Virus record (IMG/VR): IMGVR_UViG_3300043470_002422
Direction: 5' to 3' (one strand)
Length of the DNA stretch: 64,000 nt
Origin: a virus
Lineage: Duplodnaviria; Heunggongvirae; Uroviricota; Caudoviricetes
Part shown: piece after piece, positions 1 to 64,000 of the stretch
How positions within the stretch are numbered: position 1 is the stretch's first letter
Layout of the letters: the number at the start of each line of letters is the position of its first letter
Position numbers and translations under genes: made by a program
Notes under the pieces: model-generated
Database searches by the model: none
Seen by the model: only the letters and a program-made list of their open reading frames with translations
What the model was told of the DNA's origin: nothing

Positions 1-870
1 TCCTTCGGCGACAAAGCTCGTCAGCAACTAATCAATCGTCTTAAGATTGCCAAAGCTGCAAGAGGAACCACTACAGTTTCCTTGGTAGTTTCTCCAGAGA
101 CAAAAACGATTCTCGGGGTTCATAAGTCTGCCAAAGATTTAATTTCAAACGATGCGTTCATCAAATCTGCTTCACAGATTATCGACCGCTACGACCTTCA
201 AGTAAATAACTTCTCGGTTTCTCAAGAAGGTGCCTTGGTCATCAACACTTCGTCACCCAAGAACAACTGGGACATTGCAGGTCTAAAAGACGAGCAATTC
301 TTCGGAGGAGTTTCCTTCGGCAACGACTCCAAAAACGGTTACCAAGTTTCTCCTTACCTTGAGAGGTTGGTCTGCGCAAATGGAATGATTGGCAGAGCAT
401 TTGAGGAAACCATGAAGCTTGAGTCATTCTCAGCCATGGCAATGGAAGCTTTCTTCAACGAAATGGAACAGTTAGCCAAGAGGGGGTTCAAACCTTCAAT
501 GTTTGACGAGAAGGTAAAACGAGCAATCGACACCAGAGCTTCTCTTTTCGAAATGGAAACCATTCACTCAGCAATGAGAGACCTTTCAAAAACAGAATAT
601 AAAGAGTTGGAGGCTTGGGTTCCTCTAGAGTCAACCAGAGCTAAATACCACTTGGCAGGAATTGACACGGTGACAATGTCTAAGGAGCAAAAGAAAAACG
701 CCAAAACTGGAACTTCAGTTTGGGATTTGCTAAACGGGCTAACCCACTTCTCAACTCACGACAACGGCTTTGCCATCAGCGACAACGACCGTAGAAGACT
801 TCAGGTTCAAGCCGGAGGACTTTTGGTAAAAGAATTCGACATGTCCAACTTGGTGACTTCACCATTCTAA
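1..870 (+). CDS. hypothetical protein, 5' partial (reading frame is open to the window start)
   Basis: Frame 1 has no stop from position 1 and ends at TAA 870. No recognisable motif. Confidence 0.5.
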   Translation, partial: SFGDKARQQLINRLKIAKAARGTTTVSLVVSPETKTILGVHKSAKDLISNDAFIKSASQIIDRYDLQVNNFSVSQEGALVINTSSPKNNWDIAGLKDEQFFGGVSFGNDSKNGYQVSPYLERLVCANGMIGRAFEETMKLESFSAMAMEAFFNEMEQLAKRGFKPSMFDEKVKRAIDTRASLFEMETIHSAMRDLSKTEYKELEAWVPLESTRAKYHLAGIDTVTMSKEQKKNAKTGTSVWDLLNGLTHFSTHDNGFAISDNDRRRLQVQAGGLLVKEFDMSNLVTSPF

Positions 871-924
871 ACCTTATAACTTGAAAACCGGGAGGGAGTC
901 TTAGGGCTTCCTCCCTTTTCAGTT

Positions 925-940
925 GAACGTATATTCTAAT
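925..940 (+). promoter_or_regulatory. Class A upstream motif (gAACGTATATTCTAAT) 3 nt before the ATG
   Basis: One of at least 23 near-identical copies of GACCGTATATTCTAAT, each directly upstream of a start codon. Confidence 0.6.
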
Positions 941-943
941 AAT

Positions 944-1282
944 ATGATTAAAAAATTAATACAAACCCTAAAGAGCTACAGCTTCTTTGACTACTTGCTC
1001 TTCCTCTTGGTCTTCTCAGGTCTAATTTTATCCTACTCGGCATTCCGTGAAGGCGACATCGGCAGGGGATTTGATAAGTTGACCATCGCCATCCTATTTG
1101 CGAACATGTTCTTAGCCGGCAGAATGCAAGGACAATCACAATCTCTAATTGAGGATTACCGAACCTTATCCGATTTGAAGTCCGAAATCATCGACGACCA
1201 GGAAAAAGAAATTGAAGCCTTACAGCAAGAGAACGCAAAACTAAAATCAAAACCCTCATTCACCGAAGGTTTGGAGGACTAA
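944..1282 (+). CDS. hypothetical membrane-anchored coiled-coil protein
   Basis: ATG at 944 follows the class A motif, so the TTG at 923 in the ORF track is probably not the real start. N-terminal hydrophobic helix and a C-terminal heptad-like, E/K-rich segment. Confidence 0.55.
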   Translation: MIKKLIQTLKSYSFFDYLLFLLVFSGLILSYSAFREGDIGRGFDKLTIAILFANMFLAGRMQGQSQSLIEDYRTLSDLKSEIIDDQEKEIEALQQENAKLKSKPSFTEGLED

Positions 1283-1339
1283 AAAAATTAAACTAAAACT
1301 ACGACTAAAGGGGAACTCAAAAGGTTCCTCTTTTGCTGC

Positions 1340-1355
1340 GACCGTATATTCTAAT
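1340..1355 (+). promoter_or_regulatory. Class A motif GACCGTATATTCTAAT immediately 5' of ATG 1356
   Basis: Exact consensus copy. Confidence 0.6.
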
Positions 1356-1748
1356 ATGACAGACCAGGAAATTTTCGACCTAGCCAAAGACCTAGATACT
1401 ATTGGCCACCAACAGAAGGAAATCATCAGGTTTATCTTCTTAGAAAAAAGACAATCTCAAGATGATTGGTTAGATTTTATGCGCCACTTCTCAGGTAAGA
1501 GGTTAATCTCTTTGAGCCACAAATCTGTCTACTCCTCCTTTGCACATTGGTCTCCTGAAGACGAAACCGGATGGGCAGAGAGATACTATAAGGGCAGAAC
1601 TTTAGAAGGACCTTGGGCAGCAGTACTAGAGGAAATCCAAACCATCAAAGACACCTTTCCCCATCTAAAATTTATCATCAGAGAAACGGACGAACATATT
1701 TCTTATCATCGAATAGACGATATTCGTTGTCAAATTTGGACTTTGTAA
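1356..1748 (+). CDS. hypothetical protein
   Basis: ORF immediately preceded by the class A motif. Confidence 0.55.
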   Translation: MTDQEIFDLAKDLDTIGHQQKEIIRFIFLEKRQSQDDWLDFMRHFSGKRLISLSHKSVYSSFAHWSPEDETGWAERYYKGRTLEGPWAAVLEEIQTIKDTFPHLKFIIRETDEHISYHRIDDIRCQIWTL

Positions 1749-1781
1749 CTAACACGACCGTATATTCTATCACACAACACC

Positions 1782-2027
1782 ATGAAAAAAATCTTAGTCA
1801 TCGCAATCACAGCAATCGCATTCCTAACATCTTGCACAGACAACGCCAGAGCCCGCAAGTTTGGAGGAACAGAAACCATTGAAATCCCAGCAGGAAGAAT
1901 CCTAGTCAACTGCACCTGGAAAGAATCGGACCTTTGGATTTTAACCAAAGACACAGCTACCGGCGAAATGTTCTTCAATGAGAAGTCTAGCTTTGGTTTA
2001 ATGGAAGGGGAAATCAACTTCAAGTAA
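1782..2027 (+). CDS. small putative lipoprotein
   Basis: Class A motif at 1756-1770. N-terminus MKKILVIAITAIAFLTSC has a signal peptide and a lipobox-like LTSC. Confidence 0.55.
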   Translation: MKKILVIAITAIAFLTSCTDNARARKFGGTETIEIPAGRILVNCTWKESDLWILTKDTATGEMFFNEKSSFGLMEGEINFK

Positions 2028-2060
2028 GACCGTATATTCCCATACATAACAACCAACCAC

Positions 2061-2381
2061 ATGAGAAAATTACTTATCGCATTCCGCCTTTTCAATTCCA
2101 CCTACGGACCACAAGGCAATCCAAAATCTTTATTCGTTAATCTAAAAGAGGACAACACCCTAGGCTACACCTTCATCGGAGGATGGCAGAACTCAGGAAC
2201 TGGCTTTGCCATTTCAAATCTCCAACTGAAGGAGTCCCTACCACTGGGAGCCAGAAACTTTAAAACCGTCGAAGCTCTCCAGAAGAAAATCGCGGCAATT
2301 CTAGCCACAGGCTGCGGCTCAAACGAAATCAAGACTTTCGAAATTCTAAACGACCTTAACACCATATCTTCAACCAAATAA
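2061..2381 (+). CDS. hypothetical protein
   Basis: Class A motif variant at 2028-2040. Confidence 0.5.
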   Translation: MRKLLIAFRLFNSTYGPQGNPKSLFVNLKEDNTLGYTFIGGWQNSGTGFAISNLQLKESLPLGARNFKTVEALQKKIAAILATGCGSNEIKTFEILNDLNTISSTK

Positions 2382-2389
2382 CAACCACA

Positions 2390-2551
2390 ATGAACAAACC
2401 AACAATGAACAAAGCCCAGCTCCAAGCCAGAATCGTAGAAGGAGCAAGAGAGATGATGAAAGACATGAAAAGACAAGGCCAAAGCCTAACCTTCATGGAA
2501 TGCAAAATGGAAATGGCAAAAGTTTTAAAGGAGAACTTCATCATCATCTAA
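2390..2551 (+). CDS. small hypothetical protein (53 aa)
   Basis: ATG-to-TAA ORF filling the gap between neighbouring genes, below the ORF-track size cutoff. MNKPTMNKAQLQARIVEGAREMMKDMKRQGQSLTFMECKMEMAKVLKENFIII. Confidence 0.3.
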   Translation: MNKPTMNKAQLQARIVEGAREMMKDMKRQGQSLTFMECKMEMAKVLKENFIII

Positions 2552-2552
2552 T

Positions 2553-2717
2553 ATGTCTTTATCACTAATCATCTGGTACATCTTCTGCTTCTTCTACGGA
2601 AACAGAGTTGCGGACTACTTCCTCTCAGACAAACCTAAGAACAAACCAAGAACCATTCTCTTTCTTGTTCTGACCGGAGTCTTCTTCGGAGGGCTAATCT
2701 CACTGTTCTTAAATTAG
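2553..2717 (+). CDS. small two-TM membrane protein (54 aa)
   Basis: ATG 2553 to TAG 2717. Hydrophobic segments IIWYIFCFFY and ILFLVLTGVFFGGLISLF. The TAG stop abuts the class A motif at 2717-2732 and is in frame with the next gene. Confidence 0.35.
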   Translation: MSLSLIIWYIFCFFYGNRVADYFLSDKPKNKPRTILFLVLTGVFFGGLISLFLN

Positions 2718-2732
2718 ACCGTATCTTCTAAC

Positions 2733-3173
2733 ATGAACAGCAACACACCACAAATCATCAACACGGAGAAAATCTACGAAGTGGATTTCATCCAAGGCAG
2801 AAAGGGTCTCTACAGAGCAGTAATAAAAGTCCAAGCAGGCTTCATGACAGTAGTGGACGACATCGGAATCGAGAACAACTGGGGAAGACAAGATTGGAAC
2901 AAAGCCATTGATGTCTTCAGAAACTTCAAGAAGGGAGCTCTCCAAACCATCCAGTTCAAAGCAGAAGGTTCTACCCACTGGACTACCGTCTTCGCCAAAA
3001 AAGGCACCAAGATAGTTCTAATGGACACCCAACTCTTCTTAGACATGGAAGTTGGAGACATCAACCAGAACTGGACCAACACCAACCTCTATAGCCAGAA
3101 GAACTACCAAGCAGCAGGAGCTAAGACTTGGGCAGACAAAGCATTCGTCCTTAACCACCCTAAAGCAGCCTAA
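2733..3173 (+). CDS. hypothetical protein
   Basis: Class A variant GACCGTATCTTCTAAC directly upstream. Confidence 0.55.
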   Translation: MNSNTPQIINTEKIYEVDFIQGRKGLYRAVIKVQAGFMTVVDDIGIENNWGRQDWNKAIDVFRNFKKGALQTIQFKAEGSTHWTTVFAKKGTKIVLMDTQLFLDMEVGDINQNWTNTNLYSQKNYQAAGAKTWADKAFVLNHPKAA

Positions 3174-3175
3174 CC

Positions 3176-3388
3176 ATGATAGAACTTCTAGGCTACCTAG
3201 CAATGACCCTCACAATGCTCTCCTTTGCCTTCTCAGACATGAGAACGCTTAGGGGAGTAAATGTATTGGCTTGTTTACTCTGGATTGTCTACGGGCTTCT
3301 TATGAAGTCAAACCCAATCATCTTCACAAACGTGGCGATAGCTTCGGTTCACATCATCTGGTTCATTAGAAACCGCCGCAAATCATAA
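3176..3388 (+). CDS. small three-TM membrane protein
   Basis: 70 aa with three hydrophobic helices. No assignable family. Confidence 0.45.
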   Translation: MIELLGYLAMTLTMLSFAFSDMRTLRGVNVLACLLWIVYGLLMKSNPIIFTNVAIASVHIIWFIRNRRKS

Positions 3389-3418
3389 CCGTATCTTCTA
3401 ACACAACAACACAGCCAA

Positions 3419-3754
3419 ATGATATTCTCAAACACTCAAATCAAAACAAAGACCATCCTAGTTCGCTTCTACTTCTACTCAGACACAGAAAGAGGTTACG
3501 GAGATGCAGGAACAGCCAAATACTTTAAAATGAAACTTGAAGACTTCTCCATGGTGGAGAACTCCAACTACTCAAGAGGCAAGTACTACACTTACAGACT
3601 CACCGATGAAGCCCACGAGAAAATCCAGAAAGTCTTAGGCAAAAGCTGGGGATATGGAATTGGCTATGAAATGAGAACCGGAAAAGAAAGACAGCTGGAG
3701 ATAATTAAGTTGAGAGCTAAATTGGAAGCTGCAGAAGTAGTAGAAGAAATCTAA
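3419..3754 (+). CDS. hypothetical protein
   Basis: Class A variant at 3387-3402. Confidence 0.5.
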   Translation: MIFSNTQIKTKTILVRFYFYSDTERGYGDAGTAKYFKMKLEDFSMVENSNYSRGKYYTYRLTDEAHEKIQKVLGKSWGYGIGYEMRTGKERQLEIIKLRAKLEAAEVVEEI

Positions 3755-3768
3755 CCGTATATTCTAAT

Positions 3769-3933
3769 ATGAACGAAAAAGAATTTTCCGCCCAAGACAT
3801 GATTGATTTCGCTAGATGGTTTGCAGAAGACGTTGACCAAAAAGAACTTGAAGCTTTCCGAGAAGAGCAGAAGAGAAAAGAAGGAGCTGAGTACCAGAGA
3901 TATTTGGAGTTAAAAGCTAAGTACGAAAAGTAA
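3769..3933 (+). CDS. small hypothetical protein (54 aa)
   Basis: Not in the ORF track because it is under 60 aa. The consensus class A motif at 3753-3768 is immediately followed by ATG 3769, and the ORF ends at TAA 3933. Confidence 0.5.
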   Translation: MNEKEFSAQDMIDFARWFAEDVDQKELEAFREEQKRKEGAEYQRYLELKAKYEK

Positions 3934-3941
3934 ATTCCAGT

Positions 3942-4217
3942 ATGACAACAACACACAAACTCAGAAAGGGAAAATACACCCTCCACAACTACTTCAGAGG
4001 ACAATCAGTTCCTCTACCAATCGAAATCGAATCAGTCACCAAAGGGGGAATCGAATACTCTTCAGACTACAACCTAGTAAACAAAGCAGACCAAAATCCG
4101 GTCTTCAAAGGAACTCCACAGGAGGAACTAGGCTATGACCCATTCTCTTCCGACTTCACCATGGACGAGATAGAGAAGATAGAAGGCAGAAACATTTACC
4201 TAAAGACAAGAGTTTAA
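3942..4217 (+). CDS. hypothetical protein
   Basis: ORF only. Confidence 0.45.
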   Translation: MTTTHKLRKGKYTLHNYFRGQSVPLPIEIESVTKGGIEYSSDYNLVNKADQNPVFKGTPQEELGYDPFSSDFTMDEIEKIEGRNIYLKTRV

Positions 4218-4218
4218 C

Positions 4219-4452
4219 ATGAGCAATAAAAAGCAAACCGCAGTAGACTTCCTGGTCGAACAGCTGCTAAAGAAAAGTGATATCCAGTACATCAATGGTT
4301 TTGAAGCTTTAGTCGAACAAGCCAAAGCAATGGAGGAAAATCAGCACCAAATAACTTTTGATATGGGCTACGAAGAGCATATTGTTGAAACCTGGGGAGA
4401 AGAAGACCCTAAAGGATTTAAAGACTATTTTACCGAGACCTATAAGAGCTAA
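4219..4452 (+). CDS. hypothetical protein
   Basis: ORF only, tightly packed after the previous stop. Confidence 0.45.
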   Translation: MSNKKQTAVDFLVEQLLKKSDIQYINGFEALVEQAKAMEENQHQITFDMGYEEHIVETWGEEDPKGFKDYFTETYKS

Positions 4453-4467
4453 CCCGTATATTCTAAT

Positions 4468-4785
4468 ATGAACAAAGAATTTGTCCCTTACGAAGAAGCA
4501 TTAGCCTTAAAAGAATTAGGGTTTGATGAACCTTGTTTTGGTTATTATGAACCTAATAAAGAGTTTGAGTACATAAATTGGGAAACATTCAAAGATTTTC
4601 CATATCTTGCAAAAAATAGTGAATGGCAAGATTTATGTGGAGCACCACTCTACCAACAAGCATTCAGATGGTTATACCAAAAATTAGATATTGAAAAGGG
4701 GGTAATGCCTTTAGATATTGAAGCTCAACAAATGTTACTAAAAGAATTAATACTAAAAGAATTAATTCAAACTCTAAAGAAGTAA
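4468..4785 (+). CDS. hypothetical protein
   Basis: Class A motif at 4451-4467. Confidence 0.55.
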   Translation: MNKEFVPYEEALALKELGFDEPCFGYYEPNKEFEYINWETFKDFPYLAKNSEWQDLCGAPLYQQAFRWLYQKLDIEKGVMPLDIEAQQMLLKELILKELIQTLKK

Positions 4786-4811
4786 CTTCATAATCGACCG
4801 TATATTCTAAT

Positions 4812-5126
4812 ATGAACAACCAAACACCAACTCAAGACACTTACATGGGAAGATCAGTTACCAAGAGAGTAACCATCCCAGCCCAGGAAGGCGACTTCCA
4901 AACCTACCGCATGGCGGAGGACATCCTCGAAGGCCAAGGTCATCGCATCGGCAGCATGTGTTCACCTGAGCCAACCGGCTTTGCTCCAGCAGAGGAGTTC
5001 GAGTACATCGCAAAGATGAGAAACATCTCTCCATCTGAGAGACAACTACTTCACGGGGTCATAGCCAGAAAAGGCGGGGACTTCAGAAACGGCGACCTTG
5101 AAATTATTTACTTCCAAACCAAATAA
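4812..5126 (+). CDS. hypothetical protein
   Basis: Class A motif at 4796-4811. Confidence 0.55.
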   Translation: MNNQTPTQDTYMGRSVTKRVTIPAQEGDFQTYRMAEDILEGQGHRIGSMCSPEPTGFAPAEEFEYIAKMRNISPSERQLLHGVIARKGGDFRNGDLEIIYFQTK

Positions 5127-5135
5127 TTTAAGACC

Positions 5136-5393
5136 ATGAGCAACTCAATTTTAAAAGTCATCTTAGGGGTAACCATCTTCTTCTTCATCTTAGTCGTCTT
5201 CACAGCCTGCGAAAAGCAAGCTCAATCCTCAACCATCAAAGGCCACAACATCGAAGTCGAATTCCTCTTCGAGCAAGACTCAGTCAAGGTCTACAGATTC
5301 TATGATGGTTCATACCACTACTTCACCACCAGAGGCGAGACCATGAGCACAAAGACTACAGGCAAAACCTCCCACCAGGAGAACATCAAATAA
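5136..5393 (+). CDS. small putative lipoprotein / membrane protein
   Basis: N-terminal signal or TM segment ending in FTAC (lipobox-like). Confidence 0.45.
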   Translation: MSNSILKVILGVTIFFFILVVFTACEKQAQSSTIKGHNIEVEFLFEQDSVKVYRFYDGSYHYFTTRGETMSTKTTGKTSHQENIK

Positions 5394-5394
5394 A

Positions 5395-5680
5395 GACATT
5401 GTGTGTGTTGTTAAACTTAGGTCCCTCCGGGGACCTTTGTTGTGGAGTAGGGGCTAGTAAAAGGACCCCTCCAGGGTCTGTGTGTAATAGAGAGGGCCCT
5501 CCAGGGAGTGGAGGGGGACCTAATTAGGGGTCCTATTAGGGGGTTAAGGGCCCCTTATATAAGGGGTACCTTGGAGGGGGTCCTGTAACGCTGAGGGGAC
5601 CCCTACAGGGGAGATTCAAGGGGGGGCCTCACGTAGGGGGTCTGTTGGTGGCAGGTCCAGACGCTCAGCGAAGTCCAATT
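5395..5680. repeat. GC-rich G-tract and palindrome island inside an AT-rich genome
   Basis: More than 15 runs of GGGG or longer. Inverted repeats of the AGGTCCC...GGGACCT type and a perfect 16-bp palindrome CCCCTTATATAAGGGG centred on the class B core. Confidence 0.6.
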
Positions 5681-5773
5681 GGATTTCCAGGTAGTCCACT
5701 TGGGATTCTTCATAGCTTTCCTAGTCTTTCCTGGTCTTTCCTGGTTCTCCACCCTAATCTCCTTCCACAGTAG

Positions 5774-5784
5774 AATATATAGGC
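5774..5784 (+). promoter_or_regulatory. Class B motif (GAATATATAGG) 2 nt before ATG 5787
   Basis: Same GGATATATAAG-type element as upstream of the other MKH-leader genes. Confidence 0.5.
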
Positions 5785-5786
5785 AC

Positions 5787-6587
5787 ATGAAGCACATCCT
5801 AGCCTTTCCCCTATTTGAATCCGTGTCCTTGACTCCAGACCAGAAAGTCTTTCTGGAAATGTGTATGGAGAACACCAATCTCAATTCCAAGTTTGTCCAA
5901 GACCCTGCAACAGGCAAGGTGACAACTCTGGGCAAATTCGATGCCCAGTACTATTACGAATCAAGACCAAACTCCGATAAGCAGAAGATCAGGGATCTGT
6001 TTAACTCCATTCCCTTTGGAGTAGCAGAAGGGAACTTCTCAGTCAGAGGGATGTACTTGGACGCTATGGTCAATTTCCCATCTTCAGTAGAAGGAACTTT
6101 GTCCCTCAGCAGGAACTCCCTGCTAACCTTGGAGGGAATACCTAAGATGATCTATAAGGATTTGAGTCTTGAAGACAATCACCTCATCTCTCTAGAAGGC
6201 ATGGAAGAGACAGAAGTTAGAGGAACCATCTGGTTTGCAGACAACTGGATCAGAGGTCTCTGGTTGAGAGAAGATCTGACCAGAGCCAAAGCCATTGGCA
6301 CTTGGGTTCCAATCTATCTGGACATCCTCTCAGGAGAGACCTCGTTCAGTGGGATTCCAAATCCCAACGAGCAGGAAGAGGCAAAGGCATTCATCATGGA
6401 GAAGAAGACGACAAAGGCTCAGATGGAAGAAGCCATCAGGGTGGCACCAGCAGAGATGACTGTGGCTCTCAGCAGAAAGCGGACTATGCCTCAGGAGATG
6501 CAAGATCTACTTCCGACACTGAATGTTCCTGAAGGATTCTGGGATGCTCCTGATCTCATGGGGGATCTGGAGGGAGTAGGACTGTAG
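5787..6587 (+). CDS. CTS-like-leader family protein with LRR-like 22-aa repeats and a C-terminal DLEGVGL
   Basis: Real start is ATG 5787 (MKHILAFPLFES); the ORF-track start at 5679 is an alternative upstream start. Internal repeats of the form N-x-L-x-x-L-E-G-x-P. Ends GDLEGVGL. Confidence 0.6.
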   Translation: MKHILAFPLFESVSLTPDQKVFLEMCMENTNLNSKFVQDPATGKVTTLGKFDAQYYYESRPNSDKQKIRDLFNSIPFGVAEGNFSVRGMYLDAMVNFPSSVEGTLSLSRNSLLTLEGIPKMIYKDLSLEDNHLISLEGMEETEVRGTIWFADNWIRGLWLREDLTRAKAIGTWVPIYLDILSGETSFSGIPNPNEQEEAKAFIMEKKTTKAQMEEAIRVAPAEMTVALSRKRTMPQEMQDLLPTLNVPEGFWDAPDLMGDLEGVGL

Positions 6588-6605
6588 ATGTTTCCGTACC
6601 AGTGA

Positions 6606-6618
6606 GGGATATATAAAC
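6606..6618 (+). promoter_or_regulatory. Class B motif GGGATATATAAAC
   Basis: Upstream of the ferritin-like gene. Confidence 0.5.
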
Positions 6619-6634
6619 CAAAATTTAACACCCA

Positions 6635-7246
6635 ATGGCAACACTAAAAGAATTCTTAACTATGAGAGAGAACATGGAAATCCAAGCAATTGAGGTTCCT
6701 GGTCTTGAACTGCCTGCTCAGACTTCCGAGCCTGTAGTAGTAGGATCAGGAGTGCCTAAACCAAAGACTCTGTCATCAGAGATCATCTCGGCTTTAGAAG
6801 CAAGACTCAAAGATGAATACACAGCTCACTACACATACCGTAACGCAGCCAACTGGTGCAAGAACATGAACTATAAGGCAGCAGCAGCCTACTTCGAAGG
6901 CGAAGCAGCAGAGGAGTTAGAACACGCAGCTGGACTTCAGGATTACATGACCCAGTGGAACTGTTTACCACAGATCCCACCTGTAACTGTGCCTAACGAG
7001 TTTACCTCTCTTGTGCATATCATAGGACATGCCTACACTATCGAGTATGATCTGCTTCAGAAGTACTCTGCACTTCAAAGGGCCTTTGATGCTGCTCATC
7101 CTGCTACATTCAATTTCATTCAGAAGTATGTAGACATTCAGAATGAGTCTGTTGCTAGCTACTCTGATCTCCTAAATGCTCTTGAGCTCATTAACATTGA
7201 TTCCAAGCTAGACATTCTAATCTTCGAAGGAAGATATTTCGGATAA
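6635..7246 (+). CDS. ferritin-like protein with an N-terminal extension
   Basis: Di-iron ferritin signature spacing EYTAHYTY...AAEELEHAAGLQDY...TIEYDL...IQNESV. Confidence 0.6.
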   Translation: MATLKEFLTMRENMEIQAIEVPGLELPAQTSEPVVVGSGVPKPKTLSSEIISALEARLKDEYTAHYTYRNAANWCKNMNYKAAAAYFEGEAAEELEHAAGLQDYMTQWNCLPQIPPVTVPNEFTSLVHIIGHAYTIEYDLLQKYSALQRAFDAAHPATFNFIQKYVDIQNESVASYSDLLNALELINIDSKLDILIFEGRYFG

Positions 7247-7268
7247 TCTTATAACACAAACACAACAC

Positions 7269-7300
7269 GAAGGTGTCTCTACTAGGGGCACCTTCTTTGT
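7269..7300 (+). terminator. Hairpin (GAAGGTG ... CACCTTC) followed by a T-rich tract
   Basis: 7-bp stem with a 13-nt loop, then TTTGTGTGT. Confidence 0.35.
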
Positions 7301-7458
7301 GTGTCCTAGTCTTATATGTAGAATGGATTGGGGTGCCGCCGGGAGGGGATGTAAACCCAAAATTTGGGCCTGAGCTTGGGAGGCCCTAGGGGGATCGGGA
7401 GCAAAACTCAGGGGCAGGGCCCAGCGCGCTTTAAAGCACATGATTGACATTGCCTGCA

Positions 7459-7470
7459 GGGATATATAAG
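7459..7470 (+). promoter_or_regulatory. Class B motif GGGATATATAAG 3 nt before ATG 7474
   Basis: Consensus copy. Confidence 0.55.
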
Positions 7471-7473
7471 CGA

Positions 7474-8301
7474 ATGAAGCACTTGCAGACATATAGCATC
7501 TTTGAATCCAAGACGGTACTGACTGAAGACCAGGAGACGTTCTTGTCTCTCTTCGTCGAACCTCTTGAGAATTCGAAGGGGATGCCTGGGACTTGGTCCG
7601 TCAACCCAAAAACCGGCTTGGTTGACGTCAATGGAAACTTTGAGTGCCCACAAAGGGGATTGAAGGACTTTAAGGGAATCTCCTTTGGCCATGTGAGTGG
7701 AGCCTTTGACTGCGATCGAAACGAACTTGTCAGCTTGAAGGGTGCACCTCAGTTGGTGAGAGATTTCTCCTGCGATCGAAATGACCTTGTCAGTCTCGAG
7801 GGAGCACCTCAGTTTGTCAGGGGAGGCTTCTACTGCAACACCAATAGGCTGAAGAACTTAAAAGGTGGCCCGGTAGAAGTGGGAGGGGATTTCTCCTGCG
7901 TTGGCAATGACCTCAAGACCTTGGAGGGAAGTCCAAGAACGGTGGGAGGGGATTTCTACTGCTATTCAAATTCAACTTCTCTTATCTCTTTAGCAGGGGC
8001 TCCAGAAACAATCGGTGGGACTTTTCACTGCGACTGGTTTGAACTTTCCAACTGGGGGGTTCCTGGCCTGCTGGAGACCATCAAGAAGGTCAACCCCAAA
8101 GCTCAGAAGATGATTTTGGACCTCCTGACTCCTGAGAAAATACAGCAGACGATTGACAGAGAGCCTGAGAAGATGGCTGTTGAATTAAAGGGGGTTTGGA
8201 AGACCCTGAAGGCGGATCCAAAATATGCAGGGCTAAAATTTCCAGAAGGAATCCAAGGGGATGCAGAGATGCTGTCAGACCTGGACGACGTTGGTCTTTA
8301 A
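7474..8301 (+). CDS. CTS-like-leader family protein with six LRR-like 22-aa repeats and a C-terminal DLDDVGL
   Basis: ATG 7474 (MKHLQTYSIFES). Repeats of the form C-D-R-N-x-L-V-S-L-x-G-A-P-Q-x-V. Ends LSDLDDVGL. Confidence 0.65.
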   Translation: MKHLQTYSIFESKTVLTEDQETFLSLFVEPLENSKGMPGTWSVNPKTGLVDVNGNFECPQRGLKDFKGISFGHVSGAFDCDRNELVSLKGAPQLVRDFSCDRNDLVSLEGAPQFVRGGFYCNTNRLKNLKGGPVEVGGDFSCVGNDLKTLEGSPRTVGGDFYCYSNSTSLISLAGAPETIGGTFHCDWFELSNWGVPGLLETIKKVNPKAQKMILDLLTPEKIQQTIDREPEKMAVELKGVWKTLKADPKYAGLKFPEGIQGDAEMLSDLDDVGL

Positions 8302-8312
8302 GGATATATAAG
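8301..8312 (+). promoter_or_regulatory. Class B motif AGGATATATAAG
   Basis: Immediately 5' of ATG 8315. Confidence 0.55.
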
Positions 8313-8314
8313 AC

Positions 8315-9199
8315 ATGAAGCACCTACAAACTTATCGTCGATTTGAATCTCAGCATGCCCTGAATGAAGGGGATGAATATCGCAAGATGAACATGGACTA
8401 CCTCTTGAACAAATTTACTCGAGTTCCAAACAACGGGAAGTTGTACAACCCTTCGGAGGAAGACTTTGCAGATCTGCCTTGGTATCAAGCCTTGAAGGGG
8501 GCATTTCCAGATTTCAAACTGGAGAGGGTCAGAAAGAAAGGGAATGGCTACTCTTGGTTCTTCCCTGGGCCAAAACCCAAACCTCAGGCTTTCTACGAGG
8601 TTTTCAGAGAAGGTGACAGAGACTCCCCCTCTGAAGAGCCGGCCAAGATTGTATTCAACAACGATTTAATGACTTCATCTCAGACGTTCACAATTTTACT
8701 CAACGATAAAGAGTCTTGGAATGAGCTCTTTAAGCTGCTCTATTTTGCCCAGTTTGAAGGAAAAATATCAGGACCTACTTGGAGGGGATTAAAACACATT
8801 ATGGAACTCTTCTCTTCGGATTTGGAGTCTTTTTACAAGACCGGAAATCTGGGAATAGTTGGAGTGAAAAAGGATTGCAACCCTTATGGAGGACACTACG
8901 AGTCCTCAGTTGATTTTCTGAAGAACCTTCCTTATGGCATCTTTGATGATCTGAAGGCTGGATTTGTCAAGAAGATGAAAGAAGATCCTGCGGAGATTCA
9001 GTATGCAATTTCTCAGTGTCAACTTCCGAAAGGAACAGCAGAGACCGTATTTGGCACAGCTAGACTCTACCCAGAAAATGAGGTGCTGAACTTCTACAAT
9101 CTGATGAAGCAAGAAGGTTATGTTCCACCGGCCGGATTTGACGAAGAAACTGGGGAAATTTCAGATATACACAAATCTCTAGGGGACATCGGTCTGTAG
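8315..9199 (+). CDS. CTS-like-leader family protein, C-terminal LGDIGL
   Basis: MKHLQTYRRFES leader. Ends SLGDIGL at a TAG stop. Confidence 0.6.
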   Translation: MKHLQTYRRFESQHALNEGDEYRKMNMDYLLNKFTRVPNNGKLYNPSEEDFADLPWYQALKGAFPDFKLERVRKKGNGYSWFFPGPKPKPQAFYEVFREGDRDSPSEEPAKIVFNNDLMTSSQTFTILLNDKESWNELFKLLYFAQFEGKISGPTWRGLKHIMELFSSDLESFYKTGNLGIVGVKKDCNPYGGHYESSVDFLKNLPYGIFDDLKAGFVKKMKEDPAEIQYAISQCQLPKGTAETVFGTARLYPENEVLNFYNLMKQEGYVPPAGFDEETGEISDIHKSLGDIGL

Positions 9200-9210
9200 C
9201 ATATAAGGAC

Positions 9211-9252
9211 ATGAAGCACATAAAACTATTTGAAGACTACTCAGACGAAGAT
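9211..9252 (+). repeat. 42-nt exact direct repeat (second copy at 9786-9827)
   Basis: atgaagcacataaaactatttgaagactactcagacgaaga is identical at both positions. Confidence 0.8.
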
Positions 9253-9789
9253 TTAGCAGGACTAATGTCCGATCTAGATGGGGTTGGTCTTATGAATAAA
9301 GTAATTGTTAGCTTCGGGGAAAAAATTCCAATTCCTCAAGAGGTGACCCATCCATCTTGGTGGGCAGAGCCTTGGGGGAAATTTGCCATCGTGGAGATTT
9401 ACACTCCAGAGAAAGGTCCAAAGGCAGAACAACTGGCTTTCGAAAAAATTAAAAAGGGAGACTTCACTCAAGATTTATCGAAATTAGATACTGATGCTTA
9501 CAAGAACAGAATTTCCAACATTCTGAAGTTTTTTAGTTCGGAGAGAATTCAGAAGGAAGCTCAAGAATCTCGGGACGTGGTGGAATTCAAAACTCGAATT
9601 CACGAAAAGTCGGGACAGATCCTATTTAACGAATGGGAAGGTATAGTCGAGAAATATCTCGAAGGAAAATCTGAAGATTATGCGAAAGAATTTTTCAACA
9701 CGCTTTGGAAATCCACCCCCAAATCAGCCAAGCAAGAGATTGCCGGATCCACAGCAATAAAAGTTTTGCAAACCGAAGTAAATAAATGA
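9211..9789 (+). CDS. CTS-like-leader family protein, N-terminal MKHIKLFEDYSDE...SDLDGVGL
   Basis: Leader plus the DLxxVGL motif within the first 27 aa. Paralog of the next gene. Confidence 0.6.
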   Translation: MKHIKLFEDYSDEDLAGLMSDLDGVGLMNKVIVSFGEKIPIPQEVTHPSWWAEPWGKFAIVEIYTPEKGPKAEQLAFEKIKKGDFTQDLSKLDTDAYKNRISNILKFFSSERIQKEAQESRDVVEFKTRIHEKSGQILFNEWEGIVEKYLEGKSEDYAKEFFNTLWKSTPKSAKQEIAGSTAIKVLQTEVNK

Positions 9790-10358
9790 AGCACATAAAA
9801 CTATTTGAAGACTACTCAGACGAAGAAATCAAGTCCCTCATGGGGGACCTTGCCGAGGTTGGTCTGGGAAAGAAATGGAGGGTTGTTGGATCAATATCCA
9901 CAGTTACCCCAGAAGTCAACTACTATAGAAACTGGGAAGAACAAGTCCATGAGGTTTTCATTGTGGAAGTTGCTGCAGATTCAGAGAAGACGGCATATTT
10001 AGAGGCCTTTGAAAAACTTAAATCTGGAGACTTCACTCAGAAACTTTCAGATGAAATGGAAAAATGGAATAACGTTCTGAATAAAATTCCAGAGGTGGGA
10101 AAAATTCTTTCCAAAGACAACATCATCAAAGCTGCTAATGGAAAGGCAAATCAGCAGCCAATGGAGAGGAAGGACATTACAGGAAATCCAATCTATGACG
10201 GAAAAATTAGATGGGTCATGACTGTTGATCTTGTGGGTCCGACTGAAGAGGCAATTCTAAATAAGATAAAGTCCATGACAGGAGGTGTTGTTAGCCCAGA
10301 GATGGAGGAATTTGTTAACGAAAATGTGGGTTGGAACTTAAGAGCAGAAGAAATATGA
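9786..10358 (+). CDS. CTS-like-leader family protein, tandem paralog
   Basis: MKHIKLFEDYSDEEIKSLMGDLAEVGL. Shares AFEKxKxGDFTQ with the upstream gene. The ATGA start and stop overlap. Confidence 0.6.
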   Translation: MKHIKLFEDYSDEEIKSLMGDLAEVGLGKKWRVVGSISTVTPEVNYYRNWEEQVHEVFIVEVAADSEKTAYLEAFEKLKSGDFTQKLSDEMEKWNNVLNKIPEVGKILSKDNIIKAANGKANQQPMERKDITGNPIYDGKIRWVMTVDLVGPTEEAILNKIKSMTGGVVSPEMEEFVNENVGWNLRAEEI

Positions 10359-10426
10359 GACGCTTAAAGTCATATAAAATATTCGAGGCTAATAAGCCTA
10401 CAAGTCTATAACAATCGAAATTTATT

Positions 10427-10442
10427 TACCGTATCTTTCTAT
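10427..10442 (+). promoter_or_regulatory. Class A variant TACCGTATCTTTCTAT
   Basis: Upstream of ATG 10451. Confidence 0.45.
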
Positions 10443-10450
10443 AACATAAT

Positions 10451-11110
10451 ATGGAAGATCAAGAATTGTGGGATCTCATGGGAGACCTTGAAGACGTTGG
10501 GCTTGGAGATAGTATCACCAAGGCTTATTCGATTACGGGATTTTATGAAGATGGGGAAGAGCATCTCGACAACGACATTTTGACTGCTAATATCTTGAAT
10601 GCTTTTATTGAAGTCAATGAATCAGATGGGGCTGATTTATTTCTTGACAAACTAGACGAGCCAAAATCTCCTCATATGGACCCTTTAGTTTCCTCCTGGT
10701 TTGGTGACAACTACCTTATAATCAAAGGAAACTTCACCAGGGTTAGATCAGTCGAAGAAAGGCTAAGAAAAGAGTTTGTAATCGAAAAAGAGGTTGAGCT
10801 TAAAGACTATAAAAAATTAGAGCTTAGTGGAAGTTCCGGATCTTACGGTGCGACTGGAATTTCAGGAACTCCTGGAATTTCAGGAACGACTGGATATGCT
10901 GGAACTACCACGGTTGTATATTCTTCCCCAGGATTGAGCGGGTCTTGGTCCACCTCAGGAGTAACGGTTTCTGTCTCAACTCCAAAGATGATCCAAACTT
11001 CTGTCAAGATCGAAATGCCGATCAGGGAGCTAAAAGATCCACCAGAAGATGAGGTTGAGACCTACGGACATCCTCTTTGGGAAAAGATTAAAGGTAAACT
11101 AGGATTCTAA
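10451..11110 (+). CDS. protein with an N-terminal GDLEDVGL motif and a Gly/Ser/Thr collagen-like low-complexity stretch
   Basis: MEDQELWDLMGDLEDVGLGD, then GATGISGTPGISGTTGYAGTT. Confidence 0.55.
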   Translation: MEDQELWDLMGDLEDVGLGDSITKAYSITGFYEDGEEHLDNDILTANILNAFIEVNESDGADLFLDKLDEPKSPHMDPLVSSWFGDNYLIIKGNFTRVRSVEERLRKEFVIEKEVELKDYKKLELSGSSGSYGATGISGTPGISGTTGYAGTTTVVYSSPGLSGSWSTSGVTVSVSTPKMIQTSVKIEMPIRELKDPPEDEVETYGHPLWEKIKGKLGF

Positions 11111-11125
11111 ACCGTATATTCTAAT
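11111..11125 (+). promoter_or_regulatory. Class A motif ACCGTATATTCTAAT overlapping the start region
   Basis: Consensus copy. Confidence 0.55.
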
Positions 11126-11651
11126 GAATATGACAACTCAAGAATTTATAAAATTTTGCAAACATCAACACGATGTAGAATGCAACCAAAAGTATGGAAA
11201 GATCCATCCTTATTCCTTTCACCTTGATCTAGTAGCTACCCAAGCTAAAAAGTTCGAAGAACTCCTAGGTGATTTTGATCTAGACCTAGATAAAACAATT
11301 ATGGCATCATGCTACGGTCACGATCTGATCGAAGATGCCAGAGTTACCTACAACGATATCAAAGAAATGGTGGGAGAGAAGATCGCAGATATTATCTACT
11401 GTTGCACCGAAGAGAAAGGTAAAAACAGAGATCAAAGACACAGTGAGAAGTATTTTGCCGAACTGAAAGAAAACGAACTTGCAATCTTCGTTAAACTTTG
11501 CGACATCACTGCCAATGTTAAATATTCTCTTTTAACAGACTCTGGAATGTTTAAAAAATACAGAAAAGAATTTCCTAAAGTTAAAGAACATCTTTACGTA
11601 GAGAAATTCAAACCCCTGTTTGACCACCTAGAATCAATCCTTTCAATCTAA
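11124..11651 (+). CDS. HD-domain phosphohydrolase, small dNTPase-like
   Basis: H...HD...D spacing with FHLDLV and CYGHDLIEDARV. 175 aa. Confidence 0.55.
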   Translation: MNMTTQEFIKFCKHQHDVECNQKYGKIHPYSFHLDLVATQAKKFEELLGDFDLDLDKTIMASCYGHDLIEDARVTYNDIKEMVGEKIADIIYCCTEEKGKNRDQRHSEKYFAELKENELAIFVKLCDITANVKYSLLTDSGMFKKYRKEFPKVKEHLYVEKFKPLFDHLESILSI

Positions 11652-11655
11652 TCAT

Positions 11656-12027
11656 ATGAACCAAGAATTTTTATGGCTATTTATTCTGTTGATCCACTTC
11701 TTAGGAGACTTTGGACTTCAGACTCACGATCAAGCAACTAATAAATCCTCTAGTGACAAATGGCTATTTTACCACGTTGGAGTTTACTCTATCATCTGGT
11801 TCCTTGCAACCTGGATTTGGTTCGGAGCTGCAGATAAAGCATTTGCTTTTGCCATCACAACTTTCGTCTTTCACTTTCTAACAGACTTTGCAACCTCTAG
11901 GATAGGTAAGCCTTTCTGGGAGAACAAGGACTTTCACAATGGATTTGTAGTGGTTGGATTCGATCAAATTCTACACTACATTCAGCTTTATTTAACTTTT
12001 TCCCTTATTTCATCTCAAATGATCTAA
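11656..12027 (+). CDS. multi-pass membrane protein
   Basis: Three to four hydrophobic helices. Confidence 0.45.
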   Translation: MNQEFLWLFILLIHFLGDFGLQTHDQATNKSSSDKWLFYHVGVYSIIWFLATWIWFGAADKAFAFAITTFVFHFLTDFATSRIGKPFWENKDFHNGFVVVGFDQILHYIQLYLTFSLISSQMI

Positions 12028-12069
12028 CTCTGACCGTATATTCAATAAAATAACAATTAAAAAAATCAA

Positions 12070-12627
12070 ATGGAAACTAAAAAAATCATCAAGTATGCAG
12101 TAATGGGCATCATCGGACTTTTTGTATTTGGTATCTTTACCAGCATCATTTCAACCTCAAACCAAGAGGTGGATTTGAGAAACAGATTCAAACAAAAGAT
12201 GGACGAGAGAACAGCATTCTACGACAAAATGTGGAAAACTATTTCCCAGAAATCTCAAGTTGCTCTTCGAAATGACAGCTCATTTGCAAACAACGTGAAT
12301 GCAATCATGGCAGGAAGAAAGGACGCACAAGGGCTATTTATGAAATGGGTTCAGGAATCAAATCCGAATGCGAACTATGAAACCGTATCCTCTTTGTATG
12401 CCGATCTAAGCCGAACTATTGAAGGCCAGAGAGATGGATTCTTCATGGAAGAAAAAATGATCCAGTCGATAGTGCTAGAACATGATAACATCATGGGTAA
12501 ATTTCCTTCAGGGGTTATTCTTTCAACCTTCATGGGCAGAACTAAGCTAGTCTACAAACCTATAACTTCAGATGTTACCGACGAGGTCATCAAGACAGGT
12601 AAAGACAACAACACGAAAGTGTTCTAA
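12070..12627 (+). CDS. membrane-anchored hypothetical protein
   Basis: Class A motif at 12032-12046. N-terminal TM segment. Confidence 0.5.
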   Translation: METKKIIKYAVMGIIGLFVFGIFTSIISTSNQEVDLRNRFKQKMDERTAFYDKMWKTISQKSQVALRNDSSFANNVNAIMAGRKDAQGLFMKWVQESNPNANYETVSSLYADLSRTIEGQRDGFFMEEKMIQSIVLEHDNIMGKFPSGVILSTFMGRTKLVYKPITSDVTDEVIKTGKDNNTKVF

Positions 12628-12652
12628 TTCAAGCAAAATTAAAAAAACAGAT

Positions 12653-13480
12653 ATGAAAAAACTATTAGTCGTTTTAATGGCACTATTCACAGTCTTAACA
12701 GCAAGTGCCAAGTGTGATTTTTCTAAAGTTAAAGTTCAACAATGGAATCAAGGAGTCTATTATAAATGGTACACTTCAGGATGGGAAGTAGATTCTTGTA
12801 AATCGATGACCTTTCTTCTATTTGATTACCAAACCCAAAAAACCGATACACTATTTAGCTTCAGGGGTATTGTTGAAATTGCCTTTAATGCACCAGGTTC
12901 TTATAAACTTTACATTAAGCTATCTGACAGATGCAATAAATGTGATACCGCGATTTATCGAATTGTAGAAATTCAAAGATGGTACCCTAAAGCAATGTAT
13001 ACTGATAAGTTTATTACCTGTGATAGCTTAGTCGGCGAAATGGGAATTATATCTAACATTAAAGACACCTGCTACAGCTATTATTACACCATATATAGTG
13101 GAAATGAGTTAGACGAATTGACTAAGAATGATTGGGGAGCTATGAAAGATCGAGATTTGATCGATTATTATTCTTTTTCACTTGATGACATTCGATATTC
13201 TTCTTCCAATTCTAGAAGGATTAATTATAAATTCCCCAACGAAGGAAGATTTTTGATGGTAACCCAGTACTATAATAAATGTAATAACCAAGATACTTTC
13301 TTTCTAAGAAGATATAATATTGACTGCAGTACAACAGGGATTACATCCATCACTAAACAGGAACCTAAACTAATAGGTATGTTTGATGTCTTGGGAAGAC
13401 CGGTTACGTACGTTCGAGAAAATGAACTTGTAATCTACCTCTACAGTGACGGTACATACAAAAAAATAATTAGGAACTAA
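12653..13480 (+). CDS. secreted Cys-rich protein with a T9SS (Por_Secre_tail-like) C-terminal domain
   Basis: Probable start MKKLLVVLMALFTVLTASA (signal peptide). C-terminus ...PVTYVRENELVIYLYSDGTYKKIIRN is typical of the T9SS type A CTD. Confidence 0.5.
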   Translation: MKKLLVVLMALFTVLTASAKCDFSKVKVQQWNQGVYYKWYTSGWEVDSCKSMTFLLFDYQTQKTDTLFSFRGIVEIAFNAPGSYKLYIKLSDRCNKCDTAIYRIVEIQRWYPKAMYTDKFITCDSLVGEMGIISNIKDTCYSYYYTIYSGNELDELTKNDWGAMKDRDLIDYYSFSLDDIRYSSSNSRRINYKFPNEGRFLMVTQYYNKCNNQDTFFLRRYNIDCSTTGITSITKQEPKLIGMFDVLGRPVTYVRENELVIYLYSDGTYKKIIRN

Positions 13481-13499
13481 ATTTAAATTTAAACTTTAA

Positions 13500-13528
13500 A
13501 GGTCGCTAAATTTTAGCGACCTTTTTTG
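13500..13528 (+). terminator. Rho-independent terminator
   Basis: GGTCGCTAAA / TTTAGCGACC 10-bp stem followed by TTTTTTG. Confidence 0.7.
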
Positions 13529-13543
13529 TGTTTATTATTTACT

Positions 13544-13559
13544 GACCGTATATTTACTA
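13544..13559 (+). promoter_or_regulatory. Class A variant GACCGTATATTTACTA
   Basis: Upstream of ATG 13577. Confidence 0.5.
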
Positions 13560-13576
13560 AATAATAAATCAAAAAT

Positions 13577-14785
13577 ATGTTAATCTGGCTTTGTCTACTA
13601 ATTCCTCTCATTGGAGCAATCGTTCTTCTTAAATGGTACAAACACACCCTAGTCTGGTGGGAAGTTCTAGTCCCTCTAGTTTCCTGCTTCTTCTTTATCC
13701 TAATCTTCAAATTCACAGTTGAAAAGATTCAAACCAGCGACACCGAGTATAAAGGTGCTCTCATAGTTGAAGCTAGATACTACGAGTACTGGGAAACTTA
13801 TGTTAGAAAAACCTGTTATAGAACTCATAAAGTAGGGAAGACAACTATTACAACTTCCTATGATTGTTCTTATTGCGATCACAATCCGGAACACTGGACG
13901 ATGATAAATTCTTTGGGACAAGAATTCTCTATTACCAAGGAACACTACGAAAAATTAAGAAAGCTCTGGAATTCTACCCCTCAATTTTTAGAATTGAACC
14001 GTAGTATAAACCACAGCTTCTTTGGATGCGGTAAGGATGGAGATGCATACGTAATCAAATGGAATTTAAATCCTTTGACCTCCAGATCTACCACGGAATC
14101 AAACACCTACGACAATAGGGTTCAAGCTGCACATTCTGCTTTTGATTTCTTAGAAGTATCTGAGGAAGATGTAAAAAGATATAAACTATTCGAATATCCA
14201 GAAATTAAAGGTTACACCCAAGAGAATGTATTAGGTCTAGATTCTATGCCCTATATTCCAAAAAGTAAAATTGACACTTTCAAAATTTTAGCTCATTATT
14301 TGAATGGAAAGCTAGGTCCAGAAAAACACGCCAGAATTTATTTCCTCTTCTTTGAGGCTAAAGATCAGCTAACAGCATCCATGCAAGAGGCTTACTGGGA
14401 CGGAGGTAATGATAACGAATTGGTTATCTGCATAGGAATAGATCCGAAGACTCAGAACCTAAACTGGGTAAAACCCTTCTCCTGGACTCCTAATCGACAA
14501 GTGATACCGGAAATCCGAGAGGAGATTATGGAAGTAGGTAAATTTGATCCGGTAGCAATTTCTAACCGAGTGGAGGGTGTGGTTAGATCCAAATACAAAA
14601 GAAAAGACTTTAGAGAATTCTCTTATCTGACAGTAGATCCTCCAGCTTGGTCTATCTGGGTTACCGCAATTCTTACCGCAATTATTACCTTCTTATTATC
14701 CAGATGGGCGGCAATCAACGATATAGGTAACGATGGAGATATGTCAGGAGACTTTTTTAGCAGAAAGAGAACTTACAGATGGTAA
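13577..14785 (+). CDS. membrane protein (TM helices at both termini)
   Basis: Hydrophobic N- and C-terminal segments. Confidence 0.5.
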   Translation: MLIWLCLLIPLIGAIVLLKWYKHTLVWWEVLVPLVSCFFFILIFKFTVEKIQTSDTEYKGALIVEARYYEYWETYVRKTCYRTHKVGKTTITTSYDCSYCDHNPEHWTMINSLGQEFSITKEHYEKLRKLWNSTPQFLELNRSINHSFFGCGKDGDAYVIKWNLNPLTSRSTTESNTYDNRVQAAHSAFDFLEVSEEDVKRYKLFEYPEIKGYTQENVLGLDSMPYIPKSKIDTFKILAHYLNGKLGPEKHARIYFLFFEAKDQLTASMQEAYWDGGNDNELVICIGIDPKTQNLNWVKPFSWTPNRQVIPEIREEIMEVGKFDPVAISNRVEGVVRSKYKRKDFREFSYLTVDPPAWSIWVTAILTAIITFLLSRWAAINDIGNDGDMSGDFFSRKRTYRW

Positions 14786-14802
14786 TTAGACTATAATAAG
14801 AA

Positions 14803-15393
14803 ATGGCAACAATAAAAGATAAGTGGCACTGGAAATTACAAAGATGGGTTAAACACGATTTACCCTATCTGCATCTAGAATTTGCAAGGGGAATTAAAAA
14901 CCTATGGAGATGGTTTCCTGTCATTTGGAAAGACAGAGATTGGGACGATCACTACATCTTTGAAATCCTGAAGACCAAGTTGAAGAACCAAGCAGAGTAC
15001 ATCGGAACTAGAAACATTCACACTAGAGCAAAGAGAGATTCTGAGATAATGCTTCTTTGTGCTAGATTGACGGAAAAGGTTCAGGAAGAATTTTATTCAA
15101 TGGAATACATGGACTACCACGAGTCAAGATACAATTGGATCGACTCTGAAGATTTTCCAGATTCCAAACAATTAGAAATAGAGGAAATTTCTGAGAACTA
15201 TGACGAGTATCTTGCAAAACACAAATTGGCAGTAAAAAGAGTTATCTCTGATCCTAAGCATCAAATTTTCAAATTGACAGAGGATGACTATAAACAAAGA
15301 CTAGCGATGAACGTCTCCCATTATAATCACAAAAGAGCAAGAAAAATTCTTTTCGAATTAATGGAAAGAAATATTGAGGGCTGGTGGGATTGA
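14803..15393 (+). CDS. hypothetical protein
   Basis: ORF only. Confidence 0.45.
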   Translation: MATIKDKWHWKLQRWVKHDLPYLHLEFARGIKNLWRWFPVIWKDRDWDDHYIFEILKTKLKNQAEYIGTRNIHTRAKRDSEIMLLCARLTEKVQEEFYSMEYMDYHESRYNWIDSEDFPDSKQLEIEEISENYDEYLAKHKLAVKRVISDPKHQIFKLTEDDYKQRLAMNVSHYNHKRARKILFELMERNIEGWWD

Positions 15394-15813
15394 GCAGATT
15401 TCGTACCCTATATATGATATATAAATTGAATAATATTTACATATCAAGCCAAGAAAAAAACATCTACTCATTATATTTAAAAAACAACCTGCACAATTAC
15501 TAAAAAATTTTATATTGGGATTCTTTCTACATCTATTTTGGATGATGGATATTTAGGATCTGGAGTAAAATTAACCAGATCTGTTAAGAAATATGGAAAA
15601 TACAATCACATTAAAGAAATTCTAGAATACTTGAGTGATAGAGAGTCTTTATTATAATAAAAGAATTATTAGTAAACGAAGATCTAATAAATGATCCATT
15701 TTGTATGAATTTAATAGTAGGAGGAAATTTTTCGGGGCTCAATTATCGTAAAGAACACACCGAAAAAACTAAAAATAAAATTTCTTCTAAATAAAGGGAA
15801 AATAGAAAAAATT

Positions 15814-18800
15814 ATGGCTCAAAAGTATTTGAGCAAAGCTTTGGCTTTCGCTTTAACCTTGTTTGCAACACAAGGAAATCTTCATGCAGCATGCGGGAAT
15901 CTCACACCGAGTTTCAGTAATGCATCCAACAAAACCTGTGGTATACCTCAGGTAATTACACTTACCAATACTTCCACTGGAAACAGTCGAAATGTAGCCA
16001 CCTACAAGTGGTATGTGGGTACCACACTGCTGAGCACACAAGTTGGCAAATCCACCCAAAAATACACCATCAACACTGCAGGTAGCTATACCTTCAAGTT
16101 GGTGGCGATAGATACGGGTAAGGTGGGCTGTAAAGACAGCACAAGCACTACCATTACCATTTCGGCATCTGTTCCGAGAATTTTGGATGGCAATAGAGTA
16201 AATACCTATTCTCCCATTTGGGAAAATTGTATAAGTTCATTGGGGGTTCCTGACACCTTTGGTATAAATATCAAACCTCAGGATTCATTGCGAAATTACA
16301 CCATAGTTTGGGGGGATGGCACCGGTAATTCTACTGGCACTTTACTGCTTAGCAGCCAATCCCTCTACCATAAGTATAATTCACTAGGACAATTTACTTT
16401 ATTAATCATCGGAACAAAGGGAAGTTGCACTGATACCCTTCGAGGTGTGGTGTCGAATGAAAGAAATCCTGTGGCTGGAATTGTGGGTCCACCAACAGGA
16501 ACCAATGCAGGTTGTGTGCCCATTCGCATGCGTTTTATCAATAACTCTTCCTTAAGCTCACCTAGCACCACTTTTACCTGGGATTTTGGCAATGGCGAAA
16601 CCATAGTAAGGGGATTCAATACCCACAAAGACACTTTATTTTATACCTATAAGCGCTTTTTGTGTAATGGCATCGTGAAACTTACTCAAACCAATAATTG
16701 TGGTTCGAGTTTTGCCACCTGGAACCCAATCATGGCTTCCTCTAAGGATACTGCCATTATTGCGCCGACCAATCCGACCAACTGCGATCTTGCTGTACCT
16801 TTTACGTTTAACAATACCTCTCAAAATCGTTTTTGTAGCACGCCAAACAATAAGAAATACCTCTGGGTTTGGGGCGACGGAACCAATTCTGGTTGGAGTA
16901 CTTCTTCTGCTTCGCAGTCTAAAACCTACAGCAAGCGCGGTGTGTACCAGGTCTTGCTGATTGATTCAAATGGCTGCGGTAAAGATACTGCAAGGTATAC
17001 CTTGCGTATCGATAGCATGCCTACCATTTCTGCAGGCCCAGCGTCGGCTGCAGGATGCTCACCTTTGGTGGTAAACTTCAGAGACAACAGCATAAATGCA
17101 ACTTCTAGAAATTGGGATTTTGGATATGCAACACCAACAAGCAGTGCGCAAAACCCAACCCATACCTATCAAACAGGTGGTACATATAGAGCAGTGCTGA
17201 CAGTAGCCAACAATTGTGGATCATTAAAAGATACTGTCCTTATTACTGTCAAACAAAAAGTAAAGGCAAACTTCAATACACCGCTTACTGGCTGTGCTCC
17301 ATTAACACAGAAATGGACCAATACATCTGTCAAAGGATTGGCAGGAACCCCTACATATTTCTGGGATTTTGGGGACGGAACAACTTCTACCCAGGTGAAT
17401 CCTCCAGATAAAACTTACTCTACGTTAGGGACATATACCATTACACTCATTGCTACAGACTCATGCGGTAAGGATACCATTAAAAAGACGTTTACCGTCC
17501 GTGGTAAGCCCTCTGCTACAATTACTTTGTTATCTTCAAGCCGGTGTGTGGGCAGCACTTTAGATATTCGCTTTGTAACCTCACCCGTAAATACAGCTTC
17601 AGTTATCTGGGGTGATGGAACCAATGGCAGCAGTTATTTCGGATTGGGTGGTTCAGTTGACCGCACGGTTTCCAGAAAATACGACAGTCTGCGCACCTAC
17701 AGATTTGGGGTAGTTATGGTGGATCCAAGCGGTTGCCGAGACACCAATTACCTAAACATTGCAATGGATCCAAGGCCTACGATGAACTATACCTACACCA
17801 CAACCAATGGTTGTGGTCCTTTGGATGTTACATTTACCAATACCAGTGCGCACAATGGAGGGGGTAACATCAACCAAATGAAGTTCTTATGGAACTTTAG
17901 TAATGGTATATTGGCTTACAGCAAAGATACTGCAGCTAGGTTCTTGCCGTTTAAAACAAGAGACTCTATTTATCCCGTTAAATTAATTGGAACAAACGCC
18001 TTTGGCTGCAGAGATTCCATTACCAAAACGGTTCGAGTTTATCCAAAACCATTGAGTAAATTTAGTATTAGTGAAAAGGATGGTTGTGCACCTTTGGATA
18101 TTACTACTACGAACAATTCTACTCCATATGACACGGGTTCTATAAACATAATGAAGTTTATATGGGACTTTGGCAACGGCAGGAAAGCGTTTGGTAAAGA
18201 TACTGCTGCTCGATTCTTAGCCAGTAAAACAAAAGATACTGTGTATACTGTTAGTCTGATATCTATTTCTGAACATGGTTGCCGAGATACCAGTTCAACC
18301 ACAGTGCGTATTTATCCAAAACCTAAAGCCTTATTTACCAGAAGTAAAACTGAAGGTTGCAAACCACTCGGGGTTACCTATGTCAACCAAAGTGTACCCT
18401 ACGATACCGGCAATATATCAATAATGAGTTTTGCTTGGGATTTAGGAAATAGAATTACCTCATTCGCTACAGAACCTGTGGGTATCTATAATGATGCGAT
18501 AAACAAAGATACTACTTATAAGGTACGTTTGATTGCCACTAGTGAGCACGGATGCAAGGATACTGCAAATTCCACTGTACTGTTACATCCGAATCCGGTG
18601 ATTAAATTTGATATGAGCCGCACCAATGGCTGCGGTCCATTGCCTGTGAGCTTCTCGAACAAGAGCATCAACGGCGATGCATTTACTTGGGAGTTTGGCG
18701 TATATGGAACTGATACCGCAAAGAGTCCTAGTAAGGTATTCTATGGCCGCGATATTTTTGACTCAGTAGTAGTGGTGAAGCTTAGCGCGATGAGCAAATT

Positions 18801-20907
18801 TGGCTGCTTGAGTGATACGCTAAAAGACGAAGTGACGGTTTTTGGATTACCTATTGCCAACTATCTAGTTTCAACAGATACCTTCTGTTTCCCTGACCTG
18901 ACGCAGTTTTTGAACCAAAGTTTGGCTTCCTACAACTACACTTGGGATTTGGGCGATGGCACTGTAACAGGAACTACAAACCCCAAACATTTCTTCAAGA
19001 AAAGCTCAAGTCCATTTAGTGATACTACCTATTTCATCAAACTTGTTGCTACAAGCCCTTACGGATGTAAGGACACCGCAAACGGCAGTATGACCGTATT
19101 GCCTTACCCTATTCCAAAATTCAGTGTTGACAATCCTGCGGGTTGTGCGTCACACACAGTGAAGTTCAACAACCAGTCGGTAAACGTGTTGAATTACCTG
19201 TGGGTATTTGGAGATGGATATACATCAACCGATGTGAACCCTACCCATACCTTTATAAATACCGGTGCGAATGATACGGCGTATCAGGTTGTTCTTTATA
19301 CCTACTCTTTGGATTGTGTAGACTCTACTAGTATTTGGATACCAGTTTACAAGCCCTCGTATTCATTCTTCAGAACGGACCGGGTAAATCCATGTGATGC
19401 TGGATATTTTAAATTCCAGAGCTTTGGCGAAAATGCGCCAATTGTGAAGTACAATTTTGGTGATGGTAGCACATCAACTTTTCCCAACCTAACGCATTTA
19501 TTCCCAACCTCACCTTACACCGATACAAGCTTCATCGTTACACTATACACCACAAGCAATCGCGGTTGCACAGACAGCTTTAAACGCACAGTTACGCTCC
19601 CACAGCGACTTTCTATCGGAATGAAAGACACCAGTTATGCGCTATGTGCTCCGACGGTAATTCAGTTTACAAACTACACAAGGGGTGCACGCACATATAT
19701 TTGGGACTTTGGAGATAATGGAGGAAGTTCTCAGAAGAACCCAATTTATGAATACCAAAAACCGGGCTTATACGCATATAAGTTGTTTGCCTTTGACGCA
19801 AATGGGTGTATTGACAGTCAGGTTTCAAACGGCACTGTTCGTGTGGATGTGAGTCCTAAAGCGGATTTTGACTTTAGTCCTGGTAAAGGCCGCATGCCAA
19901 ATGACAACCGTATTTTCTTTACTGACAAGAGCCGCAGTGTGATACCACTGACCTATTTCTGGGATTTCTCGGATCCAGCGGGTATACCTGCAACGAGTAC
20001 GATTCAAAATGCAACCCACGATTTTAGCGACTCTGGAGACTATAAAATCTGTTTGACGGTAGATAATGGGGGTTGTAAGAATATATTTTGCAATTTTGTA
20101 CGCATCGATCCGGCATTTCCAACCCCAGATTTCTCGGTGGGTGGGGATTCGGGTTGCCCACCTCTTACCGTGCAGTTTACCAACCTTTCTGTGAACTCTG
20201 ACCGCTATATATGGTTCTTTGGTGACGGTGAAAGAAGCGAGGACAAAGACCCAGTCCATACCTATAAGTACAGCGGATATTACGACGTGATTTTGATCGC
20301 AAAAGGTCCAGGGGGTGAGGGTAAAACGGAGAAGAAGCAGTTCATAAAAGTATTGAATGCACCATTCACGTATTTCAATCTCACGCCCTCTATATTGTAC
20401 CTTCCTGATGCCAAATTCACAACTCGAAACCTGACTACTGGAGCTGTAGGATATCAGTGGAATGTGTACAACAGCAGCACTAGAAATCGAGTTGGGAATA
20501 GCCTTTTGGTGAATCCCTATTTCCAAGTAAACGATACGGGGCATTATGATGTGGAATTGATTTCAGTAAGCAGTCAGGTCTGTTATGATACCCTATTGTT
20601 GCCCAAGCCCATCTACGTGAATCCACGTGGCATATTGCATGTACCGGATGCCTTCACACCTACCAATGATGAACGCAACGATGTGTTTAAACCAAGCGCG
20701 ATAAACGTGCAAAAGGATTTCTATCTCTTCCAGATCTATAACAGATGGGGTGAAATCGTATTCGAAACCAAAGACCCCGATGAGGGTTGGGACGGCCGTA
20801 AAAAGGGCAAAATATGCCAAAGTGGAGTCTATGTATATAAAATCAATGCAAGACTCTTCAGCGGGGATGATATTTCAGCGGATGGTGTGGTTCACTTGAT
20901 TCGATAG
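15814..20907 (+). CDS. giant secreted protein (1697 aa) with PKD/Ig-like repeats and a CHU_C-type T9SS (gliding-motility-associated) C-terminal domain
   Basis: Signal peptide MAQKYLSKALAFALTLFATQGNLHAAC. At least 15 repeats of the W-D-F-G-D-G-T type. C-terminus VPDAFTPTNDERNDVFKP...IYNRWGEIVFE...GWDGR...GVYVYKI matches the TIGR04131-type CTD. GC content is higher than the surrounding genes. Confidence 0.75.
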   Translation: MAQKYLSKALAFALTLFATQGNLHAACGNLTPSFSNASNKTCGIPQVITLTNTSTGNSRNVATYKWYVGTTLLSTQVGKSTQKYTINTAGSYTFKLVAIDTGKVGCKDSTSTTITISASVPRILDGNRVNTYSPIWENCISSLGVPDTFGINIKPQDSLRNYTIVWGDGTGNSTGTLLLSSQSLYHKYNSLGQFTLLIIGTKGSCTDTLRGVVSNERNPVAGIVGPPTGTNAGCVPIRMRFINNSSLSSPSTTFTWDFGNGETIVRGFNTHKDTLFYTYKRFLCNGIVKLTQTNNCGSSFATWNPIMASSKDTAIIAPTNPTNCDLAVPFTFNNTSQNRFCSTPNNKKYLWVWGDGTNSGWSTSSASQSKTYSKRGVYQVLLIDSNGCGKDTARYTLRIDSMPTISAGPASAAGCSPLVVNFRDNSINATSRNWDFGYATPTSSAQNPTHTYQTGGTYRAVLTVANNCGSLKDTVLITVKQKVKANFNTPLTGCAPLTQKWTNTSVKGLAGTPTYFWDFGDGTTSTQVNPPDKTYSTLGTYTITLIATDSCGKDTIKKTFTVRGKPSATITLLSSSRCVGSTLDIRFVTSPVNTASVIWGDGTNGSSYFGLGGSVDRTVSRKYDSLRTYRFGVVMVDPSGCRDTNYLNIAMDPRPTMNYTYTTTNGCGPLDVTFTNTSAHNGGGNINQMKFLWNFSNGILAYSKDTAARFLPFKTRDSIYPVKLIGTNAFGCRDSITKTVRVYPKPLSKFSISEKDGCAPLDITTTNNSTPYDTGSINIMKFIWDFGNGRKAFGKDTAARFLASKTKDTVYTVSLISISEHGCRDTSSTTVRIYPKPKALFTRSKTEGCKPLGVTYVNQSVPYDTGNISIMSFAWDLGNRITSFATEPVGIYNDAINKDTTYKVRLIATSEHGCKDTANSTVLLHPNPVIKFDMSRTNGCGPLPVSFSNKSINGDAFTWEFGVYGTDTAKSPSKVFYGRDIFDSVVVVKLSAMSKFGCLSDTLKDEVTVFGLPIANYLVSTDTFCFPDLTQFLNQSLASYNYTWDLGDGTVTGTTNPKHFFKKSSSPFSDTTYFIKLVATSPYGCKDTANGSMTVLPYPIPKFSVDNPAGCASHTVKFNNQSVNVLNYLWVFGDGYTSTDVNPTHTFINTGANDTAYQVVLYTYSLDCVDSTSIWIPVYKPSYSFFRTDRVNPCDAGYFKFQSFGENAPIVKYNFGDGSTSTFPNLTHLFPTSPYTDTSFIVTLYTTSNRGCTDSFKRTVTLPQRLSIGMKDTSYALCAPTVIQFTNYTRGARTYIWDFGDNGGSSQKNPIYEYQKPGLYAYKLFAFDANGCIDSQVSNGTVRVDVSPKADFDFSPGKGRMPNDNRIFFTDKSRSVIPLTYFWDFSDPAGIPATSTIQNATHDFSDSGDYKICLTVDNGGCKNIFCNFVRIDPAFPTPDFSVGGDSGCPPLTVQFTNLSVNSDRYIWFFGDGERSEDKDPVHTYKYSGYYDVILIAKGPGGEGKTEKKQFIKVLNAPFTYFNLTPSILYLPDAKFTTRNLTTGAVGYQWNVYNSSTRNRVGNSLLVNPYFQVNDTGHYDVELISVSSQVCYDTLLLPKPIYVNPRGILHVPDAFTPTNDERNDVFKPSAINVQKDFYLFQIYNRWGEIVFETKDPDEGWDGRKKGKICQSGVYVYKINARLFSGDDISADGVVHLIR

Positions 20908-20956
20908 ACTATCTGTGTAACAAGATGGCATAATGAAAATTGTAATAATAAAAATT

Positions 20957-20970
20957 GACCGTATATTTAT
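20957..20970 (+). promoter_or_regulatory. Class A variant GACCGTATATTTAT
   Basis: 4 nt before ATG 20974. Confidence 0.5.
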
Positions 20971-20973
20971 AAA

Positions 20974-21324
20974 ATGGCAATAAAATACAAAGAGTTTAAA
21001 AAGAAATTACAAAACGAACCCCTAACCGAAGAGGAATTAACCATTATTCAGGAGACAGAAGATTATATTGACTCTGAAATTCTAAACCAATTTCCGAAGA
21101 GCAATTACGGAGAGGTTCTAATTGATTTGACTTATCCGTCTTTTACCTACTCTCATCAAAGAGGTTCTTTGATGGACTCAAATTCATATAGAAGATCCTT
21201 GATGAGATCCGAATTAGAAAAAAGATACAAATCAGCCGGATGGAAGATAGAGGTTAAATTCGACGATGGACTGGATGGACCTAATATGTCCGGTCCAGAT
21301 TATTGGATATTAAAAGGAAAGTAG
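20974..21324 (+). CDS. hypothetical protein
   Basis: ORF ending at a TAG. Confidence 0.5.
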   Translation: MAIKYKEFKKKLQNEPLTEEELTIIQETEDYIDSEILNQFPKSNYGEVLIDLTYPSFTYSHQRGSLMDSNSYRRSLMRSELEKRYKSAGWKIEVKFDDGLDGPNMSGPDYWILKGK

Positions 21325-21338
21325 GACCGTATATTTAT
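21325..21338 (+). promoter_or_regulatory. Class A variant GACCGTATATTTAT
   Basis: Upstream of ATG 21351. Confidence 0.5.
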
Positions 21339-21350
21339 AAAAATAACAAT

Positions 21351-22253
21351 ATGTTACAATTAAATTTAGCAGACTCAGATAAGTCACAGATCAAATTTAA
21401 ACCATCTGCATTTCCAGACGGCCAGCAATCAATCACTTTAGCTCTGTCCACAATCTCAGATCTAGAAATATCTTGCACAATCAAGTCCAGATTAAATTCT
21501 TTCAGGGATTTAGAACTCATAGTCTGCGCAGCAGCTGCATTGAGAGAAGCTGGAATGGAAAGAATTCACCTTTATATTCCATACTGTCTAGGCGGAAGAT
21601 CTGACATCAAATTTGAAGAAGGTGGCTTAAACTACATCAAGAGTGTAATTGCACCTATCATCAATTTACAAAAATTTACTTCTGTTACCGTCATGGATGC
21701 TCACTCGATAGCTCTAGAAAATTGCATTGATAATTTGAAAAAGCTAGACAATTCTTATCTTGCAAAATGGGCAATCAAGGATCTATCTTCAGAAGGAGGA
21801 GATTTCAAATTGGTCTCTCCTGATGCTGGAGCACTAAAGAAAATATTCTCAACAGCTAAATCTATCGGATATAAAGGAGAAATAATAGTTGCTGAAAAAG
21901 TTAGAGATTTATCTACCGGAAAAATTATTCACACCAAGGTACCTATAAACGTTTATGATGCAGATAAAGATTTTATCATTATAGATGATATCTGTGACGG
22001 TGGGAGAACATTCATAGAAATCGCCAAGGCTATAGAAGAAATGAGATCTTTAAGTTCAGTGGTTCATCCAGATAAGCACGGAAAAAATTACCTTATCGTA
22101 ACTCACGGCATCTTCAGCGCAGGATTTGAAGAACTTAGTAAATATTTTGATAGAATTTATACCACCAATTCTATCTCCGAAATAAACGAGTCTGAAAATT
22201 ACAAAGGTGCTGAATTTGATAAACAATTTGTTAAACAACTAAACGTATTCTAA
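21351..22253 (+). CDS. ribose-phosphate pyrophosphokinase (PRPP synthetase) family protein; candidate ADP-ribose diphosphokinase (Adps-like)
   Basis: PRTase motifs VMDAHS..., LVSPDAGALKK and IIIDDICDGGRTF. ATG 21351 follows the motif. Confidence 0.65.
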   Translation: MLQLNLADSDKSQIKFKPSAFPDGQQSITLALSTISDLEISCTIKSRLNSFRDLELIVCAAAALREAGMERIHLYIPYCLGGRSDIKFEEGGLNYIKSVIAPIINLQKFTSVTVMDAHSIALENCIDNLKKLDNSYLAKWAIKDLSSEGGDFKLVSPDAGALKKIFSTAKSIGYKGEIIVAEKVRDLSTGKIIHTKVPINVYDADKDFIIIDDICDGGRTFIEIAKAIEEMRSLSSVVHPDKHGKNYLIVTHGIFSAGFEELSKYFDRIYTTNSISEINESENYKGAEFDKQFVKQLNVF

Positions 22254-22254
22254 A

Positions 22255-22728
22255 ATGAAAGAAACACTAGAATTGAGAATGTATGGATTAGTTCCATATA
22301 ACTTAAGCCCCATCCAGCAAGGGATCCAATTTGGACACGCAGTTGTTGAGTATGGGTTAACCCATTTCGGAGAAAAAAATTACCGGGATTGGGCTAACAA
22401 TCATAAGACCTTTATCATTCTCAATGGAGGGACTACTAATAATTCCATAGATAAAGAAACAGGAAATCCAAAAGGAACTTTAAATCAGCATGCGGTAAAC
22501 CTTAGAGATATGGGGATTCCTTTTTGCACCTTTTATGAGCCTGACTTAGGGGATCAATTAACAGCAGTAGTTTTTCTAGTAGACGAACATGTCTTCAACA
22601 GAGAAAAATATCCGGATCCAAGAGATCCATTTAATCAGGATTGGGCTTGGTCTGAGCATCTTAGCACAGAAGAACTTTCTAGAGTTTTGCAAATGAGAGA
22701 CTTTTTAAAACAATTTAGATTAGCATAA
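22255..22728 (+). CDS. PTH2-like (peptidyl-tRNA hydrolase 2 fold) protein
   Basis: SPIQQGIQFGHAVV resembles the PTH2 GKxAAQCSHAAV motif, and the downstream segment has the matching topology. Confidence 0.4.
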   Translation: MKETLELRMYGLVPYNLSPIQQGIQFGHAVVEYGLTHFGEKNYRDWANNHKTFIILNGGTTNNSIDKETGNPKGTLNQHAVNLRDMGIPFCTFYEPDLGDQLTAVVFLVDEHVFNREKYPDPRDPFNQDWAWSEHLSTEELSRVLQMRDFLKQFRLA

Positions 22729-23249
22729 TGGAATCATACTCAGAAATAGAAGGAGATTTAATCTCATTAGCAAAGCAAGGTAAATTTGAAGTTATCACCC
22801 ATGGATGTAATTGCAGATCCCAAATGGGAGCAGGGATTGCACCACAAATGGCAAAAGCATTTGGATGCGATAAATTCGAAATGGAAACTTGGGGTCCAAC
22901 TATCGAAAAATTAGGCTGCATAGATTATGAAACTGTAGTTCTAGGAGAAAATGCAATCTGGAGTCTTCTGGATGCTAAAAATAACCGAAACGAACCTGAA
23001 TTGGCCGTTGTTAATTCTTACACCCAAAACTACTACGGAAAGAATCACTCAGATGGGGTTTCCAAACCTTTAGACTACGAGGCTTTAACCCTTTGCATGA
23101 GGAAGATCAATTCTACCTTTAGAGGCAAACACATAGGAATGCCAAAAATAGGAGCAGGATTAGCTGGAGGAGATTGGAACAGAATAAAAAAAATCATACA
23201 GACCGAATTAAAAGACTGTAAAGTAACTATAGTAATATACAACAAATAA
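22728..23249 (+). CDS. Macro-domain protein (Poa1-like ADP-ribose processing)
   Basis: ITHGCNCRSQMGAGIA matches the Poa1p HSCNCNGSWGGGIA macro signature. Confidence 0.6.
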   Translation: MESYSEIEGDLISLAKQGKFEVITHGCNCRSQMGAGIAPQMAKAFGCDKFEMETWGPTIEKLGCIDYETVVLGENAIWSLLDAKNNRNEPELAVVNSYTQNYYGKNHSDGVSKPLDYEALTLCMRKINSTFRGKHIGMPKIGAGLAGGDWNRIKKIIQTELKDCKVTIVIYNK

Positions 23250-23269
23250 ATTAAATAAAATAAAATATC

Positions 23270-23629
23270 ATGGACAATCAAATTGATGAAATGACCGGAA
23301 CCTTGGAAGAAATGAAAGGTGCATTCGTAGGCTCTTTAGTGCGTAACAACAAAAAGATCCGCGAAGACAGAGCAATCGCAATCGCAGAAGCTGCTCAAAT
23401 GCTCTACAAAAGAAAAGTTGAGGACACAGAATTAGCTATTAAACAGCTAAAAAGAGAAAGAGAATCTATGTTAGACCTTAGTCCAACAACAGCAGATTCT
23501 TTGGTAATGGCTTCAGATTTTGACGCAGAAGCTTTCATCCAAAAGGATGTAGAGATCGGTCTCAAAATTAGAAATTTAGAGATCACTCTAGAAATTGCAA
23601 GAACTCGTTACAACCACTTATTTGAATAA
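23270..23629 (+). CDS. coiled-coil hypothetical protein
   Basis: ORF with heptad-like repeats. Confidence 0.45.
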   Translation: MDNQIDEMTGTLEEMKGAFVGSLVRNNKKIREDRAIAIAEAAQMLYKRKVEDTELAIKQLKRERESMLDLSPTTADSLVMASDFDAEAFIQKDVEIGLKIRNLEITLEIARTRYNHLFE

Positions 23630-23634
23630 TCCGT

Positions 23635-24516
23635 ATGGGAAATTCAAGTTATTCTACCTATAATAGATCCATCAGATCCGAATCTTTTGGCTATCATAGC
23701 AAATCAAGAAACGAGATCTTTACCCAAAGTAAAGAGGGTAAAGCTCACGAGCAAATGAGACCTAAAGGAATCGTCTACAGAGAATGTAGAGATTCCGAGG
23801 CTCACCCGAATGCTACCCCGATTCAGCTTTATTTGGACGTTACCGGAAGCATGGGACATATTCCCCACGAAATGATTAAAGACGGTTTACCAACTTTAAT
23901 GGGGAATCTAATTCAAAGAGGTGTAGAGGATGCTTCCCTTATGTTTGGAGCTATCGGTGACCACGAATGTGACAAATCACCTCTCCAAGTTGGACAGTTT
24001 GAATCTGGTGACGAAGAATTGGACATGTGGCTTACCAGAACCTGGCTCGAAGGCGGAGGTGGTGGAAACGGCGGAGAAAGCTATCCATTAGCTTGGTATT
24101 TCGCAGGAAATCACGTTGCAACAGATGCTTGGGAGAAGAGAAACCAAAAAGGATTCGTATTCACTATCGGTGATGAGCCTTTCCTTAATTCTCTACCAAT
24201 GTCTGCAGTAAAGGAAATCATGGGGGATTCAGCATCAGGCCAATCTACTTGGGATGCTACAGTTCTTCTAGAACAAGCTCAAAAGACAAATCACGTTTTC
24301 CATATCTTCTTAGAACATGGTTACAGAAAAGTTGATTCGGCTTGGAAAGAATTAATGGGAGATCACCTTATAGTTGCAAAAGACTATAAAGATATCCCGA
24401 AAATTATCTCAGAAACAATTTTAACTATTCAAGGGGAAAGAAAACCTTCTGAGAATGCGACCGTATATTCTAGTAATACTACAGATGAAAAAGACTCTGT
24501 AGATATTATCCTATAA
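23635..24516 (+). CDS. vWA-like (MIDAS DxTGSM) domain protein
   Basis: LYLDVTGSMGHIP and a GGGGGNGG loop. Confidence 0.4.
   Translation: MGNSSYSTYNRSIRSESFGYHSKSRNEIFTQSKEGKAHEQMRPKGIVYRECRDSEAHPNATPIQLYLDVTGSMGHIPHEMIKDGLPTLMGNLIQRGVEDASLMFGAIGDHECDKSPLQVGQFESGDEELDMWLTRTWLEGGGGGNGGESYPLAWYFAGNHVATDAWEKRNQKGFVFTIGDEPFLNSLPMSAVKEIMGDSASGQSTWDATVLLEQAQKTNHVFHIFLEHGYRKVDSAWKELMGDHLIVAKDYKDIPKIISETILTIQGERKPSENATVYSSNTTDEKDSVDIIL
24459..24477 (+). promoter_or_regulatory. Class A motif embedded in the 3' end of the upstream gene
   Basis: GACCGTATATTCTAGTAAT, 40 nt before ATG 24516. Confidence 0.5.
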
Positions 24517-25574
24517 TGAATACGAGCAAAATAGTAATTGGACTAAACTACGGAGACGAAGGAAAGGGGTTAACCACCTCTTTCCTCTGTTCCCAATCTA
24601 AAAATCCCATCGTTGTTAGATTCAACGGGGGTCACCAAGCAGGTCACACAGTATCCTTCAAAGGAAAAAGACATGTGTTTTCTAGCTTTGGATCAGGAAC
24701 ACTTCAAAAAGTTCCAACGTACTGGAGCAAATATTGCACATTCTCTCCGACAGCATTTCTAAATGAATTAAAATTTCTACTGGATAAATCTTTAAAATTC
24801 CCAGGATTTTATCTTGATCCTTTATGTCCAATCACAACACCTTACGATTTATACAGCAACCGAAAAGATTCCCAGAATGTGAGTCATGGAACAGTCGGGG
24901 TAGGATTTGGATCAACTCTTAAAAGACACGAAAACTTTTATAAGCTTTATGCACAGGATATGTTCTATCCAGAAGTCTTCAAAGCAAAATTAGAAAACAT
25001 TGCTAAGTATTACGGAATGGAGGATCTCGAAATCGATAACTTTTTAGAAGACGTAACAATTGTAACTACTATAGTTCAATTGACAAATGAAAAAGTTCTT
25101 TTAAATTATTCAGATGCTATATTTGAAGGGGCTCAAGGGGTTCTTTTAGATATGGATTTTGGATTTTTTCCAAACGTTACCAGATCTAATACAACATCTA
25201 AAAATGCACTGGAAATTTCTCCTCTGCATTCAAACGAAATCTACTACATCACAAGATCTTATTTAACTAGACACGGAGCTGGATTTCTTCCAGGAGAAAA
25301 AGAACTTCCCCTAATTAATAATGAATTGGAGACAAACGTCTCTCATGAATACCAAGGAAATTTTAGAACAGCAGATTTAGATTTGGATCTTCTAAACTAT
25401 TCTTTAAAATGTGACTCTCATTTTTCTGAGGGTCAAACCAAAAATCTAGTAATTACCTGCATGGATCAATATCCAATAGATGTAGAAAAATTGCTAGAAA
25501 AATTAGAAATTAAATTCAATAAAGTGTTCGTCTCTTACGGGGATTCACTTGATAAAATACAACAATTAAAATGA
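24516..25574 (+). CDS. adenylosuccinate synthetase homolog, short archaeal/PurZ-like type (352 aa)
   Basis: P-loop GDEGKG and NGGHQAGHTV motifs. About 80 aa shorter than bacterial PurA, as in phage PurZ. Confidence 0.65.
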   Translation: MNTSKIVIGLNYGDEGKGLTTSFLCSQSKNPIVVRFNGGHQAGHTVSFKGKRHVFSSFGSGTLQKVPTYWSKYCTFSPTAFLNELKFLLDKSLKFPGFYLDPLCPITTPYDLYSNRKDSQNVSHGTVGVGFGSTLKRHENFYKLYAQDMFYPEVFKAKLENIAKYYGMEDLEIDNFLEDVTIVTTIVQLTNEKVLLNYSDAIFEGAQGVLLDMDFGFFPNVTRSNTTSKNALEISPLHSNEIYYITRSYLTRHGAGFLPGEKELPLINNELETNVSHEYQGNFRTADLDLDLLNYSLKCDSHFSEGQTKNLVITCMDQYPIDVEKLLEKLEIKFNKVFVSYGDSLDKIQQLK

Positions 25575-26044
25575 AAATAACAGAAAAATATGTCTTCTTT
25601 TGGAACGGGATTTATTCTCAGTGGCACAAAGCAAAAATGACAATCGACGGTGTTGAGTATAGCTCTTGTGAGCAATATATGATGCATCAAAAAGCTATCG
25701 TCTTCAGCGACTTTTATATTGCATCTCAGATACTTCTGACAGAGAATCCGAAAGAGCAAAAAGCACTCGGAAGACAAATTCAAGGGTTTGATAAAAACAT
25801 TTGGGATTCGGTTTGCTTGAGCATAGTCTATAAAGGAAATCTAGCTAAATTTTCTCAAAATGAGGATCTAAAATCAGATCTTCTTTCCACCGAGAATAGA
25901 ATCCTGGTAGAAGCTTCACCCTTGGATCAAATTTGGGGAATTGGAATGGCAGAGGATCATCCAAATATAGAATCTCCAGAACACTGGAGGGGACTGAACT
26001 TGCTTGGATGGGCGTTAAACTTAGTAAAAAAAGAATTAAATTAA
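25571..26044 (+). CDS. NADAR / YbiA (DUF1768) domain protein
   Basis: FFW...SQW......YSSCEQYMMHQKA...F...NPKEQKALGRQIQGF....W...L..KF.QN..L...LL.T....L.E.SP.D..WGIG. Confidence 0.6.
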   Translation: MKITEKYVFFWNGIYSQWHKAKMTIDGVEYSSCEQYMMHQKAIVFSDFYIASQILLTENPKEQKALGRQIQGFDKNIWDSVCLSIVYKGNLAKFSQNEDLKSDLLSTENRILVEASPLDQIWGIGMAEDHPNIESPEHWRGLNLLGWALNLVKKELN

Positions 26045-26284
26045 ATGAAAAGTACAGAATTTGCATATTGGTTACAAGGGTTCTTCGAACTTAGCGAAAC
26101 TAACACCTTGTCGGAAAGACAGGTCGAAACTATTAAAAATCATTTGAAGCTGGTTTTCTATCATGAGATAGATCCTTCCTATTCTACAGATCCTGTAGTA
26201 CAGGAAACCATGCAAAAAATTCACGACGGAGAACCTCAAAAGAGAACTCCGAGAAATTCTAACCCAAGAACTATAAAATGTTAA
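26045..26284 (+). CDS. small hypothetical protein (tandem paralog A)
   Basis: F..WL.GFFE...T..L.ERQVETIKNHL is shared with the next ORF. Confidence 0.45.
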   Translation: MKSTEFAYWLQGFFELSETNTLSERQVETIKNHLKLVFYHEIDPSYSTDPVVQETMQKIHDGEPQKRTPRNSNPRTIKC

Positions 26285-26547
26285 CCATGGAAGAAACAAG
26301 AAATTTTGTTATCTGGCTTGATGGATTTCTAGAAGCTTGCGGGCCAACTCCAACTAAGGAGCAGGTCGAAAAAATAAAATCCAGGCTGAATGGAATTTTT
26401 GAGCATGTTGCAGAAATCCCAGCTAAGGAGAACGAAAAACCGTCTCTAGAGGAATTAGGACAAGAACATGGATTTAATGTATATCCCGGATTTCCTGGAT
26501 CAGGATTTCCTTTTAGAGATGAAGGTGGTGGTTTATTAAGATGCTAA
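26278..26547 (+). CDS. small hypothetical protein (tandem paralog B)
   Basis: FVIWLDGFLEA...PTKEQVEKIKSRL. Confidence 0.45.
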   Translation: MLTMEETRNFVIWLDGFLEACGPTPTKEQVEKIKSRLNGIFEHVAEIPAKENEKPSLEELGQEHGFNVYPGFPGSGFPFRDEGGGLLRC

Positions 26548-26892
26548 ATGAGTAGAGTAATTTATATAGCTTCTCCTTATTCTAATCCCGACCCTGATGT
26601 TACCGAGGAGAACTTTAAAAAAGTCTCGAGGCTTGCGGCTAAGCTTTGCTCAGAGGGTCAGGTTGCAATTTCCCCTATTACTTATGGTCACACGCTGGTT
26701 GGATTTAAACCAATGCCAATTGACTGGCCATTCTGGGAGAATTTTTGTCTTTCCATTCTCCAGGCTTGTGACGAAATCATAGTTTATAAAATGGAAGGTT
26801 GGGATAGATCGAGAGGTGTTGCAGAAGAGGTCGAATTTGCCAGAAGAAAAGGAATCCAGATCACGTATATGGAATATGATCCTTCTATCTAA
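26548..26892 (+). CDS. nucleoside 2-deoxyribosyltransferase-like superfamily protein
   Basis: IYIASPYS...V.SPI....W...CDEII.....W..S.G...E...A...G matches the Rossmann-like NDT/DNPH1 pattern. Confidence 0.5.
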   Translation: MSRVIYIASPYSNPDPDVTEENFKKVSRLAAKLCSEGQVAISPITYGHTLVGFKPMPIDWPFWENFCLSILQACDEIIVYKMEGWDRSRGVAEEVEFARRKGIQITYMEYDPSI

Positions 26893-26906
26893 CCGTATAT
26901 TTAAAT
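26891..26906 (+). promoter_or_regulatory. Class A variant AACCGTATATTTAAAT
   Basis: Upstream of ATG 26918. Confidence 0.5.
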
Positions 26907-26917
26907 AAAATACCTTT

Positions 26918-27361
26918 ATGGAATTAAGAGAATATTTCGAAACAAATCCGGACTCTATCCCTTATCTAGAAAGACTAGAAAGTGAATGGGAACAGTATGG
27001 AAAGATAATCATCGGATGTGATTATGACGACACAATTTCCCCATGGAAGATGGAGAATTTTAATCCAGAAAGGGTTCTAGAAGTTCTAAAGGTTGCTAGA
27101 GAAACCGGAGCTTACATCGTAATCTTTACTTCTTGTGACAAAGCAAGATATCCAGAAATCGAAGACTATTGTAAAAGCATTGGCCTCACAATCGACTCGA
27201 TCAATAAAAATCCAATCGACTTACCTTACGGTAAAAAAGGTAAAATCTATGCCAACATTTTCCTGGATGACAGAGGTGGAATGAATGAATCCCTAAACAT
27301 TCTAGAAATGGCAACGTATAGAATTAGAGGAAAAAGAAGAGTTTTAGGAATCAACGTATAA
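26918..27361 (+). CDS. HAD-superfamily phosphatase-like protein
   Basis: Motif I CDYDDTI and a late IFLDDR motif. Confidence 0.45.
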   Translation: MELREYFETNPDSIPYLERLESEWEQYGKIIIGCDYDDTISPWKMENFNPERVLEVLKVARETGAYIVIFTSCDKARYPEIEDYCKSIGLTIDSINKNPIDLPYGKKGKIYANIFLDDRGGMNESLNILEMATYRIRGKRRVLGINV

Positions 27362-27541
27362 TTAAGAAAATGAAAATGAACCCAAAAGAAAAAGAATTGG
27401 AAAATATCCAATCCCAACAAAACCCTTCAAAAGAGGTTAATCCAACCGAGTCTGTAATAATAAAACAGATCGAGGATGATTTTGAATATCAAGAATATTA
27501 TTCAGAAAATTCTCCTAATTTCGACGTAGATTAATCAGGAG

Positions 27542-27556
27542 GACCGTATATTCAAT
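27542..27556 (+). promoter_or_regulatory. Class A variant GACCGTATATTCAAT
   Basis: Upstream of ATG 27572. Confidence 0.5.
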
Positions 27557-27571
27557 AAAATAATAAATATT

Positions 27572-29101
27572 ATGTTTAAATGTAATTCACTATTCTACAC
27601 AGACGGCTACAAAATTGGCCACAAAAGAATGCTAGCACCAGGAACAACTCGTTTATACGGAACCTGGATTCCACGAAGTATTAAACACGCTCCAAAAGGA
27701 GTTAAAAAAATCGTATCGTTTGGCCAGCAACTAGCTGTTAAATGGTTACACGATGAATTCGAAGAAAATTTCTTCAAGCTTCCTTTAGAAGAAGCAATGG
27801 AATTCGGAAATGATATGGCAATGTATCTCGGCCTCGAGTATGATGCTTCTCATTTCGAAGCTCTCCACAAATTAGGTTACTTGCCTATCAAAGTTAAATC
27901 TTTACCAGAAGGTATCGAAACTCTTCCAAATGTTCCACACATGACCTTCATTAATACCGTGGATGGATTTGCTTGGTTAACCCTTTATTTGGAAACCATC
28001 ATCTCTTCATTAGCTTGGAAGCCTTCAACATCAGCTACAATCGCTTTACAGTACAAAAGAAACCTGATCGAATGGGTAAGAAAAACAGACCCTAAAAACA
28101 TCTGGTTAGTTCCTTTCCTAGCTCACGACTTCTCGGCTAGAGGTTTGTCTCCTTGGGACATGTTAGCAAGCGGTTTAGGACACGCTACATCATTCAGAGG
28201 TTCAGACACAATAGTTTGTATCCCAGCAGCTCGATACTTCTACAACGAGCCTAAAAACGAGGTCTGCATCAATTCTGTAAACGCTTCAGAACACTCAGTA
28301 TCTACCACCAAAATTTTCACAGTCGGCGAACAACAAATGATAGCAGACTGGTTAAGAGAATTCGACAAAGGTATCCTTTCAATCGTTTCAGACACATTCG
28401 ATTTATGGACACTAATCACCAAATATTTACCTGCCAACAAAGAGGCTATCATGGCCAGAGACGGTAAATTGGTTATCAGACCTGACTCAGGAGACCCAGT
28501 AGATATTATTTGCGGATTAGAAAATAAAGTTCTTGAGGAAGGAGTGGGATATAAAGAAGAATACAAAGAAAGCCCAGAATACAAAGGAGTTATCGAATTA
28601 CTTTGGGACATCTTCGGAGGTACAATCAACGAAGAAGGTTACAAAGTACTTGATCCTCACATCGGAGCAATCTACGGGGACTCTATTACCTTGGACAGAC
28701 AAATCCAAATCTACGAAAGATTAGCAGCTAAAGGATTTGCAACTACCAATATCGTTTTAGGTATCGGTTCTTACACCTACCAAATGAACACCAGAGACAC
28801 CTTAGGCTTCGCAGCTAAAGGAGCATGGTTCGAAGTAGAAGAAAACGGTACTAAAGTAGGCTACGACATCTACAAAGATCCTATCACAGACGATGGAACT
28901 AAGAAATCCTTAAAAGGACTTATTAGAGTCGATGAAGTTTCAGTAACTTCCGAGGAAACTGGAATTACTTATACTAAGTATGAAGTAAAAACCCAATGTA
29001 CCCCAGAACAAGAAGAAGGAGGCATCTTACAAACCATCTACGAAAATGGTAAATTCTACAATCAAACTACATTAACTGAAGTTAGATCAAAATTAAACTA
29101 A
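27572..29101 (+). CDS. nadV: nicotinamide phosphoribosyltransferase (NAMPT/NadV) family; candidate Namat
   Basis: 509 aa with the N-terminus MFKCNSLFYTDGYKIGH, typical of NAMPT. Confidence 0.7.
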   Translation: MFKCNSLFYTDGYKIGHKRMLAPGTTRLYGTWIPRSIKHAPKGVKKIVSFGQQLAVKWLHDEFEENFFKLPLEEAMEFGNDMAMYLGLEYDASHFEALHKLGYLPIKVKSLPEGIETLPNVPHMTFINTVDGFAWLTLYLETIISSLAWKPSTSATIALQYKRNLIEWVRKTDPKNIWLVPFLAHDFSARGLSPWDMLASGLGHATSFRGSDTIVCIPAARYFYNEPKNEVCINSVNASEHSVSTTKIFTVGEQQMIADWLREFDKGILSIVSDTFDLWTLITKYLPANKEAIMARDGKLVIRPDSGDPVDIICGLENKVLEEGVGYKEEYKESPEYKGVIELLWDIFGGTINEEGYKVLDPHIGAIYGDSITLDRQIQIYERLAAKGFATTNIVLGIGSYTYQMNTRDTLGFAAKGAWFEVEENGTKVGYDIYKDPITDDGTKKSLKGLIRVDEVSVTSEETGITYTKYEVKTQCTPEQEEGGILQTIYENGKFYNQTTLTEVRSKLN

Positions 29102-29112
29102 AAAAATCGGTA

Positions 29113-29135
29113 TCACCGGGGGGTTTCCCCGGTGA
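29113..29135 (+). terminator. Strong GC hairpin (TCACCGGGG / CCCCGGTGA) overlapping the next class A motif
   Basis: 9-bp perfect stem after the NAMPT stop. No T-run, and it merges into GACCGTATATCACC. Confidence 0.4.
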
Positions 29136-29176
29136 CCGTATATCACCAAGAACAATTAATCAATAAAAAATAAAAA

Positions 29177-31099
29177 ATGACAATCCAATTAGCTTTAAGC
29201 TACGCATGGGTATTAATCCCGCTCCTAGCAATTGTGTTTTACAAATTCACATTGCGAGTATTCTTCGGTATGATCATCATCCCGGAAGACAAAATCGGTC
29301 TAGTTACAAAGAAATTCGTTCTCTTTGGTTCTAATAGATCTCTACCAGACGGTAAAATTATCGCACTTAATGGAGAAGCAGGTTTCCAAGCAGATCCATT
29401 AGCTCCTGGTTTGTATTGGTTCTACTGGGTATGGCAGTATTCTGTCGATGAAGCTTCATTAACCGTTATCCCACAAGGAAAAATTGGTCTATTATCAGCT
29501 AAAGACGGTAATCCACTTCCAACCGGTTCGATTTTAGCCCGTCACGTAGAATGTGATAATTATCAGGATACCAGATCTTTCTTAACACAAGGTGGACAAA
29601 GAGGTAAACAGGTAGGTTATCTTAACAACGGTGTATATCGTATTAACACTTTCTTATTTGACATCTCAGTTACTGAAATCACTTATATCGAAGATGGAAT
29701 GGTAGGTGTAGTAACAGCTTTAGATGGTATTCCACTAGGTCCAGGTAGCATTGCAGGTAACCAAATCGAAGGTCACAACAACTTCCAGGACTTTGATAAA
29801 TTCTTAGGAGCCGGCGGTCAAAGGGGTTTACAGACTCAAGTTATCCAGGCAGGTTCTTACTCACTTAACCCTTGGGCAGTAGAGATTGAGAAAAAAGAAA
29901 TGACTCAAATTCCTATCGGTCACGTTGGGGTAGTAATCTCATTCGTTGGAGAAGAAGGAGTAGACACAAGTGGAGAGACCTTCAAACATGGTAATATCGT
30001 TAAGAAGGGTCAAAGAGGGGTATGGGCAACACCATTAGATCCAGGTAAATACGCAATCAACCCTTACACTCAAAAAATCGAGATCGTACCAACCACTAAC
30101 TTGGTTCTTAACTGGGCAAATGCTCGTAACGAATCTCACAATCTGGACAAGAACTTAAGTACAATTACAGTTCGTTCCAAAGACGGTTTTCCATTCAATA
30201 TCGATGTATCTCAGATCATCCACATACCAGCAAATGAAGCACCCAAGGTAATCGCAAGATTTGGATCAATGGCTAACCTAGTATCTCAGGTTCTAGAACC
30301 AACGATCGGTAACTACTTCCGTAACTCTGCACAAGACTCAGATGTTATTGCTTTCTTGGCAACTCGTCAGCAACGTCAAAATGCGGCCAAAGACAATATT
30401 TCTAAAGTATTGGATGAATACAACGTTCATGCAGTAGATACACTAATTGGGGATATCGTTCCCCCTGAATCTCTAATGAAAACCCTAACCGATCGTAAGA
30501 TTGCACAGGAAGAAGAGATAACATTCGAAACTCAACGTAAAGCCCAAGACCAACGTAAGACTTTACAGTCAGCTAAAGCTCTAGCAGATATGCAAGGAGA
30601 GATGGTAAAAGCACAACAGTCAGTTGAAATTGCACAACGTGAAGCAGAAGCAGCAGTTAAGAAATCTGAAGGATCTGCTAAAGCGTTAGAATTAACCGCT
30701 GGTGGTAACGCTAAAGCTCTAGAATTAAAAGCTAATGCAGAAGCTAAAGCTAAGAAAGTAATGGCAGAAGCAGAAGCCCAACAAATCAAATTGACCGGTG
30801 AAGCTCAAGCTTTATCTATCGAGGCAATTGGTAAATCAACAGCCGAGTCTTACAGATTACAAGTAGAAGCAATGGGAGGCGACAACTTTGCTAACTTCAA
30901 AATCACTGAAGCAATCGGAGAAAACAAAATCAAAATTATCCCTGAATTCCTAATCGTAGGAGGTAACGGAGAAGCTAACCCAATGTCAGGACTATTAGGC
31001 CTTGAATTACTTAAAAAGTTCCAAGGTAAAGACCAAGACAATTCGGTTAAAACGATCGAGGTTAAATCAGAGGTTAAAGAAGAACCTAAAAAGAAATAA
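29177..31099 (+). CDS. flotillin-like SPFH/Band-7 membrane protein with three N-terminal ~60-aa repeats and an EA-rich coiled coil
   Basis: N-terminal TM. Repeats of the form G.....G..L..G.I.......NFQD...FL..GGQRG.Q. C-terminal AEAEAKAKK-type repeats. Confidence 0.55.
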   Translation: MTIQLALSYAWVLIPLLAIVFYKFTLRVFFGMIIIPEDKIGLVTKKFVLFGSNRSLPDGKIIALNGEAGFQADPLAPGLYWFYWVWQYSVDEASLTVIPQGKIGLLSAKDGNPLPTGSILARHVECDNYQDTRSFLTQGGQRGKQVGYLNNGVYRINTFLFDISVTEITYIEDGMVGVVTALDGIPLGPGSIAGNQIEGHNNFQDFDKFLGAGGQRGLQTQVIQAGSYSLNPWAVEIEKKEMTQIPIGHVGVVISFVGEEGVDTSGETFKHGNIVKKGQRGVWATPLDPGKYAINPYTQKIEIVPTTNLVLNWANARNESHNLDKNLSTITVRSKDGFPFNIDVSQIIHIPANEAPKVIARFGSMANLVSQVLEPTIGNYFRNSAQDSDVIAFLATRQQRQNAAKDNISKVLDEYNVHAVDTLIGDIVPPESLMKTLTDRKIAQEEEITFETQRKAQDQRKTLQSAKALADMQGEMVKAQQSVEIAQREAEAAVKKSEGSAKALELTAGGNAKALELKANAEAKAKKVMAEAEAQQIKLTGEAQALSIEAIGKSTAESYRLQVEAMGGDNFANFKITEAIGENKIKIIPEFLIVGGNGEANPMSGLLGLELLKKFQGKDQDNSVKTIEVKSEVKEEPKKK

Positions 31100-31114
31100 C
31101 CAAAGCTAACTAAT

Positions 31115-31147
31115 AAAAATCCCAGTAGCAATGCTGGGATTTTTTGT
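31115..31147 (+). terminator. Rho-independent terminator
   Basis: AAAAATCCCAG / CTGGGATTTTT stem followed by a T-run. Confidence 0.65.
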
Positions 31148-31203
31148 TGTGAAACATAGGAGGTAAGACAATCTATAATACTTAAACATTATAAATAAAC
31201 ATT

Positions 31204-31683
31204 ATGGCAAAAGTAATCAAACCAACAGACTCAGATCAAGAAGTAGAATTTTATCCGGCAGTATTTTTAGCAGGATCCATCGAAATGGGAAAAGCTGAAG
31301 ACTGGCAAAAAACAGTTGAGAAAGAATTAGAAAAATTAGACGTTACAATTTTTAATCCTAGAAGAGATGACTGGGATAGCTCATGGACTCAAGAGCAATC
31401 TAATCCACAATTTAATCATCAGGTTAATTGGGAGTTGAACAAATTGGAAAGATGTGATGCCATCTTCATGTACTTCTCTCCAGAAACACAATCTCCAATA
31501 TCTCTACTAGAACTAGGAAGATATTCCACATACGGAAAAATGATTGTTTGTTGTCCTAAAGGATTCTGGAGAAAAGGAAACGTAGATATCCTTTGCACCA
31601 GAGAAAATATTCCAGTATTTGAGGATCTACAATCTGCTATCGGGGCTTTGAAAACTAGAATCAACCAACAAATAATAGATTAA
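31204..31683 (+). CDS. nucleoside 2-deoxyribosyltransferase-like (Nuc_deoxyri_tr2-type) protein
   Basis: VFLAGSIEMG...FNPRRDDW...CDAIFMYF...S.ISLLELG. An AGGAGG Shine-Dalgarno-like sequence lies upstream. Confidence 0.5.
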   Translation: MAKVIKPTDSDQEVEFYPAVFLAGSIEMGKAEDWQKTVEKELEKLDVTIFNPRRDDWDSSWTQEQSNPQFNHQVNWELNKLERCDAIFMYFSPETQSPISLLELGRYSTYGKMIVCCPKGFWRKGNVDILCTRENIPVFEDLQSAIGALKTRINQQIID

Positions 31684-31724
31684 TAGAATTAAATAATCCT
31701 CCTTTGTAAGATCTATTCATTATC

Positions 31725-31739
31725 GACCGTATATTTAAT
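31725..31739 (+). promoter_or_regulatory. Class A variant GACCGTATATTTAAT
   Basis: Upstream of ATG 31753. Confidence 0.5.
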
Positions 31740-31752
31740 AAACAAGAAATAA

Positions 31753-32202
31753 ATGGCAGTAATCGGAATTAATTACGAGGGGGGAAATTACCACGACGAG
31801 GAAGACAATTTAGTTGAAGATGAGATTATTTACGAATTTGTTTATCTTCACACCTCGGAAAAAGAAATGATTTTTAACAGTGGAAATTTTCCCAAGGACT
31901 GGTATGATGCTAAGAAAGCTTTCATAACTTTACAGGAAGAAAATCCAAATGACCCTAATTATTTTCATTTATCTGGATCCTCTACATGCGATCATTTTAT
32001 CATGGATGGTGCAAAATTTGACTCGGCTTACCTGCACGTGGAGGGAGAAACCCCCGTTCTAAAATACTGTATTCCGTATGAGCATCCACCTTCAATCGAG
32101 ACGATGGTCGAAAACAGATCAATTTATGAAGGAGGTTGGGAATTCTTTGTTCCAGAAGGAACTAAACCAACCTGGGAAGAATTAAAAGAATCATTTAAAT
32201 AA
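31753..32202 (+). CDS. hypothetical protein
   Basis: ORF after the motif. Confidence 0.5.
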   Translation: MAVIGINYEGGNYHDEEDNLVEDEIIYEFVYLHTSEKEMIFNSGNFPKDWYDAKKAFITLQEENPNDPNYFHLSGSSTCDHFIMDGAKFDSAYLHVEGETPVLKYCIPYEHPPSIETMVENRSIYEGGWEFFVPEGTKPTWEELKESFK

Positions 32203-32211
32203 AAAATCAGC

Positions 32212-32943
32212 ATGTTTAAATTTTATGAAGTTGGAGGAAAAATAAGAGACGAAATTTTAGAATTATCTTCTAAAGATGTTGATTATGTAGCAGTTCCGAA
32301 AGAAGAATTACTAGATACAGTTGAGAAGGCAGAAGATATGTTCAGCATGTTAGAATCTTTTCTAAGAGTAGAAAAATTTGAGATCTTCTTGGTAACCCCA
32401 GACTGTTTTACAATTAGAGCAAAATTCCCAGCAGGACACAAATACTCAGGGGTTGCAGACTTTGTAATGGCCAGAAAGGAAATTGGTTATATTCCAGGAA
32501 CTAGAACCCCAATTGTTAAGCCGGGAACCCTATTTGACGATCTTCAGAGAAGAGATTTTACCCTAAACGCTTTAGCAAAAGACGAGGACGGAACCATAAT
32601 CGATTTCTTTGGAGGAATAGAGGATCTAAAGAAAAACCGTTTAAAAACTCCACTAGACTGCAAAATAACTTTTGATGACGATCCGCTTAGAATTCTTAGG
32701 GCCATCAGATTTTGTATAACTAAAGGGTTTTGGATTGGACCCTATATGGACGGGGTAATTCAGGATTACGACTACGAAGGAAAAATGGGGGTAGTTTCTA
32801 TGGAGAGAATAAGAGAAGAATTGTTCAAATGTTTCAAACACGATACATTAAAAACCCTCAAAACACTTCACGAATACCCAGCCCTAAGAAACTACATTTT
32901 TGAAAAAAATACACTTTGGTTAAAACCCACAATGGAGCAATAA
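32212..32943 (+). CDS. tRNA nucleotidyltransferase / poly(A) polymerase family head domain (CCA-adding enzyme-like, lacks a C-terminal HD)
   Basis: FYEVGGKIRDEILELSSKDVDYV and RRDFTLNALA are class II nucleotidyltransferase head motifs. Confidence 0.6.
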   Translation: MFKFYEVGGKIRDEILELSSKDVDYVAVPKEELLDTVEKAEDMFSMLESFLRVEKFEIFLVTPDCFTIRAKFPAGHKYSGVADFVMARKEIGYIPGTRTPIVKPGTLFDDLQRRDFTLNALAKDEDGTIIDFFGGIEDLKKNRLKTPLDCKITFDDDPLRILRAIRFCITKGFWIGPYMDGVIQDYDYEGKMGVVSMERIREELFKCFKHDTLKTLKTLHEYPALRNYIFEKNTLWLKPTMEQ

Positions 32944-32948
32944 AATAT

Positions 32949-33635
32949 ATGATTTACGTATCAATAGACATCGAAACTACAGGACTAAATCCTGAAACTT
33001 GCCAAATCCTTTCTATAGGAGCAGTTATAGAGGACACTCAAAAACAATTGGCTTTCGAGGAAATTCCGAAATTCCATTGCGCAATACTGAAAAATGAAAG
33101 GGATATAATCTCCGGTGAGATTTATGCTTTGAATATGAATAGGGATTTGATAGAAAGCATCACCTACTATTCTACAGCTAAAGATCAAGATGAAAAGAAT
33201 GATCTAGTTCATTTTACAGGAATGCAGTTTGTTAGAGAAGAAGATATTGCAGAACATTTTTTCCAATTCCTTTATCGGAACGGATTCAAGCCAAACGAGT
33301 CTGATCTACCCCTGAATAAAAAAATTAAAATAATAAATGGAATATCTTATCCTGTTTTGGATTCTTCTGTAAAGCCAATCACCATAAATGTAGCTGGGAA
33401 AAATTTCTCTGGATTTGATAGAAAATTTCTAGATTTACTTCCTAGATGGAAGCAACTAATCAGAACAAGAAGTAGAGTTATAGATCCAGGTGTATTGTTT
33501 GTAGACTGGGAAAATGATGACGCAGTTCCTTCTTTAGATTCCTGCAAAAAAAGAGCACTAATAGAAGGAGTGGTTACCCATAATGCTTTAGAGGATGCTT
33601 GGGATGTTATTCAAGTCTTAAGAACAAAATACTAA
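32949..33635 (+). CDS. DEDD-family 3'-5' exonuclease (DnaQ/RNase T-like)
   Basis: Exo I motif SIDIETTGL and Exo III motif HNALEDAWD. ATG 32949 is the likely start. Confidence 0.6.
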   Translation: MIYVSIDIETTGLNPETCQILSIGAVIEDTQKQLAFEEIPKFHCAILKNERDIISGEIYALNMNRDLIESITYYSTAKDQDEKNDLVHFTGMQFVREEDIAEHFFQFLYRNGFKPNESDLPLNKKIKIINGISYPVLDSSVKPITINVAGKNFSGFDRKFLDLLPRWKQLIRTRSRVIDPGVLFVDWENDDAVPSLDSCKKRALIEGVVTHNALEDAWDVIQVLRTKY

Positions 33636-34219
33636 TGAAAATAATCTATTTAGACATAGACGGAGTTCTTAATTGTGAAAAAGCATACCGAGATGGATTT
33701 TGCAAATATCAAGAATGGCCAGATACCAAAAGGGAGGATGGTAAAAATTACCACCAGACTTTTTATCCCCCGGCTAAGGACCTTCTAAATAAGCTTATTC
33801 TAGAAACAGGTGCTAAGGTTGTTGTCTCTTCTACCTGGAGACATTCGGGTTTAGAATTTATTAAAAACGTTTGGACTCAAGAGAAAATGGAAGGAGAAAT
33901 CATAGGGATAACCCCTTCCTTTAGAGGAGACATTGAAGGGTATACAATTCCTAGAGGATGTGAGATTGAATATCACCTTGAAAAAGAATTAGGATTTCAT
34001 CACATCAATTGGGACAAAGACACTCAGCAAGAATATATTGACAAATCTAACGTCGATAATTACATTATCATAGACGACGATTCAGATATGTTGTACACGC
34101 AAAGAAATCATTTTGTTCATGTCTTACCTTCTCCTAGGAACAAAGAGGGATTTAACGAAAAATATTTTGAAGAAGCACTAAAAAAATTATCAAAAACAGT
34201 TATAGATTTGAACTACTGA
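33635..34219 (+). CDS. HAD-superfamily phosphatase
   Basis: Motif I YLDIDGVLN, then VVSSTWR and IIIDDDSDM. The TAATG start and stop overlap. Confidence 0.5.
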   Translation: MKIIYLDIDGVLNCEKAYRDGFCKYQEWPDTKREDGKNYHQTFYPPAKDLLNKLILETGAKVVVSSTWRHSGLEFIKNVWTQEKMEGEIIGITPSFRGDIEGYTIPRGCEIEYHLEKELGFHHINWDKDTQQEYIDKSNVDNYIIIDDDSDMLYTQRNHFVHVLPSPRNKEGFNEKYFEEALKKLSKTVIDLNY

Positions 34220-34233
34220 CCGTATATTTAAAT
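34218..34233 (+). promoter_or_regulatory. Class A motif GACCGTATATTTAAAT 15 nt upstream of the tRNA-like gene
   Basis: The same element that precedes protein-coding genes here precedes an RNA gene. Confidence 0.5.
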
Positions 34234-34248
34234 GTAACAAAAACAAAT

Positions 34249-34332
34249 GCTCTGAGAAATTAATTTGACATTGGTAGTCAAGCCAGCTTCTAAACCTGGT
34301 TTTTAGGGGTTCGATACCTCTTCAGAGCACCA
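34249..34332 (+). tRNA. tRNA-like gene with a CUA (amber-reading) anticodon, encoded 3'-CCA and a non-canonical extended acceptor-to-D linker
   Basis: Perfect 7-bp acceptor stem GCUCUGA/UCAGAGC. T-arm AGGGG-UUCGAUA-CCUCU. Anticodon arm CCAGC-UUCUAAA-CCUGG, so the anticodon is CUA. Discriminator A then CCA. There are 9 nt where 2 nt are expected between the acceptor and D stems. Confidence 0.5.
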
Positions 34333-34373
34333 AAGATGAAACTTTTAAAACAAAAAGATATATAATAAACAAT

Positions 34374-34736
34374 ATGAAATAGATTAACAAATTTCAAGAA
34401 ACAAAACTGGTAACTATTACCAGATCCGATATCCATCCAGGATATCAAATTCCTCAAACTGCTCACTCTATCGCAGATTTTGCATACGAGCATCCGGAAG
34501 CATTTAAAGAATGGAAAGAGACATCAAACTCTGTCATCTGCTTATCCGTACCATCAGAGGAAAAACTACTCGACCTTTATTCAAAATTATCAGGACAAAC
34601 TCCGACGACCAAGTTCTTCGAGCCTGACATCAACCAATGGACTTCTATCTGTTTATACGGAAGCCCCGAGGTTAGGAAAAAACTTTCACATTTACCATTA
34701 GCACTTAAAAAAATCGAAGACTATGTTATAGATTAA
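34374..34736 (+). CDS. pth2: peptidyl-tRNA hydrolase PTH2 with an in-frame TAG at codon 3 (needs amber suppression or a non-canonical start)
   Basis: ATG-AAA-TAG, then an open frame to TAA 34736. The translation KLVTITRSDIHPGYQIPQTAHSIADF...PEAFKEW...ICLSVPSEEKLLDLYSKL aligns with human PTRH2 [26 protein letters not shown]...PEMLKQW...VVVKAPDEETLIALLAHA. There is no ATG, GTG or TTG after the TAG. Confidence 0.5.
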
Positions 34737-34755
34737 TAACAAGAAAGAACTACTT

Positions 34756-35307
34756 GTGGCCATGAAATCTTGTCCACAAACAGAAACCCAATCTGTTCTA
34801 GATCACGGATTTTCTGTTAAGAATTACCTATTCGATCTTCTGGATCATTTAGAAAAAGGAACCCCTTTGAAGTTCGAATGGAAACTTCCAGAATGGATCT
34901 ACGAGGAGAAAGAATTTATTCTTAAGACCTTACCCTCAAGACAAACTTTAAAGATATACACGGTGTTTCACGACTGTGGTAAGCCTCAGTGTTTAACCAT
35001 CGACGAGGAGGGCAAAAGACACTTCCCTAATCACGCAGAGGCTTCGTACAATACTTTCATCAATCTCTTTGATGATAATGCAGCAGCGGACTTAATACGC
35101 AGAGATATGGACATTCATTTACTTAAGTCCGAAGGTGTATCTGACTTCTGTAAAAATCCCAATGCAATAGCATCTTTAATTACTGGACTTGCAGAGATTC
35201 ACTCTAACGCTGAAATGTTTGGAGGGATCGAGAGCACTAGCTTTAAGATTAAGTGGAAGTGCATCTCCAAGAGAGGAAAACAAATTATTCAAACCATAAA
35301 AAAATAA
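34756..35307 (+). CDS. HD-domain protein (CCA-enzyme-type HD phosphohydrolase-like)
   Basis: VLDHGFSV...FHDCGKP...FPNHAE. Confidence 0.5.
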   Translation: MAMKSCPQTETQSVLDHGFSVKNYLFDLLDHLEKGTPLKFEWKLPEWIYEEKEFILKTLPSRQTLKIYTVFHDCGKPQCLTIDEEGKRHFPNHAEASYNTFINLFDDNAAADLIRRDMDIHLLKSEGVSDFCKNPNAIASLITGLAEIHSNAEMFGGIESTSFKIKWKCISKRGKQIIQTIKK

Positions 35308-35311
35308 AAAA

Positions 35312-35941
35312 ATGACAACAAAAGAATTTATCAAAATGCTCCAAGATGCAGATCCTACAGGGGAATCACACATCAGAATGGAAGGAGGGATCCCGATGTA
35401 CGCAGAAAGAAAACCAGGTTACTGGGATGGACCTTACAGTTACTTCGACGAGGAGGGAAACTGGGTGTATAGCACAGGGGCATCTAAAGTAGACATCTAC
35501 TGCGTAGACAGATATGACTATGTGTCTGATATGTTCAGCACTTATAATATTCCTACTTGGGAAGAAGTCCTTTCTAAGTTTAAATTTAGCCTGGGGTATT
35601 CTATTGAATCTCAAAGAAAAGAAAGAGAAGAGGGTAGTCTGAAGGATGCCAAAGAATCTTATGAACACTCGGTTGAGATGCATCAAAGATTTAGAAAAGA
35701 AGGAGAAGAACTGGCATTATCTAGATCGGAAAAGGGATGGACTTGGTTTCAGAATAAGTTGGTAGACGACACTTCTCTTAGACCAAACATGCACCACTAC
35801 TATACCTGGATAGCTCTGGACGAGAATGGAAAGGATCAGGGATCTAATCTTCATAACGTCGAAGCAGTTTATAAGTCAGGTCTATTTGAAAAACACGACA
35901 ATGGAGTCAAAAAAGGCTATTACCAATGGATAAAAAAATAA
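35312..35941 (+). CDS. hypothetical protein
   Basis: ORF only. Confidence 0.45.
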   Translation: MTTKEFIKMLQDADPTGESHIRMEGGIPMYAERKPGYWDGPYSYFDEEGNWVYSTGASKVDIYCVDRYDYVSDMFSTYNIPTWEEVLSKFKFSLGYSIESQRKEREEGSLKDAKESYEHSVEMHQRFRKEGEELALSRSEKGWTWFQNKLVDDTSLRPNMHHYYTWIALDENGKDQGSNLHNVEAVYKSGLFEKHDNGVKKGYYQWIKK

Positions 35942-35968
35942 CAATAAAAAAAATAACAATAAAAAATC

Positions 35969-36298
35969 ATGAAAACAATCGAACAAAAAAGAGAAGATGC
36001 TATAAAGTATCTAAGACAAACTTCAAAACACTTATTTATGGATAAGAAAGAAACCCTAGTAAGAGTAGTTGAAATCGGACCAGAGGAATTTGAAAGAGTT
36101 ACCTTGACTAAAGAGGGAAAAGAAGACAAGAGAAAAATTGGACTCGAACATTTCTTTAAGTACTATCCAAATGATCCAAAGAACATTTGCAAAGTAAACC
36201 TATTTCCAAAGGATCACGGACTAAAATCAGTCAAGATGAAGCTGCTAAAAAAATACCAGCAGATGGAAACAATTCCAGATGCTGACCGTATAATTTAA
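35969..36298 (+). CDS. hypothetical protein
   Basis: ORF only. Confidence 0.45.
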   Translation: MKTIEQKREDAIKYLRQTSKHLFMDKKETLVRVVEIGPEEFERVTLTKEGKEDKRKIGLEHFFKYYPNDPKNICKVNLFPKDHGLKSVKMKLLKKYQQMETIPDADRII

Positions 36299-36299
36299 T
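36284..36299 (+). promoter_or_regulatory. Class A variant GACCGTATAATTTAAT
   Basis: Upstream of ATG 36315. Confidence 0.45.
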
Positions 36300-36314
36300 A
36301 AGAAAAAAAACTTA

Positions 36315-37256
36315 ATGGCAAAAAAATCAGATAGCGTTTACCAAAACGAAATTACCCCAACAGAAATTCTAACCACAAGATCAGCCATTCCGGCAGACTA
36401 TCACACGGATGATTTCACAGAAAATTTTCTAGGAGAAATCTTTGATCTAAAGAGTGGAAAGTACTACAGTCAGAATGCTAGATCTAGATACTACCCAAAG
36501 CAAGAGGACAAGCATCTTTGTCCAGGTCACTGGCAAGGCTACAGATGGGCAATTCAGAATTTGACTGAACCTGGAGATTGGGTTTTTGATCCAACTTGCG
36601 GAACTGGAACCACTCTAGTTGAGGCTTATAATCACGGTAGAAATTCAGCAGGAGTTGAATTAGAATTTCCTAAAATCGCTAGGGCAAACATAGATCACCA
36701 AAGAGCTAGAACAGATGTATCTGCAAATCTAATGCAAGGTGATGCTAGAGAAACTGCTAAGAATTTGGATTCATTGGGAATTAAAAAAGGTCAACTAAGT
36801 CTGGTTATTAACGGAACACCATATCCAAAAATCAGTGGTAAATCTTCGGATGCTCCGGAAAGAAAGAAACTTGTTAAGAAAGTAGAAGGTGAGGAAGAAG
36901 CTCCAGAAATGGTTGATAACACTTTTGATTATCAAAATCCTAACAACATCGGTTTAACAAAAGGAACTGAATATTGGGGATTGGTTAATTCGATGTATAC
37001 CCAAGCCATTGAGTATTTAAAACCAGGTGGATATTTCGTTATCTTAATTAAGGACATGATTCAGAACAAGAAGCCATACCTTTTAAGCAGCATGATTGCC
37101 AACGAAGTTCTAGAGAACAATCCTGATGTTGAATACCACGGTTTGTATCTTCACAGACACATTCCAGAAACAATGTTTATGAGAACTTACCCTAAAATGT
37201 ATCCGGGTGTTCCAGTTCCTTCTTACCAAGCAGGAATAGTTCTAAGAAAAAAATAA
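36315..37256 (+). CDS. putative SAM-dependent DNA (N6-adenine / N4-cytosine type) methyltransferase
   Basis: Motif I FDPTCGTGTTLVEA and a downstream NGTPYP, a degenerate (D/N)PPY. Confidence 0.45.
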   Translation: MAKKSDSVYQNEITPTEILTTRSAIPADYHTDDFTENFLGEIFDLKSGKYYSQNARSRYYPKQEDKHLCPGHWQGYRWAIQNLTEPGDWVFDPTCGTGTTLVEAYNHGRNSAGVELEFPKIARANIDHQRARTDVSANLMQGDARETAKNLDSLGIKKGQLSLVINGTPYPKISGKSSDAPERKKLVKKVEGEEEAPEMVDNTFDYQNPNNIGLTKGTEYWGLVNSMYTQAIEYLKPGGYFVILIKDMIQNKKPYLLSSMIANEVLENNPDVEYHGLYLHRHIPETMFMRTYPKMYPGVPVPSYQAGIVLRKK

Positions 37257-37276
37257 TTTAAAACTAAAACTATGAA

Positions 37277-37305
37277 GCTCTAGATTTTCGGATCTAGAGT
37301 TTTTT
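37277..37305 (+). terminator. Rho-independent terminator
   Basis: CTCTAGAT / ATCTAGAG stem with a TTTCGG loop, followed by TTTTTTT. Confidence 0.7.
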
Positions 37306-37342
37306 TGTGAAATATAAATTCGGATTTAATCTATAACGGGTA

Positions 37343-38302
37343 GTGAAAATTACCGAGCACATTAAGAAAGGAAAAGAGAATAAAAAGACCCTGTTCTCTT
37401 TTGAAATACTTCCCCCTGTAAAAGGACAAGATATAAATTCAATCTACAATGCAATAGATGGACTTTTGGAATTTAACCCATCATTTATAGATGTTACTTA
37501 TCATAGGGAAGAATATGCTTTCAGAAAGAATCCCGATGGATCTCTAGTTAAATATTCAACCAAGAAGAGACCAGGAACAGTTGCTATCTGCTCGGCAATC
37601 CAAAACAAATACAATATAGATTCTGTTCCACATTTGATCTGTGGGGGATTTACTAAAGAGGAAACTGAAAATGCCCTTATAGATTTAAATTTTTTAGGAA
37701 TTGATAATATTCTAGCTCTCCGTGGGGATTCTATTAAAGGGGAATCTTCTTACTTGGCAAATCCAGAAGGAAATAAAAATTCAGTCGAGCTAATGTCTCA
37801 GATAAGGGATCTCAATGGAGGAAAATATCTCCTCGATGGATTTGAAGGGGACAAGTCCGATTTCTGCTACGGCGGAGCTTGCTACCCGGAAAAATATTCA
37901 GAATCTCCAAATATGGAATTTGATATAGAATGGATGAAGAAAAAAGTGGAATTAGGGTCAGAATACTTCGTTACTCAGATGTTCTTCGATAATAAAGTCT
38001 ACTGGAAATTTGTTCAAAAGTGCAGAGAGAATGGAATAGACGTTCCAATTATCCCAGGAATAAAACCAATCACAGCACAGAGTCAAATTTGGGGTTTACC
38101 CAAGATCTTTGGAATTCATCTTCCTTACGAGTTATCAAATGATCTAAGAAAAACCGGAACTAATTCCGAAGCTGCTGAGATTGGAATCAAATGGGCTGTT
38201 GAGCAGTGCAAAGATCTAATTAGAGGGGGAGCTCCAGTTCTTCATTTCTACACGATGTCAAAATCCAAATCAACTGCAGCTATCTGCAAGAAGATTTTCT
38301 AA
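37343..38302 (+). CDS. metF: 5,10-methylenetetrahydrofolate reductase (MetF family)
   Basis: Collinear matches to E. coli MetF: FSFEILPP, FIDVTYH, VPHLICGG, ILALRGD, YFVTQMFFD, GIDVPIIPGIKP, HFYTMSK. The start appears to be GTG. Confidence 0.75.
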   Translation: MKITEHIKKGKENKKTLFSFEILPPVKGQDINSIYNAIDGLLEFNPSFIDVTYHREEYAFRKNPDGSLVKYSTKKRPGTVAICSAIQNKYNIDSVPHLICGGFTKEETENALIDLNFLGIDNILALRGDSIKGESSYLANPEGNKNSVELMSQIRDLNGGKYLLDGFEGDKSDFCYGGACYPEKYSESPNMEFDIEWMKKKVELGSEYFVTQMFFDNKVYWKFVQKCRENGIDVPIIPGIKPITAQSQIWGLPKIFGIHLPYELSNDLRKTGTNSEAAEIGIKWAVEQCKDLIRGGAPVLHFYTMSKSKSTAAICKKIF

Positions 38303-38308
38303 TTCGTT

Positions 38309-38321
38309 GGATATATAGGGG
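38309..38321 (+). promoter_or_regulatory. Class B motif GGATATATAGGGG
   Basis: Upstream of ATG 38341. Confidence 0.5.
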
Positions 38322-38340
38322 ATAAAAATTACTCCCTTAA

Positions 38341-39453
38341 ATGGCTAAAACGTTATTACCCTTTGCTCTCTATGAAGAGCTTGAAAAGATAGAATCTTTA
38401 AATCCAGATGAAATGAGAAATTTCTTGTCTTCTCTTCAGAAGTATTGTGAATCTACAGGAAAAGATTTTACTAAAGTTTGTACTGACATTGGACTTGAAG
38501 CTCCTTCCTGGGCAGGAAAATTGACCCACAAACAGAATGTATTACTAAACTCCCTTATCTCAAGGGATTATTACAGTGAAGAAGATGAAGGAACCTCTTG
38601 GTCAATAAATCCCGAAACCGAAAGACTTGATGTAATTGGGAAATTTAAAATATCATCTTACAATAAAGAGAAATGGGGGGAATTAATAGAAATGGGGATA
38701 AAAATTGGTAAGGTAAAAGGTTATTTCGACGTTTCCGATTGTGGCATTGATTCATCAGAGGGATTCCCTACTGAAGTAACTGGGGATTTTAATATCAGTG
38801 GTAATAAATTAACCAATCTAGTTGGATGTCCCGTAAAAGTAGGGGGTAAATACAAATGTGATAGAAATAAATTAACCTCTTTAGAAGGAGCACCAGAACT
38901 ATCAGACAATTTTGATTGCAGCGACAATAGTGGTCTAAGAAACTTAAAAGGAGGACCTAAGGAAGTAACCTCTATTTATTATGCTAATAGATGTAATCTG
39001 GATTCTCTAGAAGGGTTTCCTAGTATAATAAGTCCTTCTATATCCATTTATGTAGACAGTAATAATCTTTATACACTAGAGGGTATTCCTCTAAGCCCTG
39101 CAATTTCTCCTTATAGAATCAGATGCAACAAGAACCCATTAAAAAGTTCAGTTTTAACAAATGCTTACAAAGAAGCAGCTAGAACTGGAAGCTGGGCAGT
39201 TGGATATCTAAGTATGTTTACCGATCCTGAATTCATCAAAACCGGAAAAGCTCCAAAGGATCCAATTAGAGAAAAATTATCTCCTGCGAATTTAAAGAAA
39301 GAAATTGAAACCAACGGGGAAGCTTTTGTAGTTGGTCTTAAATCAATCTGGAAGGATTTCAGGGTTCAAAAAATTCTAAAAGGAATTGAAATCCCAGAGG
39401 ACACCAAAGCAGACGCAGAATTGCTAGCAGATTTAGATGACGTTGGACTTTAA
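38341..39453 (+). CDS. LRR-like 22-aa repeat protein with a C-terminal DLDDVGL (same family as 7474-8301)
   Basis: Repeats of the form C-D-R-N-K-L-T-S-L-E-G-A-P. Ends ELLADLDDVGL. Confidence 0.6.
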   Translation: MAKTLLPFALYEELEKIESLNPDEMRNFLSSLQKYCESTGKDFTKVCTDIGLEAPSWAGKLTHKQNVLLNSLISRDYYSEEDEGTSWSINPETERLDVIGKFKISSYNKEKWGELIEMGIKIGKVKGYFDVSDCGIDSSEGFPTEVTGDFNISGNKLTNLVGCPVKVGGKYKCDRNKLTSLEGAPELSDNFDCSDNSGLRNLKGGPKEVTSIYYANRCNLDSLEGFPSIISPSISIYVDSNNLYTLEGIPLSPAISPYRIRCNKNPLKSSVLTNAYKEAARTGSWAVGYLSMFTDPEFIKTGKAPKDPIREKLSPANLKKEIETNGEAFVVGLKSIWKDFRVQKILKGIEIPEDTKADAELLADLDDVGL

Positions 39454-39460
39454 TTAATAA

Positions 39461-39991
39461 ATGAAGTATCTAGAACTATTCGAAGCATTTAATCCCTCCG
39501 GGGATAAATTGGGATTTGGAAAACAAATTCAATCCCATATACAACAATTAGTTGGGAAGAATTTCGGAACCCCTTATGTGGTTACTTCAGCAGAGGTAAC
39601 AAGAGCTGAAAGTGAAGGGTTTGCAGATCAAAGCGGACAAGGGGATTTAGTTCTAACTTTCAAAAAAGAATCTCCGGATGAGCTGGACGAACTTATTTCT
39701 GATTTAACCTCTGTAGGATTATCAGAAGAAAGGAAGATAGAATTTGGGTGGGACGTTATTGCTACGATGGAAACAGAATCTTCTCCAGACGGAGACCCTC
39801 TTTGGGATTTAACCTATAACATCTATACAGACTCCCCCGTAGTTTTTCTACAGTTCCCTGAAATATTCAGGGGTGAAGTAAAACACCTCTACGACATGTC
39901 TTATGGAGTTGGCAGCGTAATCAAAGGGTTAATAGAGAAAACAATAAATCGTTTAGTATACGAATCTAAAATGGGTAATAAGAACAAGTAA
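39461..39991 (+). CDS. CTS-like-leader family protein (MKYLELFEAF) with an internal DLTSVGL
   Basis: Leader and motif as in the 9211 and 9786 paralogs. Confidence 0.55.
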   Translation: MKYLELFEAFNPSGDKLGFGKQIQSHIQQLVGKNFGTPYVVTSAEVTRAESEGFADQSGQGDLVLTFKKESPDELDELISDLTSVGLSEERKIEFGWDVIATMETESSPDGDPLWDLTYNIYTDSPVVFLQFPEIFRGEVKHLYDMSYGVGSVIKGLIEKTINRLVYESKMGNKNK

Positions 39992-39996
39992 TACCT

Positions 39997-40332
39997 ATGA
40001 ATCAAACAGTAAACCTACTTAAGACCGGATCCGAATATATTTTAGCTCTTCCGAGAGGGAAAAGACTAGAAAAAGGAGATTTTGCAATAGGGGTGTCCAA
40101 CTCTTATTCAAAGGTTTCTTCTGTTAAAGAAGGGGATTATTTTGATGCTAGAATTTACTATCTTGAAGATGGTAGCTGTCTAGTAAACCCAATTAAAATT
40201 GTGGGATTTGAATCCGATATAGATCCAGAGGTTCTAACAAAAATAAAGGAACTTAAAGAAGTTCCTTTGTATATCGAGATCGTAGAAAACCAGATCGTTC
40301 GTGAATCTGGTAAGATTAAAGTTATTTATTAA
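39997..40332 (+). CDS. hypothetical protein
   Basis: ORF whose stop is convergent with the minus-strand operon. Confidence 0.45.
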   Translation: MNQTVNLLKTGSEYILALPRGKRLEKGDFAIGVSNSYSKVSSVKEGDYFDARIYYLEDGSCLVNPIKIVGFESDIDPEVLTKIKELKEVPLYIEIVENQIVRESGKIKVIY

Positions 40333-41291
40333 ACAAAGTTTCCTTTGCTGTCCATCGGAACGTGAATGTATTTACCAAATGGAGGTACGTTGAAATTCTT
40401 TCCTTTTTCGCAAATAAACCAGAAAACTCTCTTTACGTAATTGTTAATTCCATAGGAGGATTTATCAGGATATTCGGCAAATGAATCTGTCAAGTAAATT
40501 ACTACAGATGGATTAATTTTCTGCTTCTGAATCCAAGCAAACGGTGGAATAAATCCTTTAGCATTACCTCCAGTAGAAGCAATCTTTCCAAAGTCTGGTT
40601 TACCACCTTTTTTAACAATATCAATAGAATCTATATCGTCTGAACAGTAGATGATATAGGTTGTGTCTATATCCATCTTTGTGGAAAGATAAAGAACTTC
40701 AGAGATAAAGGTTTTGATTTGTTCCTTAGAAATAGATCCCGAGGTATCTACAGGAAGAACTAAAGTTCTAAGAGTATCTTTACCTGCTCTCTTTCTTCCG
40801 TATAAAATATCACCAGATCCTAAAAATCTTCTATTTGGTAGTGTTTCTTCCCATTTATTCAAGGCACTATCCATGAACTTTTTAAGTTCTTTTTTCCAGT
40901 CAATCTTTGGCTTGGTTGTTCTTAAATCTATCAATAGTCTTCTTCCTTTTTCAGAAAGAGATGCTCCTGCAGAAGACATAGCTGCTCTTGTTGCATTTTC
41001 CCACATCGCGGAAACTTTTGATTTGCTTCCGCCCGATCCCATAGCTTGCTTAGAGGTATAGGACTTGGTAGATGTTTTGGGTCCCTGTGATGGATTTCTC
41101 TCGTAACCTGGACCTGTTTTTGCATTTGGATCTAATTTAGGGGTTTCCACGTCTTCAGGAGCTTTTTCTAATTCCTGTGGTGAACTTGTTCCTTCTTTTT
41201 TATCCCCAGCTTGAGGTTTCTGTTGCCCTGGTTCTACAGTGTCAACATCTACTATAACGAATTCTCCTTTTTTAACTTGCATTTTATTCAA
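40329..41291 (-). CDS. vWA (MIDAS) domain protein, third gene of the MoxR-peptidase-vWA operon
   Basis: VLPVDTSGSI is a DxSGS MIDAS motif. Low-complexity N-terminal half. Confidence 0.6.
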   Translation of the reverse strand: MNKMQVKKGEFVIVDVDTVEPGQQKPQAGDKKEGTSSPQELEKAPEDVETPKLDPNAKTGPGYERNPSQGPKTSTKSYTSKQAMGSGGSKSKVSAMWENATRAAMSSAGASLSEKGRRLLIDLRTTKPKIDWKKELKKFMDSALNKWEETLPNRRFLGSGDILYGRKRAGKDTLRTLVLPVDTSGSISKEQIKTFISEVLYLSTKMDIDTTYIIYCSDDIDSIDIVKKGGKPDFGKIASTGGNAKGFIPPFAWIQKQKINPSVVIYLTDSFAEYPDKSSYGINNYVKRVFWFICEKGKNFNVPPFGKYIHVPMDSKGNFV

Positions 41292-42309
41292 CTATTATAT
41301 CTCCGTTAGGAAGAACACTTTTTACTACCCCTATTTTACCTGCGTTGGGACCTACCGTAATTCTAACTCTTTTACCAACTATGCTCTGCTCTCCTTCTCC
41401 TGGTTTGTCTCCTTCTCCTGGTTTGTCTCCCGGTTTTCCCTTCCCCTCTTCTTCACCTGGCATATCCCCTGGTTTATCTCCTGGCATATCCCCTGGTTTA
41501 TCTCCTGGCATATCCCCCGGTTTATCTCCTGGTTTATCTCCTCCTTCTCCCATTTCTTTTTCTTCTTCTGCCTGATCGTCTCTAACGTCCTGAACTACAG
41601 AATTTTCTGAATCCGGTTCTGATAAATCTTCATCAGAATCAATAACGTGGGTTCCAGATTCCTCGGATTCACCAGAATCCTCAGTTGCTTTTTTCTGCTG
41701 TTCTCTGTCTTCTTTTAGAAGATCGTAAATATCTTCAGCTCTCATACCGACATATTTCTCTTCGAACAATCCCATTCTGCTTCCATCTGGTTGTTTTGGC
41801 CACTCGAATTGTCCAGGAACTACTTCTTCATTTAAGATTGGATTGATTGCGTAATCTGCTGCATAGTTCCAAAGTAAAGGATTTCTATTTCCTCTTCTGG
41901 TCATGTGATCACCTACACAATGTAGAATCTCGTGGCATAAAACAAATCTGATAGCTGCGTCCGATTGGCTTAAAACGAAATCCGGATGATATTGAATGTT
42001 TAGACCGTTAGTACACATAGTTGTGTATCTTGGATCAGAACTTCCGTAGATGTTTAATTTTGCTAGTAGCTGAGCGAAGAATCCTTTCTTAGAATTGATC
42101 CATAAAAGATTTCTATTTACTTTTACTCTTGCTTGATTTTCTTTATCAGCATCTCCCTCAAAAAGTTCGTAACTGTTTTTCTCGACCACATATTGGCCAA
42201 ATTTTTCAATTACTTTAATTCCTTTAGTAGAATTTCTGTTTGATTCTAGGGTAACATGAAACTTAGCAAACGAGTCTATGATATCGGTATGTATTTTCTT
42301 AAATTCCAT
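41284..42309 (-). CDS. HExxH zinc metallopeptidase-like protein (DUF2201_N-type) with a C-terminal PGDKPGDM tandem repeat and a KOW-like tail
   Basis: VLCHEILHCVGDH. Repeat GDKPGDMPGDKPGDM... C-terminal GKRVRITVGPNAGKIGVV. Confidence 0.6.
   Translation of the reverse strand: MEFKKIHTDIIDSFAKFHVTLESNRNSTKGIKVIEKFGQYVVEKNSYELFEGDADKENQARVKVNRNLLWINSKKGFFAQLLAKLNIYGSSDPRYTTMCTNGLNIQYHPDFVLSQSDAAIRFVLCHEILHCVGDHMTRRGNRNPLLWNYAADYAINPILNEEVVPGQFEWPKQPDGSRMGLFEEKYVGMRAEDIYDLLKEDREQQKKATEDSGESEESGTHVIDSDEDLSEPDSENSVVQDVRDDQAEEEKEMGEGGDKPGDKPGDMPGDKPGDMPGDKPGDMPGEEEGKGKPGDKPGEGDKPGEGEQSIVGKRVRITVGPNAGKIGVVKSVLPNGDIIVE
41400..41555 (-). repeat. In-frame 24-nt tandem repeats encoding (PGDKPGDM)n
   Basis: catatcccctggtttatctcctgg is repeated three times in tandem and is flanked by degenerate copies. 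Confidence 0.7.
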
Positions 42310-42319
42310 TAGCTAGAAA

Positions 42320-43873
42320 TTATACTAAACCTTTATCTTTCATTCCACCTTTTACCATCATTGCTGCTTCAATTCTAAGCTTTCCTTCCGGTGTATCTTT
42401 AATTTTTAGTGTTTCTTCGTTTACTCCAAATTCAGGATATTTTTCTTTGATTCTAGCATAAACCCATGATAGGATTTCAAGATTGCTTAAACCTTGGTAG
42501 TATTTCATGATATTGAATAGATCCTGATCTGTTGCTTTTCCTCCTGACATTTCTTCAGCTTTTCTTAAAGCCATTTCAAATACTCCATAAGCTACTGAAG
42601 AGAAATCTGCTCCTTTTGAAAGTGGTTTAGCTTTTTCTGGATTCTTAACAATATCTTCCAAATCTCTATCTGAAATTCTTCTAATAACATCAAGATAAGC
42701 TTTTAATTTACCTGCCGCTGATGGACCGATAGCATCTGAGTAGATGTTGTAGATCGTATCTGTTGGTAGGTCTCTCCAATTTGTAGCTCCCTCGTCTTCC
42801 ATTTCATCCTTAAGAGATGCTGCTGCATCTGTCCAAGATCTAGGGGTTGGGAATTTAAGAGTTGCTTTTTCTGTATCTAAGTAGTGGAATAATTCTGGAT
42901 TTCTTTCTACGAATCCAACAATTTCTGGTTCGAAATCCCCTGGTTTTGATTTAGCCCATTTAGACCAAGATTCAACGTCAGGAACAAAGTTAACGATATT
43001 GAATCTGTCTGCCATAGCAAAGTCAAATTCTGCAACTTCTCCAGATCCGCTAACGTCTTCTGGTCTGTTACCAGCTGCTACGATAACCCATTTATCAGGT
43101 AATTGATAAGTTCCAACTCTACCCATTTGAACGAACTGCATGATAGCATTCAAAATATATTTGTTTGCTCTGTTCATCTCGTCCATGAATATAAATCCAC
43201 CTTTACCTTCTGGTCCATTGTCCGTAGGTAAAACGATAGGAGGATTTGATCTTGTTATTCCTTTACCTGCAGAAATTAATCTTCCTTCTTCTCCATATTT
43301 AGGTTCTTCAATATCAACAACTTTAGGTATTCCTAAAAAGTCTTCCGGTGACATAAATTGCAAGTCTAAGTTAAGCATAGGAACTCCGGCTGCTTGAGCT
43401 GCTTGACCAACGATTTGGGTTTTTCCTATACCTGGAGCTCCGTAGATGAAGATAGGTTTTGCTCTACCTCCTCTTTGTTTAGATCTGTAAAGTTTACCTA
43501 ACATGCTCTTAAGTTCAGTAGCGTCCACGTTTCTAACTGTTTGATCTTCTCCTGTATATTCCAGAGGAACTTGAGCTTCATCTAGGTCAGATATTAAAGA
43601 CTCATTGACAGGATTCATCTTTGCAAATTCTGTTCCTTTATATAGATTATTAATCTGAGAAACTATATTTCCGTTTGCTGGGTCAAAATAAGTAACTGAA
43701 GGTGTTCCTTTTTTTGGACCTGCAGGAATCATTTTGATAATACCATCTTTGATAGCCTTTGCGATTCTAGCTATCCATCCACCGGCTTTAGAGAGAAAAT
43801 CTCCAAATCTTGATTCGTTTGTTGTGCTTCTGTTGTTTACATAATCATCGAAGCTAAATACTCTTTTTCCCAT
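42320..43873 (-). CDS. MoxR-like AAA+ ATPase (AAA_5)
   Basis: Walker A GAPGIGKT and Walker B IFMDEMNRA. First gene of the minus-strand operon. Confidence 0.7.
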   Translation of the reverse strand: MGKRVFSFDDYVNNRSTTNESRFGDFLSKAGGWIARIAKAIKDGIIKMIPAGPKKGTPSVTYFDPANGNIVSQINNLYKGTEFAKMNPVNESLISDLDEAQVPLEYTGEDQTVRNVDATELKSMLGKLYRSKQRGGRAKPIFIYGAPGIGKTQIVGQAAQAAGVPMLNLDLQFMSPEDFLGIPKVVDIEEPKYGEEGRLISAGKGITRSNPPIVLPTDNGPEGKGGFIFMDEMNRANKYILNAIMQFVQMGRVGTYQLPDKWVIVAAGNRPEDVSGSGEVAEFDFAMADRFNIVNFVPDVESWSKWAKSKPGDFEPEIVGFVERNPELFHYLDTEKATLKFPTPRSWTDAAASLKDEMEDEGATNWRDLPTDTIYNIYSDAIGPSAAGKLKAYLDVIRRISDRDLEDIVKNPEKAKPLSKGADFSSVAYGVFEMALRKAEEMSGGKATDQDLFNIMKYYQGLSNLEILSWVYARIKEKYPEFGVNEETLKIKDTPEGKLRIEAAMMVKGGMKDKGLV

Positions 43874-43905
43874 TTTGGTTTTATTGATTTTTTAATTTTT
43901 AATTT

Positions 43906-43917
43906 GGGATATATATC
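43906..43917. promoter_or_regulatory. Palindromic class B motif GGGATATATATC in a divergent intergenic region (bidirectional promoter candidate)
   Basis: Reads as the class B motif on both strands, between minus gene 42320-43873 and plus gene 43936. Confidence 0.5.
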
Positions 43918-43935
43918 AACAAACAAAAACGAATT

Positions 43936-44328
43936 ATGAAAAACATTAAATTTTTTGAGGACTTTAATTCCGAAGTTCCATCCCAAGAAATCCACGAAGG
44001 ACACGGAGAAATGCAGAACTACATGTTCTTTCAAAATCTTCACACGCTTAAAAATGCAATTGAAGAATTGATTGAATTAGATCCTGTTAAAGTCGATGGT
44101 ATTCTTGCAGACGGTCACGGATGGGCTTTAGATCACATTGCTACATCAGTAGATGACGTTGAGGAGGTTTATCACTTCTTATCTAACTCTATTGAAATGG
44201 GACATGAAGGGGAAGAACACGGGGAAGACCACGAAGAAGGTCACGAAGAAATGGGGATGGAAATCCAAGTTTCACCAGACGAGGTAGAAGTTGAAACTGA
44301 AGACGAAGACGAAGAAGACGAAGACTAA
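43936..44328 (+). CDS. acidic His/Glu-rich protein with a CTS-like leader (MKNIKFFEDF)
   Basis: Leader matches the family. C-terminal HEGEEHGEDHEEGHEE and poly-acidic tail. Confidence 0.55.
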   Translation: MKNIKFFEDFNSEVPSQEIHEGHGEMQNYMFFQNLHTLKNAIEELIELDPVKVDGILADGHGWALDHIATSVDDVEEVYHFLSNSIEMGHEGEEHGEDHEEGHEEMGMEIQVSPDEVEVETEDEDEEDED

Positions 44329-44334
44329 TTAAAA

Positions 44335-45219
44335 ATGCCAGATCAGCCAAGCATACTAGGGGATGGAAACATCCAAGTTAAATATGGTCCTGAGATGGAA
44401 AATATTTACCCCTTTCTTACCACATTATCTGGTGAGAAAAGGGTTCTCTTTATTACCACTAGCAATCGTGGTGAATACATTTCAAGCAAGGGAGAAAAAC
44501 CAAAATCGACTAGACTCGCAGAGCACTTAGCAGATCTTCTAAAAGAAAAAGGAGTAGAGGTAGTAACAATGGATGCTGCCAAACTTAAAATCTACAATTG
44601 TCTTGGATGTGTTAGTGAGCTGAAGGGGAATATGTGTGGATCTCCTAAATCTAAATTAAAGGATCCTGAAAAAAATCCCCATGGTCATTTGAAATGCTGG
44701 GCCTCTCTGGATCATAAAGACGACGAATTATGGAAAATAGCAAATGAATTGTATAACTCTGATGCTGTTATATTCTTTGCTTCCAACAGATGGGGAAATC
44801 CAAATGCAATTTATCAAAAATTAATCGAAAGACTTGACTGGATAGAAAGCTCTTATACAACATATAATGGCCAAAATACAGTTAAAAATAAAAAAGCAGG
44901 AATGGTTCTGCTAGGCCAAAATTGGAGAGTTCAAGAATCTTTAGAGGTTCAGTATCACGTTTTGAATTTCTTCGGATTTGAAACACCCGAAGAACTATTT
45001 ATGGGATGGCAATTCACTAGAGATACAGACGACGAAGAACAAAGATCGTACCAGGAATCTTCAAGTTCTTTTGAACAATCTTGGGGGATGGAAATTCCAA
45101 ACAAAGAAGAAACCATTAAAAAAGAAGGTGGTTTGGTTAAAGAATCCACCGAGAGTAAATTTACTAACGTCAAGGTTTCAGACTTTAGCAGTTTTATATC
45201 TAAATTAAACTGGAAATAA
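44335..45219 (+). CDS. flavodoxin-like NAD(P)H-dependent FMN reductase / iron-sulfur-flavoprotein-like protein
   Basis: RVLFITTSNRGEY and CLGC...C motifs. Confidence 0.5.
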   Translation: MPDQPSILGDGNIQVKYGPEMENIYPFLTTLSGEKRVLFITTSNRGEYISSKGEKPKSTRLAEHLADLLKEKGVEVVTMDAAKLKIYNCLGCVSELKGNMCGSPKSKLKDPEKNPHGHLKCWASLDHKDDELWKIANELYNSDAVIFFASNRWGNPNAIYQKLIERLDWIESSYTTYNGQNTVKNKKAGMVLLGQNWRVQESLEVQYHVLNFFGFETPEELFMGWQFTRDTDDEEQRSYQESSSSFEQSWGMEIPNKEETIKKEGGLVKESTESKFTNVKVSDFSSFISKLNWK

Positions 45220-45420
45220 ATGATCAGAAAAGATACTCATATCTTTAAGGTCAAAGTCGACGGAAGTGAGGATCCTCACATCATCAAAGACATTTATATT
45301 ACTGAACCTGGGCATATTCTAGTTTCAGTTTACAACGAAAAAAAGAAGGTGTGTACTAATTACACCGTGTCTAAAATTCAGGAAGTTCTTCCTGACAAAA
45401 TCAAAATTATTAAGAATTAA
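45220..45420 (+). CDS. small hypothetical protein
   Basis: ORF only. Confidence 0.4.
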   Translation: MIRKDTHIFKVKVDGSEDPHIIKDIYITEPGHILVSVYNEKKKVCTNYTVSKIQEVLPDKIKIIKN

Positions 45421-46175
45421 AGATCTGGTAAACCACCAATCTTTTTAGCTCTATTCTTATAGAGAGTGTAGATTTCTTGTTTCTTGTTAGCAGGAACAAT
45501 TCCTTTAGCTATTCTATCATTTAAGAATTTGATGATCATTTCTTGAAAAGGTCTTTTTCTAGTTTTTGCCTCTGCATAGATTCCATGTAGATTAGCATCA
45601 ACCTCATCTTTTAGTTTATAGTACTTATAATAGTTTTCTGGATTTGATTGGATTTTAATCCTCTGAGCATAATTTCTCTTCATTGCCTTAGCAGGAATAG
45701 TATTCCATCCTCTCTGGGTTAAATGCTCTATCTCATGTCTGATTAAATTTCTCAACTCTGGTGCAAGTTCTACATAACATTGAGGTTCAGTAGCAGGATT
45801 TACAGTAAGTTCAATATAGAGAATTGCTGGGTCCTCGTCTGCATTACCGTCCAGAATAAAAGATTCGGTGTATGTAGGAGCTTCGTCCCTTACGATAACC
45901 AATTTAACAAAGACGTCAAGATTTGTACCCGGATCTAAATAGTTTCCAACGTCCAAGAATTGCATGTCGTCTATTAGAGTTTCAAAACTTGGAACATCGT
46001 CTTTTTCGGTGTACCTAATTTTTACTCCTTCATATTCACCATTTGGTGTATTACTATCTTTTATGAGTTTCATAGCATCGGCTGAAATTTGACCAACTAA
46101 TCTGTCATACTTTCCTTCGAAAAGAAAACCCTCAGATTCGGAAATAAAATCAGCAAAAGACTTAGTGAAACTCAT
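45417..46175 (-). CDS. hypothetical protein
   Basis: Minus-strand ORF in an operon with the next two genes. Confidence 0.5.
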   Translation of the reverse strand: MSFTKSFADFISESEGFLFEGKYDRLVGQISADAMKLIKDSNTPNGEYEGVKIRYTEKDDVPSFETLIDDMQFLDVGNYLDPGTNLDVFVKLVIVRDEAPTYTESFILDGNADEDPAILYIELTVNPATEPQCYVELAPELRNLIRHEIEHLTQRGWNTIPAKAMKRNYAQRIKIQSNPENYYKYYKLKDEVDANLHGIYAEAKTRKRPFQEMIIKFLNDRIAKGIVPANKKQEIYTLYKNRAKKIGGLPDL

Positions 46176-46587
46176 CCAATTTTTTAATTTTAAAAATTAA
46201 AGATTCCATGGCTCCCGGATATTTTCCGTTGTCGCTAGATCTCTCTGGATATTCGGTTAAATAAGGATCTTCTAATTTCACTTTCTTACCTTTATGATTA
46301 GAAACGGTTTTATCCTCGTAGTAAAGAAGATCTAAATCCATTAGGGATCCAAGCATTTTATCAACTTCAAAATCTTCTTCTTCTAAACCGGTTAGATTTA
46401 TAAACATTTCTATGGCATATTTCGGATCTATCCAACCCATCCCAGAAGTAACTATATCAATGATATTATCTGTAGCGGATTTAGGATCCATAGATTCGTT
46501 CAAAAACTCACCATATTCTTTAATATTGATTCCCATTTTTATAAAAGTTTTTTTGCTTCTTCGAAATCTTCTGCAGTTAAATTCCAT
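46162..46587 (-). CDS. hypothetical protein
   Basis: Overlaps its neighbours by a few codons. Confidence 0.5.
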   Translation of the reverse strand: MEFNCRRFRRSKKTFIKMGINIKEYGEFLNESMDPKSATDNIIDIVTSGMGWIDPKYAIEMFINLTGLEEEDFEVDKMLGSLMDLDLLYYEDKTVSNHKGKKVKLEDPYLTEYPERSSDNGKYPGAMESLIFKIKKLDEFH

Positions 46588-47285
46588 CCAGCTATTTTTT
46601 CTTTGATGAATTTCTTAGCTTCTGGATATGTTGCGTCAGTGTTATCTTTTAAATATGCTAACAATTTTTCTCTAATCGCCGGATGAATTCCTTCAGATTC
46701 TAAAATTTCTTCCGGAAACTCAAATTCTAAGCTTTCGGTTGTCAATTTAATTTCTGATAAAATCTTTTTCAATTCCTCCTGGACTTTTATTTTATCTCTT
46801 CTAGATGCTCCTCCTTGACCGATGAAAACATTAAATTCTTCGATCATATCATCGGTTAATTCCTCATCCAGTTCAACTAATGGTTTTTCTGAATTTTCCC
46901 AATCGTCTGTTCCAAATCCTATTTCCATCACCGGAACGTCGTTAGCAGCAGCTTCTATTCCCATTGAATCTGGATCTTGGTATTCTTGAGCATCTTCGTC
47001 CCAAATCTTGTAATTTTCCTCGAACTCCGGAGAGGTTGAATCAAAATAGAAAATGTAGTTTTTACCTGTTTTTTGATCTTTTAATGTTGCAAACTCAAGA
47101 AAATCTGTAGATGTTAATTTTAAGTTGTGCTTGGAGGGATTGATTCCTCTAAGATCCTCAACTTCTCTATAATCATCTTCTCTGTACCCGGGAGGGAGGT
47201 TTCCGGATGGAGAGGTAGTTACACCAAATAAGTCTGCCTCGTTATTTTTTAGATGAAATTCATCGAAAGATAAAATTTTTGCCAT
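46539..47285 (-). CDS. hypothetical acidic protein
   Basis: Class B motif on the minus strand (47302-47314) upstream of its ATG. Confidence 0.5.
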   Translation of the reverse strand: MAKILSFDEFHLKNNEADLFGVTTSPSGNLPPGYREDDYREVEDLRGINPSKHNLKLTSTDFLEFATLKDQKTGKNYIFYFDSTSPEFEENYKIWDEDAQEYQDPDSMGIEAAANDVPVMEIGFGTDDWENSEKPLVELDEELTDDMIEEFNVFIGQGGASRRDKIKVQEELKKILSEIKLTTESLEFEFPEEILESEGIHPAIREKLLAYLKDNTDATYPEAKKFIKEKIAGWNLTAEDFEEAKKLL

Positions 47286-47301
47286 TGATTTAAATTAATT
47301 T

Positions 47302-47314
47302 GTTTATATATCCC
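47302..47314 (-). promoter_or_regulatory. Class B motif (GGGATATATAAAC on the minus strand)
   Basis: Reverse complement of GTTTATATATCCC. Confidence 0.5.
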
Positions 47315-47454
47315 AGTCACATCAAAATCTTTTGTTTGAAATATTTCAATTATTTTTTAATTTTAAGAAACTTTTCTATAAAAACCATCTAAAAGAATTA
47401 CTTATATTCCCTGGAGAAGTATCTATTATTATCTAGGAGCCGCCGTTAAGGTCT

Positions 47455-47487
47455 CAACAAAAAACCCAAACTCGAAAGTCTGGGTTT
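47455..47487 (-). terminator. Rho-independent terminator on the minus strand
   Basis: Minus strand reads AAACCCAGACT-TTCG-AGTTTGGGTTT followed by TTTTTTG. Confidence 0.6.
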
Positions 47488-47505
47488 ACATAAGGTCTAT
47501 TCTTC

Positions 47506-48081
47506 TTATTTTAAACTTAGAAGGTATTTAGTTTGATCTATCAGACTCAAAATTTCCTGAATTATATTAAAGATTTCCGGATCTTTATTTTCATCGAATG
47601 CAGAGATACATTCTTCTCTGTAACAAACATCTAAATGAGCTATGAATCTAGGAAGTCCGTCTGGGGATTCTGGAGAATCGTAGTTATCTAATTTTAATGT
47701 TCTTTCCGAATCATTAAAAACGGGTCTACCATATTTTCCCATGATTGATTCTATCAAAGTATCTGAGATTTCAATAAACTCTTCAAAGAAATTATCTAAA
47801 GCTTTGTGCTCGGAATATGAATTGGTCTGCCAATGCAAAAGTTTTGCTTGAGTCATATTTTGAAGAACCCTACTTGCAACCTGGCTTGTTTTAGAGCTAG
47901 GGGTTTGGGTCTTATCTGGAGCTGCACTAGGAGTTTTGGGAATACTAATAGGTTTTAGAGGGATAATTTCCGCATCAGTCTCTACCTCCGGACCTTTGGG
48001 TTGTTCTGGGTTATATTTTCTTTTACCTGCAGGTTCTATAATTTCACCAAAGGCACTTAGATTTAATACGTTGTCCGCCAT
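47506..48081 (-). CDS. hypothetical protein
   Basis: Likely ATG start at 48081 (MADNVLNL); the ORF track extends to a TTG at 48111. Class B-like GATATATAAC sits upstream on the minus strand. Confidence 0.5.
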   Translation of the reverse strand: MADNVLNLSAFGEIIEPAGKRKYNPEQPKGPEVETDAEIIPLKPISIPKTPSAAPDKTQTPSSKTSQVASRVLQNMTQAKLLHWQTNSYSEHKALDNFFEEFIEISDTLIESIMGKYGRPVFNDSERTLKLDNYDSPESPDGLPRFIAHLDVCYREECISAFDENKDPEIFNIIQEILSLIDQTKYLLSLK

Positions 48082-48127
48082 ATATTTTTTTTCTTTTTTG
48101 TTATATATCAAGTACGACCGAAATTTT

Positions 48128-48141
48128 TTTAAAAATGCCGT
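48128..48141 (+). promoter_or_regulatory. Class A variant GCCGTATATTAAAT in a divergent promoter region
   Basis: Upstream of ATG 48155. The minus-strand class B-like motif at 48101-48113 is adjacent. Confidence 0.45.
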
Positions 48142-48154
48142 ATATTAAATAGAA

Positions 48155-48622
48155 ATGGAACAGATGTTTGACGAATGGAGAAGTCTAGGTGATCGTAAGA
48201 AAATTGATCCTATGAAACACCTAGCAGAATGGACTTTAGTAAATCCTGACTACAAGATTTACATTGGTTGTGACTCAAGTAATATGGGTGACAAGACCAC
48301 GTATGCTACCGTAATTGTTCTACACAAGGAGAATAAAGGTGGACACGTTATCTACAGCAGAAAGTCGGAGCCCAGAATTAAATCCAGATATGAGAGATTA
48401 TGGAAAGAAGTTGAACTCAGTGTTTCTGCTGCTCATCTGTTAGAAATGTGGGGATTCGGAAAACCGGACTTCATTGATATTGATTTAAACCCAGATCCTA
48501 GATACCAATCTAATACTTTACTAGCTTCTGCAGTTGGTATGGTGGAATCACTTGGAATCAAGGCTAGATGGAAATCTAAATCACCTTGGGCAATTTCTAT
48601 TGCTGACTCAATTTGCAGATAG
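48155..48622 (+). CDS. RNase H-like fold protein (YkuK/DUF458-like)
   Basis: IYIGCDSS...TYATVIVL pattern. Confidence 0.35.
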   Translation: MEQMFDEWRSLGDRKKIDPMKHLAEWTLVNPDYKIYIGCDSSNMGDKTTYATVIVLHKENKGGHVIYSRKSEPRIKSRYERLWKEVELSVSAAHLLEMWGFGKPDFIDIDLNPDPRYQSNTLLASAVGMVESLGIKARWKSKSPWAISIADSICR

Positions 48623-48654
48623 GGGAATATATAGTTTAAATCCATTAAAAAACT

Positions 48655-48915
48655 ATGGAATTAAACAAACCAGATCTTGATTTTTCCAATCCGCAAGAAG
48701 TCTTTAATACTACAGATAGAATAATCACAAATATAAAATCTCTAGAAAAGGAATTAGAAGCTATCCAATCTGCTTGTCCTCATCCAGACTACACGGTTAA
48801 AAATTTTAACATCCATGGAAATAATAATTTTTCTGTGAAGAAAGTTTGTGATCTGTGTCAAGCAGATATTGGATACCCAACCCAAGAGGAAGTAAATTCC
48901 TGGATTAGATCCTAA
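48655..48915 (+). CDS. small Zn-ribbon-like protein
   Basis: C..H spacing and CDLC. Confidence 0.4.
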   Translation: MELNKPDLDFSNPQEVFNTTDRIITNIKSLEKELEAIQSACPHPDYTVKNFNIHGNNNFSVKKVCDLCQADIGYPTQEEVNSWIRS

Positions 48916-48964
48916 TAAAATGAATCATTATGGATCATCTGATCTATAATAAAGAAATATAATT

Positions 48965-51094
48965 ATGACTGAAAACAATATAATTGGAGAGAACTTATTG
49001 GGAGATATCTTATACACTCCTCCTAAAATTTCAATGGGACCTATCGATGACGATGATATTGATGATGTTCCAAGCTACAAATCTAATCCAACCTCTTCAA
49101 CCACTCCTGCCCTAGATTCTTTTAGCAGGGATTTAACAGCTCTAGCTGCAAAGGGAGAACTTGATCCAATTGTAGGAAGAGATTCTGAGATCGAAAGAGT
49201 TTCTCAAATTCTAGGTCGTAGGAAAAAGAACAATCCAGTTCTAATAGGGGAACCCGGGGTTGGTAAATCAGCAATTGCCGAAGGACTAGCACTTAGAATT
49301 TTCCAAAGAAAGGTTTCTAGAAATCTACTAAATAAGAGAGTAGTTAGTTTGGATATGGGTCTAATTGTTGCCGGAACTAAATACAGGGGTCAGTTTGAAG
49401 AGAGAATGAAGTCCATTATGGATGAGCTAAGAAAAAATCCAGATGTAATTATTTTCATCGATGAATTGCACACTCTAGTTGGTGCCGGTGGTTCATCAGG
49501 ATCTTTGGATGCTTCTAACATGGTAAAACCTGCACTAGCAAGAGGGGAATTTCAATGTGTTGGAGCAACAACTCTAAATGAATATAGACAGTATATCGAG
49601 AAAGACGGAGCACTAGAAAGAAGATTTCAAAAAGTTATCATTGAAGCTCCAACTGCAGACGAGACAATTATAATTCTAAACAATATCAAGGCTAAGTACG
49701 AGGATCATCATAATGTTCAATACACTGACGATGCTATCATCAATTGTGTTAAGTTAACAGAAAGATACATTACCGACAGAAACTTCCCAGACAAAGCTCT
49801 AGATGCTTTAGACGAAGCGGGTAGCAGATCTCAATTAACCCAAGTTAAGGTTCCTGATGCATTGGTTAATTTAGAGAAGAATCTAGAGAAAACTACAGAG
49901 GAGAAAAAGAAGTGTGTTACCAAACAGGACTATGAAGGAGCTGCCAAATATAGAGATCTGGAAAGAAAGATTAAAGCTGGCATCGAATCGGAAACTAAAG
50001 CCTGGGAGCAAAAGCTAAAAGAGAAGAAGAAAATCGTAGACGGTGAAAAAGTTGCTGAAGTAGTTTCTTTGATGACTGGGATTCCTCTACAAAAGATCAG
50101 TCAGGACGAAAACGAAAGACTTGCTAAAATGGCTGAAGCTTTAAGAGATAGAGTTATTGGACAAAATGAAGCAGTTGAAAAAATATCAAAGGCAATTTTA
50201 AGAAATAGAATCGGTTTAAAAGACCCAAATCGTCCAATCGGATCATTTGTTTTTCTAGGACCTACCGGAGTTGGTAAAACCCAATTGGCTAAGGAATTGG
50301 CTAAAATGGTATTCGGTGATGCCGATGCAATGATTAGAGTTGATATGTCCGAGTACATGGAGAAATTCAATTCAACCAAATTGATTGGAGCTCCTCCAGG
50401 ATATGTTGGACACGAAGATGGTGGTCAATTAACAGAGAAAGTTAGAAGAAAGCCATATTCAGTAGTTCTATTTGACGAGATTGAAAAGGCCCATCCGGAT
50501 ATTTTCAACTCTCTATTACAAATTCTAGACGAGGGTATGATTACCGATGGATTAGGAAGAAAGATTAATTTTAAAAATTGTTTAATCATCTTGACTTCTA
50601 ACGTTGGTCAAAGAAAGGCTGCCGAATTTGGAGGAGGTGTAGGATTCAAATCTTTAGATAAGAGCAATGTGGAAAAAGAATCAAAGATCACGATCAGAAA
50701 AGAATTGGAAAAAACTTTCTCTCCGGAATTTCTAAACAGAATAGATGAAATTATAAACTTTAATTCTCTAACTCAAGATGATCTAATTAAGATTATAGAC
50801 GTTGAAATTAAAAAGATGACTCCGAGATTTGAAGATCTAGGGTTTAAATTAGTCATCTCTAAGGATCTAAAAGAAAAGATAGCAGAAAGAGGATATGACC
50901 CCAAATTTGGAGCAAGACCTCTGAAAAGACTTCTTCAAAAATATATCGAAGACACTATTGCAGAGCTCTTTATCCAAAAGAAAGTTGAATCAGGTTCTAA
51001 GATTACTCTATCCCTAGATTCTTCCAAAGATGCTGAGATCGAACCCCCAGTAAAGGTAAGAATCACAAATCCAAAAAAGGGCTCAGAAGAGTAA
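48965..51094 (+). CDS. ClpC/ClpA-family double-AAA+ unfoldase with a UVR-like insertion and no N-terminal Clp_N domain
   Basis: D1 Walker A GEPGVGKS and D2 Walker A GPTGVGKT. A UVR-like KKCVTKQDYEGAAKYRDLERKIK lies between them. Confidence 0.7.
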   Translation: MTENNIIGENLLGDILYTPPKISMGPIDDDDIDDVPSYKSNPTSSTTPALDSFSRDLTALAAKGELDPIVGRDSEIERVSQILGRRKKNNPVLIGEPGVGKSAIAEGLALRIFQRKVSRNLLNKRVVSLDMGLIVAGTKYRGQFEERMKSIMDELRKNPDVIIFIDELHTLVGAGGSSGSLDASNMVKPALARGEFQCVGATTLNEYRQYIEKDGALERRFQKVIIEAPTADETIIILNNIKAKYEDHHNVQYTDDAIINCVKLTERYITDRNFPDKALDALDEAGSRSQLTQVKVPDALVNLEKNLEKTTEEKKKCVTKQDYEGAAKYRDLERKIKAGIESETKAWEQKLKEKKKIVDGEKVAEVVSLMTGIPLQKISQDENERLAKMAEALRDRVIGQNEAVEKISKAILRNRIGLKDPNRPIGSFVFLGPTGVGKTQLAKELAKMVFGDADAMIRVDMSEYMEKFNSTKLIGAPPGYVGHEDGGQLTEKVRRKPYSVVLFDEIEKAHPDIFNSLLQILDEGMITDGLGRKINFKNCLIILTSNVGQRKAAEFGGGVGFKSLDKSNVEKESKITIRKELEKTFSPEFLNRIDEIINFNSLTQDDLIKIIDVEIKKMTPRFEDLGFKLVISKDLKEKIAERGYDPKFGARPLKRLLQKYIEDTIAELFIQKKVESGSKITLSLDSSKDAEIEPPVKVRITNPKKGSEE

Positions 51095-51104
51095 TATATA
51101 GAGC

Positions 51105-51299
51105 ATGATTTTTATAGATTTAAAGAAGGAGAAATCTCTGGATTCAGCTTTAAAGAAGCTAAAAAATAAATTTTCTGAACGTAAGACAAAAGACGAACTT
51201 AACGAGAGAAGAGAATTCACCAAACCATCTGTGAGAAGAAGAAATCAAATAAGAGACGCAAAGTATAGGCAATCTATCCGTACGTCCGAGATAAATTAA
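51105..51299 (+). CDS. rpsU: phage-encoded ribosomal protein bS21 homolog
   Basis: LDSALKKLKNKFSERKTKDELNERREFTKPSVRRRNQIRDA compares to E. coli bS21 [41 protein letters not shown]. Confidence 0.6.
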   Translation: MIFIDLKKEKSLDSALKKLKNKFSERKTKDELNERREFTKPSVRRRNQIRDAKYRQSIRTSEIN

Positions 51300-51301
51300 A
51301 T

Positions 51302-52168
51302 TTGAAAAATATAATTCTATATGAGGAATTTTCCGACGGATTGAACCGTTTGAGATCGATTTTCGAATCTCTAGAATCAAATCCTATTGCTAACATAGAG
51401 GTTTATAACCGAAATATGGAAGCATCCTATCCGGATAAATTATTCTTTTTAGATATTATAAATCCGGATGTTATCGTAGATTTTGGGTGTGCAGACGGAA
51501 CGATCCTTTCCAAGATGAAGGAGAAAAATCCAGATGTTAAATTGATAGGATACGATCTTAGTAAAGCTATGCTTGCTAAAGCAAGAGCTAAACTAGGACC
51601 AGACGTTTTATTAACCGATTCTTGGAGTGAGGTTCAATCTGAATTGGAATCTTATGATAAACCAGCTCTTGTATTATCTTCGGTAATTCACGAAGTTTAT
51701 TCTTATTCTCATCCTAAAGAAGTTAAAAAATTCTGGGAGGATAGAGTATTTGGTGGAGACTTTAAATGGATAGTAATCAGAGACATGATTCCTTCTGTTG
51801 AAATGAGTAGAAAAGAAGCATCCGAATTCCAGGACGATGTTGACAAAGTTAAATCTGCGGCAGATCCAAAATACTTAAAGTCTTACGAAGAAAAGTGGGA
51901 TGATATTGGAAGCAGCTATAAATTCTTAGCTCACTTTTTACTAAAATATAAATTCACAGATAACTGGACTAGAGAAGTAGCAGAAAACTATCTTCCTCTT
52001 TCTCTTGAAACTCTATACAAGAAAATACCTCCGGGATATGAAATTATTTTTGAAGATAATTTTGTTCTTCCCTATCTAAAAAAAGAAGTCAAAAAGGACT
52101 TCGATGTAGACATTAAGCACACTACACATGCTAAAATGATTATAGAAAATAAAAATTTTGAAAAATGA
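51302..52168 (+). CDS. class I SAM-dependent methyltransferase with a CTS-like leader (MKNIILYEEF)
   Basis: Motif I VVDFGCADGT. Confidence 0.5.
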   Translation: MKNIILYEEFSDGLNRLRSIFESLESNPIANIEVYNRNMEASYPDKLFFLDIINPDVIVDFGCADGTILSKMKEKNPDVKLIGYDLSKAMLAKARAKLGPDVLLTDSWSEVQSELESYDKPALVLSSVIHEVYSYSHPKEVKKFWEDRVFGGDFKWIVIRDMIPSVEMSRKEASEFQDDVDKVKSAADPKYLKSYEEKWDDIGSSYKFLAHFLLKYKFTDNWTREVAENYLPLSLETLYKKIPPGYEIIFEDNFVLPYLKKEVKKDFDVDIKHTTHAKMIIENKNFEK

Positions 52169-52464
52169 AAAATCTAGCACTCTATGAATCTTTCACCGAA
52201 TCTTTAAACGAATCAAGAACAAGAAAGAATCTAATGCACGAACTTCTTAACATTCCAGAAGATAAAAAAATCTCTGACATTTATAAGAGCGGTAAGAAAT
52301 TAGCAGAAGAATTGGTTGCAGCAATCAAGAAGAGCAACATAGTTCCAGAAAAAGAGGTTCAGAAAAAAGCTACCTCGATGCTAGCCTTTGTTGGTAACTG
52401 GCCTAATGATCCTAAGAATTCCGTTTTTGATGTTGCTCTGAGACACGTCAAATCTCTCTTTTAA
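52165..52464 (+). CDS. small protein with a CTS-like leader (MKNLALYESF)
   Basis: Leader only. Confidence 0.45.
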   Translation: MKNLALYESFTESLNESRTRKNLMHELLNIPEDKKISDIYKSGKKLAEELVAAIKKSNIVPEKEVQKKATSMLAFVGNWPNDPKNSVFDVALRHVKSLF

Positions 52465-52499
52465 GAAACTTATCTTTCTTTTCCTGGTATAAATCAAAT

Positions 52500-53255
52500 A
52501 TGATCAAAGATTCAGACATAGTTTTTGTTACCCCTTCTTTATCCACTAAATGGATAAATTATCAACAGAGTATATTAAAATCAAATTTTCCTGAAAGTTC
52601 CTTCATTGTCGTCGACGGAAGAGGGGGATGGCCAAAGTCCTGGTTTCTTTGGATAAATGAGGTTAAGAAAACAAATCAAAAATGGTATATCCATATCGAT
52701 GAAGATTGCTTCATCGAAAATAAATCTGAAGTAATTAAACTCCTTGAAAAAATGGAAATGGAAGATATTGGGATTTCTGCTATTTCTGAAGCATATTGTC
52801 ATTTCAGAGGAAACAATCCAGTAGCTTTCAACTCTTTCTTTTTGGCTGGTAGGGTTGAAGATTTGCAGCATGTCAATTTAGATATTAAAAATATCGATTT
52901 CAAATACGATGGACAAAATTGGAAGAATTCTTTAGGAATTCATTTTAAGAAAGAATATTTGGATGATTTCATATATCCTCACGATAAAATCTGGCCTCAT
53001 GATAATATAGAATCTGAATGCGAACCTTTTTATCTTTTCTGCTGGCTGATGAAGGAGAACAAAATAAAAATTCATTATCTTTACCCTTACTTTGATTCCA
53101 GATTTAAGTCAACCAATCCAAGGATTGAGAAAGATTCTCCTGACATAGCAATTCACATGTGGTACACTAGATTGTGCGACAGTCCTATGGACGTACACGG
53201 TCTTCCTAATAATGAAAGATATCGTAGATTGGAAGATTACCTTAATTCTAAATAA
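52500..53255 (+). CDS. hypothetical protein at the start of the glycosylation cluster
   Basis: ORF only. Confidence 0.45.
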   Translation: MIKDSDIVFVTPSLSTKWINYQQSILKSNFPESSFIVVDGRGGWPKSWFLWINEVKKTNQKWYIHIDEDCFIENKSEVIKLLEKMEMEDIGISAISEAYCHFRGNNPVAFNSFFLAGRVEDLQHVNLDIKNIDFKYDGQNWKNSLGIHFKKEYLDDFIYPHDKIWPHDNIESECEPFYLFCWLMKENKIKIHYLYPYFDSRFKSTNPRIEKDSPDIAIHMWYTRLCDSPMDVHGLPNNERYRRLEDYLNSK

Positions 53256-53292
53256 ATTCTAAATAAATTTGGATCTTTGATACATATTTTAT

Positions 53293-53514
53293 ATGCCAAA
53301 GAAAAAAATTAAGGAGGGGGAACTTTCTAGAAGAGAGCAAATGCTCATGAAAGAAAATGCTATCATCAAAGGAAAATTAGGATTTGCCCTTGGTGTATTG
53401 GAAACTGTTCAAATCTTAACTAGAAACGTAAGTCCTGAAATACTAGAGAAAAATCTGGAGCATCTGAGATTGACAATCCCGAGATCTCTAGAGGACCTTA
53501 GATCTGGTCTTTAA
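53293..53514 (+). CDS. small hypothetical protein
   Basis: ORF only. Confidence 0.4.
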   Translation: MPKKKIKEGELSRREQMLMKENAIIKGKLGFALGVLETVQILTRNVSPEILEKNLEHLRLTIPRSLEDLRSGL

Positions 53515-54068
53515 TCAACTTTAATCAGTTTAATTGTAGCACCTTTATATCCCTCTGCTTCTTTAGCAAGAGTTAAATTTTCTTGGCTATCATCAAAGAA
53601 AGTCAAATGCTTAAATCCTAAATCAATTAAATCTTTTATTGCTTCCTTTTTTCTATCTGCAATGGTTCCTTTATAACCATACTGAGGATCACTTATAGCA
53701 ATTACAAGTTGTGGATGTATGTCAATCCCATTTTCTAAAAAGAAGTCCCTCACGAGCTTGCTAGAGCTTCTAGCAGTCACAATAGCAACAGGGATTCCTC
53801 TCTTATAGTAGCTTTTGAGCTTGTTAAATATCTCATGGATAAATCTTCCCTGTCTTAGAATTTCAGGGTTTAGAAAATCCCCAAAATCCAGAACGTGCTT
53901 AGATGGTTTAGATTCGAATGTGTTGAATTCCTGAGGGGTTAAGGACTTGATAATTTTCCCGGTTTTTCTGTCTACAATTTTTATCTTTGCATCAGTTCTG
54001 ACAATAGTATCATCTAAATCAAAAATAACTAATCTGTTACCGGTATCTATTCCTTTAATTTCTATCAC
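53511..54068 (-). CDS. HAD-superfamily phosphatase
   Basis: Motif I FDLDDTIV, motif II VTARS, motif IV FFDDS. Confidence 0.55.
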   Translation of the reverse strand: MIEIKGIDTGNRLVIFDLDDTIVRTDAKIKIVDRKTGKIIKSLTPQEFNTFESKPSKHVLDFGDFLNPEILRQGRFIHEIFNKLKSYYKRGIPVAIVTARSSSKLVRDFFLENGIDIHPQLVIAISDPQYGYKGTIADRKKEAIKDLIDLGFKHLTFFDDSQENLTLAKEAEGYKGATIKLIKVD

Positions 54069-54096
54069 TCTTTGGGATAATTTCCCTTATATATTT

Positions 54097-54765
54097 TTAA
54101 ATTTTAACTTTTACGATTCTAGTTTTATCTGAGATCTTCCTTTCTTCTAAGATTTCATATTTTAGAGTTGTTAATCCATCCGAATTTATTTTTTCCATCG
54201 CATTTTTTTGCCCTTCAGGGGAGCTAAATGAGAAATATTTTTTAAGATTCTCGTCATATAAATCTTTGACAATATTTCTTTCGTGAGCTAACGATCTATA
54301 TCTTCCATTTTTCCTAGATGTTGGGATCCCATTTAAAATGCATCTCAACATAACGTCGTCATCCTCTGCTCCCCACCCCCAGTAATCGTTAGAATATCCA
54401 TTTGCCTTGATAAAGGAATGCTTATCGAAAATGGTAACCCCTCCGAAATACTTATGGTAAGGGAGTTTGTATCCAAATTGCTCCGCTTCAGCTGCTAAAT
54501 GGGTTGGATTCGGGGTATAAGTATAATCCGATGTTATTGGTAACATATCAACGTCATGGAAACAATAGTAATCTGCAGAAGGTGATTCAAGTGCTCCGAC
54601 GTTTAATAATTTTCCTCTGTTGAAAGGTTTATCGTCCTGTTCAACAATTACAATCTCGTAATCCAAATCCCTTAAGAATTCTGAATTCTCCATATGGGGA
54701 ACAAATTTTTTTAAATGTTCTTCTCTGTCCCTATATGGAACTATGATAGATAATTTTTTAGACAT
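54097..54765 (-). CDS. beta-1,4-galactosyltransferase-like (GT7 / GT-A) glycosyltransferase
   Basis: FNRGKLLNVG, HDVDMLP and WGWGAEDDD are hallmarks of the beta4GalT family. Confidence 0.6.
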   Translation of the reverse strand: MSKKLSIIVPYRDREEHLKKFVPHMENSEFLRDLDYEIVIVEQDDKPFNRGKLLNVGALESPSADYYCFHDVDMLPITSDYTYTPNPTHLAAEAEQFGYKLPYHKYFGGVTIFDKHSFIKANGYSNDYWGWGAEDDDVMLRCILNGIPTSRKNGRYRSLAHERNIVKDLYDENLKKYFSFSSPEGQKNAMEKINSDGLTTLKYEILEERKISDKTRIVKVKI

Positions 54766-54842
54766 CAGATATTTTAGTTCATACTTTTGTTAAAGTTTCC
54801 GAAACATTATTCTTCTTCCCCGGTATAATTTTAAATTATTCT

Positions 54843-55691
54843 ATGATTTATTTTAGAAGCATCGGCTACATGGGAAGGCTTGGAAATCAGATGTTCCAGC
54901 TTGCTTCAACAGTAGGAATAGCAAAAGAAAGAGGATTTGGTGCCGGAATTCCTATTGAGAATTGCACCAGAAAAATTGGAAGCGGACCAATTGACGTTAA
55001 AACCGGATTACAGACGAATGTTAAGTGCGATCTTTTAGATTGTTTCAATATCCCGTCAAAATATTTAATTCCGTTCAGTGAGGTAAAACCTCAGTACATT
55101 TACTACGAGGGGGATTTTAAATTCAATCCTCAGGTTCTATCTTTGGAACCATATACAGATTTATCTGGATACTTTCAAACCGAGGAATATTTTAAAAAAT
55201 ATAGGGAAGAAATTCTAGAAATCTTTACTTTTAAAAAAGAAGATGAAGAAGAAGCAAGAAATTTTCTATTAGAGAAGGTTCATTCTCTATCATCAAATAA
55301 GAATGTAATTTCTATTCACGTAAGAAGGGGGGATTATACGCTATATCCAAACCATCATCCGGTTTGTTCCGATGACTATTATAAATCTGCAATTGAAAAA
55401 TTCGATCTAAAAAATTCTGTGTTTCTAGTTTTTTCTGACGATATCGAATGGTGCAAGAAAAAATTTGAAGGAGACAGTTTTATATTTTCAGAAACTAACA
55501 ATCCATATGTGGATCTTGCAATTATGACAATGTGTGACCATCACATTATTGCAAACTCTTCTTTTAGCTGGTGGGGTGCCTGGTTAAATAGATCTAAGGA
55601 CAAGAGAGTTATAGCTCCTTCCAGATGGTTTGGTCCTTCTTTACCTAAAGACACGAGTGACATATATTGCGAGGGATGGGAAATAATATGA
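54843..55691 (+). CDS. alpha-1,2-fucosyltransferase (GT11)
   Basis: N-terminal GRLGNQMFQLA and C-terminal HHIIANSSFSWWGAWL motifs. Confidence 0.65.
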   Translation: MIYFRSIGYMGRLGNQMFQLASTVGIAKERGFGAGIPIENCTRKIGSGPIDVKTGLQTNVKCDLLDCFNIPSKYLIPFSEVKPQYIYYEGDFKFNPQVLSLEPYTDLSGYFQTEEYFKKYREEILEIFTFKKEDEEEARNFLLEKVHSLSSNKNVISIHVRRGDYTLYPNHHPVCSDDYYKSAIEKFDLKNSVFLVFSDDIEWCKKKFEGDSFIFSETNNPYVDLAIMTMCDHHIIANSSFSWWGAWLNRSKDKRVIAPSRWFGPSLPKDTSDIYCEGWEII

Positions 55692-56446
55692 GCAACAACT
55701 TCTTTTCCATAACGATAAACACCTTTAATCACGAGAATTGGATAGAGGGATGTCTATACAGCTGTTTAAACCAGGATTATGATAACTTTGAAGTTATCGT
55801 TATAGACGACATTTCAACCGATAAGACTTTTGAGATATGCTCCAGGATACAAAAAGAATTTCCAGGAAAATTAAGAGCTATAAGAAATGAGAATAAAATA
55901 TTCTCGCAGGTCCGAAATATTCTAGAGCTCACTCTTCTTTCTAAGGAAAATTCTATAGTGGTTTCTGTCGATGGGGATGATTGTTTAAAAAACAACCAGG
56001 TTCTAAAAAAACTAAATGAGGTCTATAATTCCGGAGAAGTCTGGATGACCTATGGAAGATATGAAGAATATCCTTATAACGACGTTTCTGGAAGTTATTA
56101 TGCTTACCCAGATCATATAATACAAGGAAATTTATTTAGGGAATACAGATGGATGGCTTCTCATCTAAGAACTTATAGAAGAGAATTGTTTTTGAAAATC
56201 AAGGAAGAGGACTTTAAATTACCCGATGGTGAATGGCTTGACGTAACAGGGGATCAGGCATTTATGCTTCCAATGTTGGAGATGTCAAAAGAGAGAAGCA
56301 GATTTATTCCTGATATTCTTTATGTTTATAACGTAGCTAATCCCACAAGGGACGGAGCAACTAAAGTTCATAGACAAGAAGAGGTAGCAAGATACATTAG
56401 ATCAAAAGAAAAATACACCAGATTAGAAACATTAAATGAAAGATAA
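55688..56446 (+). CDS. GT2-family glycosyltransferase
   Basis: FSITINTFNHE...VIVIDDISTD...VSVDGDD, a GT-A fold with DxD. The ATGA start and stop overlap. Confidence 0.55.
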   Translation: MSNNFFSITINTFNHENWIEGCLYSCLNQDYDNFEVIVIDDISTDKTFEICSRIQKEFPGKLRAIRNENKIFSQVRNILELTLLSKENSIVVSVDGDDCLKNNQVLKKLNEVYNSGEVWMTYGRYEEYPYNDVSGSYYAYPDHIIQGNLFREYRWMASHLRTYRRELFLKIKEEDFKLPDGEWLDVTGDQAFMLPMLEMSKERSRFIPDILYVYNVANPTRDGATKVHRQEEVARYIRSKEKYTRLETLNER

Positions 56447-57131
56447 ATTTTTTATGGCTATTCTTTCTCATAAGGGAAGTAAGCACAGGGATGAACAAAA
56501 AAAACATCTCCTAGAAACAAACAACGGTGATATTATATTCTATTATTTTATAGGAGATTTAAATCTAGACTCGGAATATAAAGTAGACGAAGAGAACAAA
56601 ATAGTCTATCTAAAAGTTCCTGATAACTACGAATCTCTTCCCTTAAAAACACAAGCAGCTGTTTCTTTTGTGAATGAAAATTATTCCGACTCGATTAAAG
56701 GAATGATAAAAACAGACGATGATATAGAACTGGATATCGAAAAGATTTATTCTTGCCTTTCTATTCACGGAGATAAAGATTATTTTGGAATAGTTACACA
56801 GATAACTAACCCTGAAAACGTATCGACCTGGCACATGGGAAAATGTGAATCCGCAGAGATGAATAGAACCCCAGTAAGAGTTCCTCTTTGTACCTATTGT
56901 GGTGGTGGAGGATATTACTTAAGTAAAGAATCTATCTCTAAAATTTCCCAATCAAAGGAAAAATATTCCACCATGGTATTTGAAGACGCAGCTACCGGAT
57001 ACGTTTTAAATTCATTTGGAATCTATCCAACGTTTATTCACATGGGACAGAATGGATTCGATTGGCCTAATATGGTACCTCCTTCTCCTCCAGAATCTAA
57101 GGTTCAAGTCAATCCAATGTTAATAAGATAA
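56436..57131 (+). CDS. Fringe-like / GT31 beta-1,3-glycosyltransferase-like protein
   Basis: KTDDDIELD and CTYCGGGGYYLSKE. Confidence 0.5.
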   Translation: MKDKFFMAILSHKGSKHRDEQKKHLLETNNGDIIFYYFIGDLNLDSEYKVDEENKIVYLKVPDNYESLPLKTQAAVSFVNENYSDSIKGMIKTDDDIELDIEKIYSCLSIHGDKDYFGIVTQITNPENVSTWHMGKCESAEMNRTPVRVPLCTYCGGGGYYLSKESISKISQSKEKYSTMVFEDAATGYVLNSFGIYPTFIHMGQNGFDWPNMVPPSPPESKVQVNPMLIR

Positions 57132-57132
57132 G

Positions 57133-57816
57133 ATGATATCAATTTGTATACCTTGTTACGAGATGCACGGGAGAGGAAAGGATTTTCTAGACTTTAATTT
57201 GGAAAAAATTAAAGAACAGACCTATCAAGACTTTGAAGTTGTAATTTCAGACCACAGCCAAAACGAGGAGATTAAATCTGTATGCGAGAAATATTCATCA
57301 TTGGGTATGGATGTTAAATATTTTAAAAACGAAAATAATAGGGGGAATTCCTCTAGTAATATTAATAATGCAATTTCTAATTCTACTGGTGAAATAATTA
57401 AAATTATTTTCCAGGACGATTTTCTATATCACATTAATTCTCTAAAAGAAATAAGAGATTCTTTTTCTTCTAATGATATAGACTGGCTGGTAACAGCTTC
57501 TTGTCACACTACAGATGGAATTAACTTCGAGAGATTTTATTATCCAAGATATACAGAAGACATTATGACGGGGAATAATTTAATAAGCTCTCCGAGTGTT
57601 TTAAGTTTTAAAAATACCGGAGATGTTTGGTTTGACTCAAATTTAATCTGGCTAATGGACTGCGATATGTACAAAAGACTCTATATGAGATATGGGGATC
57701 CTTTCTATTTAAATCGAATTAATGTTGTTAACAGAACTTGGGAAGGTCAGTATAATAATCACATCCCTTGGGAAAGAAAAAAATGGGAAATAGAATACGG
57801 GAGACATAAATACTAA
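57133..57816 (+). CDS. GT2-family glycosyltransferase
   Basis: ISICIPCYE...EVVISDHSQ...IFQDDF. Confidence 0.5.
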   Translation: MISICIPCYEMHGRGKDFLDFNLEKIKEQTYQDFEVVISDHSQNEEIKSVCEKYSSLGMDVKYFKNENNRGNSSSNINNAISNSTGEIIKIIFQDDFLYHINSLKEIRDSFSSNDIDWLVTASCHTTDGINFERFYYPRYTEDIMTGNNLISSPSVLSFKNTGDVWFDSNLIWLMDCDMYKRLYMRYGDPFYLNRINVVNRTWEGQYNNHIPWERKKWEIEYGRHKY

Positions 57817-57832
57817 TAATATATAAAATAAA

Positions 57833-58396
57833 ATGAATAATTTAGAACAAATTTACCTTAATAAATGCGCTACTGCATTAGACATCAACGAGCATTTACC
57901 TACTTTAAGGAGATACACAGAAGAATGCGACGTTGTTATCGAAATGGGGGTTAGAAGCATAGTTTCAACCTGGGCTTTTTTACTAGGGCAGCCAAAAAAA
58001 TTAATCTCTGTGGACATCGTTCATCCTAAAACTTATATCAATCATGACCCGTCTGGATGCAATTTAGATTTGGTTTATGAAATTGCAGAAGAGAGAGAAA
58101 TTGAATTTGAATTTATAGAGTCAGATACCTTAAAAATGGATCCCATTGAATGTGATTTTTTATTCATCGATACCCTTCATGATTACGATCAACTAAAGGA
58201 AGAATTAAGAATCCATTCGCCTTCTGTTAAAAAATACATAGGCCTTCACGATACAGAAACTTTTGCAATCAAAGGAGAAACCCCAGGAAAAGAAGGAATC
58301 TGGAGAGCAGTGGAGGAATTCCTATCTGAAGGAGAATGGAGAATTGGAGAAAGGTTTACAAACAATAACGGACTTACTATTCTATCTAGGATTTAA
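57833..58396 (+). CDS. class I SAM-dependent methyltransferase (Methyltransf_24-like)
   Basis: VIEMGVRSIVSTWAFL...FIDTLHDYD. Confidence 0.45.
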   Translation: MNNLEQIYLNKCATALDINEHLPTLRRYTEECDVVIEMGVRSIVSTWAFLLGQPKKLISVDIVHPKTYINHDPSGCNLDLVYEIAEEREIEFEFIESDTLKMDPIECDFLFIDTLHDYDQLKEELRIHSPSVKKYIGLHDTETFAIKGETPGKEGIWRAVEEFLSEGEWRIGERFTNNNGLTILSRI

Positions 58397-58418
58397 TGAA
58401 CAACCCCCGAAATAAGAT

Positions 58419-59084
58419 ATGCTTAAACTAGAAAACGTAACTCTCATAGCTTTAACAAGCGTTAGAATCCCTCAGACAATAAAAGCTCTGGAATATAGTT
58501 GCAGGGGAATCCAATTTGGAGATGTTAAATTAGCTTCCGATATAAAACCAGAAAATTTACCTGCTTTCATAAAACATGAGTATACCGAAAGAAGTTCAAA
58601 TATTGATGAGTGGAATTATAATATAATTTATAATCTATCCAAACATATAGAAACAGATTATGCAATTCTCATTCACGATGATGGTTTTATAGTAAATCCG
58701 GAATCTTGGAGGAATGAATTTTTAGAATATGATTACATAGGAGCTCCTTGGGCTTTACCTTCAGATGATTATTCGTACCGTGATATAAATGGAGAAATCG
58801 TTCGCCAGGGAAATAGTGTTTCTCTAAGAAGTAAAAAATTAATAGATATTCCAAATAAATTAAATCTGGAATGGAAGTCTTTCTATGGATTTACAAATGA
58901 AGACGGATTTATATGTGCGCATTATAGGCATAGGTATATAGAAGAAGGATGTAAATTTGCAGACATTGATGTTGCCAAATACTTCTCACACGAAACAATG
59001 ATACCAGAAATAGAAGGAATAAAACCATTTGCATTTCATAGACACTTTGGTACCAATTCGATTTACCCTAATTATGGAAGATAA
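58419..59084 (+). CDS. hypothetical protein (putative glycosyltransferase-associated)
   Basis: ORF within the cluster. Confidence 0.4.
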   Translation: MLKLENVTLIALTSVRIPQTIKALEYSCRGIQFGDVKLASDIKPENLPAFIKHEYTERSSNIDEWNYNIIYNLSKHIETDYAILIHDDGFIVNPESWRNEFLEYDYIGAPWALPSDDYSYRDINGEIVRQGNSVSLRSKKLIDIPNKLNLEWKSFYGFTNEDGFICAHYRHRYIEEGCKFADIDVAKYFSHETMIPEIEGIKPFAFHRHFGTNSIYPNYGR

Positions 59085-59763
59085 AGAATTGGTGATATCC
59101 GCTTATGATAAACCAATCGATTGGTTGTCGTTAATTGATGATAATGTTAAAAAAACAATTTATCGAAAGGGAAATGCACTCCCATTGTCTAGTGGTGAAA
59201 TTTTAATTGAACCAAATATTGGCAGATGCGTACATAGTTTTTTCAATCATATTAAAAATAATTATTACAATTTATCCGATTATACATTTTTTGCTCAGGA
59301 TTACCCATTTGATCATTGGGAAGATTTAATCTATGTTGTTAATGGTAATATTGAAACCTTTATAAATCGTTCAGCATTGAATATTGGTGGGTATTATGGA
59401 TATCACTTTAATACTATTAAGGTTCCCTCAGAAAGAGGGGGGGTAATGCACACGATGCATCCGTCACAGCATCACGGGAAAGGTAATGTAATCTCCTGTT
59501 ATAGCAACGGGATGCCTCATGACCACAATCCAAATATCAACGTTGATGTGTACTGGGATTTATTATTTGATGAACCCAGGCCAAATATGTATGAATTCAT
59601 ACCAGGGGGTCATTTCGGAATATCCAAAGAACATGTTCATTTAAGATCCCTTGATTTTTATATAAAAGTGACTTCTTTATTGGAAGAAAACGAAACAGCC
59701 CCGTGGTTAATTGAAAGACTTGAATGCTACATATTTAATTCAAAATACAAGACAAAATTATGA
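59074..59763 (+). CDS. hypothetical protein
   Basis: Likely ATG at 59074 (MEDKELVISAYD). The ORF track starts at an upstream alternative codon. Confidence 0.4.
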   Translation: MEDKELVISAYDKPIDWLSLIDDNVKKTIYRKGNALPLSSGEILIEPNIGRCVHSFFNHIKNNYYNLSDYTFFAQDYPFDHWEDLIYVVNGNIETFINRSALNIGGYYGYHFNTIKVPSERGGVMHTMHPSQHHGKGNVISCYSNGMPHDHNPNINVDVYWDLLFDEPRPNMYEFIPGGHFGISKEHVHLRSLDFYIKVTSLLEENETAPWLIERLECYIFNSKYKTKL

Positions 59764-60620
59764 GTAAAGTACAAATAATTTCTATTTTTGATAAACATGA
59801 AGATTTTATTAAATTACAATATGAGAGTATTGTAAATCACGTTGAAGGAGATTATGAATACATTATTTTTAATAATGCTTCTGATGAATTGCAAGCAATT
59901 CAAAATAAAAAAATGTGTGAAGAATTAGATATCAAATGTATTAGAATTCAAGTTAACTACAACTTAGACCCATCAAATATTGCTGGGGCTGCTCTTAACG
60001 AAGCTTTTAGTTATTTTTCAGAAGAATCAGTTTTTAAAATTGATTCTGATATGTTTTTTATTTCAAATATTAACCTGACTGAACTTTTTGAATCTTCAGA
60101 CCTGATATACATACCAAATTATGTTCTGGGCTTGGAAATCATGTGGAGTGGTGTTTTTGGGATAAATATGAAAAAAATTGATATCTCATTAAATTTTAAG
60201 CCAAGCGTTATACCACAAACAGACACGTTTGACCAGTCATCATTATTGACAAAAAATAACAAATATATTAAAAAAATATTTAAACTATATTCTATTCAAA
60301 ATATAACGGATAATGTTGTTATTTCTTCTTTAAATAATGATTGTGGAATCTATATAAAGGACAATGAAATAATATTCAACGAAAAGCCAGAATATTATTC
60401 AGATAAAGAAACCTTGGTAAATTTAAATGATAAAATTTTGGGGATTTTAAATATTATGAAATTATATGAATTTCCAGTACCATACAATGTAGATATGATT
60501 GAAATTAACGGGGTTAATTTCATGTTTCATTTTAAATCCTCTAATTGGTGTCCCTGGTATACAGACCAATATGTTACACTAAAAAAAGACTCCTTAATAA
60601 AATACTTAAAAAATAATTAA
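59760..60620 (+). CDS. hypothetical protein (putative glycosyltransferase)
   Basis: The ATGA start and stop overlap. Confidence 0.4.
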   Translation: MSKVQIISIFDKHEDFIKLQYESIVNHVEGDYEYIIFNNASDELQAIQNKKMCEELDIKCIRIQVNYNLDPSNIAGAALNEAFSYFSEESVFKIDSDMFFISNINLTELFESSDLIYIPNYVLGLEIMWSGVFGINMKKIDISLNFKPSVIPQTDTFDQSSLLTKNNKYIKKIFKLYSIQNITDNVVISSLNNDCGIYIKDNEIIFNEKPEYYSDKETLVNLNDKILGILNIMKLYEFPVPYNVDMIEINGVNFMFHFKSSNWCPWYTDQYVTLKKDSLIKYLKNN

Positions 60621-61436
60621 ATGAAGAAAAAAATAGCATTGGTGACAATGGCAAAAGATGAAGACTTGTATATTCAAGAGTGGATCGATTATCATTTGAA
60701 ATTAGGATTTGATAGTATATTCATCTATCAAAACAATTGGAGATTTAATAGTGAAGACTTGGATGAAAGAGTTCATCTTTTAGAGTGGGATATAGATTCC
60801 CCAGGTGATATGGATAACACCCCATGGTTATCAAATAGAATTGCTATGGCTTACACTCATTTTGGAAAAACATATCACGATCAATTTGAATGGGCTGCTT
60901 TTATTGATGTCGACGGGTTTCTGGTATTGAAGCAAACGAACGATGTCAAAGAGTTTATTGCTAAATTTGACAACGTTCCCCAAAGACAAGTTGTAATCAA
61001 TCTAGCACAATTTGGTGATAATGGTCATACCGAGTTTGATCCGAACAACGCAAGTGTATTGGAAAGATTTACTAAAAGATGGGGTAAACCTTATACTCAC
61101 ACCTACTATCATGTTGGACCAATATGCAAATTACACGAAAACTTTGATAAGCATGGGGTTCATATGGTACACGATGAAGAATGGATTGATGTAGATGGTG
61201 TAGTAGGCATAGGTACTTCAACTATTTTGAATTGCTCAAGAAAGGTATCATACGATACAGCACAACTAAACCACTATTATACAAAGACTCTACCAGAATG
61301 GCTTAATAAATGTAATAGAACTCGTCCAGAGGGTGATCAGTATAGGAGTACGATTGAAGGTTTTTTTGAACACAACCACAACGATGTAGAAGACTTTCAT
61401 GCTTTAAACTTTTTTAGAAATCAACAAACTTTGTAG
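60621..61436 (+). CDS. GT-A-fold glycosyltransferase (GT92/DUF23-like)
   Basis: VTMAKDEDLYIQEWIDYHLKLGFDSIFIYQNN and FIDVDGF. Confidence 0.45.
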   Translation: MKKKIALVTMAKDEDLYIQEWIDYHLKLGFDSIFIYQNNWRFNSEDLDERVHLLEWDIDSPGDMDNTPWLSNRIAMAYTHFGKTYHDQFEWAAFIDVDGFLVLKQTNDVKEFIAKFDNVPQRQVVINLAQFGDNGHTEFDPNNASVLERFTKRWGKPYTHTYYHVGPICKLHENFDKHGVHMVHDEEWIDVDGVVGIGTSTILNCSRKVSYDTAQLNHYYTKTLPEWLNKCNRTRPEGDQYRSTIEGFFEHNHNDVEDFHALNFFRNQQTL

Positions 61437-61439
61437 ATT

Positions 61440-62180
61440 ATGGATATTATAAATACAAATTTGAATGTGCAAAAGATTAGTGATCCGTATGATATATGGA
61501 TTATTGATAATTTTTTAAAAGAACATACTTTGAAAGGTATTAAAGATGCATGGCCATCTTATGAAAATGATGCTTGGTATGTTGGACACCCTGAAATAGA
61601 CGGTAAAAAGAATATATTAGAACAGGGTATGCTAGGAATTAGTAAAGTAGGGGAAATGCCTGAATTCATTAGCAATGTTATGAGTTATATCCACACAAAA
61701 GAGTTTACAGAAAGGATATCTAACCTTTTAAATTTACAAAACCTATTTCCAGATGAGCATATGAGATGGTCAGGTATGAGAACAATGCTTCCAAATTCAT
61801 TCCAATTGATTCATAGTGATGCTAGAAAATCACCTAATTCAGGAATGCGTAAAGAGGTAACTTGTTTATTGTATCTGAATGAGAACTATAATAAAGAAAA
61901 TGATGGCGGTTGTTTAGAAGTCTGGTCCGATGATATGTCAACTTGTATGCATGAAATTGAACCTATCTCAAATAGGTTTGTTGCTTTTTTAAACAGCGAT
62001 ACTTCCTACCATGGTGTACCAACTGTAAAATCAGAAAGAAAGTTAATTACATTCTCTATTTTAGCAAATGATAGTTCTACCGATCGATATAAAGCTCTAT
62101 TCGTTGCAAGACCTACCGATTCTGTTGAAGTTGGAATCGAAGGTGTTAAAAGGTCACAAATAAAAGATATTAAAAAATAA
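61440..62180 (+). CDS. 2-oxoglutarate/Fe(II)-dependent oxygenase (prolyl-4-hydroxylase-like)
   Basis: HSD...YHGV facial triad spacing. Confidence 0.5.
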   Translation: MDIINTNLNVQKISDPYDIWIIDNFLKEHTLKGIKDAWPSYENDAWYVGHPEIDGKKNILEQGMLGISKVGEMPEFISNVMSYIHTKEFTERISNLLNLQNLFPDEHMRWSGMRTMLPNSFQLIHSDARKSPNSGMRKEVTCLLYLNENYNKENDGGCLEVWSDDMSTCMHEIEPISNRFVAFLNSDTSYHGVPTVKSERKLITFSILANDSSTDRYKALFVARPTDSVEVGIEGVKRSQIKDIKK

Positions 62181-62184
62181 AAAT

Positions 62185-63330
62185 ATGGAAGTAAAAAATT
62201 ATCCTATATTCAAGGTTCATGTCGATGTAGATGGAGCTTTAGAAAATTTAAAAACGGTATTAACTAGTGGTTTTTTGAATGAAGGTGAGTGCGTAACACA
62301 ATTTACCGATTTTTTAAATAATTATCTAAACCATAAAAATGTAGTTTTATTAAATAGCTGTACATCAGCACTTACGTTAGCATTAAAATTGGCTGGGGTT
62401 TCTCCTAATGATGAAGTTATTACGACGTCGATGACGTGTGTTGCTACTGTCACCCCAATATCTAATTTAGCAGCAAAAGTAGTTTGGTGTGATATTGATT
62501 ACAAAACAGGAAACATAGACCCGTTGAAGATAGAGTCATTAATCACCAAAAAAACCAAAGCTATTCTGTGTGTGAATTGGGCTGGTATTCCGTGTGATTT
62601 GGAAATGCTACAAGCAATCTGCAAAAAACATGGCATCAAACTTATACAAGATGCAGCACATTCCTTTGGCGCAAAGTATAATGGAGAGTCCATATGCCAC
62701 TATGCAGACTATACTTGTTTTAGTTTTCAAGCTATTAAGCATATAACTACCGGGGATGGAGGAGCTTTGATCTGCAAATCTGAACAGGATTTTGAAAGGG
62801 CTAAAAAATTAAAATGGTTTGGTATTGATAGAGATGCTACTAAAAATGAAAAGGGTGAGTGGAAAGGTCAGAGATGGGAAGTAAATATATTGGAAGCTGG
62901 ATATAAGTTTCATATGAATAACGTATCGGCTGCTATTGGATTGTCCCAAATTCCCCATATTGATAACATAATACAATCTCACATCGATAATGCAAATATT
63001 TATGATAATTTATTTAAAGACAATCCACACATAAAACCTTTAAAAATTAATAAAAATACACAACCGACATATTGGGTATACACTGTAATACTGGATGAAA
63101 GTATTAATCGTAATGATGTTTTAGAAAAAATGAACAAACAAGGCATAGCTGCAGGGTTAGTACATATTCCATGTGATGGATATCAGTGTTTTGAAGATAG
63201 TAAAACAGACCTACCACATACAAAGTATTTTTACGAGCATCAGCTATCTCTTCCGTGTGGGTGGTGGTTAAATTCAGAAGATATTAATTTCATAACCAAT
63301 ACACTAATTAAAATTCTACACAATGAATAA
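62185..63330 (+). CDS. DegT/DnrJ/EryC1-family PLP-dependent sugar aminotransferase
   Basis: NSCTSALTLAL and QDAAHSFGAKY. Confidence 0.65.
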   Translation: MEVKNYPIFKVHVDVDGALENLKTVLTSGFLNEGECVTQFTDFLNNYLNHKNVVLLNSCTSALTLALKLAGVSPNDEVITTSMTCVATVTPISNLAAKVVWCDIDYKTGNIDPLKIESLITKKTKAILCVNWAGIPCDLEMLQAICKKHGIKLIQDAAHSFGAKYNGESICHYADYTCFSFQAIKHITTGDGGALICKSEQDFERAKKLKWFGIDRDATKNEKGEWKGQRWEVNILEAGYKFHMNNVSAAIGLSQIPHIDNIIQSHIDNANIYDNLFKDNPHIKPLKINKNTQPTYWVYTVILDESINRNDVLEKMNKQGIAAGLVHIPCDGYQCFEDSKTDLPHTKYFYEHQLSLPCGWWLNSEDINFITNTLIKILHNE

Positions 63331-64000
63331 CATTCACAGTACTTCATTCATAGATCCATATATTCAGCTCGGAAAATTTAATCACGTTGGGAAAAATGTA
63401 CAAATCAAGTACCTTGACGAAAATAACAAGCCATCCGTTGTAATCGGAGATAATAACATTATCAACGATAATACAAGAATCTTAATAGGGGAAAATCCAC
63501 TGAGTATAGGAGATTGGAATGTTTTTCATAACGACATGCTAGTTATGGTTGGTAAAAAGATTGACATTGGTCATAATTGTTGGTTCGGTCAAAATACAAT
63601 TTTAGATGGATCCGGAGGACTTTCTATAGCTAACGGGGTTAGAGTTGGAATGTATTCTCAAATATGGACACACGTTGCTAGCGGTGAATTAATAGAGGGA
63701 TGCTTATTGTTTGGAGACAGTAAGACAAACATCGAAGACGATGTTTGGTTAGTTGGAAGCTGTACAGTTTCTCCAGGGGTTTGTTTAAGAAAAAAATCAG
63801 TTTTTTTAATAGGATCCATAGTAACAAAGGACTCGGAAATCGAAAAGGTATACTCAGGAACACCAGCCACTATTAATGATAAAATAAAAGCTTGGAAAGA
63901 GATCTATCCTGTTGATAAATTAAAAATGCTACTTGAATGGAGTGAGATTTTTTGTATCGGTAAAAAATACGAAATTGACAATCAAATCGAATCGGGATAC
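63323..64000 (+). CDS. left-handed beta-helix (hexapeptide-repeat) acetyltransferase, 3' partial
   Basis: Not in the ORF track because it runs off the window. ATG 63323 overlaps the DegT stop. Repeats include VVIGDNNII, ILIGENPLSIGD and ANGVRVGMYSQI. Confidence 0.55.
   Translation, partial: MNNIHSTSFIDPYIQLGKFNHVGKNVQIKYLDENNKPSVVIGDNNIINDNTRILIGENPLSIGDWNVFHNDMLVMVGKKIDIGHNCWFGQNTILDGSGGLSIANGVRVGMYSQIWTHVASGELIEGCLLFGDSKTNIEDDVWLVGSCTVSPGVCLRKKSVFLIGSIVTKDSEIEKVYSGTPATINDKIKAWKEIYPVDKLKMLLEWSEIFCIGKKYEIDNQIESGY

Follow-up and report, generated by a model that had tools for sequence, protein, structure and literature searches.

A short peptide, DLxxVGL, recurs at chain ends and domain boundaries of otherwise unrelated proteins encoded in the 64,000-nucleotide stretch of phage DNA analysed here (the window). 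It exists well beyond chance, is under selection as a peptide, is portable between protein contexts and is spelled in a genome-specific way. We propose that the terminal unit containing it is a portable docking peptide tethering these phage proteins to one shared, probably phage-encoded partner, a reading that we consider, on balance, probable.

The DLxxVGL peptide and its carriers

The motif copies listed by an earlier note were all confirmed. Genuine plus-strand genes contain DLxxVGL in exact form seven times and LGDIGL once, and a scan of the window returned no DLxxVGL in other frames or on the minus strand. The amino-acid composition of the approximately 90 window ORFs predicts 0.029 copies versus the 7 observed, and 2,000 within-protein shuffles gave a mean of 0.0185 copies with a maximum of 1, so the chance origin that the note had entertained is excluded. 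Different codons are used at most synonymous sites among the window copies, indicating that selection acts on the peptide. The full motif is longer, an acidic stretch preceding Phi-x-x-[LM]-[LMI]-[GSA]-D-L-x-x-V-G-L (Phi, hydrophobic residue), and the repeat unit of about 17 residues (acidic run plus Phi-x-x-LM-x-DL-x-x-VGL) is referred to below as the tail, wherever it stands. A ninth, degenerate copy was found at the start of gene 1356. Most motif proteins also begin with a conserved leader, and most C-terminal tail carriers are leucine-rich-repeat (LRR) proteins. No description of either peptide was found in Pfam, PHROG or the literature. The carriers and motif copies are as follows.

1356–1748, plus strand: 130-aa gene, degenerate tail at its start, MTDQEIFDLAKDLDTIGH
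5787–6587, plus strand: LRR-like family gene, 266 aa; leader MKHILAFPLFES (5787–5822), C-terminal tail PDLMGDLEGVGL
6564–6584, plus strand: DLEGVGL, C-terminal end of gene 5787
7474–8301, plus strand: LRR family gene, 275 aa; leader MKHLQTYSIFES (7474–7509), C-terminal tail AEMLSDLDDVGL
8278–8298, plus strand: DLDDVGL, C-terminal end of gene 7474
8315–9199, plus strand: family gene without recognisable LRR, 294 aa; leader MKHLQTYRRFES, degenerate tail
9179–9196, plus strand: LGDIGL, end of the degenerate tail (SLGDIGL) of gene 8315
9211–9789, plus strand: 192-aa gene; leader MKHIKLFEDYSDE, tail DLAGLMSDLDGVGL directly after it, then a folded domain
9271–9291, plus strand: DLDGVGL, residues 21–27 of gene 9211
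9786–10358, plus strand: 190-aa paralogue of 9211; leader and tail, then an alpha/beta domain of unknown fold
9846–9866, plus strand: DLAEVGL, residues 21–27 of gene 9786
10451–11110, plus strand: 219-aa gene without leader; tail at its start, MEDQELWDLMGDLEDVGL
10484–10504, plus strand: DLEDVGL, residues 12–18 of gene 10451
38341–39453, plus strand: LRR family gene, 370 aa; degenerate leader MAKTLLPFALYEE, C-terminal tail AELLADLDDVGL
39430–39450, plus strand: DLDDVGL, C-terminal end of gene 38341
39461–39991, plus strand: 176-aa gene; leader MKYLELFEAFN, insert of about 60 aa, internal tail DELDELISDLTSVGL, second domain
39701–39721, plus strand: DLTSVGL, internal in gene 39461
43936–44328, plus strand: leader-only protein MKNIKFFEDFNSE, without tail, extremely acidic (pI 4.06)
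52165–52464: second leader-only gene, MKNLALYESFTES

The motif thus has at least four settings: it ends the LRR-plus-helical domain, ends 8315, stands at the start of the 9211/9786 domain and lies between the two domains of 39461. The first 27 residues of the 9786 family are nearly invariant in paralogues sharing 29% identity overall, and similarity between 39461 and this family (hhalign) was confined to the motif region. The product of 10451 has a Gly-rich, collagen-like middle, a C-terminal KLGF and a domain weakly similar to the 9786 family. It has an ortholog in genome L006, where the orthologs of 5787 and 8315 end in DLMTDLDDVGL and ALGDIGL and that of 9211 keeps both leader and tail behind a GTG start codon. 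Family proteins are acidic (pI 4.4–5.4).

The LRR core, shared by four carriers, is built from 22-residue repeats (NxLxSLxGxPxxVxGxFxC) and was predicted by AF2 to form a beta-solenoid. Foldseek matched it to IpaH, SspH1, YopM and giant-virus LRR proteins, weakly (E about 0.1 in PDB), and Pfam gave no LRR match for the LRR proteins of the window.

Leader, upstream box and genome-specific tails

The leader, 11–13 residues long, takes the form MKH[LI]xx[FY]x[LIV]FE[SA] or MKHIKLFEDYS and is found in the window on the LRR proteins, 8315, 9211/9786, 39461, 43936 and 52165. Positions 9–12 read [LIV]-[FY]-E-[SAT] in 136/136 type-A leaders. In a metagenomic sample of at least 133 distinct leader proteins, [VILM]-x-E occurred within residues 9–16 in 65/133, compared with 9/131 in a control stretch. 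The leader is also carried by about 10% of genes and by enzymes of ordinary appearance (P-loop kinases, an AAA ATPase, a hydrolase), and in a set of 149 metagenomic leader genes a tail follows it in just 2. Leader and tail occur independently, the leader being a separate module. The earlier note had described a switch of the motif between N- and C-terminal positions. Both positions do occur, but a constant order of leader, optional cargo, tail and optional domain accounts for them better. This order, the conserved leader peptide, the LRR nature of most C-terminal carriers and the box described next were absent from that note.

A promoter-like GATATATARG box abuts the start codon of most motif-protein genes, 3–5 nt before the ATG.

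5775–5783, plus strand: box ATATATAGG, 3 nt before the ATG of 5787
7462–7470: box ATATATAGG, before gene 7474
8304–8312: box ATATATAGG, before gene 8315
9199–9207: box variant CATATAAGG, before gene 9211
38311–38319: box ATATATAGG, 21 nt before 38341

The box is kept before every family gene in L005, L006, L009 and L010, and metabolic genes are also preceded by it. Together with the conserved leader, it supports the start codons given for 5787 and 7474 over upstream TTGs. In tandem genes, 15 nt separate a tail from the next leader.

Among the best 120 metagenomic homologues of gene 7474, the leader was present in 104, the tail at the exact C-terminus in 88 and both in 81. A profile of the last 60 residues, run against 1.84 billion proteins, retrieved 166 clusters, and nearly all matches reached the last residue of the protein. 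Hundreds of divergent metagenomic homologues thus retain the motif in their protein sequences, in line with the peptide-level selection that the earlier note had claimed and contrary to the absence from related phages that it had considered. In LRR homologues from isolated phages, neither peptide was found. The leader is nearly unchanged between genomes, whereas the tail varies: DLxxVGL in the window and L006, GFDELGLF in L005, DLQRAGIF in L008, DLRDLGI in L009, DLxDLGF in L010 and NLDRVGF in L011. In L005, the one genome in which covariation across unrelated protein types was seen, the LRR tails and an unrelated 9211-like gene show the identical change, SGF-[DE]ELG, in different codons, which argues for co-evolution with one partner and against gene conversion.

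The source appears to be a large T4-related jumbo phage of a Bacteroidota host, assigned to group 2.2. A cluster of MoxR, DUF2201_N peptidase and VWA-like DUF2201 genes characterises group 2.2 jumbo phages, which are T4-related and have gp21, gp20 and gp23 orthologs (PMC7824862). This operon is both a lineage marker and one candidate partner of the tail.

40329–43873, minus strand: operon of VWA-like DUF2201, DUF2201_N metallopeptidase (plus KOW) and MoxR AAA+, with leader/tail genes on both sides
48965–51094: ClpB/ClpA-like AAA+ ATPase

The same MoxR-operon neighbourhood occurs in L010. Pfam and PHROGs searches found no structural genes within the 64-kb window; by its group 2.2 assignment, this phage would encode a gp21-type prohead protease and a scaffolding core.

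Proposed docking and the alternative explanations

In the proposed mechanism, the unit of about 17 residues would be a helix with a hydrophobic-Gly-hydrophobic tip, able to act at chain ends as well as domain boundaries and placed at the extreme C-terminus (LRR proteins), directly after the leader or at Met1. The carriers tethered in this way would be mostly LRR binders, along with at least three other cores. We infer the binding in trans, the identity of the partner and the virion role. Our leading guess for the partner is the prohead/virion assembly machinery, which would lead to packaging and co-injection of the family; second in line is the LRR domain of the family itself, followed by the adjacent MoxR-vWA-metallopeptidase system and the phage ClpB/ClpA-like ATPase. 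The earlier note had offered a docking or processing signal. This remains the best-fitting reading, but no consistent L/I-X-E protease site was found upstream of the tail.

The predicted structures bear on whether a partner in trans is needed at all. The AF2 model of 7474 (pLDDT 92.5) comprises a disordered leader, the LRR solenoid, a helical C-domain and a tail helix at residues 258–272 with a pLDDT of about 94. Owing to this confidence, the helix may pack against its own protein, and the model fits such packing and exposure alike. In LRR proteins the tail is also always preceded by the conserved helical C-terminal domain. Both observations would suit an intramolecular element, that is, a helix-VGL unit belonging to the neighbouring domain as its final or initial helix, derived from one ancestral gene and spread by recombination. 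Such an element is hard to reconcile with the invariance of D, L, V, G and L beside at least four different neighbouring folds, with the motif at Met1 in genes 10451 and 1356, with the parallel L005 shift in two unrelated protein types, or with the model of 9786. In that model, the only one with an N-proximal motif, the motif forms part of a helix that precedes the folded domain and has low confidence (residues 1–8, pLDDT <50; helix 12–24, pLDDT 60–67) while the adjoining domain is confident, a predicted arrangement that is the usual signature of a folding-on-binding peptide. We regard the intramolecular explanation as distinctly unlikely. The helical hydrophobic moment of the tails was not above that of shuffled sequences, which lends no support to an amphipathic helix. 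Self-assembly, in which the tail is the ligand of family LRR domains or of the next protein's leader and builds chains or hetero-oligomers of family members and tail-bearing non-LRR proteins, like PKS/NRPS docking domains, seems unlikely too. LRR solenoids are peptide-binding scaffolds, LRR paralogues are present at every tail-bearing locus, tails vary between genomes and a leader starts 15 nt after a tail in tandem genes, but the co-occurrence of LRR and tail is biased by searches that had LRR seeds. Leader-tail pairing is itself improbable because the leader is near-constant while the tail varies and many leader proteins lack a tail, and neither AF2 model (7474, 9786) placed the leader confidently against anything.

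Two further explanations look to the DNA and to proteolysis. Tail, stop codon, promoter box and leader could together be a recombination cassette, a DNA junction for in-frame shuffling and expansion with peptide conservation as a by-product, and junction-based shuffling of tandem genes has been proposed for T-even internal-protein loci. Ten tandem paralogues in L005 have almost the same junction DNA, and synonymous codon identity in the array is 0.8–0.95 in the C-terminal third versus 0.6–0.7 elsewhere, which lends weak support to the module boundary for shuffling suggested by the earlier note. This elevation is ordinary gene conversion among tandem paralogues. Conversion does not explain the conservation of the motif where codons differ, as they do in the window copies; the motif is moreover conserved in protein across hundreds of divergent homologues and retained in the non-array genes 38341 and 39461. 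A cassette is accordingly extremely improbable. Clp-type machines recognise substrates through terminal tags, and the tail might deliver its carrier, or an LRR-bound target, to a phage AAA+ protease or chaperone. Candidate machines are encoded (the ClpB/ClpA-like ATPase and the MoxR-vWA-metallopeptidase system, with ClpP in the related contig L008), and LRR-tail genes adjoin the MoxR cluster in two divergent genomes. Yet C-terminal LAA and other known Clp tags do not resemble the tail, the position beside MoxR may reflect inherited gene order, and the motif also works from internal positions, which makes a degradation or adaptor tag highly unlikely.

Comparison with known systems and implications

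The proposed docking peptide can be compared with several known addresses. In T4, the capsid-targeting sequence (CTS) MKTYQEFIAE is cleaved before A and the prohead-protease motif is L/I-X-E; targeting is set by residues 4 and 7, and Alt loses propeptides from both termini. Like the CTS of IPI-III and the Alt propeptides, the peptides here are short, stand at chain ends, are common to unrelated, fast-diversifying proteins and belong to genes in variable tandem loci. The leader sequence matches MK-x-Phi4-x-x-[FY]7 and ends in [LIV]-x-E before a small residue, as in the CTS. The likeness concerns the leader only, since the DLxxVGL tail has no counterpart in the T4 literature. Family proteins here are acidic whereas T4 internal proteins are basic, and, unlike the CTS, the leader extends to enzymes and to about a tenth of genes.

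Encapsulin cargo-loading peptides (for example LxIGSL or LTVGSLRR at the cargo C-terminus; consensus L-x-[IV]-G-S-L) are, like the tail, short peptides that usually stand at the C-terminus but can stand at the N-terminus, and both are built around Leu...[VI]-G...Leu. Encapsulin peptides direct a variety of cargo into an HK97-fold shell, and a ferritin-like gene, itself without a tail, lies within the cluster here (6635–7246). The spacing differs (L-x-x-V-G-L versus L-x-[VI]-G-S-L), no tail variant has GSL, AF2 predicts a helix for the tail rather than the extended peptide of encapsulin cargo, and no HK97-fold shell gene was found among the window proteins (Pfam, PHROGs). Hub-docking motifs, including the beta-clamp motifs QL[SD]LF and QLxLxL, the T4 gp45-binding tails and the SSB acidic tip DDDIPF, are likewise acidic and hydrophobic, stand at the very C-terminal end, or in some cases at the N-terminus, and bring many proteins to one hub. 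The L005 variant ending in ELGLF resembles a terminal QLGLF and is the only one near the clamp motif. DLxxVGL fits neither QL[SD]LF nor QLxLxL, with D at position 4 and no Q-L; no clamp gene occurs within the window; and the carriers here have LRR and unknown domains, whereas those of hub-docking motifs are replication enzymes. A type IX secretion CTD was rejected, as the tail is helical and of about 17 residues versus a 70–100-residue beta-sandwich, and a hydrophobic N-terminal signal peptide is absent. The one true CHU_C domain of the window is in the PKD protein at 15814–20907.

Bacterial LRR effectors (IpaH/SspH/YopM) and giant-virus LRR proteins share the LRR solenoid. In those families the conserved terminal peptides of the window proteins were not found, and the LRR carriers contain neither an E3 ligase nor another effector domain. 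A diversifying LRR family suggests target binding in host-virus conflict.

A wider, and doubtful, version of the docking proposal is a two-part address code. A protease-removable N-terminal leader, of the form MKH-Phi-K-L-F-E-x-F-Phi-N-E followed by a small residue, would direct proteins to the prohead, and the genome-specific acidic helix would dock a subset of them on one capsid or assembly component. The code may extend to T4-related Bacteroidota jumbo phages and many other aquatic phages. If true, the phage would co-inject a customisable set of anti-host effectors, mainly a diversifying LRR arsenal, and from the leader by itself one could read the "injectome" of uncultured phages in their sequences.

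Copies of the tail and order of the chain

All eight copies of the DLxxVGL peptide described in the earlier note were found where it had placed them, in long plus-strand ORFs. A six-frame scan of the window gave seven exact copies and one LGDIGL variant, with no DLxxVGL in other frames or on the opposite strand. Composition predicts 0.029 copies in about 90 non-overlapping ORFs of the window, and 2000 rounds of within-protein shuffling yielded a mean of 0.0185 and a maximum of 1. The Leu, Asp, Val and Gly codons vary among the copies, indicating, as had been claimed, that it is the peptide that is constrained. Conservation extends beyond seven residues: the whole unit is an acidic run leading into Phi-x-x-[LM]-[LMI]-[GSA]-D-L-x-x-V-G-L (Phi, hydrophobic residue), and a ninth, degenerate copy lies at the start of gene 1356 (genes are named by their start). 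Homologues in related phages keep the motif and the shuffles exclude chance, the reverse of what the earlier note had named as counting against it. This terminal peptide, hereafter the tail, is real, clearly non-random, conserved and undescribed.

The earlier note missed a second peptide, an N-terminal leader that six tail carriers share from Met1, with a degenerate version in gene 38341.

Leader forms in the window
5787, 7474 and 8315: MKHLQTYxxFES
9211 and 9786: MKHIKLFEDYS
39461: MKYLELFEAFN
38341: degenerate version

The order along the chain is constant: leader, optional cargo, tail, optional further domain. The leucine-rich repeat (LRR) proteins carry the LRR and a helical domain as cargo between leader and tail, the tail of 9211 and 9786 directly follows the leader and precedes a domain, and 39461 has one domain between the two peptides and another beyond the tail, while 10451 and 1356 begin with the tail at Met1 and have no leader. 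Both termini are thus occupied, as had been noted, but the fixed order indicates that the apparent switching between them is a single architecture with differently placed cargo. The tail-first protein of 10451-11110 contains a collagen-like stretch rich in Gly (GSSGSYGATGISGTPGISGTTGYAGTT), and its last residues are KLGF, similar to the DLGF tail variant of the related contig L010. In the middle of the family cluster, gene 6635-7246 encodes a phage ferritin-like protein with an N-terminal extension of about 50 residues that starts with the leader-like MATLKEFLTMRE, and the box found before family genes also lies upstream of it.

Distribution and predicted structure of tail and leader proteins

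The LRR gene 7474 has 443 metagenomic relatives; among the best 120 of these, the leader was present in 104, the terminal tail in 88 and both in 81. A profile of its last 60 residues matched only 166 clusters among 1.84 billion representative proteins, nearly all matches stopping at the final residue of the protein. The family of 9786 is small (22 clusters) and almost invariant over residues 1-27, with only 29% overall identity between the two window paralogues. Every ortholog in L006, a syntenic 391-kb contig, retains the motif; one of these genes starts with GTG. No carrier gave a significant match in Pfam or PHROGs, 35 further tail-bearing proteins had no match in Pfam, and blastn of window positions 5000-12000 against isolated phages found nothing. 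Only three candidates were obtained with a 40-residue profile of the leader-plus-tail module in a word-indexed database. IMG/VR relatives found with a single family protein shared the LRR core only, with neither leader nor tail, and both peptides are absent from the LRR homologues of isolated Vibrio jumbo phages and megaphage LR756501. A DnaB-like helicase of the unrelated Vibrio jumbo phage VB_VaC_TDDLMA (L007, 2233-3789) ends in NNDLDDLYAELGL; this acidic, motif-like tail with its Leu-Gly-Leu end may have arisen by chance or may represent a broader class of docking tails.

The AlphaFold2 model of 7474 has a mean pLDDT of 92.5, with a disordered leader (pLDDT about 50) followed by an LRR solenoid, a helical C-terminal domain, a conserved loop, the tail helix (residues 258-272) and VGL. 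Foldseek backed the LRR core; its matches to IpaH, SspH1, YopM and giant-virus LRR proteins were weak. In the model of 9786, pLDDT is below 50 at residues 1-8, the motif forms a helix at residues 12-24 (pLDDT 60-67), and at residue 30 begins a confidently modelled alpha/beta domain whose fold is unknown. The best-conserved stretch of 9786 is therefore the least confidently folded, a pattern that, as modelled, is typical of a peptide folding on a partner. We dropped the description of the tails as amphipathic helices, as their helical hydrophobic moment was not significant.

The leader is distinct from the tail and far more widespread. Searching DNA for a pattern encoding MKH-x-K-[LF]-F-[ED] yielded at least 120 metagenome contigs (L018-L137) with at least 149 genes and at least 133 distinct proteins. 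Among the matches listed, the consensus was MKH[IVL]KLFExF[IVL]NE[GAS], in which F10, [IVL]11, N12, E13 and a small residue 14 are conserved though not imposed by the pattern; [VILM]-x-E occurred within residues 9-16 of 65 of the 133 leader proteins, compared with 9 of 131 for a control stretch. Also among the matches listed, the proteins behind the leader were diverse and unrelated (P-loop kinases, an AAA ATPase, a hydrolase, another LRR protein), and a tail followed it in only 2 of 149 genes. These phage-like contigs are marine and freshwater, and often carry several tandem leader genes each. A 462-kb megaphage has variants such as MKFLKSYEEFLNE, the leader also opens window genes 43936, 52165, 9211, 9786 and 39461, and leader strings were absent from the literature searched.

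Upstream box and gene neighbourhood

A GATATATARG box, also missed by the earlier note, precedes the ATG of family genes by 3-5 nt, both in the window and in three related genomes.

Promoter-like boxes in the window
5775-5783, 7462-7470, 8304-8312, 9199-9207 and 38311-38319, plus strand: GATATATA[AG]G
6608, 43908, 48626 and 51093, plus strand: further boxes
47312, 48109, 54095 and 43917, minus strand: further boxes

The same box stands 19-24 nt upstream of ferritin and several other genes (36 nt for MoxR), and is kept in L005, L006, L009 and L010. Judged from its position, a box so near the ATG could give leaderless mRNAs. Five window genes share exactly the opening codons ATG AAG CAC, despite a GC content of 37%. 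Gene 43936-44328, which encodes an extremely acidic, leader-bearing 130-aa protein (pI 4.06, net charge about -36) with a terminal Asp/Glu run, diverges from the MoxR operon, both being transcribed from a common GATATATATC box.

The window is an accessory-gene region with ferritin, PRPP synthetase, NAMPT-like phosphoribosyltransferase, NADAR, macro-domain proteins, methylenetetrahydrofolate reductase (MTHFR), tRNA nucleotidyltransferase and a ClpB/ClpA-like ATPase, as well as the following.

Landmarks
15814-20907: PKD protein of 1697 aa (at least eight PKD domains, plus a CHU_C sorting domain for type IX secretion)
40329-43873, minus strand: operon of MoxR AAA+, DUF2201_N metallopeptidase (KOW motif, GDKPGDMP repeats) and VWA-like DUF2201 protein
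L010 12811-16324: counterpart of the MoxR operon

The PKD protein with its CHU_C domain suggests that the host belongs to the Bacteroidota; its position in L006 is taken by a Por_Secre_tail protein. Leader/tail genes border the MoxR operon in both divergent genomes, the window and L010. The operon matches exactly the signature of group 2.2 jumbo phages (PMC7824862), a subgroup that includes Bacteroidetes phages and whose MoxR-vWA-metallopeptidase system Iyer et al. proposed to act in virion assembly (PMC7824862). Group 2 phages are T4-related, with gp23, gp20 and gp21 orthologs (PMC7824862), so a gp21-type protease is likely in this phage. The nearest relatives of one window protein come from jumbo phages, among them RsoM2USA, XacN1, Tenacibaculum pT24 and GAP32, and related contigs encode sigma-70-type factors, family B polymerase and T4-type RNA ligase. 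At 21351-29101, an NAD+/ADP-ribose gene cluster, which may be a counter-defence module, comprises PRPP synthetase, a macro/DarG-like domain (22728), a divergent adenylosuccinate-synthetase-like gene (24516), NADAR (25571) and nicotinate/nicotinamide phosphoribosyltransferase (27572); 24516 was rejected as PurZ, scoring far under both the PurA and PurZ cut-offs.

Candidate partners of the tail and meaning of the leader

Each genome spells the tail in its own way.

Tail spelling by genome
Window and L006: DLxxVGL
L005: GFDELGLF
L008: DLQRAGIF
L009: DLRDLGI
L010: DLxDLGF
L011: NLDRVGF

The LRR paralogues of L005 carry SGFDELGLF at the C-terminus, and an unrelated 9211-like gene there has SGFEELGI behind its leader in other codons. 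This parallel spelling, seen in one genome, would be expected if one co-evolving partner drove all tails of a genome. Synonymous codon identity is raised in the C-terminal third of the L005 tandem array, indicating that gene conversion is also active there, but this leaves the window copies and the cross-family L005 case unexplained; a recombination junction, in line with the shuffling suggested by the earlier note, is an improbable rival reading of the tail. A purely structural helix is a further, less likely rival: the tail helix of the LRR protein is confidently predicted, and in that model it may pack on its own protein. A degradation tag is another of low probability. We hold it slightly more probable than otherwise that the tail is a portable docking peptide, which would link the members of a diversifying protein set to a single partner from the same genome; docking as the mechanism is plausible but unproven.

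Among candidate partners, we ranked the prohead or virion machinery first, given that the leader is T4-like, and given the phage's lineage and the arrangement in tandem loci with a promoter-like box per gene; the family's own LRR domains, the neighbouring MoxR-vWA-peptidase system and the phage ClpB/ClpA-like AAA+ ATPase follow as candidates in that order. The leader is similar to MKTYQEFIAE, the T4 capsid-targeting sequence, in which residues 4 and 7 set targeting; the T4 prohead protease cleaves after L/I-X-E, and T4 Alt loses propeptides from both ends. Against a capsid role, the family proteins are acidic, the leader occurs on ordinary enzymes and about 10% of genes, the two peptides are independent of each other, and the same box precedes metabolic genes. 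No consistent L/I-x-E site precedes the tail.

Terminal addressing or docking peptides are a known class, in which this tail and leader are undescribed, and databases offer a model of neither. Short peptides at a chain end that direct many unrelated proteins to a single machine make powerful handles: foreign proteins are packaged into capsids by means of the T4 capsid-targeting sequence, and nanocompartments are loaded with the help of encapsulin tags. Two such peptides are conserved here, one in hundreds and the other in well over 100 proteins of uncultured aquatic phages. The partner of the tail, if found, would explain the tandem arrays of diversifying LRR proteins kept by jumbo phages and provide a tag for engineering such phages, and should the leader prove to be a genuine capsid-targeting propeptide, ejected proteins would become predictable from sequence in metagenomic phages.

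Follow-up and report, generated by a model that had tools for sequence, protein, structure and literature searches.

Introduction

Cargo proteins of type IX secretion systems (T9SS) have been noticed on phage contigs before. For the 'Cryophage', variable genes whose products carry type A sorting domains were described from metagenomes (Bellas et al., 2020, PMC7468147), and proteins with T9SS sorting domains were found to be encoded on contigs of crAss-BACON phages from the gut (de Jonge et al., 2019, PMC6949934). These reports share with the locus described here that they concern phages of Bacteroidota, that the cargo is located in variable regions and that a use of host secretion is presumed. 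Type B C-terminal domains (CTDs) require a cognate PorP/SprF-like shuttle, which is often encoded beside the substrate gene (PMC9143113, PMC12618676), and orphan type B substrates with a distant shuttle are known as well (PMC12618676). When flavobacteria become resistant to phages, they usually do so as T9SS and gliding mutants (bioRxiv 10.1101/2020.10.02.323337; PMC9804748).

Here, a stretch of 64,000 nucleotides of viral DNA (referred to as the window) was analyzed that contains a giant gene for a surface protein with a predicted type B CTD, captured from a bacterial host, and a small gene for a predicted secreted phage protein with a short CTD-like tail. The coordinates of all features are compiled in Table 1.

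Table 1. Features of the locus (window coordinates).
Feature	Position	Strand	Basis
Promoter-like motif upstream of g185	12032..12041	+	Motif search
Small gene, 275-aa secreted phage protein (predicted)	12653..13480	+	Family alignment, AlphaFold2, Foldseek
Short CTD-like tail TGITSITKQEPKLIGMFDVLGRPVTYVRENELVIYLYSDGTYKKIIRN, portable C-terminal module	13334..13477	+	hhalign, tail HMM, terminal position
Terminator-like hairpin, 12-bp stem then T run, directly 3′ of the small gene	13498..13524	+	
Promoter-like motif GACCGTATAT, nearest upstream of the giant gene	13544..13553	+	Motif statistics and positions
g196, conserved phage gene flanking hyperplastic accessory-gene site	14803..15393	+	Relatives on viral contigs
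Putative homing-endonuclease gene remnant (decayed, frameshifted, truncated)	15453..15794	+	phrog_314 matches
Captured bacterial DNA, full extent	15795..20922	+	blastn vs L004/L003, junction alignments
Giant gene, host-derived, 1,697-aa surface protein	15814..20907	+	Domain matches, donor identity, intact frame
Promoter-like motif starting the next phage unit (g116)	20957..20966	+	35 nt past the 3′ junction of the captured DNA

Results

Source Phage and Capture of the Giant Gene

The source of the window is a large, probably jumbo-sized phage of freshwater Bacteroidota. It is a distant relative of the Tenacibaculum phages PTm1 and pT24, with the product of g402 sharing 33% identity with proteins of these two phages and approximately 30% with Lak phage proteins. 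The giant gene is flanked on both sides by phage gene families, and no bacterial housekeeping genes were found in the window. The same arrangement, with an identical giant protein in the same phage flanks, was present in at least 14 contigs of up to 126.8 kb from independent samples, comprising several JGI metagenomes and two SRA runs. The window is thus phage DNA.

The giant gene itself was captured from a host. A blastn comparison of the window with two bacterial loci (L004 and L003), complemented by alignments of the junctions, revealed a chromosomal gene in a Flavobacteriales MAG (L004) with 96.3% nucleotide identity to the phage DNA, the similarity being confined to the captured segment. 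The junctions are clean. Captured DNA starts 19 nt 5′ of the phage start codon and stops 15 nt past the stop codon, with the bacterial terminator hairpin being left out. The bacterial ATG is changed to ATA in the phage, where a new ATG (from ACG) is found four codons downstream. On the protein level the phage copy shares 97% of its amino acids with the bacterial donor. All bacterial orthologs (68–97% identity) are located in one conserved synteny of housekeeping genes, in which IleRS, LspA, Der and RlmN precede the gene and an epimerase and UDPGDH follow it, and the alleles are bimodal, with bacterial copies at approximately 97.0% and phage fragments at 100%. The original prediction had noted a raised GC content of the gene, and this was confirmed, with 43.2% in the giant gene and 37.0% in the remainder of the window; the donor contig has 44.2%. 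As the genes at 82–9200 are equally GC-rich, GC content alone does not single out the giant gene. The gene was absent from all 80 related phage loci (0/80), and a phage relative with 80% identity (L319) lacks it and carries another ORF at the 3′ junction. The capture is limited to one phage lineage. Donor gene, gene-exact junctions, matching GC content and the absence in related phages together directly demonstrate the recent host capture that had been proposed from the sequence. The near-identical allele points to an uncultured Flavobacteriales lineage as the likely host. A T9SS in the actual host is predicted from CTD-bearing genes in contigs of the donor clade.

Insertion Site and Transcription Units

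Directly at the 5′ junction of the captured DNA lies what appears to be a pseudogene fragment of a homing endonuclease, whose frame ends at a stop codon at 15792–15794. The profile phrog_314 ('homing endonuclease') matched a segment in frame 1 (5.5e-13) and one in frame 3 (1.7e-3) which are contiguous in the profile, and the composite yielded 1.4e-16 over profile positions 187–297 of 574. The reading frame is disrupted by stops and a frameshift. No match to this remnant was obtained with the Pfam models GIY-YIG and NUMOD3. The remnant was found in all contigs of the source phage. On the phage side, g196 has 149 relatives on viral contigs, whose downstream neighbors comprise 47 distinct proteins in 21 clusters, and it directly adjoins other genes for type B CTD cargo in several loci (L193-195, L216 and L240-243). 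The giant gene landed in a variable hot-spot for accessory genes, beside a putative homing-endonuclease gene which is now decayed.

The window contains 22 copies of the phage promoter-like motif GACCGTATAT, where 1.9 would be expected. All of them are on the + strand, among them those at 12032, 13544, 20957 and 21325. The motif is absent throughout 13554–20956, in agreement with the earlier statement that the giant gene lacks the motif which its phage neighbors carry. g185 and the small gene, which follows it after a gap of 25 nt, are probably co-transcribed. A transcription unit that extends over g402, g196 and the remnant into the giant gene probably begins at the motif at 13544, and as no terminator-like hairpin was found on the + strand between 13553 and 15813, we infer read-through transcription into the giant gene.

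Architecture of the Giant Protein

In its layout the giant protein corresponds fully to a type B substrate of the T9SS, with a predicted Sec signal peptide (approximately aa 1–25), an array of about 18 PKD-like modules (aa 27–1600) and a type B CTD (aa 1603–1697). Its N-terminus, MAQKYLSKALAFALTLFATQGNLHA followed by AC, is signal-peptide-like, as a positive n-region leads into the hydrophobic residues ALAFALTLFA, after which comes LHA followed by A. Beyond the relocated start codon the signal peptide is the same in the bacterial ortholog. Pfam searches matched PKD_4 in 10 stretches (2.6e-93, 306.6 bits) and PKD (1e-44, 150.9 bits), and the number of modules, for which more than 15 had been predicted, follows from the spacing of the domain-end motif. 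The C-terminus had been likened to the gliding-motility-associated CTD. Indeed, aa 1609–1680 passed the curated cut-offs of both TIGR04131 (T9SS type B; 1.9e-11, 44 bits, cut-off 35) and CHU_C PF13585 (2.8e-15, 56.6 bits, cut-off 27), and our own CTD-B HMM yielded 4e-40. A PorP/SprF-like shuttle gene was detected neither in the part of the window covered by precomputed Pfam annotation (5.6–53 kb), including the neighborhood of the giant gene, nor next to the bacterial ortholog in the donor loci. As orphan substrates with a distant shuttle are known, the missing adjacent shuttle does not exclude a type B membership. Proteins combining a signal peptide with a C-terminal type B CTD are encoded on at least 82 IMG/VR contigs.

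The Small, Predicted Secreted Protein and Its Tail

The small protein represents a separate, phage-restricted family of predicted secreted proteins, with 172 homologs, all of them metagenomic and on phage-like contigs. The signal peptide which had been predicted for its ORF (MKKLLVVLMALFTVLTASA followed by KC) is conserved across this family. It is followed by two Cys-rich PKD-like/Ig-like beta-sandwich domains (27–107 and 116–223), a linker and a 48-aa tail (approximately aa 228–275), which forms three strands (240–244, 258–264 and 269–274) after a disordered linker in the AlphaFold2 model (pLDDT 80.5). Pfam yielded no match for the small protein, while multi-repeat relatives of its module match PKD, PKD_3 and PKD_4. 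Foldseek retrieved tandem Ig/FnIII folds, and no CTD structure was among the top matches.

The claim that this protein ends in a type A (Por-type) CTD did not hold in profile searches, as neither TIGR04183 nor PF18962 matched the whole protein or its last 69 aa even at E ≤ 10, and our own type A HMM reached E = 0.64. The three strands of the tail also fall short of the seven-stranded CTD sandwich of approximately 70–100 residues. Profile-profile comparison and ranking nevertheless show a remote and partial relationship to type A CTDs. With hhalign, the tail aligned to 40 type A CTDs over 26 columns with scores of 24.2 and 26.0 and a probability of 64–77%, a score reached by none of 300 column shuffles. 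When an HMM of the tail was run on 582 bacterial C-termini, the top 15 were all type A CTDs (P = 2e-19). In 54 viral ORFs the tail is located 0–5 aa from the stop codon, on unrelated signal-peptide proteins, and relatives with the same repeat module end in a canonical Por_Secre_tail where the tail sits in the small protein. The tail is a reduced and distant relative of type A CTDs and probably serves as a signal for sorting or anchoring at the C-terminus, and T9SS dependence of the small protein appears plausible.

Type A secretion is reportedly efficient only with approximately 80–100 residues. It is quite possible, even if we lean against it, that the tail is not a T9SS signal and that Sec alone exports the protein, its destination being the periplasm or outer membrane, with the tail serving oligomerisation, beta-strand complementation or anchoring without any link to secretion. 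The failure of both curated models, the mere three strands and the few aligned columns would all fit such an export. The constant terminal position on unrelated passengers, the canonical tail in the same place of same-repeat relatives and the top ranking of type A CTDs argue against it.

Selection on the Phage Copy

The phage copy of the giant gene aligns without gaps over 1,697 codons and contains neither indels nor stops in 5,091 nt. At synonymous sites it has diverged from the donor allele by 0.11, and 3.4 nonsense mutations would have been expected where none was seen. On the phage branch, 46 synonymous and 38 non-synonymous changes were counted, a significant departure from neutrality (p = 1.5e-10). 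The pN/pS of 0.24 is higher than in the bacteria (0.06; Fisher test between the branches, p = 5.6e-4). In the CTD only 2 of 95 residues differ from the donor (98% identity), and 39 of 39 Cys are retained. The phage copy is thus under purifying but relaxed selection, and therefore the giant gene is probably used by the phage. The four-fold higher pN/pS of the phage branch could stem from a constraint that was partly relaxed and not from adaptation, and some of this branch may be older than the transfer.

That the gene is recently acquired host DNA, tolerated unused in a dispensable hot-spot and simply not decayed yet, is considered improbable. Such a passenger would be in line with the missing promoter motif of its own, the hyperplastic site beside a dead putative homing endonuclease, the absence of the gene from all relatives examined and the raised non-synonymous change. 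Yet at this synonymous divergence an unused gene would not be expected to be free of indels and stops and to depart so clearly from neutrality. It also retained its signal peptide, all Cys and the CTD, its start codon was re-made once the original ATG was lost, and the identical protein recurs across many independent samples. Moreover, under packaging constraints 5 kb of useless DNA would be costly for a phage.

Discussion

The reading we favor, and consider reasonably probable, is that the phage acquired an intact host gene for a surface protein whose product is exported via the T9SS of the host to change the surface of the infected cell, the small protein being a separate matter with a tail derived from type A. 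The giant gene would be transcribed by read-through from the upstream promoter-like motif. Its product would cross the inner membrane via Sec, be carried through the outer membrane by the host T9SS and be held on the cell surface by the host's own cognate PorP/SprF-like shuttle, which is proposed because no such gene of the phage is present where the window is annotated and because the CTD stayed host-like. On the surface, the phage allele would replace or dilute the host allele. The most likely purpose would be an altered surface layer of the infected cell, for superinfection exclusion or progeny protection; alternatively, an adhesion function might be sustained during the shutdown of host gene expression.

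Judged from the sequence, T9SS export could be linked to superinfection exclusion, receptor masking, an adhesin role or virion docking. Of these functions, virion docking is the least likely, because a protein with Sec signal peptide and T9SS CTD would leave the cytoplasm, in which virions are assembled. In its wider form, in which either the giant protein with its PKD repeats or the small one with its Ig-like domains would decorate virions, as Ig-like domains do on the capsids and tails of many phages, and help particles to stick to polysaccharide or mucus, this idea is very improbable. Ig-like, PKD and FnIII domains are reportedly frequent on virions (Fraser et al., 2006), FnIII domains from the tail-tip proteins of T5, lambda and T1 are among the Foldseek matches of the small protein, and a PHROG with the annotation 'virion structural protein' is matched by the gene upstream of the small gene. 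However, both proteins carry Sec signal peptides, the CTD of the giant protein stayed nearly host-identical, which again implies an exit from the cytoplasm, and the giant protein is a verbatim host surface protein without any fusion to a structural protein. What Foldseek matched are Ig folds of a generic kind, at TM-scores of 0.25–0.35.

That the region is host chromosome at a prophage-host junction, which the original prediction had named as its possible undoing, or a metagenomic chimera of phage and host reads was rejected and has a practically negligible probability, since, despite the identity to a bacterial chromosomal gene and the host-like GC content, bacterial homology is limited to the gene ± 20 nt between phage genes, approximately 50 residues separate the phage allele from every bacterial allele without intermediates, housekeeping genes are lacking and identical junctions were assembled independently in at least 14 contigs.

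More broadly, phages of Bacteroidota might systematically exploit the host T9SS in two ways. Captured type B adhesins would be displayed as a diverged allele which competes for the shuttle and blocks superinfection or protects progeny, and the phages' own type-A-derived tag of approximately 48 aa and three strands would route diverse passengers (PKD-like, LamG, MAM and unknown domains). This proposal is tentative, and taken as a whole it seems rather unlikely. If true, no natural T9SS signal shorter than this tail of approximately 48 aa would be known, and as a working signal the tail would define the smallest unit that the T9SS recognizes and offer a compact secretion tag for the engineering of Bacteroidota. 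The number of viral contigs with type B CTD proteins lets the behavior appear general among large phages of Bacteroidota, and the near-identical host allele opens the question of type B substrates competing for a shuttle. Surface remodelling by phages would also bear on phage resistance in flavobacteria.

Compared with the type A CTD (TIGR04183/Por_Secre_tail), the tail has a similar central strand with D-x-x-G-R-x-V and a terminal strand with a hydrophobic residue, Y-x-Y and K-K, and it likewise occupies the extreme C-terminus of signal-peptide proteins. Type A CTDs, however, comprise 70–85 aa and seven strands, whereas the tail lacks the N-terminal strands containing PNP, escapes both curated models and has so far been found on phage-like contigs.

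Cyanophage psbA resembles the giant gene in being a complete captured host gene that is kept intact under purifying selection and presumably expressed to supply or modify a host function. In contrast to psbA, the giant gene is confined to one phage lineage instead of being widespread, and its product is a predicted secreted surface-repeat protein and not a metabolic enzyme. With type B substrates of Bacteroidota, such as SprB of Flavobacterium johnsoniae and PG1035 of Porphyromonas gingivalis, the giant protein shares the Sec signal peptide, a long array of beta-sandwich repeats and a CTD of approximately 95 aa that passes both models. Unlike these, it is encoded by a phage, is an orphan in phage and donor chromosome alike and carries PKD modules instead of SprB repeats, with its secretion being predicted from sequence.

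The sorting domains of the Cryophage and crAss-BACON reports were of type A or unspecified, sat on enzymes and on BACON/PA14 proteins and were linked to no identified donor. Here, in contrast, a type B gene was followed over its entire 5.1 kb to its counterpart in a syntenic locus of the host, with 96% nucleotide identity, and short tails were described as a class of their own. Phage-borne T9SS cargo has so far been a passing metagenomic remark; for the present locus the donor, the junctions, the hot-spot, a relative with an empty site and the selection regime are in hand. With phage T9SS cargo already known for type A domains, the type B capture described here is a well-documented new case.

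The giant protein and its bacterial origin

Both open reading frames of the original prediction, a small gene and a giant gene (see table), exist as described. The giant gene encodes 1,697 aa with a signal-peptide-like N-terminus (MAQKYLSKALAFALTLFATQGNLHA|AC), for which Pfam yielded PKD_4 (2.6e-93, ten stretches) and PKD (1e-44). At intervals of 80-99 residues there is a domain-end motif, C-x(1-3)-D-[ST], by which about 18 PKD-like modules can be counted, in line with the predicted signal peptide and more than 15 PKD/Ig-like repeats. The Bacteroidota-type C-terminal domain (CTD) that had been assigned to this protein was also recovered by profile search: residues 1609-1680 match TIGR04131, the NCBIfam model 'T9SS type B sorting domain', with 44 bits (cut-off 35), and CHU_C (PF13585) with 56.6 bits (cut-off 27).

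A database search revealed full-length bacterial relatives of about 1,700 aa, which are 41-91% identical and whose contigs reach up to 1.47 Mb. Their gene order was constant in all cases examined: IleRS, DksA/TraR protein, LspA, Der, RlmN, the gene itself, epimerase, UDP-glucose dehydrogenase and aminotransferase. The same synteny surrounds the gene in the donor locus (L004; JBEIRK010000018.1), a contig of a 'Flavobacteriales bacterium' MAG, which matches the window with 96.3% nucleotide identity across 15795-20922 and nowhere else. Both junctions are sharp, the homology extending from 19 nt upstream of the phage start codon to 15 nt past the stop codon, and the bacterial terminator hairpin was not carried over. 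Where the bacterial gene has its ATG (MAKITTQKYLSK...), the phage has ATA, and a new ATG (MAQKYLSK...) has arisen from an ACG four codons downstream. With 43.2%, the GC content of the gene resembles that of the donor contig (44.2%) and not the phage background (37.0%). The predicted GC enrichment is thus real, but it does not by itself single the gene out, as the block at 82-9200 is equally GC-rich. Genes of this block have 40-49% GC (GC3 up to 0.58) versus 33-40% elsewhere in the window, and the block may be of a different origin or expression class.

Neither the giant gene nor any type B CTD gene was present within 10 kb in any of the 80 closest phage loci bearing g196, the gene upstream of the insertion. 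In an 80%-identical phage relative (L319) an unrelated ORF lies at the place of the giant gene, directly upstream of the neighbouring phage gene g116. The close donor gene, the sharp junctions, the donor-like GC content and the absence in relatives demonstrate the recent capture from a host that had been proposed. The bacterial allele was found in other sample accessions; its co-occurrence with the phage allele in the same sample was sought and not shown.

That the region might instead be host chromosome, with the window spanning a prophage-host junction, can be ruled out. At least 14 contigs, from independent assemblies of several JGI metagenomes and two SRA runs, carry the identical 1,697-aa protein between the same phage genes. 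Moreover, the alleles in the 90%-identity cluster show a bimodal distribution: every bacterial copy has about 97.0% identity to the phage copy (49-51 differences), fragments of the phage allele match it at 100%, and no intermediate allele occurs.

Features of the window discussed in the text
Feature	Position	Strand	Remarks
GC-rich block	82-9200
HD-domain phosphohydrolase gene	11124-11651		175 aa; phrog_990
GACCGTATAT	12032	+	precedes g185
Small gene	12653-13480	+	275 aa
Tail of small protein	13334-13477	+	last ~48 aa
Terminator-like hairpin	13498-13524	+	strong; after small gene
GACCGTATAT	13544	+	precedes g402
g196	14803-15393		196 aa; uncharacterised helical protein, motif NLWRWFPVIWKDRDWDD
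Homing-endonuclease remnant	15453-15794	+	phrog_314 composite 1.4e-16, profile positions 187-297 of 574
Giant gene	15814-20907	+	1,697 aa
GACCGTATAT	20957	+	precedes g116
GACCGTATAT	21325	+	precedes PRPP-synthase-like gene
PRPP-synthase-like gene	21351-22253		NAD salvage set
Adenylosuccinate-synthetase-like gene	24516-25574		phrog_1211 1.3e-55; Pfam Adenylsucc_synt
NADAR-domain protein gene	25571-26044		NAD salvage set
Nicotinamide phosphoribosyltransferase gene	27572-29101		NAD salvage set

The phage

The gene families around the giant and the small gene are those of phages and include a PRPP-synthase-like protein, a nicotinamide phosphoribosyltransferase, an adenylosuccinate-synthetase-like protein and several PHROGs without assigned function. 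The product of g402 (402 aa) shares 33% identity with proteins of two Tenacibaculum phages, PTm1 and pT24 (225-235 kb), and some 30% with Lak megaphage proteins. No close DNA match emerged when 9-24 kb was compared by megablast with 50,697 phage records, a tblastn search of the giant protein against the same records gave four weak partial matches and nothing else, and the window contains no tRNAs. The longest contig with these exact proteins measures 126.8 kb. Since the 149 relatives of g196 on IMG/VR sit on viral contigs of up to 299 kb, the window is part of a large, probably jumbo, phage of Bacteroidota.

The adenylosuccinate-synthetase-like and HD-phosphohydrolase genes resemble a PurZ/DatZ pair as found in phages with 2-aminoadenine (Z-base) DNA and are candidates for such a pair. 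In the closest IMG/VR relative (L090, 299 kb) the variable interval between the g196 homolog and the PRPP synthase holds a gene (12255-12689) for a protein which by eye is SmpB-like (KAKFDYEYL...).

The insertion site

The site downstream of g196 is hyperplastic, the next gene in related phages encoding 47 distinct proteins from 21 unrelated clusters. What appears to be a 420-bp intergenic spacer in the window contains a frameshifted and truncated homing-endonuclease pseudogene, of which the frame-1 segment matches phrog_314 with 5.5e-13 and the frame-3 segment continues along the same profile. Its reading frame stops at 15792-15794, immediately before the bacterial DNA begins at 15795, and it was found in every contig of this phage. 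From this position it can be suggested that the host gene entered at or beside an endonuclease-associated recombination hot-spot, thereby truncating the endonuclease gene. The designation 'homing endonuclease' comes only from PHROGs; Pfam recognised neither GIY-YIG nor NUMOD3 in the remnant and gave no confirmation of a subtype assigned by eye on these motifs. Intact-looking homologs of the remnant occur in other viral loci (e.g., L215 and L259).

In at least four phage lineages (L193-195, L216, L240-243, L249) g196 directly adjoins type B CTD cargo genes of differing sizes, which would fit a dedicated partner of such cargo. This idea was dropped, as the 80 closest g196 loci lack a CTD-B gene and the downstream neighbours fall into so many unrelated clusters. 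For the same reasons g196 is read as the flank of a hyperplastic site, though it may have a functional link to type B cargo.

Selection on the captured gene

Phage, donor and a bacterial outgroup (L003; 81% nucleotide identity) align without gaps over 1,697 codons, and substitutions were assigned to branches by polarising with this outgroup. The phage branch carries 46 synonymous and 38 non-synonymous substitutions (pN/pS 0.24), the donor branch 49 and 10 (pN/pS 0.06). The phage branch differs from neutrality (p=1.5e-10) as well as from the bacterial branch (Fisher p=5.6e-4). No nonsense mutation was seen on the phage branch, compared with 3.4 expected among 84 random substitutions. The synonymous divergence between both alleles is 0.11, and there has therefore been ample time for decay. 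Only two of 95 CTD residues differ from the donor (N1656D, M1667I), all 39 cysteines are kept, and the signal peptide is unchanged except for the moved start codon. From the pN/pS values, the deficit of nonsense mutations and the preserved targeting signals we conclude that the gene is probably functional in the phage, under a constraint which is real yet relaxed about four-fold; the transfer may be younger than part of the 'phage branch'.

Transcription

The phage-specific, promoter-like motif GACCGTATAT occurs in 22 copies, compared with 1.9 expected (at most one mismatch), all of them on the + strand, spanning positions 925-36293 plus one at 49587. Most copies precede a start codon by 14-40 nt, and the motif is probably an early or middle promoter of this phage. 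As originally noted, the neighbours of the giant gene carry this motif and the giant gene itself does not, with 13554-20956 free of it. The giant gene would be transcribed by read-through from the motif in front of g402, via g402, g196 and the remnant, and no + strand terminator-like hairpin lies between this motif and the giant gene. The small gene starts 25 nt after g185 and is followed by a strong hairpin, so both probably form one transcription unit. Overall, sigma-70 and terminator scans performed no better than shuffles.

Proposed export and role

Proteins with a type B CTD are exported via the T9SS (type IX secretion system) and held on the surface by a cognate PorP/SprF-like protein (PMC9143113, PMC12618676). 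No PorP/SprF gene was found in the phage within the annotated part of the window (5.6-53 kb), nor adjoining the ortholog in the donor chromosome. Hence, the phage protein presumably must depend on a host shuttle, which fits its host-like CTD. In the most economical model it would be exported by Sec, translocated by the host T9SS and displayed on the surface of the infected cell, where it would compete with or replace the host allele. As to its putative physiological role, the excess of amino-acid changes in the passenger domains together with the frozen CTD leans slightly towards a surface alteration (superinfection exclusion or shielding of progeny from debris) over the upkeep of adhesion during host shut-off. 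The common way in which flavobacteria become resistant to phages is by T9SS and gliding mutations (bioRxiv 10.1101/2020.10.02.323337; PMC9804748), so that proteins displayed by the T9SS are plausible receptors.

The small protein and its short tail

The small protein begins with a signal peptide (MKKLLVVLMALFTVLTASA|KC). The type A (Por-type) tail originally ascribed to it did not hold, as neither the whole protein nor its last 69 residues matched TIGR04183 or PF18962 at E<=10. Its family comprises 172 clusters, which come exclusively from metagenomes and lie on large phage-like contigs where the neighbouring genes vary. In the alignment a conserved signal peptide is followed by two modules with PKD-like ends (G-Y-K-Y-K...C-KCDT and G-R-L...NKC-QDTF), after which comes a tail of about 48 aa that is highly conserved. 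An AlphaFold2 model (pLDDT 80.5) consists of a pair of beta-sandwich domains and, after a disordered linker, a unit of three strands. A Foldseek search of the PDB gave nothing but generic Ig/FnIII tandems and was uninformative for the tail. Next to a homolog of this protein on a 150-kb phage-like contig (L086, 5328-6717) lie genes for a Collar-domain protein and a 352-aa SprB-repeat protein (PF13573, a gliding-adhesin repeat), the latter being another host-surface-like gene on a phage contig.

Modules and tail were each traced by exhaustive profile search. The Cys-rich module is a repeat in larger proteins (P0260, P0308, P0287), where the repeats register as PKD, PKD_3 or PKD_4 and the C-termini are Pfam-significant Por_Secre_tail domains. 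By itself, the tail gives matches at the very C-terminus of unrelated proteins with signal peptides, among them a LamG and a PKD protein, and not one of these matches Por_Secre_tail. In 54 IMG/VR loci it always ends 0-5 residues from the stop codon, always on signal-peptide proteins, and its score is never that of a canonical type A CTD. Its passengers there form four unrelated groups, one being a 620-900-aa family with one MAM-domain member.

Profile-profile comparison of the tail with 40 bona fide type A CTDs from bacterial loci gave scores of 24.2 and 26.0 (probability 64-77%), which none of 300 column shuffles reached (maximum 17.8); for comparison, type A versus type B scored 17.8 and the tail versus type B about 10.5. 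Against 582 bacterial C-termini, all top 15 hits of the tail HMM were type A CTDs (hypergeometric P=2e-19). Judged by these scores and this ranking, the tail and the type A CTD are remote relatives, the tail being truncated. It has retained the terminal strand and the central one, which bears the D-x-x-G-R-x-V motif, but not the N-terminal part containing PNP. In its behaviour it resembles a portable C-terminal signal, and it is a candidate T9SS signal; 'short CTD-like tail', itself a provisional term, replaces the type A assignment.

Generality and precedent

A scan with the type B CTD alignment found such proteins on at least 82 viral contigs, many of which are 150-675 kb long. The proteins measure 125-2,015 aa and possess a signal peptide and the CTD at the extreme C-terminus. 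Recurrent phage families (among L183-L262) are of about 817 and about 187 aa. The former starts with MKxLLLLFLFPLFVYSQYCPxLGPDQ and occurs on contigs of 150-290 kb; the latter are mini-proteins with little besides the signal peptide, the CTD and one short domain. A single 281-kb contig (IMGVR_UViG_3300036770_008729) encodes, about 10 kb apart or less, one protein with a type B CTD (1,205 aa) and another with the short tail (472 aa).

Overall, the original prediction was largely correct. We found no literature report of type B CTD proteins in phages. Precedents are type A domains encoded by three of the variable genes of 'Cryophage' (PMC7468147) and sorting-domain proteins on gut phage contigs (PMC6949934), both described from metagenomes without experiments.

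Follow-up and report, generated by a model that had tools for sequence, protein, structure and literature searches.

The region between positions 21351 and 31683 of the window (the whole 64-kb stretch of DNA that was analysed) is likely to be a jumbo-phage locus for NAD+ reconstitution, in which the NARP1 pathway is spread across 7.7 kb and is accompanied by accessory genes. The source is probably a phage of ~390 kb with a Bacteroidota host. We consider that the locus represents what appears to be a known system (NARP1 or NARP1-AP) in an unusually rich form, together with one apparently undescribed accessory enzyme, a HAD-superfamily phosphatase. Our evidence for the region consists of homology, motif conservation and gene linkage. 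Linkage was surveyed in ~130 related viral loci from IMG/VR viral contigs (53 centred on Namat and 80 on the HAD gene), which are not phylogenetically independent.

Results

The genes named in an earlier note on this DNA were confirmed as plus-strand ORFs where that note had placed them. The named island genes are co-directional, with short or overlapping junctions:

21351-22253, + strand: predicted Adps (ADP-ribose pyrophosphokinase, PRPS-like), NARP1 enzyme 1; phrog_619 (4e-59), ICP1 residues
22255-22728, + strand: g157, 157-aa protein; phrog_3668 'hydrolase'
22728-23249, + strand: macro-domain protein, Poa1p/Adpp-like, candidate ADPR-1''-phosphate phosphatase; Pfam Macro, phrog_335
23270-23629, + strand: g119, 119-aa protein; no family match
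23635-24516, + strand: vWA-domain protein with MIDAS-like motif; phrog_2971, AF2 model
24516-25574, + strand: divergent PurA-like enzyme of the adenylosuccinate synthetase family; Pfam PF00709 (2e-41)
25571-26044, + strand: NADAR domain protein, YbiA subfamily; Pfam NADAR (5e-50)
26045-26547, + strand: g79 and g89, small paralogous ORFs (79 and 89 aa); phrog_28500/phrog_35763
26548-26892, + strand: DUF1937 protein with nucleoside 2-deoxyribosyltransferase (NDT)-like fold; Pfam DUF1937 (1e-19)
26918-27361, + strand: HAD-superfamily phosphatase; DxDxT motif, AF2 model
27370-27534, + strand: g54, 54-aa ORF; kept in the close relative L065
27572-29101, + strand: predicted Namat (nicotinamide ADP-ribose transferase), NARP1 enzyme 2; phrog_448 (2e-157)
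29177-31099, + strand: SPFH/band-7 (flotillin-like) protein; Pfam Band_7 (3e-26)
31204-31683, + strand: PF15891 NDT-like protein; Pfam PF15891 (9e-38)

The whole island is preserved in L065, a phage-like contig of 391 kb, where homing endonucleases and other insertions mark the region as an insertion hotspot. Scans of the region for sigma-70 promoters and terminators gave results at chance level, and the sigma-70 consensus is unsuited to a Bacteroidota host. A motif search of the 64-kb window found no NMNAT HIGH motif, Nudix box or NadR motif, which agrees with the missing NMNAT motif of the earlier note.

The product of the first gene is predicted to be Adps and not a housekeeping Prs. Its Pfam Pribosyltran match is weak, and every NCBIfam Prs model scored far under its cutoff (e.g., TIGR01251, 82.7 versus 113 bits). 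The protein is 32% identical to Bas61 Adps and 57% identical to a homologue from Leptolyngbya phage Lbo-JY46, versus 20% for E. coli Prs, and its homologues number ~1085 phage records. The residues that contact ADPR and ATP in the solved ICP1 Adps (PMC13586617) are all kept (F18, R87, F92, H121, D161, K185, D212-D213-I214-C215-D216-G217 and F221) or conservatively replaced (S220 by T). The Adps-specific PP loop reads DDICDGGRTF, versus DDMIDTGGTL in E. coli Prs, and its CDGGRTF segment is identical in Bas61 Adps.

The product of 27572-29101 is likewise predicted to be Namat and not NadV. Its best PDB matches, 9W5X and 9W5W, are the crystallised SPbetaL1 Namat (E 2e-113, 46% identity), versus 1e-40 to 1e-47 for true Nampts in the PDB (1e-40 for human-type Nampt). 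The Namat catalytic core is intact (D11, Y13, F187, R190, D212, H241, R303, D305 and R408), and the SCH motif is GSYTYQMNTRD, where the NARP2-type NadV of phage nt-1, which is 30% identical overall, has GGGLLQQLDRD. The Namat signature has Met at position 7, where SPbetaL1 has an aromatic residue that stacks on adenine. Of the 23 loci with this Met variant, 21 also have Adps nearby, and single clamp mutations in Namat are reported to cause a loss of just 1.3- to 1.7-fold. These residue-level and family-level tests favour the earlier proposal that the Prs-like and NAMPT-like proteins are a NARP1 pair instead of Prs and NadV. Given that in 45 of the 53 related loci no more than 10 kb separates Adps from Namat, the clustering of the island genes is not due to chance. 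The gap between the two genes here (11 ORFs, 5.3 kb) is wider than the 10-gene window that defines NARP1 in Osterman et al.

The macro protein is a candidate ADPR-1''-phosphate phosphatase of the Poa1p/Adpp type. It matches the Pfam Macro model at the gathering score and phrog_335 ('phosphatase') at 1e-41, and its PDB matches include BT1257 (4e-9) and the yeast Poa1p structure 6LFU (9e-5), as expected for the Poa1-type domain named previously. It also resembles the 'phosphatase' that Vibrio phage K412 encodes between its Adps and its Namat (26% identity, E 1e-12). A macro gene lies near Namat in 14 of the 53 loci. The family occurs in ~2200 phage genomes, mostly away from NARP1, so that its presence alone is weak evidence. 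Because the macro protein appears to be Poa1p/Adpp-like, the core of the locus would match the published NARP1-AP pathway.

Among the accessory genes, the HAD phosphatase gene is the most tightly and consistently linked to NARP1. It adjoins Namat in 29 of the 53 Namat-centred loci; in the 80 HAD-centred loci, Adps and/or Namat is present in 63, and both lie within 6 kb of the HAD gene in 54. The commonest layout places HAD directly between the two, with Adps at -0.8 kb and Namat at +0.4 kb. Arrangements of this type occur in Bacillus phage Nemo, the crAss-like phages DAC17 and cr126_1, Vibrio phage VPT02 and Tenacibaculum phage PTm1, and the association is common to five unrelated cultured phage lineages. 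No description of a HAD phosphatase as a NARP1 partner was found in the literature searched, and the protein is apparently a widespread partner that has so far gone undescribed. A Pfam search gave no match for it; even distant homologues retain the DxDxT motif (D35, D37, T39), T71, K109 and D117-D118, and the best folds for its AF2 model (pLDDT 88) are BT_0820 (2OBB), the phosphatase domains of Pnkp1 and T4 PNK, and lipin. Over the 53 loci, the HAD and macro genes are anti-correlated: 27 loci have HAD without macro, 12 have macro without HAD, 2 carry both and 12 lack both (Fisher p 5e-4, with the relatedness of the loci ignored). Since this island carries both, one does not simply stand in for the other.

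Structurally, the HAD model is closest to RNA-repair polynucleotide 3'-phosphatases. An RNA-repair-like cluster lies just downstream of the island, at 32212-34219, with genes for a PolyA_pol-head (CCA-type) nucleotidyltransferase, an RNase_T protein and a HAD_SAK_2 protein.

The PF15891, macro, SPFH, NADAR and DUF1937 genes also recur near NARP1, less often than HAD. PF15891 is the second most frequent accessory (near Namat in 22/53 loci and near HAD in 16/80); it belongs to a tight Adps-HAD-Namat-NDT run in locus L009 and, in the HAD-centred survey, sits between HAD and Namat in some loci. The sole PDB relative of its product is the uncharacterised 4MCJ (4e-28). The SPFH gene is immediately downstream of Namat in 11/53 loci, and crAss phage cr126_1 also has one after its NARP1-HAD cluster; the product encoded here has a hydrophobic N-terminal segment that, by eye, is a putative membrane helix. 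The NADAR gene (near Namat in 8/53 loci) encodes a protein that matches TIGR02464 (152.6 versus 73.7 bits) and belongs to the YbiA subfamily by the Glu in ILVEASP, following the subfamily rule of PMC11125620. The DUF1937 protein also matches DUF7768 and DUF4406, and has the uncharacterised 1T1J as its only PDB relative; in 8/53 and 6/80 loci its gene immediately precedes HAD. The NADAR, HAD, NDT-like and vWA folds named in the earlier note are thus all present. Of the two NDT-like genes that it had placed between the NARP1 pair, both exist, but only DUF1937 lies inside, PF15891 being downstream of Namat and after the SPFH gene. The note had listed HAD without recognising its linkage as the strongest, and the SPFH gene is absent from it.

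The vWA and PurA-like genes form a separate two-gene module that is inserted into the island and is not part of the pathway. Mycobacterium phage Asterius and Vibrio phage Va1 each carry the two side by side, and the pair is found, unlinked to NARP1, in phages of mycobacteria, Rhizobium and Vibrio. The vWA-like protein had no match in a Pfam search; its AF2 model (pLDDT 74) gave 104 Foldseek matches in the PDB at E≤1e-3, and among the matches listed, the best 50 of 104 are all vWA or integrin I-domains. Its homologues show no variation in the MIDAS-like D68-x-T70-G71-S72 or at T177 and D180. The 'PurA homolog' of the earlier note holds at the level of Pfam (Adenylsucc_synt), but the protein is far under the NCBIfam cutoffs for both PurA (128 versus 402 bits) and PurZ (40 versus 300 bits), and neither name was retained. 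Its best PDB match, E. coli PurA (2e-28), covers residues 5-261 only; it is ~32% identical to 'PurA-like' genes of cluster-type mycobacteriophages, and the other NARP1 loci contain no counterpart beyond weak 23% matches in 2/53. For g157, there was no Pfam, NCBIfam or PDB match; the gene occurs at variable distance in 3/53 and 2/80 loci and holds the same position only in L065, the only locus in which g119, g79 and g89 are conserved. Among the related loci, g157, g119, g79, g89 and g54 showed no conserved NARP1 linkage. Lineage-specific insertion outside the pathway is the best explanation for the vWA and PurA-like pair, g157, g119 and the small ORFs, and the island is accordingly not the single unit proposed earlier.

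Discussion

The enzymatic activities in the island are all inferred from sequence, and we propose the following mechanism. Host NADase effectors of the TIR, SIR2, SEFIR, DSR and NIR types would cleave NAD+ into ADP-ribose and nicotinamide. Adps would then pyrophosphorylate ADPR with ATP to give ADPR-PP, from which Namat could restore NAD+ by the addition of nicotinamide. The macro protein, as an Adpp-type phosphatase, may generate ADPR from the ADPR-1''-phosphate that RES-type NADases produce, in which case the locus would be NARP1-AP. The HAD protein could be a second, structurally unrelated phosphatase of the pathway that most likely returns another phosphorylated ADPR species to ADPR; candidate substrates would be ADPR-1''P itself, 2'-phospho-ADPR from NADP+ and ADPR-PP breakdown products. 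NADAR, DUF1937 and the PF15891 protein, whose linkage looks looser, probably act as additional glycosidases, of a 'feeder' or signal-destroying kind, that free ADPR or nicotinamide.

It is quite possible, at somewhat less than an even chance, that only Adps, Namat, macro and HAD form a functional unit, and that NADAR, DUF1937, PF15891 and SPFH act independently of it, as auxiliary or anti-defence genes that merely gather in an early, hypervariable region of large phages. NADAR, for example, could reverse guanine ADP-ribosylation of phage DNA of the DarT1/YarT type, given that every NADAR subfamily tested hydrolyses ADPr-guanine on DNA. The much weaker linkage of these four genes, the insertion hotspot in L065, and the enrichment and co-occurrence of NADAR and macro in large myoviruses irrespective of NARP1 all fit such a reading. 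However, PF15891 is found in compact runs of four genes whose ORFs overlap or nearly abut, as well as between HAD and Namat, and loci L007, L014, L015 and L078 have the same set of genes in varying order. Because NARP1 would also use ADPR released by NADAR, both readings could hold together. A role of macro, HAD and NADAR in RNA (tRNA) repair is unlikely. HAD would then be a PNK-type 3'-phosphatase and macro would clear ADPR-1''P from a Tpt1/KptA-type 2'-phosphotransferase, with the downstream CCA-type nucleotidyltransferase, RNase T-like exonuclease and HAD_SAK_2 protein as partners. The Pnkp1 and T4 PNK matches, the downstream cluster, the native role of Poa1p in tRNA splicing and the connection of Macro and NADAR to RNA repair by Iyer et al. 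are consistent with this, but HAD keeps its place beside or between Adps and Namat without any need for RNA-repair genes. The CCA, exonuclease and HAD_SAK_2 genes are near NARP1 in just 4, 3 and 1 of 53 relatives, and no ligase or kinase gene was seen in or beside the island, where no dedicated search for ligase, kinase or Tpt1/KptA was made.

We regard ordinary nucleotide or NAD+ salvage as very unlikely. In that case, Prs would make PRPP and NadV would make NMN in a NARP2-like or auxiliary metabolic role that boosts nucleotide supply, with an NMN adenylyltransferase provided by the host or encoded elsewhere in the ~390-kb genome, of which the NMNAT search spanned 64 kb only. Both proteins do fall within the Prs and NAPRTase superfamilies, NCBIfam NF006629 (nicotinate phosphoribosyltransferase) names the second one just over its cutoff, and Namats keep some PRPP-dependent NMN synthesis in vitro. 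Against this stand the residue-level signatures of Adps and Namat, the failure of the Prs models, the lack of NMNAT and Nudix motifs in the window, and identities to NARP1 proteins of 32-57% (Adps) and 41-74% (Namat), versus 20% to E. coli Prs and 30% to NARP2-type NadV. That the island is a DarTG-like or NADAR-based defence or toxin-antitoxin locus in a prophage or bacterial chromosome is extremely improbable. Weak PADLOC matches (macro to DarG, 3e-8; NADAR to the candidate system component PDC-M42C, 5e-49) and an adjoining 1697-aa PKD/CHU_C protein that looks bacterial could suggest it, but these matches are at fold level only, family and PADLOC searches found no DarT/ART toxin or other effector among the island proteins, and the relatives are IMG/VR viral contigs that include L065.

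Restoration of NAD+ during infection would be a purpose that the island shares with NARP2 (NadV and NatV, KVP40) and NARP3 (PnuC and NadR, Bas30; PMC13464706), unlike which it has no NMNAT, Nudix or NadR motif in the window; its NAMPT-like protein lacks the loop sequence of NARP2-type NadV. NARP1 (Adps and Namat) was described in phages Bas63, SPbetaL1, Fado and ICP1 (Osterman et al. 2024, bioRxiv 10.1101/2024.02.11.579819), with structures in PMC12774641 and PMC13586617. As in NARP1, both enzymes have the family-specific active-site residues and are encoded on one strand, relatives keep the pair adjacent, and NMNAT would be unneeded. The island differs from the characterised members in the separation of the pair, which is otherwise a two-gene operon, in the Met at clamp position 7, in protein identities of just 29-46%, and in its jumbo phage setting with a probable Bacteroidota host. 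NARP1-AP, the Adps-Adpp macro phosphatase-Namat arrangement of Vibrio phage Gary (bioRxiv 10.64898/2026.01.28.702374), is matched by the Poa1p-like macro gene two ORFs downstream of Adps and by its homology to the operon-internal phosphatase of K412. Unlike NARP1-AP, the island has an extra ORF between Adps and macro, a macro protein of low identity from a family very widespread outside NARP1, and a second phosphatase of the HAD type.

Iyer, Burroughs, Anantharaman and Aravind (2022, PMC9503650) described NADAR beside phage NAD+ salvage genes, the co-occurrence of Macro, NADAR and SLOG, Macro with NADAR in large phages, and viral DrHyd domains of the ARC type only; their survey predates NARP1 and treated the pair as NadV-type salvage, and a NARP-linked HAD phosphatase was not found in its text. 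With that NADAR proximity and the published NARP1-AP and RyDEP extensions, the view that the island is denser than described cassettes is unsupported or out of date, and the earlier interpretation is partly supported, in its NARP1 pair, its Poa1p-type macro domain, the missing NMNAT motif and the other folds that it named. The combination of RyDEP and NARP1 in mycobacteriophage DyoEdafos (bioRxiv 10.64898/2026.05.28.727677) is a precedent for an accessory enzyme beside NARP1 that turns another NAD-derived molecule into ADPR and so feeds the pathway. Pfam found no RyR-domain protein among the island proteins, and the candidate feeders here would instead have HAD, NADAR and NDT-like folds.

RESULTS

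Gene content of the island

All substantial ORFs between 20974 and 34219 of the window share the + strand and either overlap or are separated by short gaps; family searches gave the following genes for the island (window 21351-31683).

Genes of the island (family searches)
21351-22253, +, PRPS-like protein, filed as Adps
22255-22728, +, g157, a 157-aa protein
22728-23249, +, macro domain protein
23270-23629, +, g119, a 119-aa protein
23635-24516, +, g293, a 293-aa protein (vWA)
24516-25574, +, adenylosuccinate-synthetase-family (PurA-like) protein
25571-26044, +, NADAR protein
26045-26547, +, g79 and g89, two small proteins, likely paralogues
26548-26892, +, DUF1937 protein
26918-27361, +, 147-aa protein with HAD motifs
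27370-27534, +, g54, a 54-aa ORF
27572-29101, +, NAMPT-family protein (Namat)
29177-31099, +, SPFH/band-7 protein
31204-31683, +, PF15891 "nucleoside 2-deoxyribosyltransferase-like" (NDT-like) protein

The inventory in the earlier note was right overall, except that one NDT-like gene sits downstream of the Adps/Namat pair rather than between its members and that the SPFH gene had been left out. At the nucleotide level, a megablast search of 50,697 phage genomes with the island found no match; relatives thus exist at the protein level only. A 391-kb JGI contig (L065) carries the same island, with 70-97% protein identity for most genes. No informative Pfam, NCBIfam, or PDB match was found for g157, even at permissive thresholds; by eye, it may resemble a PTH2-type hydrolase. 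Both g79 and g89 match phrog_35763 across their N-terminal ~40 residues and are likely tandem paralogues; in L065, one 98-aa gene takes their place. A promoter and terminator scan of the island, using sigma-70 rules unsuited to Bacteroidota, stayed at chance level. The sole strong hairpin of the island, GC-rich with a 10-bp stem (ATCACCGGGG...CCCCGGTGA), lies at 29112-29136, directly 3' of the Namat stop codon and preceded on the + strand by an A-run; a transcription unit may end here.

The PRPS-like protein as a putative Adps

The proposal that the island encodes Adps and Namat, the pair that makes up the NAD+-rebuilding pathway NARP1, is well supported by homology, motifs, and linkage, with the enzyme activities predicted from sequence. 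By definition, an Adps forms ADPR-PP from ADPR and ATP and no PRPP, and a Namat favours ADPR-PP over PRPP and forms NAD+ directly. Cellular Prs structures matched the PRPS-like protein weakly in the PDB search (2e-12 to 2e-4), and among the NCBIfam models TIGR01251 reached 82.7 bits (cutoff 113) and the equivalog Prs models 22-57 (cutoffs 296-536). The match to phrog_619 reached 4e-59, and these PDB, NCBIfam, and PHROG comparisons together place the protein in the PRPS-like fold but outside the housekeeping Prs family. We aligned it with E. coli Prs (20% identity) and with the Adps proteins of Bas61, a BASEL phage with the canonical two-gene NARP1 operon (32%), ICP1 (29%), K412 (25%), and Lbo-JY46 (57%).

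Structures of ICP1 Adps published in 2026 define the ADPR- and ATP-binding residues (PMC13586617). The acceptor residues are F18, R87, F92, H121, D161, D212, and D213, and the marks of the enzyme are a remodelled PP loop/donor site (C215-D216-G217...S/T220-F221) and Lys185 of the catalytic beta-hairpin (PMC13586617). In the window protein, the counterparts of the acceptor site and the lysine are F21, R83, F88, H118, D158, K183, D212, and D213, and those of the PP loop are I214, C215, D216, G217, T220, and F221. All of the ICP1 ADPR/ATP-binding residues are kept or conservatively replaced, and Bas61 has the identical PP loop, CDGGRTF, whereas E. coli Prs departs at the Adps-specific positions (I223, T225, L229, and V101). 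Given the failure of the Prs models, the phrog_619 match, the kept ICP1 residues, and the PP loop, we file 21351-22253 as a putative Adps.

Homologues of this protein occur in about 1085 phage genomes, a scale similar to the count of 859 NARP1 phages given by Osterman et al. (bioRxiv 10.1101/2024.02.11.579819). The Adps clade has a 97% association with Namat, for which the operational rule is a distance of at most 10 genes. The window's Namat lies on the same strand 5.3 kb downstream of Adps and is the 12th gene by ORF count; taken literally, the rule is narrowly missed if all small ORFs are counted. The gap in relatives is at most 10 kb in 45 of 53 loci and usually within 1-2 kb.

The NAMPT-family protein as a putative Namat

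The top PDB relatives of the NAMPT-family protein were 9W5X and 9W5W (E 2e-113, 46% identity), both SPbetaL1 Namat according to the Namat paper. This match is ahead of the Nampts, which lay at 4e-47 (Xanthomonas) and about 1e-40 (mammalian Nampt). The protein is 41-46% identical to the Namats of Bas61, ICP1, and K412 and 30% identical to the NadV of nt-1. Across the phage collection, NARP1-type homologues are mostly 34%-45% identical to it (67% for Lbo-JY46), and the NARP2-type NadVs of KVP40-like phages are 26-31% identical. A crude motif scan of the 64-kb window found no NMNAT HIGH motif and no Nudix box in any real ORF. The NadV-plus-NatV pathway, NARP2, was rejected on these identities and on the absence of NMNAT and Nudix motifs in that crude scan of the window.

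The reference catalytic core (D13', Y15', F189, R192, D215, the catalytic His, R306, D308, and R399') is complete in the window protein as D11, Y13, F187, R190, D212, H241 (the catalytic His), R303, D305, and R408. Adenine is clamped in Namat by a specific helix motif (SCH) and a variable loop (SCL). The window SCH motif reads GSYTYQMNTRD, compared to GGGLLQQLDRD in NARP2-type NadV, and its length, register, and position 3 (Tyr, the first adenine-stacking site) fit the published consensus. Position 7 is Met in the window versus the aromatic Tyr396 in SPbetaL1. Among related loci, 23 share this Met, 21 of them with Adps nearby, and single clamp mutations are reported to cause only a 1.3- to 1.7-fold loss in vitro (Namat paper); we treat it as a probable clade variant and not as a disqualifier. 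For the SCL, the Namat paper gives Arg, Lys, or Tyr as the third residue, with the fourth residue stacking if the third is Lys or Tyr. The window loop S36-I37-K38-H39 aligns to T38-S39-R40 of SPbetaL1, and its Lys-His in place of Arg40 is consistent with the Bas63-type rule, under which the His would stack on adenine.

The Namat gene of L065 is split into two ORFs of 274 and 255 aa (L065 11157-13571) by an insertion of roughly 0.86 kb with a 262-aa ORF on the opposite strand, which could be an intron or a homing-endonuclease insertion, and the same contig has a GIY-YIG/NUMOD3 gene between macro and g119. The closest cultured relative of both enzymes is Leptolyngbya phage Lbo-JY46 (L001 8817-13026; Namat 67-74%, Adps 45-57%), in which two hypothetical genes lie between Namat and Adps. 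After the Namat and Adps genes come, by annotation, an SNO glutamine amidotransferase, a gamma-glutamyl cyclotransferase, and an ATP-grasp protein, a different accessory set.

The macro protein and NARP1-AP

The macro protein matched Pfam Macro at the gathering score and, among PDB entries, yeast Poa1p (6LFU, an ADPR-1''-phosphate phosphatase; 9e-5) and BT1257. It is also homologous (E 1e-12) to a Vibrio phage K412 "phosphatase" whose gene lies between those for Adps and Namat; the breadth of the macro family, found in about 2200 phage genomes, is a caveat on this evidence. In NARP1-AP, carried by 15% of NARP1 phages, the Poa1p-like macro enzyme Adpp turns ADPR-1''P, the product of RES-type NADases, into ADPR and is required against aRES (bioRxiv 10.64898/2026.01.28.702374). 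In the window, the macro gene lies two ORFs downstream of Adps, which fits the NARP1-AP criterion of a Poa1p-like macro gene within two genes of NARP1. Because the K412-like arrangement of Adps, phosphatase, and Namat is the published NARP1-AP, the core of the finding is already described, and the unprecedented density claimed for the island has been partly overtaken by the 2026 literature.

Accessory genes recurrently linked to NARP1

We searched 53 IMG/VR loci, with Namats 40-84% identical to that of the window, with all island proteins and counted the loci in which each gene lies within 10 kb of Namat.

Island genes within 10 kb of Namat (loci of 53)
Adps, 45/53
HAD protein, 29/53, mostly directly adjacent
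PF15891 protein, 22/53
Macro protein, 14/53
SPFH protein, 11/53, always just downstream of Namat
NADAR protein, 8/53
DUF1937 protein, 8/53
PurA-like protein, 2/53, weak 23% matches only
g293, g119, and small ORFs, 0/53

The closest IMG/VR locus (L007) reads Adps-macro-NADAR-DUF1937-HAD-Namat-SPFH-PF15891, and another (L009) has Adps-HAD-Namat-PF15891 as a tight run of overlapping or near-abutting ORFs. PF15891 is the second recurrent NARP1 partner. For the two NDT-like proteins, DUF1937 and PF15891, PDB sequence searches returned uncharacterised structural-genomics entries only; by analogy to RyDEP, our guess is that these NDT-fold proteins may be glycosidases acting on NAD-derived molecules. 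The NADAR protein matched its family models (Pfam 5e-50; TIGR02464 152.6 versus a cutoff of 73.7). The last-strand catalytic residue of NADAR proteins is Asp in the DarT1-linked, His in the T4 gp30.3-type, and Glu in the YbiA subfamily, and all subfamilies tested hydrolyze ADPr-guanine (PMC11125620). By eye, the window sequence ILVEASP has Glu at this position, fitting the YbiA rule. SPFH/band-7 genes are found at 29177-31099 (+) of the window and at 7399-8190 of another locus (L062); read by eye, the N-terminal segment of the window protein is hydrophobic and its C-terminal tail is rich in Ala, Glu, and Lys.

The HAD phosphatase is the most frequent of these partners. A Pfam search of the 147-aa protein gave no match. 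We applied the HAD criteria of motifs I (DxDxT/V), II (T/S), III (K/R), and IV (DD) on a Rossmannoid core, and across homologues of 27-95% identity the residues D35, D37, and T39 (DxDxT), T71, K109, and D117-D118 are invariant or nearly so. The best folds for its AlphaFold2 model (pLDDT 88) were BT_0820, the phosphatase domains of Pnkp1 and T4 PNK, lipin, and YrbI, as weak matches (E 4e-3 and above). Motifs and model together fit a HAD-superfamily phosphatase. In a reciprocal test centered on HAD, which took the best 80 among 347 IMG/VR relatives (identity down to 32%), at least one of Adps and Namat was present within 6 kb at 63 loci, 54 of which had both, and the usual layout in this set is Adps at -0.8 kb, HAD, and Namat at +0.4 kb. 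In all cultured-phage lineages examined, a HAD homologue is within or next to NARP1, as Adps-Namat-HAD in Bacillus phage Nemo, Namat-HAD-Adps in Crassvirales DAC17 and cr126_1 (followed by an SPFH gene in cr126_1), Adps-HAD-Namat in the T5-like Vibrio phage VPT02, and HAD-Namat in Tenacibaculum phage PTm1. Lak megaphages seem to be an exception, judging from match coordinates across different Lak genomes rather than a single record. HAD and macro genes are anti-correlated among the Namat-centered loci (Fisher p 5e-4, uncorrected for relatedness) and occur together in the window, L007, L040, and L065; the anti-correlation hints at analogous roles.

An inserted vWA and PurA-like module

Rather than forming a single unit, the island combines one real pathway with insertions unrelated to it. 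The g293 protein has a vWA domain in which the MIDAS-like motif is invariant, and Foldseek against the PDB gave 104 matches, with vWA or integrin I-domains throughout the 50 listed. In the phage collection it occurs in Mycobacterium (201), Rhizobium (10), and Vibrio (6) phages, a pattern mirrored by the PurA-like gene (202, 10, and 6), and the two adjoin in Mycobacterium phage Asterius and Vibrio phage Va1. The vWA family is highly conserved: of about 4100 homologues, the top 120 show 60-94% identity. The pair lies between macro and NADAR in the window and L065; it is a conserved two-gene unit that has been inserted and is not part of NARP1. The module is seen at 23635-25574 (+) of the window and, in two other loci, at L069 2965-5614 and L070 4001-6083.

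The PurA-like gene carries the label "2-aminooxy adenylosuccinate synthetase" of phrog_1211 at family level only. The PurZ model NF038379 scored 40.4 against 300 bits and the PurA equivalogs 128 against 402, and no PurZ-named chain was among the PDB matches. The PurZ/Z-genome idea raised by the PHROG label was rejected on the restriction of the PurZ match to the N-terminal 57 residues at 40 versus 300 bits, on the Asp kept in the N-terminal GDEGKG motif, and on grouping with "PurA-like" genes of mycobacteriophages. By eye, the protein is without the conserved TTGRxRR segment of PurA.

Surroundings and source

The window has many ORFans and a Lon-like protease, a tRNA scan of it found none, and the best cultured-phage match of the macro protein is in a Cellulophaga phage. 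Just upstream of the island, 15814-20907 (+) encodes a 1697-aa PKD-repeat protein with a C-terminal CHU_C type IX secretion sorting domain. Together with the 391-kb contig L065, these features make a jumbo phage infecting Bacteroidota the most likely source. The GC content of the PKD-repeat gene is 0.42-0.44 versus about 0.37 in the island, L065 has a NUMOD3 homing-endonuclease-like gene in its place, and it seems to have been acquired recently from a Bacteroidota host. Directly downstream, 32212-34219 (+) encodes an RNA-repair-like trio, kept in L065 and rare near NARP1 elsewhere: a PolyA_pol-head (CCA-type) nucleotidyltransferase, an RNase T-like exonuclease, and a HAD_SAK_2 "Swiss army knife" phosphatase. 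Further along are a DNA methyltransferase (N6_N4_Mtase) followed by a full-length methylenetetrahydrofolate reductase (MTHFR, 1e-65) at 36315-38302 (+), the latter an unusual auxiliary metabolic gene for a phage, and, at 40329-43873 (-), a MoxR-like AAA_5 ATPase, a DUF2201_N putative metallopeptidase (KOW motif), and a DUF2201 VWA-like protein. A defence or TA locus was considered and rejected, with PADLOC giving fold-level matches only.

DISCUSSION

Depletion of NAD+ against phages is estimated to occur in >15-20% of bacteria, a figure quoted in the aRES preprint (bioRxiv 10.64898/2026.01.28.702374), and NARP1 is the main known phage answer to it. We propose, from homology, motifs, and linkage, that Adps and Namat would rebuild NAD+ from ADPR, ATP, and nicotinamide. 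The macro protein would supply ADPR from ADPR-1''P, and the YbiA-type NADAR, by hydrolyzing ADPr-guanine, would also free ADPR.

The main new observation is that the HAD phosphatase appears to be a widespread and undescribed NARP1 partner; the link is absent from the literature searched, including the supplementary tables of the aRES/NARP1-AP preprint. It would probably supply ADPR from a phosphorylated ADPR species, and candidate substrates are ADPR-1''P, as an Adpp analogue, 2'-phospho-ADPR from NADP+, and the decay products of ADPR-PP, which breaks down spontaneously (Osterman et al., bioRxiv 10.1101/2024.02.11.579819). The protein may, alternatively, be a pyrophosphatase that pulls the Namat reaction forward. 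A broader reading, which we hold only tentatively and consider rather improbable, is that HAD, and perhaps the PF15891 and DUF1937 glycosidases, are dedicated NARP1 feeders that turn unrecognised NAD+-derived immune products into ADPR or nicotinamide, with non-aRES phospho-ADPR, 2'-phospho-ADPR from NADP+, or N-glycosidically cyclised ADPR signals as candidate substrates. If the feeder reading is true, the wide spread of Adps-HAD-Namat operons among Bacillus, Vibrio, crAss-like, and freshwater phages would suggest that a common bacterial mode of NAD(P)+ destruction or signaling is still to be discovered. Of the known sets, that of the window is the fullest (macro, HAD, NADAR, and two NDT-like genes).

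Every NARP1-adjacent accessory enzyme so far has exposed new host chemistry: Adpp led to the discovery that RES-type NADases make ADPR-1''P (bioRxiv 10.64898/2026.01.28.702374), and RyDEP revealed the recyclability of Thoeris signals (bioRxiv 10.64898/2026.05.28.727677). A third accessory enzyme, of a different fold and operon-internal in many unrelated phages, therefore offers a direct and testable way to find a further substrate, and perhaps a further defence mechanism. The window also illustrates that neighbourhood rules of the "within 10 genes" type can overlook the NARP1 of jumbo phages, in which the pair is split by mobile modules. Collectively, what this analysis adds appears to be the HAD phosphatase as a widespread, seemingly undescribed NARP1 partner, with PF15891 second. 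With NARP1-AP, the window shares the Poa1p-like macro gene near Adps.
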